Shown here: in pieces, positions 1 to 32,000 of the stretch
Position numbering within the stretch: the stretch's first letter is position 1
Layout: each line of letters starts with the position of its first letter
Origin: Candidatus Saccharimonadota bacterium
GTDB taxonomy: Bacteria; Patescibacteriota; Saccharimonadia; Saccharimonadales; Saccharimonadaceae
DNA length: 32,000 nucleotides
Direction of reading: 5' to 3'
NCBI RefSeq assembly: GCF_025273655.1
Contig: NZ_CP045921.1
Span: 690,001 to 722,000, forward strand
Notes under the pieces: generated by a model
Database searches by the model: none
The model's input: the letters and a program-made list of their open reading frames with translations, nothing else
What the model was told of the DNA's origin: nothing
Position numbers and translations under genes: made by a program

Positions 1-72
1 CACATCACGCGGCTCCTCGAGCGTGTCGAGACGCGCCAGCAGTACAGACTCTAGTTGTTGTATCTCGTTCAT
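1..72 (-). CDS. hypothetical protein, N-terminal fragment (gene runs off the left edge)
   Basis: Minus-strand ATG at 70-72 opens a frame (MNEIQQLESVLLARLDTLEEPRDV) still open at position 1. TATACT on the minus strand at 82-87, 9 nt upstream. Only 24 codons visible, so no family call is possible. Confidence 0.3.
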   Translation of the reverse strand, partial: MNEIQQLESVLLARLDTLEEPRDV

Positions 73-109
73 CTGTTTCTCAGTATACCGCAAAACCAGT
101 CGAACCGCA

Positions 110-352
110 TCAGCTGGAGCGGATAATCAGGTAGATCACGACTGCAACCGTCGCCGCACCGAGCGCCAGCCATACAGCCAGTAGTGGCGATGATTTATGT
201 GTATCATTCACAATATCGGCATCACGCTCACCATCGTACTGTGGCCCCTCGATATCCGACTTTGACTTTTCGGCAGCTTTGGCGCGCAGATCAGCCGCAA
301 TTTTCTCTTGCAGTTCGGTCCGTTTCTCGTCTTGACGTACATATAGTCCCAT
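110..352 (-). CDS. small tail-anchored membrane protein, unknown function
   Basis: Frame of ORF-track entry 110-415. Charged helical N-part (EKRTELQEKIAADLRAKAAEKSK) and one C-terminal hydrophobic helix (LLAVWLALGAATVAVVIYLII). I prefer ATG 352 (TACTAT on the minus strand at 359-364, 6 nt upstream, no SD) over ATG 415, which would lie on the divergent channel-gene promoter. Start remains uncertain. Confidence 0.45.
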   Translation of the reverse strand: MGLYVRQDEKRTELQEKIAADLRAKAAEKSKSDIEGPQYDGERDADIVNDTHKSSPLLAVWLALGAATVAVVIYLIIRSS

Positions 353-378
353 AGCTTCATAGTACCACGATAAAGCTT

Positions 379-407
379 TTGCTACTACTTTGCGTATGGT
401 GTATACT
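379..407 (+). promoter_or_regulatory. sigma70-like promoter of the MIP channel gene
   Basis: TTGCTA (379-384), 17-nt spacer, TATACT (402-407). Predicted start near 414 leaves a ~27-nt leader containing AAGGAGGG. Confidence 0.5.
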
Positions 408-440
408 AGACCCATATTTCACTATAAAGGAGGGAAATAC

Positions 441-1319
441 ATGGCAACTAAAAAAGCCGCTTCCGCGAAAAAGTCCACACCGACCGCAGCGAAGCAAACC
501 AAAACCAAAGTAACGACTGTCAAAGCGGTTGCTGCCGATGCTACACCTAAAGCGCCAGCCGCCCTCAAGTCAAAACGCAACGTTCTCCAGGGTCGTTCGG
601 TCATCCTCGGCGCTTTTATCGCAGAGTTTATCGGCACTTTCATCTTGGCGTCTGTCGCTGTACATAGCCAAGGTCAACCACTGTACGTCGGTTTTGCGCT
701 CATCGCAATCGTACTGACTATTGGCACGCTTTCGGGCTCACACGTCAACCCACTGGTCACTGTAGGTGCATGGGCAACACGTAAGATTACCGGTCTGCGC
801 GCTATTGGCTACATCGTCGCTCAGGTGCTCGGTGCCCTGCTTGCGTTTGTCGTCGCATCTGCCTACACCAATGCCGCTCCAGAAGTAAGCCAACAAGCGC
901 AAATGCTTGGACAGTCTTCTGTGAAACTGTTTGAAGCCAACCCAATTCCAGCCGGCAAAGAATTCTACATCTTCTTCGCTGAAATGCTTGGTGCTGCAAT
1001 CTTTGCGCTGGCCGTTTCGAGCGCTATCCGCGAAAAACGAAACCGTGCAGCTCAAGCACTCACTGTTGGTCTTGGCCTCTTTGTAGCCCTGGTGATTGCT
1101 GGCGTATCAGCAAGCTACATCGGCGGTACTGCAGTGGTCAACCCGGCTATCGCATTCACAGTGCAAGCTGTATCGTTTAGCTCAAGCAACTGGCTCTGGC
1201 CTGTGCTAATCTATATCGTGTCTCCGTTGATCGGTGGTACGATTGGATTCTTCCTGTATGATATCCTGCGTGGCGAAAGCGATGGCGGCGACGACAACCT
1301 CGTCGATGACGTACTCTAG
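441..1319 (+). CDS. MIP/aquaporin-family channel with Lys/Ala/Thr-rich N-terminal tail
   Basis: ATG 441 preceded by AAGGAGGG (427-434). Six hydrophobic segments and the two MIP half-helix signatures: HVNPLVT (NPL variant, nt 747-755) and VVNPAIAF (NPA, nt 1140-1148). The first ~55 aa are a basic low-complexity tail (ATKKAASAKKSTPTAAKQTKTK...). Confidence 0.9.
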   Translation: MATKKAASAKKSTPTAAKQTKTKVTTVKAVAADATPKAPAALKSKRNVLQGRSVILGAFIAEFIGTFILASVAVHSQGQPLYVGFALIAIVLTIGTLSGSHVNPLVTVGAWATRKITGLRAIGYIVAQVLGALLAFVVASAYTNAAPEVSQQAQMLGQSSVKLFEANPIPAGKEFYIFFAEMLGAAIFALAVSSAIREKRNRAAQALTVGLGLFVALVIAGVSASYIGGTAVVNPAIAFTVQAVSFSSSNWLWPVLIYIVSPLIGGTIGFFLYDILRGESDGGDDNLVDDVL

Positions 1320-1336
1320 GAAATCCTATAGTAGCA

Positions 1337-1365
1337 AAACACCCGGGAAAGTCCGGGTGTTTTCT
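1337..1365. terminator. bidirectional intrinsic terminator between convergent channel gene and rmuC
   Basis: AAACACCCGG (1337-1346) pairs with CCGGGTGTTT (1353-1362), 6-nt loop. T-run follows on the plus strand; the A-run before it gives a T-run on the minus strand. Confidence 0.7.
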
Positions 1366-1373
1366 GTTGGTGA

Positions 1374-2447
1374 CTACTCGTCTCGCTGCGGTTTATCTAT
1401 CAGTATGGGCTCAACACTCGGCTCGGTCTCGGCAATCTTGACGACATCTTTGTCGATCTTTTTTAGCTCTTTATGTGCGTTGTTGTAATGGTTCACTGTC
1501 GTACCCAGACTAGCTCCCAGCTTCTGCATAAGCTGCTCATACACTGCGATATGACGACCTAGCTGGCCGACCCTTACTTGAATCTCTTTGGCTTGCTGTT
1601 CGATCTGCAGACTTCTCAGCCCCTGCAGTACTGTCTGCAGATACGCCATGAAACTTGTCGGGCTCACGATAATCACCTTTTTATCACGCACTGCGTATTC
1701 CACCAGATCACGCGCACTCGCACCAGTGCCTACATCACCGATCAGCAGGTCGTAATAGAGCGACTCACTCGGGATAAACATGAAAGCAAATTCCATCGTG
1801 TGCTCGTCTGGTCGAATATATTTACTCGTCTCGTCGATACGACCCTTCAGATCGCTGCGTACTTTTGCCAGCAGCGCTTCCCGCTCGGCTTTAGTCTTGC
1901 TGGCCACCATACGGTTATAATTCTCGAGGCTAAACTTACTATCTACCGGTAGTATCTTGTCACCTTCGAGCCGCACCACTGCGTCGGCTATCTCGCCGTC
2001 TTGAAACTTATACTGCATCGTAAACTGTTTTGGCGGCAGAACGTTTTCGAGCACGCTTTCTAGATAATATTCACCGAACACACCTCGCTGCTTAGGATTC
2101 GACAAAACATTTTGAAGCGTCTTGAGCTCGTCTGCCACGTCCACTACACGCTTATTTGTTTCATCGATTTTTGCGAGACGCGTACTCACGTCTCCAATCA
2201 ATTTTGCGCTTTCGGTCAATTGACGCTGCATCGATTGCTGCATGCGCAGTGTACCGTGATCGAGTTTGTCACCCACGTGCTGCTGCATGGCTGCCAGTGA
2301 ACGGTTAAGTTCAACAATATCTGTTTTAAGAAGCGAAGTCGTATCGTGTTGTTCAAGTCGCTGAATTTTTTGCATGAGCACATAGATTGTGACAGCAAAT
2401 CCAACTACAAGGCACACAACAAGTACCGTAAGTATAAGCATATCCAT
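1374..2447 (-). CDS. rmuC: DNA recombination protein RmuC
   Basis: 357 aa. N-terminal TM helix, long coiled-coil region, then RmuC-type core (FAFMFIPSESLYYDLL, VIIVSPTSFMAYLQTV). TATACT (minus, 2454-2459) lies 6 nt upstream of ATG 2447, with no SD. Confidence 0.85.
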   Translation of the reverse strand: MDMLILTVLVVCLVVGFAVTIYVLMQKIQRLEQHDTTSLLKTDIVELNRSLAAMQQHVGDKLDHGTLRMQQSMQRQLTESAKLIGDVSTRLAKIDETNKRVVDVADELKTLQNVLSNPKQRGVFGEYYLESVLENVLPPKQFTMQYKFQDGEIADAVVRLEGDKILPVDSKFSLENYNRMVASKTKAEREALLAKVRSDLKGRIDETSKYIRPDEHTMEFAFMFIPSESLYYDLLIGDVGTGASARDLVEYAVRDKKVIIVSPTSFMAYLQTVLQGLRSLQIEQQAKEIQVRVGQLGRHIAVYEQLMQKLGASLGTTVNHYNNAHKELKKIDKDVVKIAETEPSVEPILIDKPQRDE

Positions 2448-2462
2448 GTTTCTAGTATAACA

Positions 2463-2948
2463 CTAGAGCGCCATCGGAATGAGGCGAGTCGCCAGGGCTA
2501 CTAGCGCAAAGACAATCAACACGACGACTGCGTGACGAATGCGCGCCACCCAGGCATAGAGGCTGTAGAGCAGGGCATAGAGTAGCGCGCTCCAGAGCAC
2601 CTGCTCCACCATGCTGAGATTTTGTAGCCAAGCCGCCATACCCCAGAGGCTTATGGCGCCGCCAAGTACAATCAGCAGTGGTCGGAAGACGCTGAGACGC
2701 ACCAGCGCTACTACGCCGATAATCGCCACGATAACTGCTGCGATATTACCTGCATACGTCGTGACATTGACGCAGGCAGCAGCCGACGGATCACCACAAA
2801 ACAGCGCACGCAGTACAAATCGTTCCAACAGGACTGTGAGCCCCCAAGTCAAAACACCGAGCACTAGGCCGGTGACAGCAACTTTGATACTCAGGCGTCC
2901 ATCTTGTTCGATGATTGCAGGTTTTGCTTCTGTGACATAGTCTACCAT
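2463..2948 (-). CDS. polytopic membrane protein, unknown function
   Basis: 161-aa ORF with about five hydrophobic segments. GGAGAG 6 nt upstream of ATG 2948. No recognisable motif. Confidence 0.6.
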   Translation of the reverse strand: MVDYVTEAKPAIIEQDGRLSIKVAVTGLVLGVLTWGLTVLLERFVLRALFCGDPSAAACVNVTTYAGNIAAVIVAIIGVVALVRLSVFRPLLIVLGGAISLWGMAAWLQNLSMVEQVLWSALLYALLYSLYAWVARIRHAVVVLIVFALVALATRLIPMAL

Positions 2949-3000
2949 CTGCAGCTCTCCATATACTCACTTACACGTTTTGTATATCATACACTATACA

Positions 3001-3483
3001 TCATTTTTTAGCAAGTTTTTTTGTAGCCTGGATATCATCGAGATACCACAATGCCCCAATCGCCGCTGCAAACACTCCACCCGCCACGTCGAGAGGAGTA
3101 TGTACGAGAGCCAGCACTCGTCCAAGACAGACAAGTGTCGCTACGACAGCCATTACACAGGTCAACCACGGCTTCCTCACCCCGTACCACACCGCAAAGA
3201 CAAGCACCCACACAAATAACGCATGGTCTGACGGAAAACCAGGGTTATTCAAATACGATGCGCCCGGATCAACTCCCAGTAGTTCAAATGGCCGCTCAGT
3301 ACTCGGCTGCCATGCGAGCGCCATCAGTTTGGCGACAAAGTAAGAAGTAAGTCCCGCAAGCAGCATACGCGAGTACACCCGAAACTTCTCGCGGTTTGGC
3401 ACCAGCCAGACTAGTGTCACTACGGCAGTCAGCACAAGTGGCACCACTATCCCGTCTGCAAGCACCTTGATAAGCGTGTCCAT
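3001..3483 (-). CDS. PAP2-family lipid phosphatase (undecaprenyl-diphosphatase/phosphatidate phosphatase-like)
   Basis: 160 aa, hydrophobic. The three PAP2 motifs occur in order: STERPF (KxxxxxxRP-type), PSDH (PSGH-type), GRVLALVHTPLDV (SRxxxxxHxxxD-type). Confidence 0.8.
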   Translation of the reverse strand: MDTLIKVLADGIVVPLVLTAVVTLVWLVPNREKFRVYSRMLLAGLTSYFVAKLMALAWQPSTERPFELLGVDPGASYLNNPGFPSDHALFVWVLVFAVWYGVRKPWLTCVMAVVATLVCLGRVLALVHTPLDVAGGVFAAAIGALWYLDDIQATKKLAKK

Positions 3484-3500
3484 ACGTATCCAGTATACGC

Positions 3501-4397
3501 CTATTCCTCAGCTGGCGCACCCGCAAACACCACGCCACGCTTGTCGAACTCTTTCTTTAGCCGGCGACGGAATTCACCAGCTACCGCCCACTGCTCGGCT
3601 GGCTCTACGCGCCCAAGCGCCTTAATACGCACTCCAGTATCAGTCAGGTCATCCACTCGCAAAAATTGGATTGGTTCAAAGATACTACGCGACCACGTAT
3701 CAGACTTAGCCATTTTTTGTCCCACTTCGTTGATAATCTCTTCTACATCATCAATATCACTGGCATATGCCACGTCAACATCAATATTTACGTTGGCATA
3801 TTTGTAGCTCAGATTCGTGACAGCCTGCGCGGCACCATTGCCAATAATGTGCAAGTTACCGTCCAGATCACGTAGCCGAGTAATACGCACGGTCAGATCC
3901 TCCACTGTACCGCTCAGAGCGATACCCGCCACCTGCATTTCTACCACATCGCCTACTCGATACTGGTTTTCACCCAGTACAAACAGTCCGGCCACGAAGT
4001 CTTTGATGACATTTTGAGCGCCAAATCCCACCACGACGCCGATTAGTCCCGCACTCGTGAGAAGCGTGCTAAGCTGAAATCCGAGTTGGGTCAAAATCAC
4101 CAACGCAGCGATAATCCAGATGATCACGCCGACAGATGTACGCAAAATCCCTTGCAGCGTCTGCTCGCGCTTATGCTCGTCGATCTTGCTTGCGTAACGA
4201 TGCCCTCGTACCGATCGCCGTACCAACACACCGATACTATGTTGGACGATAATCAGCAAAATCAATGTCGTGATAATCGTGAGCAATACCTGCACTAGCG
4301 TATTTTTCACTAGTACTGTATGCAGCGCATCCCAGTCAATCGAGTTGAATTGTTCCATATCTCCTAAAGTTGTCATGCTTATAATCACACTTAGCAT
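3501..4397 (-). CDS. MscS-family mechanosensitive channel
   Basis: 298 aa. N-terminal TM segments, then the MscS pore/beta-domain signature GFGAQNVIKDFVAGLFVLGENQYRVGDVV. Start ambiguous (ATG 4397, 4376 or 4358); none has a well-spaced SD. Confidence 0.85.
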   Translation of the reverse strand: MLSVIISMTTLGDMEQFNSIDWDALHTVLVKNTLVQVLLTIITTLILLIIVQHSIGVLVRRSVRGHRYASKIDEHKREQTLQGILRTSVGVIIWIIAALVILTQLGFQLSTLLTSAGLIGVVVGFGAQNVIKDFVAGLFVLGENQYRVGDVVEMQVAGIALSGTVEDLTVRITRLRDLDGNLHIIGNGAAQAVTNLSYKYANVNIDVDVAYASDIDDVEEIINEVGQKMAKSDTWSRSIFEPIQFLRVDDLTDTGVRIKALGRVEPAEQWAVAGEFRRRLKKEFDKRGVVFAGAPAEE

Positions 4398-4667
4398 AGC
4401 ACACTAGAGAGGGTATCTGCTAGCTGCTCAGTTAATTTTTGAGTGTCTGTTCTCTCCATGCAAACCAGATACATTCATATCCTGCGCGGGCTCATATTAC
4501 TCTTCATATGGCATTTTATCGCCGCACCCAATAATCAAACAACACACTAAACCATACTGTCGATGAGCACACCTCGCATACTTATTACAGTCTTGAAGTT
4601 CCTTGTGCCATAAACCTATCGACAGCAAAAGGGTGATTGCCTTGCAGATTCTGACATTCCCGCTTAA

Positions 4668-5024
4668 CTACGCCTTTATAAGATCACTGTCTGTTGGTCG
4701 TTGTAATGTAACCTTCTTGTAATCGTTCGGATCCTGGTAACCCATAGCATTCGTTCGCATTATTGTCACCTGGTGCTCTTGTACCTCCTTCAATACGCAG
4801 GCATGCCAACTTTGCTCATCCCGATCAAAGTACTGCCATACACCAGTCAGTACACTCATACCATGCTCGCGAAGTATCAGTTCTGCTGTCGCACGGTCTT
4901 CGGTACGCTCTATCGTATAGCCAAACACAGTTTGCGCCTGCCAACCTGTCGCGTCTTGTACTAAGTACCCTACCAGCTCCTTGTCTGATTCACGGTGAAG
5001 AGGTACTCTGCGTGCTTTTGTCAT
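4668..5024 (-). CDS. hypothetical cytoplasmic protein (118 aa)
   Basis: ORF-track entry 4668-5210 trimmed to ATG 5024, because the upstream part crosses tRNA-Gln and its terminator. TATTAT (minus, 5032-5037) is 7 nt upstream of the ATG. No family recognised (MTKARRVPLHRESDKELVGYLVQDATGW...). Confidence 0.55.
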   Translation of the reverse strand: MTKARRVPLHRESDKELVGYLVQDATGWQAQTVFGYTIERTEDRATAELILREHGMSVLTGVWQYFDRDEQSWHACVLKEVQEHQVTIMRTNAMGYQDPNDYKKVTLQRPTDSDLIKA

Positions 5025-5106
5025 TCCTCTTATAATAACAAAAATGGATAAGACAGGGGCATATCGTCTTAGGCTTAAGAGTTCGAATCCCAACAACCTA
5101 TAAACG

Positions 5107-5137
5107 AAAATATCCCGACCAAAGGTCGGGATATTTT
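5107..5137 (-). terminator. intrinsic terminator after tRNA-Gln
   Basis: Perfect 14-bp stem AAAATATCCCGACC / GGTCGGGATATTTT with a 3-nt loop, immediately downstream (minus strand) of the tRNA 3' end. U-rich on both strands. Confidence 0.7.
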
Positions 5138-5139
5138 CG

Positions 5140-5214
5140 TGGCTGGGATGGAGGGATTCGAACCCCCGAATGCTGGAACCAGAACCCAGTGCCTTACCAC
5201 TTGGCGACATCCCA
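5140..5214 (-). tRNA. tRNA-Gln (anticodon CUG), CCA encoded
   Basis: Minus-strand sequence TGGGATGTCGCCAAGTGGTAAGGCACTGGGTTCTGGTTCCAGCATTCGGGGGTTCGAATCCCTCCATCCCAGCCA. 7-bp acceptor stem, anticodon loop TTCTGGT, T-loop TTCGAAT. Closely resembles E. coli tRNA-Gln as I recall it. Confidence 0.9.
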
Positions 5215-5246
5215 ATACCGTGATGAACAGAATTAATTATACTCTT

Positions 5247-5690
5247 CTAGCGGCGCTTTTTCAACGGTCGTAGCGGCATACCCGCAATCCATACCGATAC
5301 CACAGCCAAAATGATACCAAGATATGAAATTATCATCGCCACAGATGCTTCTGTGCCGCCACTATATAGTTCTAGCCACCACGCCCCAAGCAGCCAACCC
5401 ACGGGCGCCATGAGCGCACAAAGGAAACTCATAGCACGCATGAGTGGACTCACTGTCATGCGCAGAAGATAAGGGAGCGAAAATACCCCTGCACCCGCTA
5501 CCAATACTGCCACCACCACACCCCAAGTACCACCACCAATACCATATCCTAAGATCGTATCTGTAATATCGTCAAACTTGAACAAGCCATATGTCGTGAC
5601 CAAGACTACCAACGAGGTATAGCAAAGTACGACGACATAGTGATGCGGCTTACGTAGTTTTGAAGCTGGAAGTGCTGTAATCTTTTTCAT
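5247..5690 (-). CDS. polytopic membrane protein, unknown function
   Basis: 147 aa with four hydrophobic segments. TATACT (minus, 5697-5702) is 6 nt upstream of ATG 5690, with no SD. Confidence 0.6.
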   Translation of the reverse strand: MKKITALPASKLRKPHHYVVVLCYTSLVVLVTTYGLFKFDDITDTILGYGIGGGTWGVVVAVLVAGAGVFSLPYLLRMTVSPLMRAMSFLCALMAPVGWLLGAWWLELYSGGTEASVAMIISYLGIILAVVSVWIAGMPLRPLKKRR

Positions 5691-5863
5691 ACTTCCAGTA
5701 TACGCTACTTTTCGTTGTCAAAATCACTTTTATGCTTGTGCTTTTACAATTTGCACTGTATTGTAGTGGATAGCGAAGTTACAAAAACAAACATTTTTAC
5801 AAAAACAAAACGTCAAGATGCTTGTAGCATTCGCTCTACGATATACCCACCACAACACTCTTC

Positions 5864-5887
5864 GACCCCGCATTTAAGTGCGGGGTC
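5864..5887 (-). terminator. GC-rich hairpin downstream of trmD (possible terminator)
   Basis: GACCCCGC / GCGGGGTC 8-bp stem with 8-nt loop, 27 nt after the trmD stop. The minus-strand side has no immediate T-run (one follows ~50 nt later), so termination is uncertain. Confidence 0.4.
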
Positions 5888-5913
5888 TCCTCGTTTTACA
5901 GCAAAGACTGTGT

Positions 5914-6570
5914 TTACTCAGCTTTAAAAGAATTATCTGCGCGCCACTGGGCAATAGCGCCATGATTGCCGCTCATTAACACTTCTGGCACTTTCATCCC
6001 ACGAAATTCTTCTGGCCTAGTATACTGCGGAAACTCCAACGTCTCACCGTCAGCAAAGCTCTCTATCGCCGCACTCTTCTCTCCACCTAACACGCCAGGT
6101 ATAAGCCGTACGATACTATCAACTACCGTCATGGCAGCCAGCTCACCACCCGTGAGTACATAATCACCTATGCGAATCTGCTCATCTACCAGTGTCGTGA
6201 TGCGCTCGTCGTATCCTTCATAGCGTCCACAAATGAAGATATAGCCCTGTTCACTATCGTCAGCGTGGACCTGCGCAGCCGCCTGCACCCACCGCTCACC
6301 ACGCGCGGTCATGAGTAGCACCCTGGCTGTTGGATCGTTTTCTTTTGCTTTTTCGACCGCTGCAAAAAGTGGCTCCGGCTTAAGGAGCATACCATCACCG
6401 CCCCCATATGGAGTATCATCTACCGTCCGACGCGGACCAATACCAAACTCACGCAGATCAACAGTCGACAGTTCAACGATATTATCTTTTTGCGCTTTCC
6501 ACATCATAGAGTTCTCAAACACACCAGTAAACATGTCTGGAAATAATGTTATGACTTGGATTTTTCTCAT
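5914..6570 (-). CDS. trmD: tRNA (guanine37-N1)-methyltransferase TrmD
   Basis: 218 aa. N-terminus MRKIQVITLFPDMF and DDTPYGGGDGMLLKPEP are typical of TrmD (SPOUT knot region). Confidence 0.95.
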   Translation of the reverse strand: MRKIQVITLFPDMFTGVFENSMMWKAQKDNIVELSTVDLREFGIGPRRTVDDTPYGGGDGMLLKPEPLFAAVEKAKENDPTARVLLMTARGERWVQAAAQVHADDSEQGYIFICGRYEGYDERITTLVDEQIRIGDYVLTGGELAAMTVVDSIVRLIPGVLGGEKSAAIESFADGETLEFPQYTRPEEFRGMKVPEVLMSGNHGAIAQWRADNSFKAE

Positions 6571-6590
6571 TGTTACCAGTGTACCTAGTA

Positions 6591-6619
6591 TTGACTTATT
6601 TGTAAATAGTTGCTATAAT
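6591..6619 (+). promoter_or_regulatory. near-consensus sigma70 promoter
   Basis: TTGACT (6591-6596), 17-nt spacer, TATAAT (6614-6619). Drives the opposite-strand orphan gene at 6693. The ~67-nt leader contains a TCTGGG/CCCAGA hairpin (6645-6665) and GGAGAG (6684-6689). Confidence 0.7.
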
Positions 6620-6692
6620 AAATATAGCCTTACGCTCAAGTTTATCTGGGTAAAAGGTGCCCAGACTTGAATCGACTGAAAACGGAGAGATT

Positions 6693-6944
6693 ATGTCTAT
6701 CTGGTCAAATGCCACGGACAAAGAGCTGATCGAGTTCGCCTCATTGGCACACAAGTATCGTTCGGATCTTTCGTCGGCGCTTCAAGTCCGCGAAGAGAAC
6801 GATTACAGGCGGCTAATGAAGCAGGCTGACAAGCTGCTCAGCACAAGTCGAGGCATCATACAGGCGTTTCGCCTTGGTGGTGTCCGAGGAACTGCGATTG
6901 CATACCTGGACAGATACGGTCACGTAATCACATCGCGCATCTAG
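6693..6944 (+). CDS. hypothetical protein (83 aa)
   Basis: ATG 6693 with GGAGAG 3 nt upstream (short spacing). Has its own strong promoter and terminator. No family recognised (MSIWSNATDKELIEFASLAHKYRSD...). Confidence 0.55.
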   Translation: MSIWSNATDKELIEFASLAHKYRSDLSSALQVREENDYRRLMKQADKLLSTSRGIIQAFRLGGVRGTAIAYLDRYGHVITSRI

Positions 6945-6950
6945 CCCATC

Positions 6951-7024
6951 GAAGAAAGCCCGCCGTAGAAGCTATAATCACTTCCACGCGCTTGAGCTCC
7001 TTCGGCGGGCTTTCTTCATTTTTG
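6951..7024 (+). terminator. long-stem hairpin with T-run (terminator of the 6693 gene)
   Basis: GAAGAAAGCCCGCCG (6951-6965) pairs perfectly with CGGCGGGCTTTCTTC (7003-7017) and is followed by ATTTTTG. The loop is unusually long at 37 nt. Confidence 0.6.
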
Positions 7025-7095
7025 ACACTCTTCCATGCGCGACATGAAGTAATATTGTGTTTTTCCACTTTATTTTACAAGGGTATTAGTGCAAG

Positions 7096-7299
7096 CTATA
7101 TTTTCTCAAACACGAGCGTAGCCTGAATACGATCACCACTAAACATACCTTTGCTTCCGCTGCTGGCTGTCGAAATCGTGTGCAATCTATAGCCTTTTGC
7201 TGCTTGTTGATTGATAGTTTTCTCAAGCTCCGTCAAATTTCCAGATCCTGTACCGATAAATTTTTCTTTCAATACTACTTGCAAAACAACGTATTCCAT
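7096..7299 (-). CDS. DUF4177-like small protein
   Basis: 67 aa from ATG 7299 (the track starts 9 nt earlier at a GTG). MEYVVLQV...LEKTINQQAAKGYRLHTIST...LVFEK resembles the DUF4177 pattern (beta-alpha-beta with GW/GY-x-L-x-S). Family call from memory only. Confidence 0.55.
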   Translation of the reverse strand: MEYVVLQVVLKEKFIGTGSGNLTELEKTINQQAAKGYRLHTISTASSGSKGMFSGDRIQATLVFEKI

Positions 7300-7366
7300 A
7301 CTTATCACTTTCTCGTTAAATATAACTGGGTCATGTTAGCGACCCACCCGAGTAAATACTACCACA

Positions 7367-7390
7367 AAACCGCCCCCGAAAGGGCGGTTT
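7367..7390 (-). terminator. intrinsic terminator
   Basis: ACCGCCC / GGGCGGT stem with 6-nt loop, followed on the minus strand by TTTTGTGG. Lies 165 nt downstream of the KH-gene stop. Confidence 0.6.
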
Positions 7391-7554
7391 CGTAGACATA
7401 TAAGGCTCTCAACTCTTATAAAAAGTTGCTCGCATAGAGCGCTTTCTCGCAGTTCATGTCTGTCTGAACTGTGTTTAGTATAGCACGCGTTTTGTGTGAA
7501 ACACAACCATTTTCACGCATGAAATTCGCCGTGTGGACACACTGTGGACAACTA

Positions 7555-7938
7555 CTAGATATCCAGATCGTCGAGGTCTTCCAGCTCTCTGCGTGAACGC
7601 TTGGCATAGTCAGATGAGCCGTCTTCTGCGTCGTCACTGGCACGCTCTTCTCGCACCACCTCGTCATCACTCGACACGCTATAGCCTTCACCGTCGTTGT
7701 TGACGATCTTCAGATTGTAGCGCGCATCGTTCTTCGTACCTAGCGCACGTAGCAATGTACGCAGGCTTTGTGCCGTGACACCACGTTTGCCGATCACGCG
7801 GCCAAGGTCTTCTGGGTTCACCGTGAGGGTGAGCAATACACCTTTTTCATCGATGATGCGTTCTACTACCACATCATCTGGATTTCCCACTAGGGATTTT
7901 ACGATATATTCTACGAATTGCTGATCTATGGTCGACAT
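7555..7938 (-). CDS. KH-domain RNA-binding protein (YlqC/UPF0109-like) with acidic C-terminal tail
   Basis: 127 aa. GGAGGG 3 nt upstream of ATG 7938 (short spacing). KH core VKSLVGNPDDVVVERIIDEKGVLLTLTVNPEDLGRVIGKRGVTAQSLRTLL. Sits directly after rpsP, as in many bacteria. Confidence 0.85.
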   Translation of the reverse strand: MSTIDQQFVEYIVKSLVGNPDDVVVERIIDEKGVLLTLTVNPEDLGRVIGKRGVTAQSLRTLLRALGTKNDARYNLKIVNNDGEGYSVSSDDEVVREERASDDAEDGSSDYAKRSRRELEDLDDLDI

Positions 7939-8019
7939 GTGCCCTCCTCTAGCCTTCTCGGTCTCTCACTATTATCGTAACTTCAGTATAGCATGAGTAC
8001 TTTAGCGTGCGCTAGATAT

Positions 8020-8049
8020 ACAAAACACCCAGCTCGTAGAACTGGGTGT
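8020..8049 (-). terminator. intrinsic terminator after rpsP
   Basis: ACACCCAG / CTGGGTGT 8-bp stem (8025-8049), followed on the minus strand by TTTTGT. Confidence 0.65.
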
Positions 8050-8069
8050 AATTGCATAAGGAAGTAAAT

Positions 8070-8435
8070 TTACGCTTCTGCAGCTTCTTCTACTGGCGCT
8101 TCTTCGGCTACTTCTTCTTTGGGCTGGTTTTTGCGCAGCTTTTCAGCGTTGCGGATAGCTTTTTGCTTGCTATCGTCGTGAGTCTTCACCCATGTAGGTA
8201 GTTTAACACCCGCTTCTTTGAGAAGTTTGACGACACGAGGGCTAGGCTGCGCACCGTTGTCTAGATATTTCTGTGCTTTCTCTTTGTCAATAGATGCTTC
8301 TTTGGTGTGTGGGTTGTAGCTACCGACATAAGCCACTACGCGACCACTGCTAGGGTGACGCTGAGCTTCCTGTACAGCTACGCGGTAAACTGGATAGGCT
8401 TTGCGGCCGAGGCGTTGCAAACGAATTGCGAGCAT
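8070..8435 (-). CDS. rpsP: 30S ribosomal protein S16
   Basis: MLAIRLQRLGRKAYPVYRVAVQEAQRHPSSGRVVAYVGSYNPHTK is the S16 N-terminal signature. AAGGAAG upstream. C-terminal ~40-aa charged extension. Confidence 0.95.
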   Translation of the reverse strand: MLAIRLQRLGRKAYPVYRVAVQEAQRHPSSGRVVAYVGSYNPHTKEASIDKEKAQKYLDNGAQPSPRVVKLLKEAGVKLPTWVKTHDDSKQKAIRNAEKLRKNQPKEEVAEEAPVEEAAEA

Positions 8436-8513
8436 GTTAGTTAAACTTCCTTTATCTCTCTTAGACTTTTGTGATTAGTTCTCTGCCGAGTATACAGTAT
8501 TTTACAGAGTACG

Positions 8514-9230
8514 TCAATCTGTTTTGATAGCTTTGTACTTCACTAGCGCCGCACGTGCTGCGGCCTGCTGTGCATTTTGCTTACTTGGACCAGTACCTTT
8601 ACCCATCAGCTTATCACCCACGAACACGCCGAGTGTAAACACCTTATCATGATCTGGTCCGACTTCTTCCAGTACTTTGTAGACCGGCGTGTGGCCATCG
8701 ATGCGCTGACTCACTTCTTGCAGATGAGATTTTGGATCGCGCCAACTGCCACTCTCGAGGATACCGTCGATTTTACTTGTGATATGTGTATGTATGAACT
8801 TTTCTGCGTCTGCGTAACCACGCTCCAAGTATATTGCGCCAATCACGGCTTCAAATGCGTTTGCGAGAATTTGCTGACGCGCCCTGCTACTACCCTGCTT
8901 TTCGCCACGACTCATCCGTACGAGTGATTCATAACCGATGGCGTCGCCTGCCGCGCCAATACTCTCCGTACGCACCAGTGCTGCACGCCAGCTTGTCAGA
9001 ATCCCTTCTGGCTCAGCATAGTTATTGTAGAGAAAATCCGTCACTACCAGCTCAAGCACGGCATCGCCTAGAAATTCCAGGCGCTCGTTGTGCTCGCTCA
9101 CGCTTTTCTTGTGTTCGTTGACATAACTGCGGTGCGTTAGCGCAGTAATAAGCAAATCAATGTTTTCAAACTCAAATCCCAACTTCTCGATTGCGAAGTC
9201 TTGGTAGGGCTGCTTCAACATGCCCGTCAT
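8514..9230 (-). CDS. rnc: ribonuclease III
   Basis: 238 aa. RNase III signature ERLEFLGDAVLELVV plus a C-terminal dsRBD (GPDHDKVFTLGVFV...QQAAARAAL). Confidence 0.95.
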   Translation of the reverse strand: MTGMLKQPYQDFAIEKLGFEFENIDLLITALTHRSYVNEHKKSVSEHNERLEFLGDAVLELVVTDFLYNNYAEPEGILTSWRAALVRTESIGAAGDAIGYESLVRMSRGEKQGSSRARQQILANAFEAVIGAIYLERGYADAEKFIHTHITSKIDGILESGSWRDPKSHLQEVSQRIDGHTPVYKVLEEVGPDHDKVFTLGVFVGDKLMGKGTGPSKQNAQQAAARAALVKYKAIKTD

Positions 9231-9724
9231 AGGTTTTCCTGCCGTATCTTCTTCATTGCAAGCAGCATGAGCTTGCCAATATCTTCGTATTCAATCTCTT
9301 CGAGTGCATCGTGAAACTTAAACCATTTGATACCATTCATCCATTCTTCTTTTTGGATGGCGTTCGTGTCGCCTTTGGCCTTTACGAGGTAGATTTGTGT
9401 CGTCATAAGCACCAGCTTGTCGATACGACGATAACGGAAATGTATCTTGCCGAGCCATCCCAGCATGTCGACGTCTTTCAGACCCGCCTCTTCCCCGATC
9501 TCGCGTTTGGCGGTTTGCTGAGCAGTCTCGCCTTCTTCAATATGCCCCTTCGGGATAGTCCAACGATCTTTTGCGTCTTGGATGAGCAGTATCTCTACGC
9601 CGCCTTTTTCGTCACGGCGAAATACAATACCACCAGCGGTTGGCTCACGCACAATTTCCTGAATACTCGGTCGTTTCCGATTGAAATATTTTTTGAATTT
9701 ATCAAACTTCGGAGGTGTTGCCAT
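9227..9724 (-). CDS. Nudix hydrolase
   Basis: 165 aa from ATG 9724 (GGAGGAA upstream). Complete Nudix box GHIEEGETAQQTAKREIGEEAGL = Gx5Ex7REUxEExGU. The start lies 23 nt inside nusB and the stop overlaps the rnc start (ATGA, 9227-9230). The longer track ORF (to 9961) is an out-of-frame shadow over nusB. Confidence 0.85.
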   Translation of the reverse strand: MATPPKFDKFKKYFNRKRPSIQEIVREPTAGGIVFRRDEKGGVEILLIQDAKDRWTIPKGHIEEGETAQQTAKREIGEEAGLKDVDMLGWLGKIHFRYRRIDKLVLMTTQIYLVKAKGDTNAIQKEEWMNGIKWFKFHDALEEIEYEDIGKLMLLAMKKIRQENL

Positions 9725-10160
9725 CGCCTTGTTCCTCCACAAGCGTACGATACGCCGTGCCAAGCACGCCGTTGATGAATTTGCTTGAGTTATCAGAACC
9801 AAACGACTTAGCAAGTTCGACAGCTTCGTTGATAGCCACGCGAGATGGCACATCGGCTTGCTTGTAGAGCAGCTCGTAGAGACCGATACGCAGTATATTG
9901 CGGTCGATACGTGCGACCTGTGCGAGTGGCCAGTCTGGCGCGAGTGGCTGCAATGTCTCATCTAGCTTGGCAAGGTGCTCTATGACACCGTTTACTAGCT
10001 CCGAGACGAACTTAGTATCGCCGATATCGTCCTTGTAGCGGTCGAGATTGCGCTCGATCACCGCGTCCACATCAACAGGCGTCTCGTCGCTGTGACGAAA
10101 CTCATACTCATACAGGCTCTGGAGAGCCACGATCCTGCCGAGGTGTCGATTTGAAGCCAT
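9702..10160 (-). CDS. nusB: transcription antitermination factor NusB
   Basis: 152 aa. RHLGRIVALQSLYEYEF near the N-terminus and VAINEAVELAKSFG...SKFINGVLG near the C-terminus are typical of NusB. Confidence 0.9.
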   Translation of the reverse strand: MASNRHLGRIVALQSLYEYEFRHSDETPVDVDAVIERNLDRYKDDIGDTKFVSELVNGVIEHLAKLDETLQPLAPDWPLAQVARIDRNILRIGLYELLYKQADVPSRVAINEAVELAKSFGSDNSSKFINGVLGTAYRTLVEEQGDGNTSEV

Positions 10161-10210
10161 GTCGTTAACGTTCTTTCTTTAGTATTCGTTTATTTTATTG
10201 TAGAACAAAA

Positions 10211-10228
10211 CAGGAGAAAAGTCTCCTG
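10211..10228 (-). terminator. short hairpin after rpmF (weak terminator/attenuator)
   Basis: CAGGAG / CTCCTG 6-bp stem with 6-nt loop, followed on the minus strand by TTTTGTTCT. nusB starts ~50 nt further on. Confidence 0.45.
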
Positions 10229-10236
10229 GGTCTTGC

Positions 10237-10377
10237 TTATTTTTTACCAGTTTCGCGTTTGGTCGTTTTGACTTTCACTGGTGAGGTCGCGTTTACGCGG
10301 CGTGCGAGTTTGAGCACGATGTGGCTGCGGCGCAGACCTGTTTTGCGTGGGCTGCTCTGCTTCTTTGGCTGTGCCAT
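10237..10377 (-). CDS. rpmF: 50S ribosomal protein L32
   Basis: Not in the ORF track (46 aa). My translation of the minus strand: MAQPKKQSSPRKTGLRRSHIVLKLARRVNATSPVKVKTTKRETGKK, ending in TAA at 10237-10239. It matches the L32 N-terminal pattern MAxPKK...R...RRSH. AGGAG 10 nt upstream. Confidence 0.85.
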   Translation of the reverse strand: MAQPKKQSSPRKTGLRRSHIVLKLARRVNATSPVKVKTTKRETGKK

Positions 10378-10416
10378 GTCAGAATTACTCCTTATTTTAT
10401 TTAGAAACTAGGATTG

Positions 10417-10445
10417 ATTATACTACAGATATCTCGCTAACTCAA
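10417..10445 (-). promoter_or_regulatory. sigma70-like promoter of rpmF
   Basis: Minus strand: TTGAGT (10440-10445), 17-nt spacer, TATAAT (10417-10422). Back-to-back with the divergent promoter at 10453. Confidence 0.6.
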
Positions 10446-10452
10446 GAATGTA

Positions 10453-10481
10453 TTGACATTTTGTCATGCTTATGCTATTAT
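10453..10481 (+). promoter_or_regulatory. consensus-like promoter giving a leaderless transcript
   Basis: TTGACA (10453-10458), 17-nt spacer, TATTAT (10476-10481), then only 6 nt (GTAAAT) before ATG 10488. No SD. Confidence 0.65.
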
Positions 10482-10487
10482 GTAAAT

Positions 10488-11030
10488 ATGACTGAACGAA
10501 TTACACGATCACGAAATGAAAAAAACACTACGAACGAAACGCCAGCATGGATTAAATTTGCCGGCGCAGCCGCTATTGCGGGAGCTGCTACGTTTGGTAT
10601 CTACAAGGCTAACGAAGCACCTGTTGAAGCAGAACGGCCTCAGGACAGCTACACTGTCTACAGTCTCGATCAGGGTAAACTGAGTGACAGCGAGTATGTC
10701 GATGAAGAAGGGGCGATTACGCCTATCGGCGCGGCTCTGACGATTATCGATAAGCGTATTCAATCTCGAACCGATACTCCAGATCTTACACCCGAACAGA
10801 GAATGTCCCTCATGAATAGTGCGAACATAGCCTACCAAGAATTCCAAAAAGAGCATGGTGTACCGCAGCCCAGCACTGTTGTCGCTGTTTATAGCGGCGA
10901 ATTCGACGGCAAGCCCGGTGTAGATTGGCGCGTCCAGCTTAAAACACCGGAAGATACTTCAGAACCTGGCCCATCTGTATTCTCTGAGGACGGAAAGCAG
11001 GAGCTTCCTTCATATTTCAACGAGACATAA
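10488..11030 (+). CDS. membrane-anchored (probably extracytoplasmic) protein, unknown function
   Basis: Track ORF 10347-11030 trimmed to ATG 10488 on promoter geometry. 180 aa with a basic N-terminus, one TM helix (AWIKFAGAAAIAGAATFGIY) and an acidic soluble domain. Confidence 0.6.
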   Translation: MTERITRSRNEKNTTNETPAWIKFAGAAAIAGAATFGIYKANEAPVEAERPQDSYTVYSLDQGKLSDSEYVDEEGAITPIGAALTIIDKRIQSRTDTPDLTPEQRMSLMNSANIAYQEFQKEHGVPQPSTVVAVYSGEFDGKPGVDWRVQLKTPEDTSEPGPSVFSEDGKQELPSYFNET

Positions 11031-11041
11031 ACAACATATAG

Positions 11042-13927
11042 CTACTTTACGATGCTCACCAGCCGACCAGGGACATAAATCACCTTGGTCGGTTTTTTGT
11101 CGCCCAGGAACTGCTGCACATGCTCGTCGGCTAGAGCCGCTGACTTGACGTCTTCTTCTGGCGTATCGACAGCCAGCTCCAGCTTGGCGCGTAATTTGCC
11201 GTTTACCTGGACGATAATCATCATCGTGTCACTGATGATCTTTGACTCGTCCCATGACGGCCACTGCTCGAAATCAAGCTGCGTGTCGCGACCAAGCTGC
11301 TCCCATAGCTCCGCAGTCATGTGCGGCGCAAACGGCTGCAAGAGTGTCACGAGCGTCTCCAGAGGTTGTTGCCAATCGGCCGTAAAACCTTCGGTTTTGA
11401 GCTTGTAGAGATCATTGACATACTCCATGAGCGCAGCGATAGCCGTATTGAAACTGAGACGACGGATGTCGTCGGTTACTTTTTTAGTGGTTGCATGCGT
11501 CAAGGTATCTAGTTTTTTCGAGTCGGCACCCCCTGCTTTGTCGCTTTCATCGTATTCTTGCACTAGCGTCCAGACGCGATTGAGAAAACGGTATACGCCA
11601 GCGATGCCTTTGCTGCTCCAGTTGCTGTTTTCGTTGATAGGTCCGAGGAATAGCTCGAATGTACGAAGGGCATCGGCACCATAGCCAGCATCTATCACTT
11701 CCAGCGGATCGACCACGTTGCCTTTGCTCTTGCTCATCTTGGTGCCGTCTTCGGCTTGGATAAGACCGTGGTAGACAAGCTGTTTGACCGGCTCTTTCTC
11801 CGGCACGAGTCCCATATCATAGAACACATGATTCCAGAATCGCACGTACAGAAGGTGCGCGACCGCGTGATCCCCACCTATATACATATCTACCGGACTC
11901 CAATAGTCAGCCTTGGCTGGGTCCCATGCTTGCTTGGCGTTCTGCGAGTCGGTGTAACGCAGGAGGTACCAGCTACTGCAGGCATAGCCATCCATAGTAT
12001 CGGTCTCGCGCTTGGCTGGCTTGCCGCAGGTCGGACAAGTGGTGTTTACCCAGTCAGTCTCGCGAGCGAGTACGGATTTGCCATCGCCTTTTGGCGCATA
12101 ATCCGCTACTTCCGGCAGCACCACCGGCAGCTGATCGGCTGGTACTGGCACCGCACCATGCTCGTCACAGTGAATAATCGGTATTGGCGCGCCCCAGTAG
12201 CGCTGACGGCTGATAAGCCAATCACGCATCTTGTAGATGACCTTACTTCGTCCGACGCCCTGCTGCTCGAGCCATGCCACGATCTCTTCGCGCGCTTCGC
12301 TGGTGTGCGTGCCGTCAAATGCTCCAGAGTTAACAAGTAGACCTTCGCGCACATCGGTGTCAATCAGCTTACCCGCCAAATAATCACGCCAGCCCTTGGC
12401 GTGGGTTGACCAGTTGATCATATCTACCACTTCGCTCTTTGGCGCCCAGATCACACCATGCAACCCTTGTTCTATCTCACTGTCAACCTGCACTGTCTTA
12501 TCTATCACGACTTCATAATATGCACCCCATGTTTGATGATTACGGTTTTTGATAGTTCTTTGGGCATGAACTCCGCTAAATGGTGCTACCTGGCGAATGC
12601 TAATGATGTTTGGATAGCCAACCTCTTCGAGTATTTCGCGACGAAGTGCCATCTCGATTGACTCATCTTCTTCATCAACGCCACCGCCTACGAAGTGGAC
12701 ATCCTCTTGGGTATCACTTACTTTTTCAACTTGCAGTAAATAGTTTCCCTCACCATCGGTAATAATTGCATCGACAACCTGCTTTTTGCGAGTAGGCCAG
12801 TCTTCACGAGGTGCAAGTTTTCCGCTCAGTACCTCGTATTCTGCCACTACCTGCACGATAGGCAACTCGTACTTCGTAGCAAATGCGAAGTCACGCTCGT
12901 CGTGCGCCGGCACAGCCATGACTGCTCCCGTACCGTAGCCACCAAGTACGTAATCCGCTACCCAGATAGGGATTTTTTCGCCGTTGACTGGATTTACCGC
13001 ATAACTACCCGTCCATACACCAGTTTTTTCTTTGCCTTCCGACTGACGCTCAATCTCTGACTTTTTGACTGCATCATCTATGTATTTTTCGACATTTTCA
13101 CGCATCTCGTCTGTCGCGAGACTCCTCGCGAGTGGATGCTCCGGCGCCAGTACGAGGAATGTCGCACCAAACAACGTGTCTGGACGCGTAGAAAAGACCG
13201 TAATAAGTTCATCACGACCTTCGACCGCGAAATCAATCTCAGCACCCTGTGACCGTCCGATCCAGTTGGTCTGGGCTGTCTTGATTTTCTCTGGCCAGTT
13301 GAGGTCTGGGATTTCCTCGAGCAGTTCATCTGCGTAGTCTGTAATCTTGAAGAACCATTGCTTCATAGACTTTTTCTCGACCTCTGAGCCGCAGCGCCAA
13401 CACTTGCCGCCCTCTACCTGCTCATTGGCGAGCACTGTTTTGTCGACTGGACACCACCACTGGAGCGATTCTTTCTGATAGGCTAGGTCACGCTCAAACA
13501 TCTGCGTGAACACCCACTGTGTCCATTTGTAATACTCAGGATCGGTTGTGTTGATCTCGCGGGACCAGTCAATACTCGCGCCCACGCGCGTAAGCTGGTT
13601 CTTGAAGTTAGCGATGTTTTGCTTGGTGACAACCGCGGGCGCCGTGCCAGTTTTGATCGCGTAGTTCTCCGCCGGCAAGCCAAAACTATCCCAGCCCATA
13701 GGGTATACGACATTATGGCCAAGTGCACGGCGAAAACGCGCGACTGCGTCTACGATAGAGTGCTCGAAGAAGTGCCCAGTATGCATACCTGCACCAGACG
13801 GGTACGGGAACATTCCAGTTACATAATATTTCGGCTTGTCATCGAAATCTTTGGCCCGATACCGTGCATCATCGGCCCAAATCTGCTGCCATTTCGGCTC
13901 TGTCTCTGTCGGATTGTAGCGTCTCAT
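11042..13927 (-). CDS. leuS: leucyl-tRNA synthetase with an internal Nudix-like insertion
   Basis: Class I motifs PYPSGAGMHTGH (HIGH-type) and KMSKSKGN. CP1 editing-domain strings (TRPDTLFGATF, AVMAVPAHDERDFAFA). The track start 13933 is a GTG; ATG 13927 (MRRYNPTE...) has TATACT (minus, 13936-13941) 8 nt upstream. 961-963 aa, versus the ~820-880 I would expect for bacterial LeuRS. Confidence 0.95.
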   Translation of the reverse strand: MRRYNPTETEPKWQQIWADDARYRAKDFDDKPKYYVTGMFPYPSGAGMHTGHFFEHSIVDAVARFRRALGHNVVYPMGWDSFGLPAENYAIKTGTAPAVVTKQNIANFKNQLTRVGASIDWSREINTTDPEYYKWTQWVFTQMFERDLAYQKESLQWWCPVDKTVLANEQVEGGKCWRCGSEVEKKSMKQWFFKITDYADELLEEIPDLNWPEKIKTAQTNWIGRSQGAEIDFAVEGRDELITVFSTRPDTLFGATFLVLAPEHPLARSLATDEMRENVEKYIDDAVKKSEIERQSEGKEKTGVWTGSYAVNPVNGEKIPIWVADYVLGGYGTGAVMAVPAHDERDFAFATKYELPIVQVVAEYEVLSGKLAPREDWPTRKKQVVDAIITDGEGNYLLQVEKVSDTQEDVHFVGGGVDEEDESIEMALRREILEEVGYPNIISIRQVAPFSGVHAQRTIKNRNHQTWGAYYEVVIDKTVQVDSEIEQGLHGVIWAPKSEVVDMINWSTHAKGWRDYLAGKLIDTDVREGLLVNSGAFDGTHTSEAREEIVAWLEQQGVGRSKVIYKMRDWLISRQRYWGAPIPIIHCDEHGAVPVPADQLPVVLPEVADYAPKGDGKSVLARETDWVNTTCPTCGKPAKRETDTMDGYACSSWYLLRYTDSQNAKQAWDPAKADYWSPVDMYIGGDHAVAHLLYVRFWNHVFYDMGLVPEKEPVKQLVYHGLIQAEDGTKMSKSKGNVVDPLEVIDAGYGADALRTFELFLGPINENSNWSSKGIAGVYRFLNRVWTLVQEYDESDKAGGADSKKLDTLTHATTKKVTDDIRRLSFNTAIAALMEYVNDLYKLKTEGFTADWQQPLETLVTLLQPFAPHMTAELWEQLGRDTQLDFEQWPSWDESKIISDTMMIIVQVNGKLRAKLELAVDTPEEDVKSAALADEHVQQFLGDKKPTKVIYVPGRLVSIVK
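12374..12787 (-). other. Nudix-fold-like domain inserted in frame within leuS (aa ~383-520)
   Basis: Contains GVDEEDESIEMALRREILEEVGY (nt 12614-12682), an exact fit to Gx5Ex7REUxEExGU. Preceded by a beta-rich segment (VVDAIITDGEGNYLLQVEK), as in Nudix folds. Hand-counted GC is ~45% versus ~54-58% in flanking leuS sequence. Boundaries are approximate. Confidence 0.7.
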
Positions 13928-13966
13928 ATACACCTAGTATAACAGATAGAGGTAGCGAGGTGACGA

Positions 13967-15010
13967 CTAGTTTGCAGCTGTGATGGATGGCAAGACTTTT
14001 TCGAGTCCGATCGCGTCTTGTGGCGTCGTAACATTTACAGCGACACCATAACTCAAATGTAGATCTACAGCAACATCACCATCGCTTGTCGTCTTGTCAT
14101 ATTTGACCCTCGTAATATTGCCAGAGAATCGATCGATCCAGAGATCGACAGATTGATCGTTGAGATCATCGCCGGCACCAAGTGTAAGTATATTCTGACC
14201 ACAGGTGCCAAGTTTTTTGACTGCACCGTTGCTGGCAACTGCATCTTTGAATTCTTTGAGCTTAGTCTGGTCAATCGATACGCGATAGCCTTTGCTTGTA
14301 CCGTCTGCCGGCAGGCTGTCGTCGATGCTTACGAACTGATGTTTGAGATACGCTCCAGCAAGCTCGTTGCGCGCACTTGAATTGTTTTCGAGCTCGTGCG
14401 AAAACTGCACATAGCAATCACTACTTGTTTCTTGGCCGCCACCAAGCAAGAGTCTGAGCTCCGGCTGGCTGATTTTGAGCCATTTACCTTCCATCTTGGC
14501 ACCGGCATCTACCAGGCTGTTACGCAGCGGTGCGAGTGCCATATCTTGCTGCGCCTGAGTGAGCGACGCAAGGCCTGTGCTTTTCAGCATTGCCCCAACA
14601 AAGGAATCTGCAAAAGATGCCATGAGTTTCTTCGGCTGGTCAACTTTAGCATAGAGAGCACCATCTTCCACTACTATCACATCTGACTTGCCACTCAGTG
14701 CAACAGAATTGCGCGCCCCCGTACCTTGGTACTTAAATGCGACCTGTGCATCAACCGTTTTTTTATCTGTGACAGCATTGATCGTCGTCTCATACGAGCC
14801 GTTACTGCCACTGGATTTTACCGTGCCCTCTACCCCGACACTTTTAGCCTTGACGAGATTACTAAAGCCATTTGCCACCTGACGCTCGGGACTGCGGAAA
14901 AACATAAGAACACCAATCACTACGATCACAAGGAGAACACAAGCAATACCAAGTGCGATGAAAAGGTTTTTATTCGCTTTTTTCGTTTTTTTGGTTGTGG
15001 TCTTCTCCAT
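13967..15010 (-). CDS. membrane-anchored exported protein, unknown function (paralog A)
   Basis: 347 aa. Lys-rich N-terminus, one TM helix (LFIALGIACVLLVIVVIGVLMFF), then a soluble domain with two Cys. AAGGGTG 4 nt upstream of the ATG. Confidence 0.65.
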   Translation of the reverse strand: MEKTTTKKTKKANKNLFIALGIACVLLVIVVIGVLMFFRSPERQVANGFSNLVKAKSVGVEGTVKSSGSNGSYETTINAVTDKKTVDAQVAFKYQGTGARNSVALSGKSDVIVVEDGALYAKVDQPKKLMASFADSFVGAMLKSTGLASLTQAQQDMALAPLRNSLVDAGAKMEGKWLKISQPELRLLLGGGQETSSDCYVQFSHELENNSSARNELAGAYLKHQFVSIDDSLPADGTSKGYRVSIDQTKLKEFKDAVASNGAVKKLGTCGQNILTLGAGDDLNDQSVDLWIDRFSGNITRVKYDKTTSDGDVAVDLHLSYGVAVNVTTPQDAIGLEKVLPSITAAN

Positions 15011-15076
15011 CGTGCACCCTTTTATGATTATGCTTATTGCTTCAGTTATACCACAGCTACCGAGTCAAAGCCAGTA

Positions 15077-16141
15077 CTACTGCACCACTTGTGAACTCTG
15101 AGCACTCTGCTGTTGCTGCTCTTGGAAGATTTTGCCAAGTGACGTCAGCTCTTCTTGTACTGCACTCGACTCGATGATATTGTCGGTAGGCGCCGTGAGC
15201 GGCTCGCCAGATTTGAAATCAAGTGAGACGCGAGTGGTATTGACTTGATTATTGAGCGAGGATACTACTGTAATGTCGGTAATACGCCCATTTATGGCCG
15301 TCATCTTAGTTGTAACAGAAGATTTTTGACTCTGCGCTGTCTGCTGCTGGGCTGTAGCACTCGTCTTGGCTGCCGCCGCAGCCTCGGTGCCGAGTGGATC
15401 GTAAGTTGAATCACATGATTTAGTAGCTTTGAAGAAGTCTGTCGTCTTAAGTGATTTGATGAAGCTCGTCATTGCATCTTCGTCGTAGTTAACCGTGTAT
15501 ACCTGTGTTGTGTCGTCTTTCTTCTCCACGCCATCTACTTTCAAAAAGCGATTACCGGAGAATATACCCGCCACCTGCTTGGAGGCACCGCTGTCACTAG
15601 AAATTTTTGCGAAAAGATCAGATGTACAGGTGTTGGAGGTATTCTTGCCTTGCTGAATCTTTACCCATTTGTTGTCTATTTTGCCGGCCAGCGAGGTAAG
15701 ATCTGTTTTAAGTGTTGGGGCGCTTGCACCGACAGTTTCTGCAACCTTTGGAGCATTTGAGATGTTGATGTATGTTGTAGCTTGCCCCAGATCCGAGTAT
15801 GCCTTGACTGGCACGTTGAGCTGCTCTCCCTGGTATGCGCCATCGACCTCACCTGTCAGAGATATCTTCTTGAGATCTTGCGCCACAAATGAACCTTTCA
15901 TGCTAAAGGTATTGGTCTGCGCCTGCTGGGCGAGTGAGAACTGACCGTTGATACGCGGCTCTTTGAGCGTGGCCACAACCGCCTCCATAAGTTTGGCTTC
16001 GTTGCCGCCAAAAGCTCGCGCCACAAAGTTGAACGCAAAAATAAGCGCCAGTGCGGCCACAATGCCTATCGCGAGAATCCCCACGCGTCGATATGGGCTA
16101 TCGACCTGTTCTTGTTGCTGTTTGGCACGTGATTCTGACAT
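15077..16141 (-). CDS. membrane-anchored exported protein, unknown function (paralog B)
   Basis: The track start 16165 is a TTG. ATG 16141 (MSESRAKQQQ...) has GAGGGA 4 nt upstream and TATAAT (minus, 16176-16181). One TM helix (VGILAIGIVAALALIFAFNFV), a soluble domain with two Cys and a Gln-rich tail. Confidence 0.65.
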   Translation of the reverse strand: MSESRAKQQQEQVDSPYRRVGILAIGIVAALALIFAFNFVARAFGGNEAKLMEAVVATLKEPRINGQFSLAQQAQTNTFSMKGSFVAQDLKKISLTGEVDGAYQGEQLNVPVKAYSDLGQATTYINISNAPKVAETVGASAPTLKTDLTSLAGKIDNKWVKIQQGKNTSNTCTSDLFAKISSDSGASKQVAGIFSGNRFLKVDGVEKKDDTTQVYTVNYDEDAMTSFIKSLKTTDFFKATKSCDSTYDPLGTEAAAAAKTSATAQQQTAQSQKSSVTTKMTAINGRITDITVVSSLNNQVNTTRVSLDFKSGEPLTAPTDNIIESSAVQEELTSLGKIFQEQQQQSAQSSQVVQ

Positions 16142-16189
16142 GTTTTCCCTCTCGTTATCTCGCAAAATTATTTCTATTATAGCACTTTG

Positions 16190-17485
16190 CTAAAAGCGTG
16201 AGAAGAATTGTGTTTTTGCCTCGAGCCACGCAGGCGTTTGTCGTACAAGTTGGTCATTGTCATCTATGCTATGCAAGATAACTTTCACTGCCTCTTCTAC
16301 AAAAATACCACCTTCGGAACCTTTTGCTAGGATTACCGCTCCTGGCTCAATAAATTGGTGCACATAACTGCCGGCGCTGATCGCATCTGGAAAACTTTTG
16401 ACAGGACAACCATTTGCTTGGGCCGCGGGAGCGAGATATTTCGCAGCTTCGTCGCCAACCGTCACCACCCAATCAATCTGATCTGGGTAACACATACGAC
16501 CAAGTCTTTCGTGTTCGGCAGCCGAGCTCGCGCCAAGCTCGTTCATACTACCGAGAATAGCAATGTGCTGCGGCGCCGGAAGATTGATAAGCGTCTGGAG
16601 TGCCATCTGGGCGGCGGCTGGGCTAGAGTTGTACGTGTCATCTATCACCGTAGATCCATTGGCGCCTTTTAGTACATTCATGCGGCCATGCACCGCGCGA
16701 ATCATCTCAGCACCACGCACAATAGCATCTGGTGCCATACCAAAGTGGATACCGACCGCTACTGCGCCAACAATGGGGCGCACATTATGCTCGCCGAGCA
16801 CGTGTAGAGTAGCATGGATATTGTCGGCAAACTCCGGATTGGTAAAGTAGCCCTTGTGGCCTCCTTCAAGCGAAAAATCTTCGTCGATAAACGAATACTC
16901 GGCCAGGCCGCTCGTGCCGTACGTATCAATGTTTGGGTTGGTGAGCAGCTGGGCAAAGCGGCCTTCTATATCGTCGCGGTTGATGATAACGACTTTACTG
17001 AAGTTGCCTAGGCTTAACTCTTCAGCCGCCACCGCGTCAATCGTGCCAAAAAACTCCATATGCTCTGGAGTAATTGCGGTTATCACCCCCACATCTGGCT
17101 GCAAGTAGCGGCCAAAAGCTGGGATATCACCTGGCTTGTCGGTACCAATCTCTTGGATTATCACGTCGACATCACTCTCGGCTTTGATACGCTCTTTGGC
17201 TTGCTTGAACACGTGTCGCCATGCAAGCGGACTGCGGATGTTGTCGGGGTATTCGATTCCTAGAATTGCTAGCGGCACGCTCATCTCGGTATTGTGATTG
17301 CCCTCGTGCATACGCACACGATATTGCTGACTCAAAACAGTGGCAATAGCTGTTTTGGTACTTGTCTTGCCAACGCTTCCTGCCACGCAGATAAGTTTGA
17401 CATCTTGGTGCGCCGCGAAATATTGGACAACGTAGTTTTCTAGCTTCTTTTGTACATAATCTTTGAACATGCTACGTATCAGCAT
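16190..17485 (-). CDS. murF: Mur ligase family protein, MurF-like (UDP-MurNAc-tripeptide--D-Ala-D-Ala ligase)
   Basis: P-loop VAGSVGKTSTKTAIATVL, GNHNTEMSVPLAILGI (MurF NNxxGVPLT-type), EIGTDKPGDI...ITPEHMEFFG, DDTYNSSPAAAQMAL, ILGSMNELG. The track start 17491 is a TTG; first ATG at 17485. Assignment among Mur ligases rests on motifs only. Confidence 0.75.
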   Translation of the reverse strand: MLIRSMFKDYVQKKLENYVVQYFAAHQDVKLICVAGSVGKTSTKTAIATVLSQQYRVRMHEGNHNTEMSVPLAILGIEYPDNIRSPLAWRHVFKQAKERIKAESDVDVIIQEIGTDKPGDIPAFGRYLQPDVGVITAITPEHMEFFGTIDAVAAEELSLGNFSKVVIINRDDIEGRFAQLLTNPNIDTYGTSGLAEYSFIDEDFSLEGGHKGYFTNPEFADNIHATLHVLGEHNVRPIVGAVAVGIHFGMAPDAIVRGAEMIRAVHGRMNVLKGANGSTVIDDTYNSSPAAAQMALQTLINLPAPQHIAILGSMNELGASSAAEHERLGRMCYPDQIDWVVTVGDEAAKYLAPAAQANGCPVKSFPDAISAGSYVHQFIEPGAVILAKGSEGGIFVEEAVKVILHSIDDNDQLVRQTPAWLEAKTQFFSRF

Positions 17486-17509
17486 AACCAATTATGGAAA
17501 TAATTTCTA

Positions 17510-17586
17510 TGGTGGAGCATAGCGGATTCGAACCGCTCGCCTCTTCCATGCCATGGAAGCGCTCTAGCCAAATGAGCTAATGCCCC
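17510..17586 (-). tRNA. tRNA-Ala (anticodon GGC), CCA encoded
   Basis: GGGGCATTAGCTCATTTGGCTAGAGCGCTTCCATGGCATGGAAGAGGCGAGCGGTTCGAATCCGCTATGCTCCACCA. G3:U70 identity pair present, anticodon loop ATGGCAT, T-loop TTCGAAT. Confidence 0.9.
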
Positions 17587-17619
17587 TTAATCCAATCCCA
17601 CAATTATACATGATTACTT

Positions 17620-18324
17620 CTACTTGTGTAGCTGCGCGAGCTTCGGAGTGACCACAAACAAGAGCACGGCTGCAAGTAGCACCGCAAACCCGCACATGAC
17701 GCTCGGAATAGCAGCGAGCGTCTCGGGCTGCAAGAGATTCGCCGCAATAGTTGGCACGATGAACACTAAATACCCGATTCCAAGCCAGTTAAGTGCACTT
17801 CGCCGGGCCGGCTGTTTCATGGCACGCGCATAGATAAACGCTGCTGCTGTACCAACCATGAGCCAGACATAGTAGTAGAGTATGTAATACGTGAGTGCCG
17901 GACGCGCCATCTCGAAAATCACGTAATTGCCTAAGCATGCACCTCCTTGCACCGCATGTCCAACTGTCAAGAAAAACGCCGAAAAACCTATCGCAATAGC
18001 ATAACCGAGACCAACGATAAGTCGCTGTGACTTGCCAGCGATTATCATACCGAGATGTACCCCCAGTGGCGGCAAAAACGATATCGCCACCCAGCCAACA
18101 CGCGCCCAGCCCAAGCTCGACAGATCCAGAGCCGACACACAAATCATATATTCGGCCAACTGAAAGATCGCAAGGCATAGCAGTACGGCAATAATGAGCT
18201 TACTTGCAGGCAGCGATCGATACCGCACCAGTACAATCAGCGCAGCAATCATCTCAAATGCAAATGTCAACAACATCACGAGCGGTGAAAAACAATACAA
18301 GGTTAGAGGATTACGGCGTGTCAT
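17620..18324 (-). CDS. polytopic membrane protein (about 7 hydrophobic segments), unknown function
   Basis: 234-aa ORF, hydrophobic throughout. No catalytic motif recognised. Confidence 0.6.
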   Translation of the reverse strand: MTRRNPLTLYCFSPLVMLLTFAFEMIAALIVLVRYRSLPASKLIIAVLLCLAIFQLAEYMICVSALDLSSLGWARVGWVAISFLPPLGVHLGMIIAGKSQRLIVGLGYAIAIGFSAFFLTVGHAVQGGACLGNYVIFEMARPALTYYILYYYVWLMVGTAAAFIYARAMKQPARRSALNWLGIGYLVFIVPTIAANLLQPETLAAIPSVMCGFAVLLAAVLLFVVTPKLAQLHK

Positions 18325-18351
18325 AGTAAGATCTCAGAAAAGAGCTGTTGC

Positions 18352-18379
18352 GCGCCCACCCGGGGCGCAGTTTTGTGTT
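18352..18379. other. GC-only hairpin with flanking T-run (terminator-like, orientation ambiguous)
   Basis: GCGCCC / GGGCGC stem (18352-18368) with 5-nt loop, followed on the plus strand by AGTTTTGTGTTGG. On the minus strand a T-run (CTCTTTTCTG) lies ~8 nt away. Confidence 0.35.
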
Positions 18380-18476
18380 GGAAAAAGCAATTTTTGTTTT
18401 CTCGTGGCAAAAGGCAGCCCCCTTTGCGCACCAGCTCGCCTACCAGTATGCGCCACTTAGCAAGAAAGCACAAGTA

Positions 18477-18899
18477 TTATCGAGCGAAAATCGGCAGTGG
18501 TGAATGCGCCCATGGCCAGTCGAGCCCCAGAATATCGCACATAAATCCATAGCCATTGAGTAGCCAGACTGTCAGCACCACCACAATAGCCGTTGCACAC
18601 CAGAAAAGCGCCCGTACTACTGCGCTCTGGGCAGCCAACCAGTGCTGCCATGCGTCGTATTTACCCTTCGCGAAATGCAGTATACGACCGGCCCACTCGA
18701 ACTCAGTTGCAAGTATTGCCAGCGCCGCAAACACGATCAGCCAGCCTGGACCCGGATATGGGATTGCGACGACTCCTACCACCAGCAGCAAACCGCCTGC
18801 GAGGCCGACTACTACTTTCTTCCCGTGACGTTTGGCTGCATCCATATATTTAGCATACCAGATACGACTCGTATTAAGTTTTTTCTCAAACTCTCTCAT
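18477..18899 (-). CDS. PGPGW-motif small membrane protein
   Basis: Track ORF trimmed to ATG 18899 (MREFEKKLN...). Contains the YPGPGW motif between hydrophobic helices (VVGVVAIPYPGPGWLIVFAALAIL), characteristic of the PGPGW transmembrane family. Start uncertain. Confidence 0.65.
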   Translation of the reverse strand: MREFEKKLNTSRIWYAKYMDAAKRHGKKVVVGLAGGLLLVVGVVAIPYPGPGWLIVFAALAILATEFEWAGRILHFAKGKYDAWQHWLAAQSAVVRALFWCATAIVVVLTVWLLNGYGFMCDILGLDWPWAHSPLPIFAR

Positions 18900-18943
18900 G
18901 TATACTACAAATAATATAGTAGTAATCAAAAGGGGCGTAACGC

Positions 18944-19432
18944 GTGCAAGACAACAAGGCAAAACTCATCGGACTAGTCGTAATTGCGCTACTCGCTATC
19001 GGCGGTACTGGCGCCGTAGTAGTACTCAACAAGCAGGACAGCGGACAGTCATCGGAAGCAACAACGACCGAACAGCAAACTCCGGCCACCGAAACTGATA
19101 GTGCCACCTCGAACAGCTCCACGACGGCGACGACGGATACCTACAAAGATGGTGAATACAGTGCCGACGGCACGTACCGCACACCTGGCGGCAACGAAAC
19201 GATCTCTGTCGATATCACGCTGAAAGACAATACTGTCACTGCCGTCAGCGTCGAAGGTAATGGTACTGGCGACTCAGCCGAGTATCAGGCCATGTTCAAA
19301 CAAGGCATCGCAAGTCAGGTTGTTGGTAAAAAGATTGATGAGCTCAATGTGTCTCGTGTCTCTGGTTCATCGCTCACTTCTACAGGATTCAACAATGCAC
19401 TCGATACCATCAAGCAGCAGGCTCAGGCATAG
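18944..19432 (+). CDS. membrane-anchored FMN_bind-domain protein (NqrC/RnfG/PplA-like flavinylation substrate)
   Basis: GTG start with AAAGGGG 8 nt upstream. TM helix (LIGLVVIALLAIGGTGAVVVL), Ser/Thr-rich linker, then an FMN_bind-type domain (YKDGEY..YRTPGG..ISVDITL..TVTAVSVEG) ending in VSRVSGSSLTSTGF, where such domains carry the [ST]GA[ST] flavin-attachment site. Confidence 0.8.
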   Translation: MQDNKAKLIGLVVIALLAIGGTGAVVVLNKQDSGQSSEATTTEQQTPATETDSATSNSSTTATTDTYKDGEYSADGTYRTPGGNETISVDITLKDNTVTAVSVEGNGTGDSAEYQAMFKQGIASQVVGKKIDELNVSRVSGSSLTSTGFNNALDTIKQQAQA

Positions 19433-20273
19433 GCTCTCGTTCGAAGCCATTGGTACCCGCTGGCATATCGACACCCCCACACATATACCTGCAGGTGCTG
19501 CAGCAGACATATACGCGGCTATTCAGGCATTTGATCAAAAATGGTCACGATTTCGCAGCGACTCGCAAGTCAGTGCACTACGCCTCACGGTTGGTACACT
19601 CGCGCTTGATGCAGACGAATACGCCATGTGGCAGCTCTATCGCCAAGTATACGATGCCACAGATAGTGCCGTGTCTCCGCTTGTAGCTGCGGCACTAGAA
19701 GCAAGCGGCTATGACGCAGCCTATTCGCTGACTCGTACGGCAGAAGCGACTGCAGCGCCCGACTGGGATGATGCGCTCTCGCTTGGTCACAACTCCCTCA
19801 CGGTTCACCAGCCCACGCTGCTCGATATTGGAGCCGCCGGCAAAGGCCTCCTTGTTGATCGTGTCGCCTCACTACTCAGTAATACGATTGATACGTATAC
19901 TATCGACGCAGGTGGCGATATCTACGTCGCGGGACATAGCGAGCGTATCGCACTCGAACATCCCGATAATGCGTCGTTCGCGATCGGTGTCGCTCATGTG
20001 GCCGACAGTGCACTCTGCGGCTCTGCGCCAAACAGACGCACATGGGCAGACACGCATCACATCATCGACGCGCGAAGCGGCGTGTCGACTACGCATATCG
20101 CAGCTACCTGGACACTCGCAGCTACTGCCATGGCAGCCGACCTAGCCACAACCACGCTGTTTTTTCTCCCACCCGAGTCTACGCAGCAGCTTATCCCATG
20201 TCAGCCTGTCGTGATGAATACAAACGGTCAACTGCGCTATACTACAAACAAAGATATGGAAATATATGCGTAA
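19395..20273 (+). CDS. apbE: ApbE-family FAD:protein FMN transferase
   Basis: Track ORF 19260-20273 trimmed to ATG 19395 (38-nt overlap with the upstream gene). ApbE motifs FEAIGTRWHI (F-x-AMGT type), TIDAGGDIYVAG, ALCGSAPNRR and HHIIDARSG. No N-terminal signal peptide or lipobox visible. Confidence 0.85.
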   Translation: MHSIPSSSRLRHRLSFEAIGTRWHIDTPTHIPAGAAADIYAAIQAFDQKWSRFRSDSQVSALRLTVGTLALDADEYAMWQLYRQVYDATDSAVSPLVAAALEASGYDAAYSLTRTAEATAAPDWDDALSLGHNSLTVHQPTLLDIGAAGKGLLVDRVASLLSNTIDTYTIDAGGDIYVAGHSERIALEHPDNASFAIGVAHVADSALCGSAPNRRTWADTHHIIDARSGVSTTHIAATWTLAATAMAADLATTTLFFLPPESTQQLIPCQPVVMNTNGQLRYTTNKDMEIYA

Positions 20274-21777
20274 ACTGCTTTCAAGCCTAGAATCGCTCAC
20301 CAATTCACTCACGATGTATATGGTGACGGTCTACGCGCTACTCGCCATTGTCTTGGTGTCGCTGCTACTCAGTGCTGTAGGCGAACTTGGATTCCCCGTA
20401 TTGGCACTGCTCGCGACGCTTTTGACAGTACTTGCCAGCACATATCTCTCTAGTCGGCTCTGCGCCTGGACATTTGGCACGCAGCACAACCGAGCATCGG
20501 GTCTTATCACATCACTCATTTTGTACTTGACGCTTGCACCGGGAGATACTGCCGTAGAACTATTCAAAATCGCGCTAATCGGCTGTATTGCAAGTGTCTC
20601 AAAATATTTACTCGTCTGGCGCGGTCGGCATATCTTCAACCCAGCCGCACTCGCACTCGCACTCGGCAGCTTCCTTGGCTTAAGCTCCGCATTATGGTGG
20701 GTCGGCACGCCGCTGCTACTGCCGGTCGTACTTATCACAGGGCTTATCATCGTTACCAAAACGCGGCGGTATGCCATGGTAACTACATTTACTGTTGTCG
20801 CCATCGTGACATCGATAGCGGTCGCAGCATCTACCAGCTATCCAGTCCTAGATGCACTGCGGCTTGATATACTATCTGGACCTCTAGCATTTTTTGCCGC
20901 TGTCATGCTCACCGAACCACTTACTTCCCCTGCCACTCGGCGTCACCAAATAGGCTATGCTGGACTTGTAGGGCTACTATATAGCGCACAGCTGCCGTGG
21001 GTCTCAACTCCCCACATCTCTCTCCTAGTCGGCAATCTGTATCGGCTTATTGTGCAGCCACAGCGCAGTGCACTGTCGCTCCGTGTCATATCAGTCAGTG
21101 AGATTGCACCCGGCGTCTACGAACTACAAGCAATGCCAGCACATGCAATTCGCTATACAGCCGGACAGTACCTCGAGCTGCAGGTACCTCACGCGAAACA
21201 AGATAGTCGTGGTACGCGTCGAATCTTTTCAATTGCGTCGTCGCCAGACGAGAAGACTCTGCGGCTTACCACTCGTGTACCCACACACAAAGCGAGTAGT
21301 TTCAAGCACGCCTTCGTACGACTCACCCCCGATACCCAACTCCGCGCTACCTATATAGGCGGCGATTTCGTACTACCGCACGATCCCAAAGCGCCACTCC
21401 TATGGGTTGCTGGTGGTATCGGGATTACGCCATTTCGTGCCATGGCCGCGTCTCTTCTATCTGCACATGATATGCGCCCTGTCATACTCTTCTATCAGGC
21501 ATATACACCGAGAGACTTAGCGTATTTGTCGTTTTTCACACGTGCAGCACGAAGTCTCTCGCTCACAATCATCCCAGTGGTAGCTGAAGCACCGGCAAAC
21601 TGGACGGGCGAAACAGGGCGCGTATCACGTACGTTACTCGGGCGCTACGTTCCAGACATTCATATGCACCATGTGTACATCTCTGGTGCACCGGCTATGG
21701 TAGAATCTACCCGCAGCCTCTTCGCACACGACTACAAACCCGTGCAAATCATGACTGACCACTTTAGCGGCTATTAA
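20266..21777 (+). CDS. fusion protein: NqrB/RnfD-like polytopic membrane domain + FNR-type FAD/NAD(P)H oxidoreductase domain
   Basis: The start overlaps the apbE stop by 8 nt. N-terminal ~250 aa are hydrophobic, with RHIFNPAALALALG and FFAAVMLTEPLTSP (RnfD/NqrB-like strings). C-terminal ~240 aa carry RRIFSIASSP (RxYS-type FAD site), LWVAGGIGITPF (NAD(P) site) and VYISGAPAMV. Confidence 0.8.
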   Translation: MRKLLSSLESLTNSLTMYMVTVYALLAIVLVSLLLSAVGELGFPVLALLATLLTVLASTYLSSRLCAWTFGTQHNRASGLITSLILYLTLAPGDTAVELFKIALIGCIASVSKYLLVWRGRHIFNPAALALALGSFLGLSSALWWVGTPLLLPVVLITGLIIVTKTRRYAMVTTFTVVAIVTSIAVAASTSYPVLDALRLDILSGPLAFFAAVMLTEPLTSPATRRHQIGYAGLVGLLYSAQLPWVSTPHISLLVGNLYRLIVQPQRSALSLRVISVSEIAPGVYELQAMPAHAIRYTAGQYLELQVPHAKQDSRGTRRIFSIASSPDEKTLRLTTRVPTHKASSFKHAFVRLTPDTQLRATYIGGDFVLPHDPKAPLLWVAGGIGITPFRAMAASLLSAHDMRPVILFYQAYTPRDLAYLSFFTRAARSLSLTIIPVVAEAPANWTGETGRVSRTLLGRYVPDIHMHHVYISGAPAMVESTRSLFAHDYKPVQIMTDHFSGY

Positions 21778-21789
21778 AACTCATAACAT

Positions 21790-22680
21790 CTACACAGTAA
21801 GCTGTGTACGAGTAGCGAGCAGATCGTAGCAAAAACGTACATTCGCAGCCTGAGATTGGCGCACATCAGTCAGCTGACCATCACTTGTGCCCAACACCTC
21901 CAGCCAATATCCAAGCGTCGACACGATCGCCTGCTCATCAAACAAACTAGGGTATTTATCATACACATCGTAGCCGCTTCGCGCCACGCTGACACAAAGC
22001 GATGCAATATCGAGCGCGTCATCGCCGACACAAAGCCATGTCCAGTCAATTAGCTTACCGGTGCGCGTCTGTGGATCATAGGCGAAGTTATCGGCGCGAA
22101 GATCGTCGTGTACGAGCGTATCCTGACGTACATGCCATACCTGCATCAGCTCGTTGCAGCGCGCTACCATAGCGGGAGTTACAGTAATACCCTGGCTTCG
22201 CATCAGCACATCGTTTGCACGAGAAAGCACTGTCTCGCTATGCAATTCGGGCCAACGGTTTTGCACTCCAACGACTTTGCGCATCGAGAAGTCTGTATCG
22301 GCCTCAAACAAATACCGTAGCGCCTTCAGATCTTTGCGCGCTCGCATGATTGCATGGAGCTTATCGTCGCTCCACGATGGAGTAAAGTCGTAGCCAAGCA
22401 TAGCCTGAATTGCAAATGCCGTCTCATCAGCATTGACCGCGAGCAACCGTGGCATATAGTCGTAGCCCGCTTCTTGCAAGATCTTATACGCTTTGATTTC
22501 TTTGCGTGTCCAATGTGCCGAGTTTTCGTCCATAGCACACTTCACGAAGACCTGCGAACCGTCAAGAAGATTGATTAAGCCCGTGTACGCAGCCGTAAAA
22601 CCCTGATCAGCTTGCTGCAACCCAGGAATGCGCGGAGCAATATCTGCTTGCCAGTCATAATAATAAACAAATTTATCCAT
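21790..22680 (-). CDS. APH/choline-kinase-like phosphotransferase
   Basis: 296 aa. Kinase catalytic loop LVHDDLRADNFAY (HxDxxxxN) and GKLIDWTWLCVGD (DxD-type metal site). Substrate unknown. Confidence 0.75.
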   Translation of the reverse strand: MDKFVYYYDWQADIAPRIPGLQQADQGFTAAYTGLINLLDGSQVFVKCAMDENSAHWTRKEIKAYKILQEAGYDYMPRLLAVNADETAFAIQAMLGYDFTPSWSDDKLHAIMRARKDLKALRYLFEADTDFSMRKVVGVQNRWPELHSETVLSRANDVLMRSQGITVTPAMVARCNELMQVWHVRQDTLVHDDLRADNFAYDPQTRTGKLIDWTWLCVGDDALDIASLCVSVARSGYDVYDKYPSLFDEQAIVSTLGYWLEVLGTSDGQLTDVRQSQAANVRFCYDLLATRTQLTV

Positions 22681-22741
22681 ACGTAACCGAGCTAAGCATG
22701 AGTGTCATTGTCACTATCTTAGCAAATAGCGGAATGTAGCA

Positions 22742-23434
22742 CTAGTTGTTTTCGAGATTGATTTTTGCAAAACGGGGCTGGCGCATACCATCTATCTCAA
22801 TAGTTTCTACAAACATCTCGTATGGACGAACCCATACGGACGGCAAACCCCTAGCCTTACGTTTGTACGATACATACACCACCAACCATTCCAGAGTTTC
22901 GCTATGACACGCCAGTTCGGTCACTGTGTACATACCACCCTTGTAATGCCGATATGGACCCGTAGGCAACTTTGGCGGCTCCCCCGTCTGCTTCATGGAT
23001 CCTGTGTCAGACTTTTGATGCAATTTTTCATCTCGCTGCCCATCCATTTCCGGATATTTGCTCGGGTCAGCCCGACAGTACTGTGCCCATTTGTCGTCTT
23101 CGTCTGGCATCTTGACTGTTTCGATATAGTGCCCAGCCAGGAACCCGCCTTTTTTGTCGCGCTTGTGTCGCTGGACTGCGCGTAGCTCATCGGAGCCAAT
23201 CGCTTGGCTTGTACATAGATCGTCGAGGAGTTGCTGTACATCAGCGATTTCTTCTACTAGCTCGTCGCGTGTCTTGGCACCTTTGACTTCGTCGGCCTCT
23301 TCATGGAGTTTCTCGGCCATGGCGGCACGAAGCGCGTCGCCACTTAGCTGCTCACCAGTCGGTGTGTGACCAGCCTCGATATGCCAATCCCATATATTGT
23401 CGCGCACAAGTTTGTGATAACGAAATGTTGGCAT
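22742..23434 (-). CDS. MazG-like all-alpha NTP pyrophosphohydrolase fused to a DUF1653 domain
   Basis: N-terminus YHKLVRDNIWDWHIE...KLHEEADEV...ELVEEIADVQQLLDDL (PRA-PH/MazG-like house-cleaning family). C-terminus GPYRHYKGGMYTVTELACHSETLEWLVVYVS...VWVRPYEMF (DUF1653 pattern). GGGGGA upstream of the ATG. Confidence 0.7.
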   Translation of the reverse strand: MPTFRYHKLVRDNIWDWHIEAGHTPTGEQLSGDALRAAMAEKLHEEADEVKGAKTRDELVEEIADVQQLLDDLCTSQAIGSDELRAVQRHKRDKKGGFLAGHYIETVKMPDEDDKWAQYCRADPSKYPEMDGQRDEKLHQKSDTGSMKQTGEPPKLPTGPYRHYKGGMYTVTELACHSETLEWLVVYVSYKRKARGLPSVWVRPYEMFVETIEIDGMRQPRFAKINLENN

Positions 23435-23555
23435 AATCCCCCACTTTCAGTATACATTCTGTACCCCATTATACGCTTCACGTTCGTATTTGCTGTTTTT
23501 GTACCCATATCTCACCCGGTGATACAGTGACAAAAAATACAACACAAATCACGGA

Positions 23556-26700
<3,145 letters not shown>

Positions 26701-26712
26701 ATGAATATCTTC

Positions 26713-27588
26713 TTAGAATTTTGTAGCATTATCGCGCAATCTTGCAATACGCTCATCTAGGGGTGGGTGTGAGCTAAACAGTTTGTTCATAAAACCAGAT
26801 TTAAGCGGATTATTGAAGAAAAGGTGTGCAGTTGCAGAGCTCTGGCGTTGCATTGGACGGCCATACTCTTTGAGTTTTTCGAGCGCATTGGCGAGTCCTT
26901 CGCTATCACGTGTTGTCATAGCGCCGGTAGCGTCTGCCAAATACTCGCGCTGACGACTCACGGCCAACTGCACAACTGCCGCAATAATAGGTGCTAGGAT
27001 AACAAATATCACTCCGATAACAATTACTATCGGATTCACATTGCGATTGTCGCTATCGCTAAAAAATAGCATGCGCAGCACCATATCGGACAAAATACTG
27101 ATAGCGCTTACAAGTCCAAATGCAATCATCGATACGCGAATATCGTAGTTTTTGACATGTCCAAGCTCATGCGCCATGACACCTTCAAGCTCACGGTCAT
27201 TCATAATCTCAAGTATGCCCGTGGTAGCCGCAACAATCGCGTGCTGAGGATTGCGTCCAGTTGCAAAAGCGTTTGGTGCCGGATCATCGATAATATATAC
27301 CTTTGGCATTGGCATGCCTTCTGTGATAGCCAAGTTCTCGACGATACGATACAAACGCGGATTGTCTTTTTTCTCGATTTCCTGCGCCCCTGTCATTGAT
27401 ACGGCGAGCGAACTGGCGGCATAATACTGGATGATAGCATATACGGCAGCCGCACCAATCGCCCAATACGCAAACGATGTGTTGCCATAAAATAGACTGA
27501 CAACGTAGCCTATCGCTCCGATAATACCCACAAACACCGCCATAATCAGGACGGTGTTGCGTTTGTTTGCGGCAATAGCACTATACAT
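26713..27588 (-). CDS. htpX: HtpX-type M48 zinc metalloprotease
   Basis: 291 aa. HELGHVKNYD (HExxH) between TM segments and a downstream EYLADATG glutamate motif. Typical HtpX topology. Confidence 0.9.
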   Translation of the reverse strand: MYSAIAANKRNTVLIMAVFVGIIGAIGYVVSLFYGNTSFAYWAIGAAAVYAIIQYYAASSLAVSMTGAQEIEKKDNPRLYRIVENLAITEGMPMPKVYIIDDPAPNAFATGRNPQHAIVAATTGILEIMNDRELEGVMAHELGHVKNYDIRVSMIAFGLVSAISILSDMVLRMLFFSDSDNRNVNPIVIVIGVIFVILAPIIAAVVQLAVSRQREYLADATGAMTTRDSEGLANALEKLKEYGRPMQRQSSATAHLFFNNPLKSGFMNKLFSSHPPLDERIARLRDNATKF

Positions 27589-27621
27589 AGAATCTTTTGG
27601 ACTTTTCTACTAGTTTAGCGA

Positions 27622-28191
27622 CTAAAACTTAACTTCAACTGGATTTTCGACGCTCGCCATATCTTCGACTTCGAAGAACTCGCGCTCTTTGAATCCGAGC
27701 ATGCCGGCAAATACATTGTTTGGAAAAATCTGGATCTTGGTATTGAGGTCGCGTACGCCACCGTTGTAGAAACGGCGAGATGCCTGAATCTTGTCCTCTG
27801 TGTCTACCAGCTCATTCTGAAGCTGTAGAAAGTTTTCGTTTGCCTTGAGGTCTGGATATGCTTCAGCCACGGCAAAAAGGCTTTTGAGAGCACCTTCGAG
27901 CATATTCTCAGCTTCAGCAGTTTGCTGTACACCTTTAGCATCCATCACGGCGCTACGGGCTTCAGTCACCTTCTCGAATACACCGCTTTCGTGCGCAGCA
28001 TACCCCTTCACGCTATTGACGAGATTTGGGATCAAATCGGCACGACGCTTGAGTTGCACCGTGATATCGCTCCACGCTTCGTCTACGCGTACCTTGAGCG
28101 TGACCAGCGAGTTGTAGGTTGTCCAGAGGAAGATACCCAGAACGATAAGGAGTCCGAGGACTACGAGTAAAATAATGAGGCCAGTTGACAT
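27622..28191 (-). CDS. lemA: LemA family protein
   Basis: 189 aa. N-terminal TM helix, then [33 protein letters not shown] and [12 protein letters not shown], which are typical LemA strings. Confidence 0.9.
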
Positions 28192-28271
28192 AGTGTAAAT
28201 CTATTCCCTTCTGTAGTTTGTGTGTATTTATAGTATAGCGCGTCTGGGGCGCTATATCTAGTGCACCCCTG

Positions 28272-29021
28272 CTATTTTTGGACGATTTTGGCAACCGTCT
28301 CAGTAAGGTCGGCCGGTAAGACGAAGAGAGTCTTCTGACTTGGCTCGGCGCTAATCTTCTCGAGTGTCTGCAAAGTACGAATACTTAGACCGCCAGGTGT
28401 CGCCGCTAGCATGTGCGCTGCCTCAGCCACGGCCTGCGCCGACGCCTTCTCGCCCTCCGCCGTGATAATCACCGCACGACGTTCTCGCTCGGCCTCTGCC
28501 TGCTTGGCCATAGCACGTTTCATATCTGTCGGCAGCTCGATATTTTGCACTTTTACGGCCTCGACGTCGATACCCCACTGGTCCGTTTGCCGATCAACAA
28601 TTTCTTTGATCTGCTGGCTGATTTCTTCGCGTTTGCCGAGCAGATCATCCATATCCACATTGCCCGTCACATCACGTAGCGCTGCCTGAGCAAACTGGCT
28701 CGTCGCATAAATATAATTTGTCGTCTCAAGCACTGCCTTTGGTGCATCTACCACACGAAAATATACTACCGCATCGACACCGACAGTCACGTTGTCTTTA
28801 GTAATCACTTCTTGCTTTGGCACATCAATCGGTGTACTACGTACATCCACACGGATGAGGCGCTGAAAGATCGGGATGACAATACGCAGGCCAGGCTCAC
28901 GAATACCGCTAAATTTGCCTAGTGTTAACACTACGCCTCGCTCGTACTGATTGATAACTTTAATACCGCTCAGCACAAATAACACGGCCGCGATTATAAT
29001 TGCCCAGAACACTACGTCCAT
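28272..29021 (-). CDS. SPFH/band-7 (stomatin-like) membrane protein
   Basis: Track ORF trimmed to ATG 29021 (AGGAG 7 nt upstream) because the longer version runs into tRNA-Leu. N-terminal TM helix, then IKVINQYERGVVLTLGKF..., and a C-terminal AEAERERRA coiled-coil typical of SPFH proteins. Confidence 0.85.
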   Translation of the reverse strand: MDVVFWAIIIAAVLFVLSGIKVINQYERGVVLTLGKFSGIREPGLRIVIPIFQRLIRVDVRSTPIDVPKQEVITKDNVTVGVDAVVYFRVVDAPKAVLETTNYIYATSQFAQAALRDVTGNVDMDDLLGKREEISQQIKEIVDRQTDQWGIDVEAVKVQNIELPTDMKRAMAKQAEAERERRAVIITAEGEKASAQAVAEAAHMLAATPGGLSIRTLQTLEKISAEPSQKTLFVLPADLTETVAKIVQK

Positions 29022-29051
29022 ACCCCATCTCCTAGTTGCTTTAATATCTTC

Positions 29052-29139
29052 TGGTGCGCAGAGCGGGAATCGAACCCGCACGCCTTATTCAGGCAAGAGA
29101 TTTTAAGTCTCTCGTGTCTACCAATTCCACCATCCGCGC
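29052..29139 (-). tRNA. tRNA-Leu (anticodon UAA), long variable arm, CCA encoded
   Basis: GCGCGGATGGTGGAATTGGTAGACACGAGAGACTTAAAATCTCTTGCCTGAATAAGGCGTGCGGGTTCGATTCCCGCTCTGCGCACCA. Anticodon stem AGAGA/TCTCT, loop CTTAAAA, type II variable arm. Confidence 0.9.
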
Positions 29140-29163
29140 GTATAGAACCAGTATACTAGATAT

Positions 29164-29751
29164 ATGAAACAAATCCTTATAATTCATGGTGGCTCTAGCT
29201 TTGCGAGCTATCATGATTACATCGACTATATGCAAACCATGCCGCTAGACTACGAAAGACTCAAACATAGCCAGAAGTGGAAACCCTGGATCGCCGAAGA
29301 GATGATAGACGCCGACGTACTACTGCCGGCATTTCCAAACGGCGCCAACGCGATATTCGACGAGTGGAAACTGTATTTCGAGAAGATTTTACCCTTTCTC
29401 GAGGACGACGTACAGCTTGTCGGCCACAGCCTTGGTGCCATGTTTCTCGGCAAATATTTACAGCATTGTCCCCTCGCTAAACCCGTGCGACGTGTTATCT
29501 TGATCGCCGGGCGCTACACGGACATTGCATACGACGCAGGCAGCTTCGAGCTTACAGATGTGTCACGACTGAGCGAAAGTGCCGACGAGGTGCATCTTTT
29601 CCATAGCCAAGATGATAAGGTAGTACCTTATACCGATCTAGCCAAGTTTCAAGCTGATCTCCCTGGCGCCATTTCGCACACTTTCACCAATAGGGGTCAT
29701 TTCAACGACGCGACGTTTCCGGAGCTACTCAAGCTTCTCAAACAAAAATAA
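29164..29751 (+). CDS. alpha/beta hydrolase (YdeN/RBBP9-like serine hydrolase)
   Basis: 195 aa. Nucleophile elbow VGHSLGA, then SQDDKVVP (Asp) and NRGHF (His) in catalytic-triad order. TATACT (29152-29157) is 6 nt upstream of the ATG, with no SD. Confidence 0.7.
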   Translation: MKQILIIHGGSSFASYHDYIDYMQTMPLDYERLKHSQKWKPWIAEEMIDADVLLPAFPNGANAIFDEWKLYFEKILPFLEDDVQLVGHSLGAMFLGKYLQHCPLAKPVRRVILIAGRYTDIAYDAGSFELTDVSRLSESADEVHLFHSQDDKVVPYTDLAKFQADLPGAISHTFTNRGHFNDATFPELLKLLKQK

Positions 29752-29774
29752 CCCCGAACTTCGAGATTATTGTT

Positions 29775-29848
29775 TGGAGGCACGTACGGGAGTCGAACCC
29801 GTCTCTAAGGTTTTGCAGACCTCCGCGTAACCGCTCCGCCAACGCGCC
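29775..29848 (-). tRNA. tRNA-Cys (anticodon GCA), CCA encoded
   Basis: GGCGCGTTGGCGGAGCGGTTACGCGGAGGTCTGCAAAACCTTAGAGACGGGTTCGACTCCCGTACGTGCCTCCA. Anticodon loop CTGCAAA and discriminator U73, as expected for Cys. Confidence 0.9.
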
Positions 29849-29924
29849 ATCTCGGATTATTATAGCAGATACTGCACTAATCTATGATCACCAACTTTTC
29901 ATAAGCAGAGTATAATAAATACAT

Positions 29925-30164
29925 ATGATATGGGTAGTAATCCTGGTGGCAGTTATCTTATTTATCGTCGGTATAATATCTCCACATGCAGCGGGGAAAG
30001 TCCAGTACAAGACCGACGTCGAAGCAGGATGGCTCAAACGTACATCCGAGTGGCTATGGGATCCGGTCACATGGTGGGCAAAAGGCAGTATTGAAATGTC
30101 CCGCAAAATCATAAAATATGTCGCGCAATGGGGTCGCAAAACCCGCAAGAAACTTCCCTTCTAG
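29925..30164 (+). CDS. small membrane protein (79 aa), unknown function
   Basis: N-terminal TM helix (IWVVILVAVILFIVGII), then a Trp-rich basic tail. TATAAT (29911-29916) is 8 nt upstream of the ATG. Preferred over the overlapping antisense ORF 29888-30148. Confidence 0.55.
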   Translation: MIWVVILVAVILFIVGIISPHAAGKVQYKTDVEAGWLKRTSEWLWDPVTWWAKGSIEMSRKIIKYVAQWGRKTRKKLPF

Positions 30165-30171
30165 CCCTACC

Positions 30172-30200
30172 TTGGCAAATAAGGTCAAATCTAGTAGAAT
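30172..30200 (+). promoter_or_regulatory. sigma70-like promoter of tRNA-Phe
   Basis: TTGGCA (30172-30177), 17-nt spacer, TAGAAT (30195-30200), ~25 nt before the tRNA 5' end. Confidence 0.6.
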
Positions 30201-30225
30201 GTACAGAGTTCAATTGAACCGTTGT

Positions 30226-30301
30226 GGCTCTTTAGCTCAGTTGGTAGAGCAGAGGCCTGAAGAGCCTTGTGTCCCCAGTTCAAGTCTGGGAGGAGCCACC
30301 A
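30226..30301 (+). tRNA. tRNA-Phe (anticodon GAA), CCA encoded
   Basis: GGCTCTTTAGCTCAGTTGGTAGAGCAGAGGCCTGAAGAGCCTTGTGTCCCCAGTTCAAGTCTGGGAGGAGCCACCA. Canonical cloverleaf with anticodon loop CTGAAGA. Confidence 0.9.
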
Positions 30302-30308
30302 GGAAAGA

Positions 30309-30332
30309 AGATCAGTACGCTGGTCTTTTTTC
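30309..30332 (+). terminator. intrinsic terminator after tRNA-Phe
   Basis: AGATCAG / CTGGTCT stem (one G:U pair), TACG loop, then TTTTTT. Confidence 0.7.
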
Positions 30333-30410
30333 TATGCCATGACACGCACATACGAAATTAAAAGTCCGAAAGGTATCTCGTAATCCCACAAGTAAACTCA
30401 CCCGCCCCTG

Positions 30411-30439
30411 TTGCTTTTTGGCGTTTCCTTCGTTATAAT
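30411..30439 (+). promoter_or_regulatory. sigma70-like promoter of tRNA-Gly
   Basis: TTGCTT (30411-30416), 17-nt spacer, TATAAT (30434-30439), 14 nt before the tRNA 5' end. Confidence 0.6.
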
Positions 30440-30453
30440 CATTTAAGCAACAT

Positions 30454-30529
30454 GCGGGTTTAGCTCAGTTGTTAGAGCGCTTCCTTGCCATGGAAGAGGC
30501 CAGGAGTTAGAGTCTCCTAACCCGCACCA
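30454..30529 (+). tRNA. tRNA-Gly (anticodon GCC), CCA encoded, atypical D/T loops
   Basis: GCGGGTTTAGCTCAGTTGTTAGAGCGCTTCCTTGCCATGGAAGAGGCCAGGAGTTAGAGTCTCCTAACCCGCACCA. All four stems are Watson-Crick and the length is 76 nt. The D-loop is AGTTGTTA (U at 19) and the T-loop is TTAGAGT (A at 56). Confidence 0.85.
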
Positions 30530-30547
30530 ATTTTACGATTTTGTCGA

Positions 30548-30572
30548 ATACACCCGAATGGGTGTATTTTGC
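30548..30572 (+). terminator. intrinsic terminator after tRNA-Gly
   Basis: ATACACCC / GGGTGTAT 8-bp stem with GAAT loop, followed by TTTGCT. Confidence 0.7.
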
Positions 30573-30584
30573 TATGATGGGTTT

Positions 30585-30983
30585 ATGCAGAAATATAAAA
30601 CAGTCGAAGAGTTTGTGAATGATCTGAATGACGATAAACAATCGCAAGTAGGTATGCTAAGAGACCTTATTCTAAGCACCGAGCCACAACTAGAAGAGCA
30701 TATTAAATGGAATGCTCCTAGTTATGTTCTAGATGGTGAAGATCGGATTACGTTTAATCTTATGAATAAGGAAGGGGTAGTCAAGCTTGTACTCCATATG
30801 GGTGCTACGCGCAAGGAAGATAAAAAAGGCACACCACTTATGCAGGATGAAAGCGGATTAATAGAGTGGAGTTCTGACATCAGAGGAATGATTACATTCA
30901 ATTCTTCAACAAACATCAGCTCAAATGCAACTTCACTAAAAAAGATCATCAAGGATTGGCTCGCAATTCCTTCATTAATCTAA
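30585..30983 (+). CDS. DUF1801 (YdhG-like) domain protein
   Basis: Track ORF trimmed to ATG 30585 because the earlier ATG lies inside the terminator hairpin. TVEEFVNDL...MLRDLILSTEPQLEEHIKWNAPSY fits the DUF1801 pattern. TATGAT (30573-30578) is 6 nt upstream. About 39% GC. Confidence 0.65.
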   Translation: MQKYKTVEEFVNDLNDDKQSQVGMLRDLILSTEPQLEEHIKWNAPSYVLDGEDRITFNLMNKEGVVKLVLHMGATRKEDKKGTPLMQDESGLIEWSSDIRGMITFNSSTNISSNATSLKKIIKDWLAIPSLI

Positions 30984-31175
30984 TCAATAAATAATTACAT
31001 TCGTATCTTCGTGTGCGATTGGTATGTTTGGTAGCTCCGCAAGCCGACCATCTACGAGTGCTTTGAAAAGTTTAAGTAAATTCTGTAGTTCCGCACCATG
31101 AAAAGACCAGTCCTTTAGCGGCTGGTTTTTCATGGCCATGTAAGATCTCAAACTCCTGACCTCTTTAGAAACCAT
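30984..31175 (-). CDS. doubtful small ORF (63 aa), possibly a gene remnant
   Basis: ORF abuts the DUF1801 stop with no spacer. No SD, no motif. AT-rich context. Kept only as a candidate. Confidence 0.25.
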   Translation of the reverse strand: MVSKEVRSLRSYMAMKNQPLKDWSFHGAELQNLLKLFKALVDGRLAELPNIPIAHEDTNVIIY

Positions 31176-31362
31176 AAAAAGCTAGAAACGACTCTCGAAT
31201 CCGCTTCCGGCGGGTCAAGAATCAGAATCTCCTGGCCCGTAGTGTGACACTTACTTTATAGCACATCTTGCCATTTGGGAAGATGATGACATGTCGTGGC
31301 AGGGCATGTCACAGATGCCGGGTACCGTGCAGCAAATCAGTAAATAGCTTATACTTATACGA

Positions 31363-32000
31363 GTGGCGTCTACTCTCAAGCGCAAAATTCGGCGCGCCCT
31401 TAGGCACAAGCTTCGCGACACAAGCTGTATGACAATAGCGGCTGTCATATTGCTTTGCGTGGGTCTTGTCGGCTATGCTGTGTATATGGACAACAGACGT
31501 CTAGCCGTTGACCCTGCAAGCTATACACCGCTACTTGATTTGATAGCAAACGTAGAGAGCAAGGATAATTACAATGCGTATTTTGGCAACGCAGACAATA
31601 CGTCGACCAACTTCACACAAATGACAATTGCCCAAGTACAATCGTGGCAGGCAGCGCATATAGCAGAGGGCCATGCAAGCAGTGCTGTCGGCAGGTATCA
31701 AATTATCGACACGACACTCCGTGAGCTTGTGCGGCAGCAGGGCATCGACACGAACCGCAAGTTTGACAAATTACTCCAAGATCAACTCGCGATCGCACTA
31801 CTCGAACGACGAGGCAGCGAAAAGCTTGTCAATCGCGAGATCACTAAGGAACAGTTTGCCGCAAACTTGGCCATGGAATGGGCAGCATTTCCAAAAGTCA
31901 TTGGCCCCAATCCGGACACTAGCTACTATGATGGCGATGGACTCAACTCATCACTCGTAAGCGTCGAACAAGTACTCAAAGCGATTGCGCCTATCAAGCC
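31363..32000 (+). CDS. membrane-anchored lambda-lysozyme-like muramidase/lytic transglycosylase (partial, runs off the right edge)
   Basis: Not in the ORF track (no stop in the window). Frame open from 31348. Candidate starts are GTG 31363 (TATACT at 31350-31355, 7 nt upstream) or ATG 31429. My translation: ...MTIAAVILLCVGLVGYAVYMDNRR (TM helix)...LIANVESKDNYNAYFG...ASSAVGRYQIIDTTLRELV...QDQLAIALLERRG...WAAFP. The E...S-x-x-GRYQ...W-A-x-x-P pattern parallels phage lambda R lysozyme (GH104-type). Confidence 0.65.
   Translation, partial: MASTLKRKIRRALRHKLRDTSCMTIAAVILLCVGLVGYAVYMDNRRLAVDPASYTPLLDLIANVESKDNYNAYFGNADNTSTNFTQMTIAQVQSWQAAHIAEGHASSAVGRYQIIDTTLRELVRQQGIDTNRKFDKLLQDQLAIALLERRGSEKLVNREITKEQFAANLAMEWAAFPKVIGPNPDTSYYDGDGLNSSLVSVEQVLKAIAPIK

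Follow-up and report, generated by a model that had tools for sequence, protein, structure and literature searches.

A three-gene locus of Candidatus Mycosynbacter amalyticus as a probable member of the NQR/RNF-like flavin-based electron-transfer family

The 32,000-nucleotide stretch of DNA analysed here (contig NZ_CP045921.1, positions 690,001 to 722,000; hereafter the window) belongs to Candidatus Mycosynbacter amalyticus, a parasitic member of the Saccharibacteria, and holds, at positions 18944-21777 on the + strand, a tightly coupled trio of genes for an FMN_bind protein, an ApbE and a 503-residue fusion protein. The question raised by this locus is whether so few proteins might carry electrons from NAD(P)H across a membrane, and whether such a system would be of a new kind. 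An earlier note, made from the letters alone, had proposed a chain from NAD(P)H through FAD and an RnfD-like membrane domain to a flavinylated domain on the outside, and every structural element of that chain passed the tests that we ran. We consider it likely that the locus belongs to the NQR/RNF-like flavin-based transmembrane electron-transfer systems and works from NAD(P)H to an outer FMN. The interpretation holds, but it repeats a published hypothesis, and the locus adds a member rather than a new kind of system.

The genes and the domains they encode

A re-check of the open reading frames exactly matched the three co-directional, overlapping genes of the earlier note (Table 1), with overlaps of 38 nt between genes 1 and 2 and 8 nt between genes 2 and 3; all three are intact and translationally coupled. 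Gene 1 begins with GTG, and a close relative (L002) has ATG at the equivalent position (MQDKRAK). Among the larger ORFs of the window that we scanned there were no respiratory, quinone or cytochrome genes, as had been noted before, nor any genes for RnfA/E (NqrD/E) or RnfB/C (NqrA/F).

Table 1. Positions of the genes, domains and motifs of the locus, numbered from the first letter of the window
Feature	Position	Strand	Description and basis
Shine-Dalgarno-like AAGGGG	18930..18935	+	8 nt upstream of the GTG of gene 1; read from the sequence
Gene 1, FMN_bind protein	18944-19432	+	GTG start, 162 aa; membrane-anchored, predicted ApbE substrate and outer electron carrier; PF04205, profile match 8p2a
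N-terminal signal-anchor TM helix (about aa 9-27, IGLVVIALLAIGGTGAVVV)	18968..19024	+	Hydropathy and flank charge
Ser/Thr-rich low-complexity linker, aa 30-66	19031..19141	+	51% Ser+Thr
Flavinylation motif SGSS, aa 140-143	19361..19372	+	Ser143 is the predicted FMN attachment residue; motif scan, alignment
Gene 2, ApbE-type FAD:protein FMN transferase	19395-20273	+	ATG start, 292 aa; bare catalytic domain without signal peptide or lipobox; PF02424
Gene 3, fusion protein	20266-21777	+	ATG start, 503 aa
Gene 3 N-terminal domain, aa 1-263	20266..21054	+	10-TM RnfD/NqrB fold without flavinylated loop; AF2 model, Foldseek, hhalign
HIFNPAA, aa 122-128	20629..20649	+	Counterpart of RnfD/RsxD FNPA; invariance, RsxD alignment
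Short outer loop, aa 137-148 (LGLSSALWWVGT)	20674..20709	+	Invariant W144 and W145; occupies the site of the roughly 80-aa covalent-FMN loop of RnfD
MLTEPLTSP, aa 214-222	20905..20931	+	Invariant E217; counterpart of RnfD/RsxD TDPVT; alignments
Gene 3 C-terminal module, aa 270-503	21073..21777	+	Cytoplasmic FNR-type FAD/NAD(P)H-binding reductase; PF00175, NCBIfam, PDB, Foldseek
RRIFSIASSP, aa 318-327	21217-21246	+	Within FNR module
GGIGITPF, aa 383-390	21412-21435	+	Within FNR module

The gene 1 product matched FMN_bind (PF04205) with 23.4 bits against a cut-off of 22, and the best solved relative of its family profile was the FMN-binding domain 8p2a (E 1.5e-15). Its architecture, shared by 677 homologues of mostly 150-185 residues, combines the signal anchor (hydropathy maximum of 2.58 in a 19-residue window, at aa 9), a linker that varies in length and sequence across orthologues, and the FMN_bind domain. 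These parts had been recognized before and stand; the further assignment of the domain to the NqrC/RnfG type does not, as hhalign against E. coli RsxG gave a probability of 1.3%, and judged by its sequence the domain is a generic FMN_bind domain rather than a specifically NqrC/RnfG-like one. SGSS is the sole match to [ST]G[AS][ST] in the protein and lies at a fixed distance of 23 residues from the C-terminus in about 60 of the 72 orthologues, with G141 invariant and S140 nearly invariant in the orthologue alignment, and the window sequence VSGSSLTS aligns with VSGATYTS of 8p2a, a solved flavinylated domain. Relative to the pattern D-x-x-[S/T]-G-A-[S/T], the window motif (S-R-V-S-G-S-S) keeps the glycine and both hydroxyls and has serine in place of both the aspartate and the alanine. 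Orthologues of the Chloroflexota branch carry the canonical D-I-V-S-G-A-T, whereas the variant with the two serine replacements is conserved in CPR orthologues, in which SGSS is the dominant form. A serine acceptor is accepted less well by model ApbEs (PMC12052999), and this, like the two replacements, counts against the reading favored below.

That gene 2 encodes an ApbE flavin transferase was borne out by a PF02424 match of 125.6 bits and by matches of its family profile to solved ApbEs (E 1.7e-35 to 8e-35, positions 8-278). Residues S210, H222 and D249 are invariant and align with S241/H257/D285 of V. cholerae ApbE, the roles of which are given in PMC12052999 (the chain in 6nxj, an H257G mutant, shows glycine at the H222/H257 column); on alignment evidence the Ser-His-Asp triad is intact. 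The conserved core begins 15 residues after the ATG with no hydrophobic segment ahead of it, and no signal peptide, lipobox or hydrophobic N-terminal extension was found on the ApbE in the window or at 64-71 related loci. A recoded fusion of ApbE with the FMN_bind gene was considered and rejected (relative frames 22/22/20). The earlier note overlooked the absence of an export signal.

The N-terminal half of the fusion protein, previously called NqrB/RnfD-like, scored 25.0 bits against NQR2_RnfD_RnfE (PF03116) over aa 156-239 only, which is below the cut-off of 27.7, so that the window protein fails the strict Pfam criterion. The assignment is nevertheless upheld by its relatives, 15 of 21 of which match PF03116 (best E 7.9e-10), and by its fold: in a Foldseek search of the PDB with the AF2 model of the domain (pLDDT 89.6, pTM 0.87) the top 15 matches were all RnfD/NqrB (TM-score 0.58-0.69; 9eri_D at E 4.8e-6 and TMq 0.69), with urea transporters next at E>4e-3. 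Agreeing with this, hhalign against E. coli RsxD gave E 2.5e-5, and the only match in a PDB sequence search was RnfD 8ahx_D (E 0.0066). Both of the motifs quoted for this half were located. HIFNPAA, in which H122, F124, N125, P126, A127 and A128 are invariant in the 21 relatives, aligns with the FNPA at residue 121 of RsxD; MLTEPLTSP, with invariant E217, P218, T220 and P222, aligns with ATDPVTSP of A. vinelandii RnfD and with TDPVT at residue 288 of RsxD. Between them, WWV of the fusion pairs with WQWV (residue 220) of RsxD, whose residues from about 131 to 213, including the flavinylated GISQAT187, have no counterpart in the fusion protein. A scan of the whole fusion for [ST]G[AS][ST] found no match, in keeping with the earlier observation that this half appears to have no flavinylation site of its own.

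The C-terminal half proved to be a complete ferredoxin-NADP-reductase-type module, as had been read from RRIFSIASSP and GGIGITPF, both of which we located. It matched NAD_binding_1 (PF00175; 57.2 bits, aa 381-483), the NCBIfam NAD(P)H-flavin reductase model (E 2.7e-26, aa 270-500) and, in a PDB profile search, E. coli Fre (1qfj; E 4.6e-27 over aa 266-494) as well as NqrF; by Foldseek it was similar to 1qfj (TMt 0.84), NqrF, flavohaemoglobin and SpNOX. Invariant positions of the module are R318, R319, F321, S325, P327, G384, G386, T388, P389, D498, F500 and G502, and it ends with an aromatic residue, Y503.

Predicted electron route and alternative readings

The route that we favor would begin in the cytoplasm, where NADH or NADPH would be oxidized at the FNR-type FAD module of the fusion, and electrons would then traverse the membrane through the 10-TM RnfD/NqrB-fold domain. 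In RnfD and NqrB two flavins lie about 8 Å from each other, an FMN close to the outside of the membrane and a riboflavin close to the inside (PMC12174285), and the intramembrane carrier of the fusion is probably a non-covalent flavin at the riboflavin site near the cytoplasmic face. The next carrier would be an FMN that ApbE, using FAD, is predicted to attach by a phosphoester bond to Ser143 of the FMN_bind domain on the outer face, and this flavin may stand in for the one on RnfD's own loop, deleted in the fusion. From the reduced outer FMN, electrons would pass to an acceptor that the locus does not encode, for which Fe(III), O2, an external flavin or quinone, and a blue copper protein are candidates; genes for the last are found beside the fusion gene in some relatives. 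Electrons might also be exchanged with a host cell, as the earlier note suggested. We found no experimental characterization of any family member in the literature.

Conservation of the trio as a unit, which had been anticipated, was found at 62 related loci by strict count and at about 65 once three mis-binned ones had been corrected, from about 75 informative loci; the genes recur in the order FMN_bind, ApbE, fusion on a common strand, adjacent or overlapping, in Patescibacteria, Chloroflexota and Actinomycetota. It is barely credible that the grouping of these genes is accidental or a remnant in decay, without joint function, a reading for which nothing speaks except that two of the four domains have marginal Pfam scores; it is refuted by this recurrence in one order across several phyla, and the invariant catalytic and cofactor motifs and the intact, translationally coupled ORFs also stand against it. 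In 80 loci no further gene was conserved beside the trio, and likewise no acceptor gene, which counts against the favored route. The topology previously proposed, with a cytoplasmic FNR module and an FMN_bind domain on the far side of the membrane, is predicted also from our check of charge bias and lipoboxes. Counted per sequence, K+R amount to 1.7-2.8 in the loops of the fusion assigned to the inside, apart from the short loop 71-75 with 0.38, and to 0-0.7 in those assigned to the outside, and the loop at aa 137-148 has no K+R in the 21 relatives, which is consistent with an outside location. Set against this topology is the ApbE, which without an export signal fits badly with a predicted extracytoplasmic substrate, as known signal-less ApbEs serve cytoplasmic targets (PMC12052999). 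Since the export signal is absent at every locus examined, one could instead suppose that the FMN_bind anchor runs N-out, C-in and that its domain is flavinylated and stays in the cytoplasm, making the complex a membrane-bound NAD(P)H:acceptor reductase that uses a membrane-soluble or cytoplasmic acceptor and exports no electrons. We regard this as quite unlikely, because the residues flanking the anchor in 68 orthologues (151 K+R on the N-side versus 89 on the C-side, net charge +94 versus +14) favor an N-in orientation, two orthologues have lipoprotein signal peptides (lipobox LTGC at locus L023 and VAGC at L045), and the Ser/Thr/Pro-rich linker is typical of extracytoplasmic tethers. In addition, the RnfD-like domain has its vacated FMN loop on the outer side, a TM-anchored cupredoxin of the same anchor-plus-linker design adjoins the fusion gene or replaces FMN_bind and ApbE in some relatives, and a published multimer model puts the FMN_bind subunit outside (PMC11334425). 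It is also conceivable, though unlikely, that with the FMN_bind domain outside, flavinylation takes place in the cytoplasm and is followed by translocation of the FMN-bearing domain, which, if true, would be a first for ApbE substrates.

Two further readings concern what the complex does. Because RnfD/NqrB is a candidate ion pathway in Rnf and in Na+-NQR, the complex of two subunits might couple NAD(P)H-driven electron export to translocation of Na+ or H+, or run in reverse on an ion gradient. The fold and its pseudo-symmetric half-helix motifs, FNPA and TEPLT, are kept, an invariant acidic residue (E217) and an invariant K113 lie inside the membrane region, and RnfD/NqrB is related to urea/ammonium channels and is the proposed Na+ path in some models (PMC12174285). 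We nonetheless think ion pumping unlikely, since rival models assign ion translocation to the RnfA/E (NqrD/E) pair, which is absent here, about 80 RnfD residues are missing, and little driving force is available between NAD(P)H and an FMN of low potential; were it true, Patescibacteria that lack a respiratory chain, such as Ca. M. amalyticus, could obtain a membrane potential from NAD(P)H. Electron flow might also be inward, with the outer FMN taking electrons from an external or host-derived reductant for reduction of NAD(P)+; Rnf can run both ways, and nothing in the architecture itself fixes a direction (PMC12174285). This appears improbable, as such uptake would be thermodynamically uphill at typical flavin potentials without an ion gradient, FNR-type modules joined to a membrane domain, as in NOX, Fre and MsrQ-like fusions, are NAD(P)H-oxidizing inputs (PMC8238504), and supporting gene context is absent.

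Relation to described systems

An "NQR/RNF-like" system has been described by bioinformatics (Meheust et al. 2021, eLife, PMC8238504; Huang et al. 2024, mSystems, PMC11334425), with a model that includes an AlphaFold-multimer complex for Ktedonobacter racemifer. As described there, it comprises an NqrB/RnfD-homologous domain fused to a C-terminal PF00175 domain, an FMN_bind partner and a clustered apbE, occurs in Actinobacteria and the candidate phyla radiation, and is proposed to pass electrons one way, with NAD(P)H as their source and an FMN on the outside as their recipient. Of the elements in the definition of Meheust et al., the window fusion protein has the N-terminal domain by homology and the NqrF-type PF00175 domain at its C-terminus, and the definition's ApbE and/or FMN_bind gene within five genes is represented by both, immediately upstream and overlapping. 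That the RnfD-like half has no flavinylation site was already described by Huang et al., whose criterion is that the flavinylation threonine of the membrane subunit is not conserved; it is not conserved in the window fusion either. A further element of their description is the docking of the FMN_bind subunit onto the RnfD-like one, which would bring its covalent FMN to the vacant flavin site. From what these papers describe, nothing essential sets the window locus apart; its protein falls just under the PF03116 threshold.

The better known systems share parts of this design. Rnf (RnfABCDGE) and Na+-NQR (NqrABCDEF) have a membrane domain of RnfD/NqrB fold that carries the FNPA and T(D/E)P motifs, a single-TM protein in the style of RnfG/NqrC that bears covalent FMN (predicted in the window), dependence on ApbE and an NqrF-like FAD/NADH module, but they are built of six subunits and the window system of two polypeptides. 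With no homologues of RnfA/E, RnfB or RnfC (NqrA, D, E), the window system would lack both the [2Fe-2S] cluster within the membrane and the semicircular route of the electrons. Moreover, RnfD carries the roughly 80-aa covalent-FMN loop that is deleted in the fusion, and NqrF has a ferredoxin domain, whereas the NqrF-like module of the window has none and forms one polypeptide with the RnfD-like domain, attached at the latter's C-terminus. A canonical Rnf or Na+-NQR complex was rejected, as genes for the other subunits were not found among the window ORFs scanned and the covalent-FMN loop and motif are absent.

The extracellular electron transfer (EET) system of Listeria monocytogenes (Ndh2, EetA/B, DmkA/B, FmnA, FmnB, PplA) likewise pairs an ApbE-family enzyme with a surface-tethered FMN_bind substrate that serves as the final protein carrier on the outside of a monoderm cell, with NADH as the ultimate donor. 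Its transmembrane transfer, however, runs through Ndh2, a demethylmenaquinone pool and EetA/B, none of which is present in the window; FmnB is a lipoprotein whereas the window ApbE has no export signal, and PplA has two FMN_bind domains and a lipobox, unlike the window FMN_bind protein. With only the ApbE and FMN_bind components in the window, a Listeria-type locus was rejected. NOX/FRE-type and MsrQ-like/PepSY-like fusions (e.g., SpNOX, 8qt6) also join a polytopic domain to a C-terminal cytoplasmic FAD/NAD(P)H module for electron export, and the window FNR module structurally matches SpNOX and NqrF. Their membrane domain is a di-haem ferric reductase, whereas that of the window is of flavin type with the RnfD fold; it had no match to PF01794 in Pfam, and no NOX appeared in the fold search.

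Three features of the family appear not to form part of the published descriptions. One is that its ApbE never has an export signal, although the substrate is predicted to be outside. Another is that Pfam thresholds undercount the family: the window protein scores too low for PF03116 and a precomputed PF04205 match is lacking for most FMN_bind partners, so that a Pfam-based census would miss many loci. The published Pfam-based census gave 127 clusters, and our searches put the family at a minimum of 544 genome loci, with 614 clusters at 50% identity. The third is the small cupredoxin gene that neighbors the fusion gene in about 10% of relatives.

An overlapping trio with an RnfD-like fusion protein

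The three co-directional, overlapping open reading frames at 18944-21777 (+) were found exactly as the earlier note had given them, with overlaps of 38 nt between the FMN_bind and ApbE genes and of 8 nt between the ApbE gene and the gene for the fusion protein. On reading the sequence we saw AAGGGG 8 nt 5' of the FMN_bind start codon, and in a close relative the codon matching this GTG is ATG; a promoter and terminator scan of the trio locus gave a number of sites no higher than in shuffled sequence. By Pfam the first protein matched FMN_bind (23.4 bits, cut-off 22), the second ApbE (125.6 bits) and the third NAD_binding_1 (57.2 bits), and NCBIfam matched residues 270-500 of the third to NAD(P)H-flavin reductase (E-value 2.7e-26). 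With 100% identity the fusion protein corresponds to GII36_03915, named just 'hypothetical protein' by NCBI, of Candidatus Mycosynbacter amalyticus, a Saccharibacteria parasite of Gordonia amarae (PMC11880426). The remainder of the window is housekeeping (LeuRS, MurF-like ligase, LigA, TrmD, RNase III), and as the earlier note had said, no respiratory genes were seen among the window ORFs scanned.

Features of the window and of related loci (L-numbers), with coordinates given for each locus
Locus	Feature	Coordinates	Strand	Remark
Window	FMN_bind gene	18944-19432	+	GTG start, 162 aa
Window	ApbE gene	19395-20273	+	ATG start, 292 aa
Window	Fusion gene	20266-21777	+	ATG start, 503 aa
Window	NUDIX gene	9227-9961	-	Separate gene near LeuRS
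Window	LeuRS ORF	11042-13933	-	963 aa
Window	7TM-like polytopic protein	17620-18324	-	234 aa
Window	PGPGW-family membrane protein gene	18477-18962	-	Divergent from FMN_bind gene
Window	DUF1653 ORF	22742-23434	-	
L021	Tandem FMN_bind genes	1020-1568, 1614-2090		5' of ApbE
L024	Cupredoxin gene, type-1 ligands	7541-8065		Directly 3' of full trio
L036	Cupredoxin gene, type-1 ligands	7510-8049		Directly 3' of full trio
L038	Cupredoxin gene	4850-5320	-	Divergent; FMN_bind and ApbE absent
L044	Two cupredoxin genes, type-1 ligands	1-198, 1800-2315		Either side of fusion gene
L048	Cupredoxin gene, Cys-less variant	5525-5986		In place of FMN_bind and ApbE
L054	Cupredoxin gene, Cys-less variant	4898-5371		5' of FMN_bind
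L077	Cupredoxin gene	1198-1665	-	Divergent; FMN_bind and ApbE absent

For the window protein, the evidence from sequence alone that the N-terminal half of the fusion is NqrB/RnfD-like was weak: the NQR2_RnfD_RnfE match was sub-threshold (25.0 bits, cut-off 27.7) and covered only residues 156-239, and a profile of the isolated membrane domain (A2) matched exactly one solved protein, Azotobacter vinelandii RnfD (8ahx_D), with an E-value of 0.0066, in an alignment that paired MLTEPLTSP with ATDPVTSP and also brought the FNPA motifs together. PF03116 was matched by 15 of 21 relatives (best E-value 7.9e-10), and hhalign of E. coli RsxD against the fusion protein gave an E-value of 2.5e-5 over residues 157-261. 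What settled the homology was a fold search with the membrane domain in isolation; when the full-length model was searched, matches to the FNR module dominated the results. The AlphaFold2 model of residues 1-262 was confident (pLDDT 89.6, pTM 0.87) and its 15 best PDB matches were all RnfD or V. cholerae NqrB, the best RnfD match being that of A. woodii (9eri_D, E-value 4.8e-6, TM 0.69), with the A. vinelandii and C. tetanomorphum proteins also matched and V. cholerae NqrB scoring TM 0.58-0.65. Urea transporters came next (E-values >4e-3), as expected for the RnfD/NqrB fold.

Global alignment with RsxD paired FNPA (124 in the fusion protein, 121 in RsxD), WWV with WQWV (144/220) and TEPLT with TDPVT (216/288), and left RsxD residues ~131-213, including the GISQAT187 loop, with no counterpart. 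Since the fusion protein also has no [ST]G[AS][ST] motif, the RnfD-like half has lost the entire covalent-FMN loop, in line with the suspicion in the earlier note that it lacked a flavinylation site of its own. The C-terminal half belongs, as first proposed, to an FNR-type module, which is complete with both of its domains: its profile matched E. coli Fre (1qfj) with an E-value of 4.6e-27 over positions 266-494, with further matches to NqrF, benzoate dioxygenase reductase and flavohaemoglobins. The full-length model (pLDDT 88.1, pTM 0.83) structurally matched the proteins hit by the profile, together with the SpNOX dehydrogenase domain. The motifs for FAD (RRxFSxxSxP) and NAD(P)H (GGxGxTP) were invariant or nearly so, as was an aromatic residue at the C-terminus.

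Membrane topology and an ApbE with no export signal

The model helices and the charge distribution in 21 relatives gave the fusion protein ten transmembrane helices with both termini inside. Predicted inner loops carried 1.7-2.8 Lys+Arg per sequence with the exception of the short loop 71-75 (0.38), predicted outer loops carried 0-0.7, and the invariant W144/W145 loop, which stands in place of the RnfD FMN loop, carried none. From this pattern the FNR module is predicted to be cytoplasmic and the vacated flavin site to lie on the outer face, at the same position as the covalent FMN of RnfD/NqrB, in which this FMN is toward the outer face and riboflavin nearer the cytoplasm (PMC12174285). A single hydrophobic helix (hydropathy 2.58) lies at the N-terminus of the FMN_bind protein, whose linker is 51% Ser+Thr. 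Among 68 orthologues the flanks of this helix held 151 Lys+Arg and 57 Asp+Glu on the N side vs 89 and 75 on the C side, and two of the orthologues carry a true lipobox (LTGC in L023, VAGC in L045), so that sequence analysis favours the placement of the FMN_bind domain outside the membrane.

The single [ST]G[AS][ST] motif of the FMN_bind protein, SGSS at residues 140-143, lies exactly 23 residues from the C-terminus in ~60 of 72 orthologues, with G141 invariant; its counterpart in the alignment with 8p2a, a solved flavinylated domain (E-value 1.5e-15 for the family profile), is VSGATYTS. The window motif, in which the final residue is Ser, differs at two positions from the flavinylation consensus D-x-x-[ST]-G-A-[ST] (PMC12052999); the CPR branch keeps the variant motif and the Chloroflexota branch has the canonical D-I-V-S-G-A-T. 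The earlier note had assigned the domain to the NqrC/RnfG/PplA type, of which the FMN_bind assignment stood and the RnfG/NqrC specificity did not: hhalign with E. coli RsxG covered just the 24-residue motif region at 1.3% probability, and at the sequence level the domain counts as generic FMN_bind. One Patescibacteria locus, L021, carries tandem FMN_bind genes, one with SGAS and one with SGSS.

The second gene was confirmed as an ApbE flavin transferase, its family profile matching, over nearly the full length of the profile, the solved ApbEs of E. coli, Thermotoga and V. cholerae (E-values ~1e-35). Invariant S210, H222 and D249 align with the V. cholerae triad S241/H257/D285, the roles of which have been described (PMC12052999), and in the H257G mutant chain the Gly falls at the column of H222. 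The window ApbE is a bare catalytic domain whose conserved core begins 15 residues past the ATG, and we found no signal peptide, lipobox, hydrophobic or other N-terminal extension in the window or in 64-71 related loci; in L003, L004 and L007 the ApbE reading frame opens just one codon past the preceding stop. According to a review of the ApbE family, the exported enzymes are lipoproteins and those with no signal serve targets in the cytoplasm (PMC12052999), so a signal-less ApbE fits poorly with a substrate predicted to be extracytoplasmic. A longer start at 19260 was rejected as a source of a signal peptide, the 45-residue extension having a hydropathy of just 1.55, containing charged residues and being absent in relatives. 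Export of ApbE as a readthrough or frameshift fusion with FMN_bind was also rejected, because the relative frames of the two genes were evenly spread (22/22/20 in 64 loci); in most of these loci the ApbE frame starts from a separate ATG, which lies between about -41 and +30 nt relative to the FMN_bind stop. The FMN_bind domain may be flavinylated before its translocation, or ApbE may reach the outside by some uncharacterised route; that the FMN_bind domain may be cytoplasmic despite the topology evidence is the least likely of the three, mainly because of the lipobox-bearing orthologues. Signal-less ApbEs are not discussed in the available sections of Meheust et al. 2021 (PMC8238504), whose pipeline needed just one signal peptide per cluster.

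Conservation of the trio and cupredoxin neighbours

When one genome per species was scanned, we counted at least 544 loci with a gene for a relative of the fusion protein; in the best 80 of these (L001-L080) we scored partner order with our own HMMs for FMN_bind and ApbE. By a strict count, FMN_bind, ApbE and fusion genes lay in this order on one strand, adjacent or overlapping, in 62 of the 80, and three more that keep the order were mis-binned owing to long open frames; the trio is thus conserved as a unit, as the earlier note had expected. Five loci were cut by contig ends, five had a fusion gene with neither partner and a few were rearranged. Among the matches listed, record titles named Saccharibacteria/Saccharimonadia, Levyibacteriota, Daviesbacteria, Gracilibacteria, Paceibacterota, Nomurabacteria, Thermoleophilia, Microbacteriaceae and, in Chloroflexota, Ktedonobacterales and Limnocylindrales. 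Nineteen records of MAGs with the title 'uncultured Gammaproteobacteria' or 'Pseudomonadales' (L009, L010, L014, L016, L024-L026, L028, L030, L032, L033, L035, L036, L045, L047, L052, L064, L073 and L077) have a CPR-type locus with 35-40% identity to the Saccharibacteria protein, and the labels of these third-party assemblies look unreliable. The membrane-domain profile matched 614 clusters at 50% identity (E-value ≤1e-30) among 1.84 billion representatives. Most FMN_bind partners had no precomputed PF04205 hit, and the window fusion protein falls short of the PF03116 threshold; these two shortfalls are the probable reason that counts by Pfam threshold, such as the published 127 clusters, come out too low for the family.

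No conserved fourth gene emerged as a candidate acceptor, the commonest neighbour families being ABC transporters (13 of 80 loci) and then response regulators (11 of 80). The window neighbours PGPGW, 7TM protein, APH-like kinase and LigA are common only to the two closest relatives, which is ordinary synteny. Among relatives the PGPGW gene adjoins the trio only in L001 and L002; in the window, the 19-nt overlap between its longest ORF and the FMN_bind start points to an internal Met (MREFEKK, near 18899) as the probable real start.

At eight of the 80 loci the gene directly adjoining the fusion gene encodes a small TM-anchored cupredoxin. Type-1 copper ligands (H..C..H..M) are present in six genes at five loci and a Cys-less variant at two; in L024 and L036 the ligand pattern is FYCSVGNHRAMGM. 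This suggests that a blue copper protein is a partner or acceptor in a subset of relatives, and the loci without FMN_bind and ApbE suggest that the fusion protein is able to operate with no flavinylated partner. No cupredoxin gene is present in the window, and the available text of Meheust et al. 2021 makes no mention of cupredoxins.

Proposed electron flow and the published NQR/RNF-like system

On these predictions electrons would probably flow outward, from NAD(P)H to FAD, a membrane flavin, the covalent FMN (at Ser143) and an external acceptor, for which Fe(III), O2 and host-derived molecules are candidates in M. amalyticus with none favoured over the others. Ion coupling, which would be a property added to this outward flow, we consider unlikely, and a complex that faces inward a little more so. 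Electron uptake through the same proteins would be more improbable still, and a chance juxtaposition of the three genes is scarcely credible.

Both the architecture of the trio and the mechanism proposed for it are already published. Meheust et al. 2021 (PMC8238504) defined 'NQR/RNF-like systems' and counted 127 such clusters, most of them from Actinobacteria and the candidate phyla radiation, with a PF03116 membrane domain fused to PF00175 and accompanied by apbE and an FMN-binding gene. Huang et al. [quoted passage not shown] The interpretation in the earlier note is this published reading, reached independently. As our literature search found no experimental study of any family member, the trio is a further member of a known, still hypothetical system.

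Patescibacteria (CPR) are usually described as fermentative and without electron-transport chains, and the module is not mentioned in one published metabolic reconstruction of Saccharimonadia. A widespread, self-contained route from NAD(P)H to the outside would alter models of CPR redox balance, iron acquisition and host-cell interaction, and in the trio the RnfD/RnfG half of the Rnf and Na+-NQR pumps is available as a pared-down model. To a specialist in flavin-based electron transfer the system would be immediately familiar; since the idea is published, the value lies in its testability and in the signal-less ApbE with its localisation puzzle, the cupredoxin partners and a distribution that has been undercounted. 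Ca. Mycosynbacter amalyticus can be cultured with Gordonia amarae, and this host-parasite pair makes it a rare organism in which the NQR/RNF-like hypothesis could be tested natively.

Elsewhere in the window, the LeuRS has a NUDIX domain at residues 384-502 (E-value 9.4e-11), inserted after the editing domain and before the remaining half of the catalytic core. The DUF1653 ORF combines a weak MazG/PRA-PH-like N-terminal region with C-terminal DUF1653 (E-value 9e-23), and the 234-residue polytopic protein is similar to the 7TM region at the N-terminus of histidine kinases (PF16927, 25.5 bits, sub-threshold) with no kinase domain attached.
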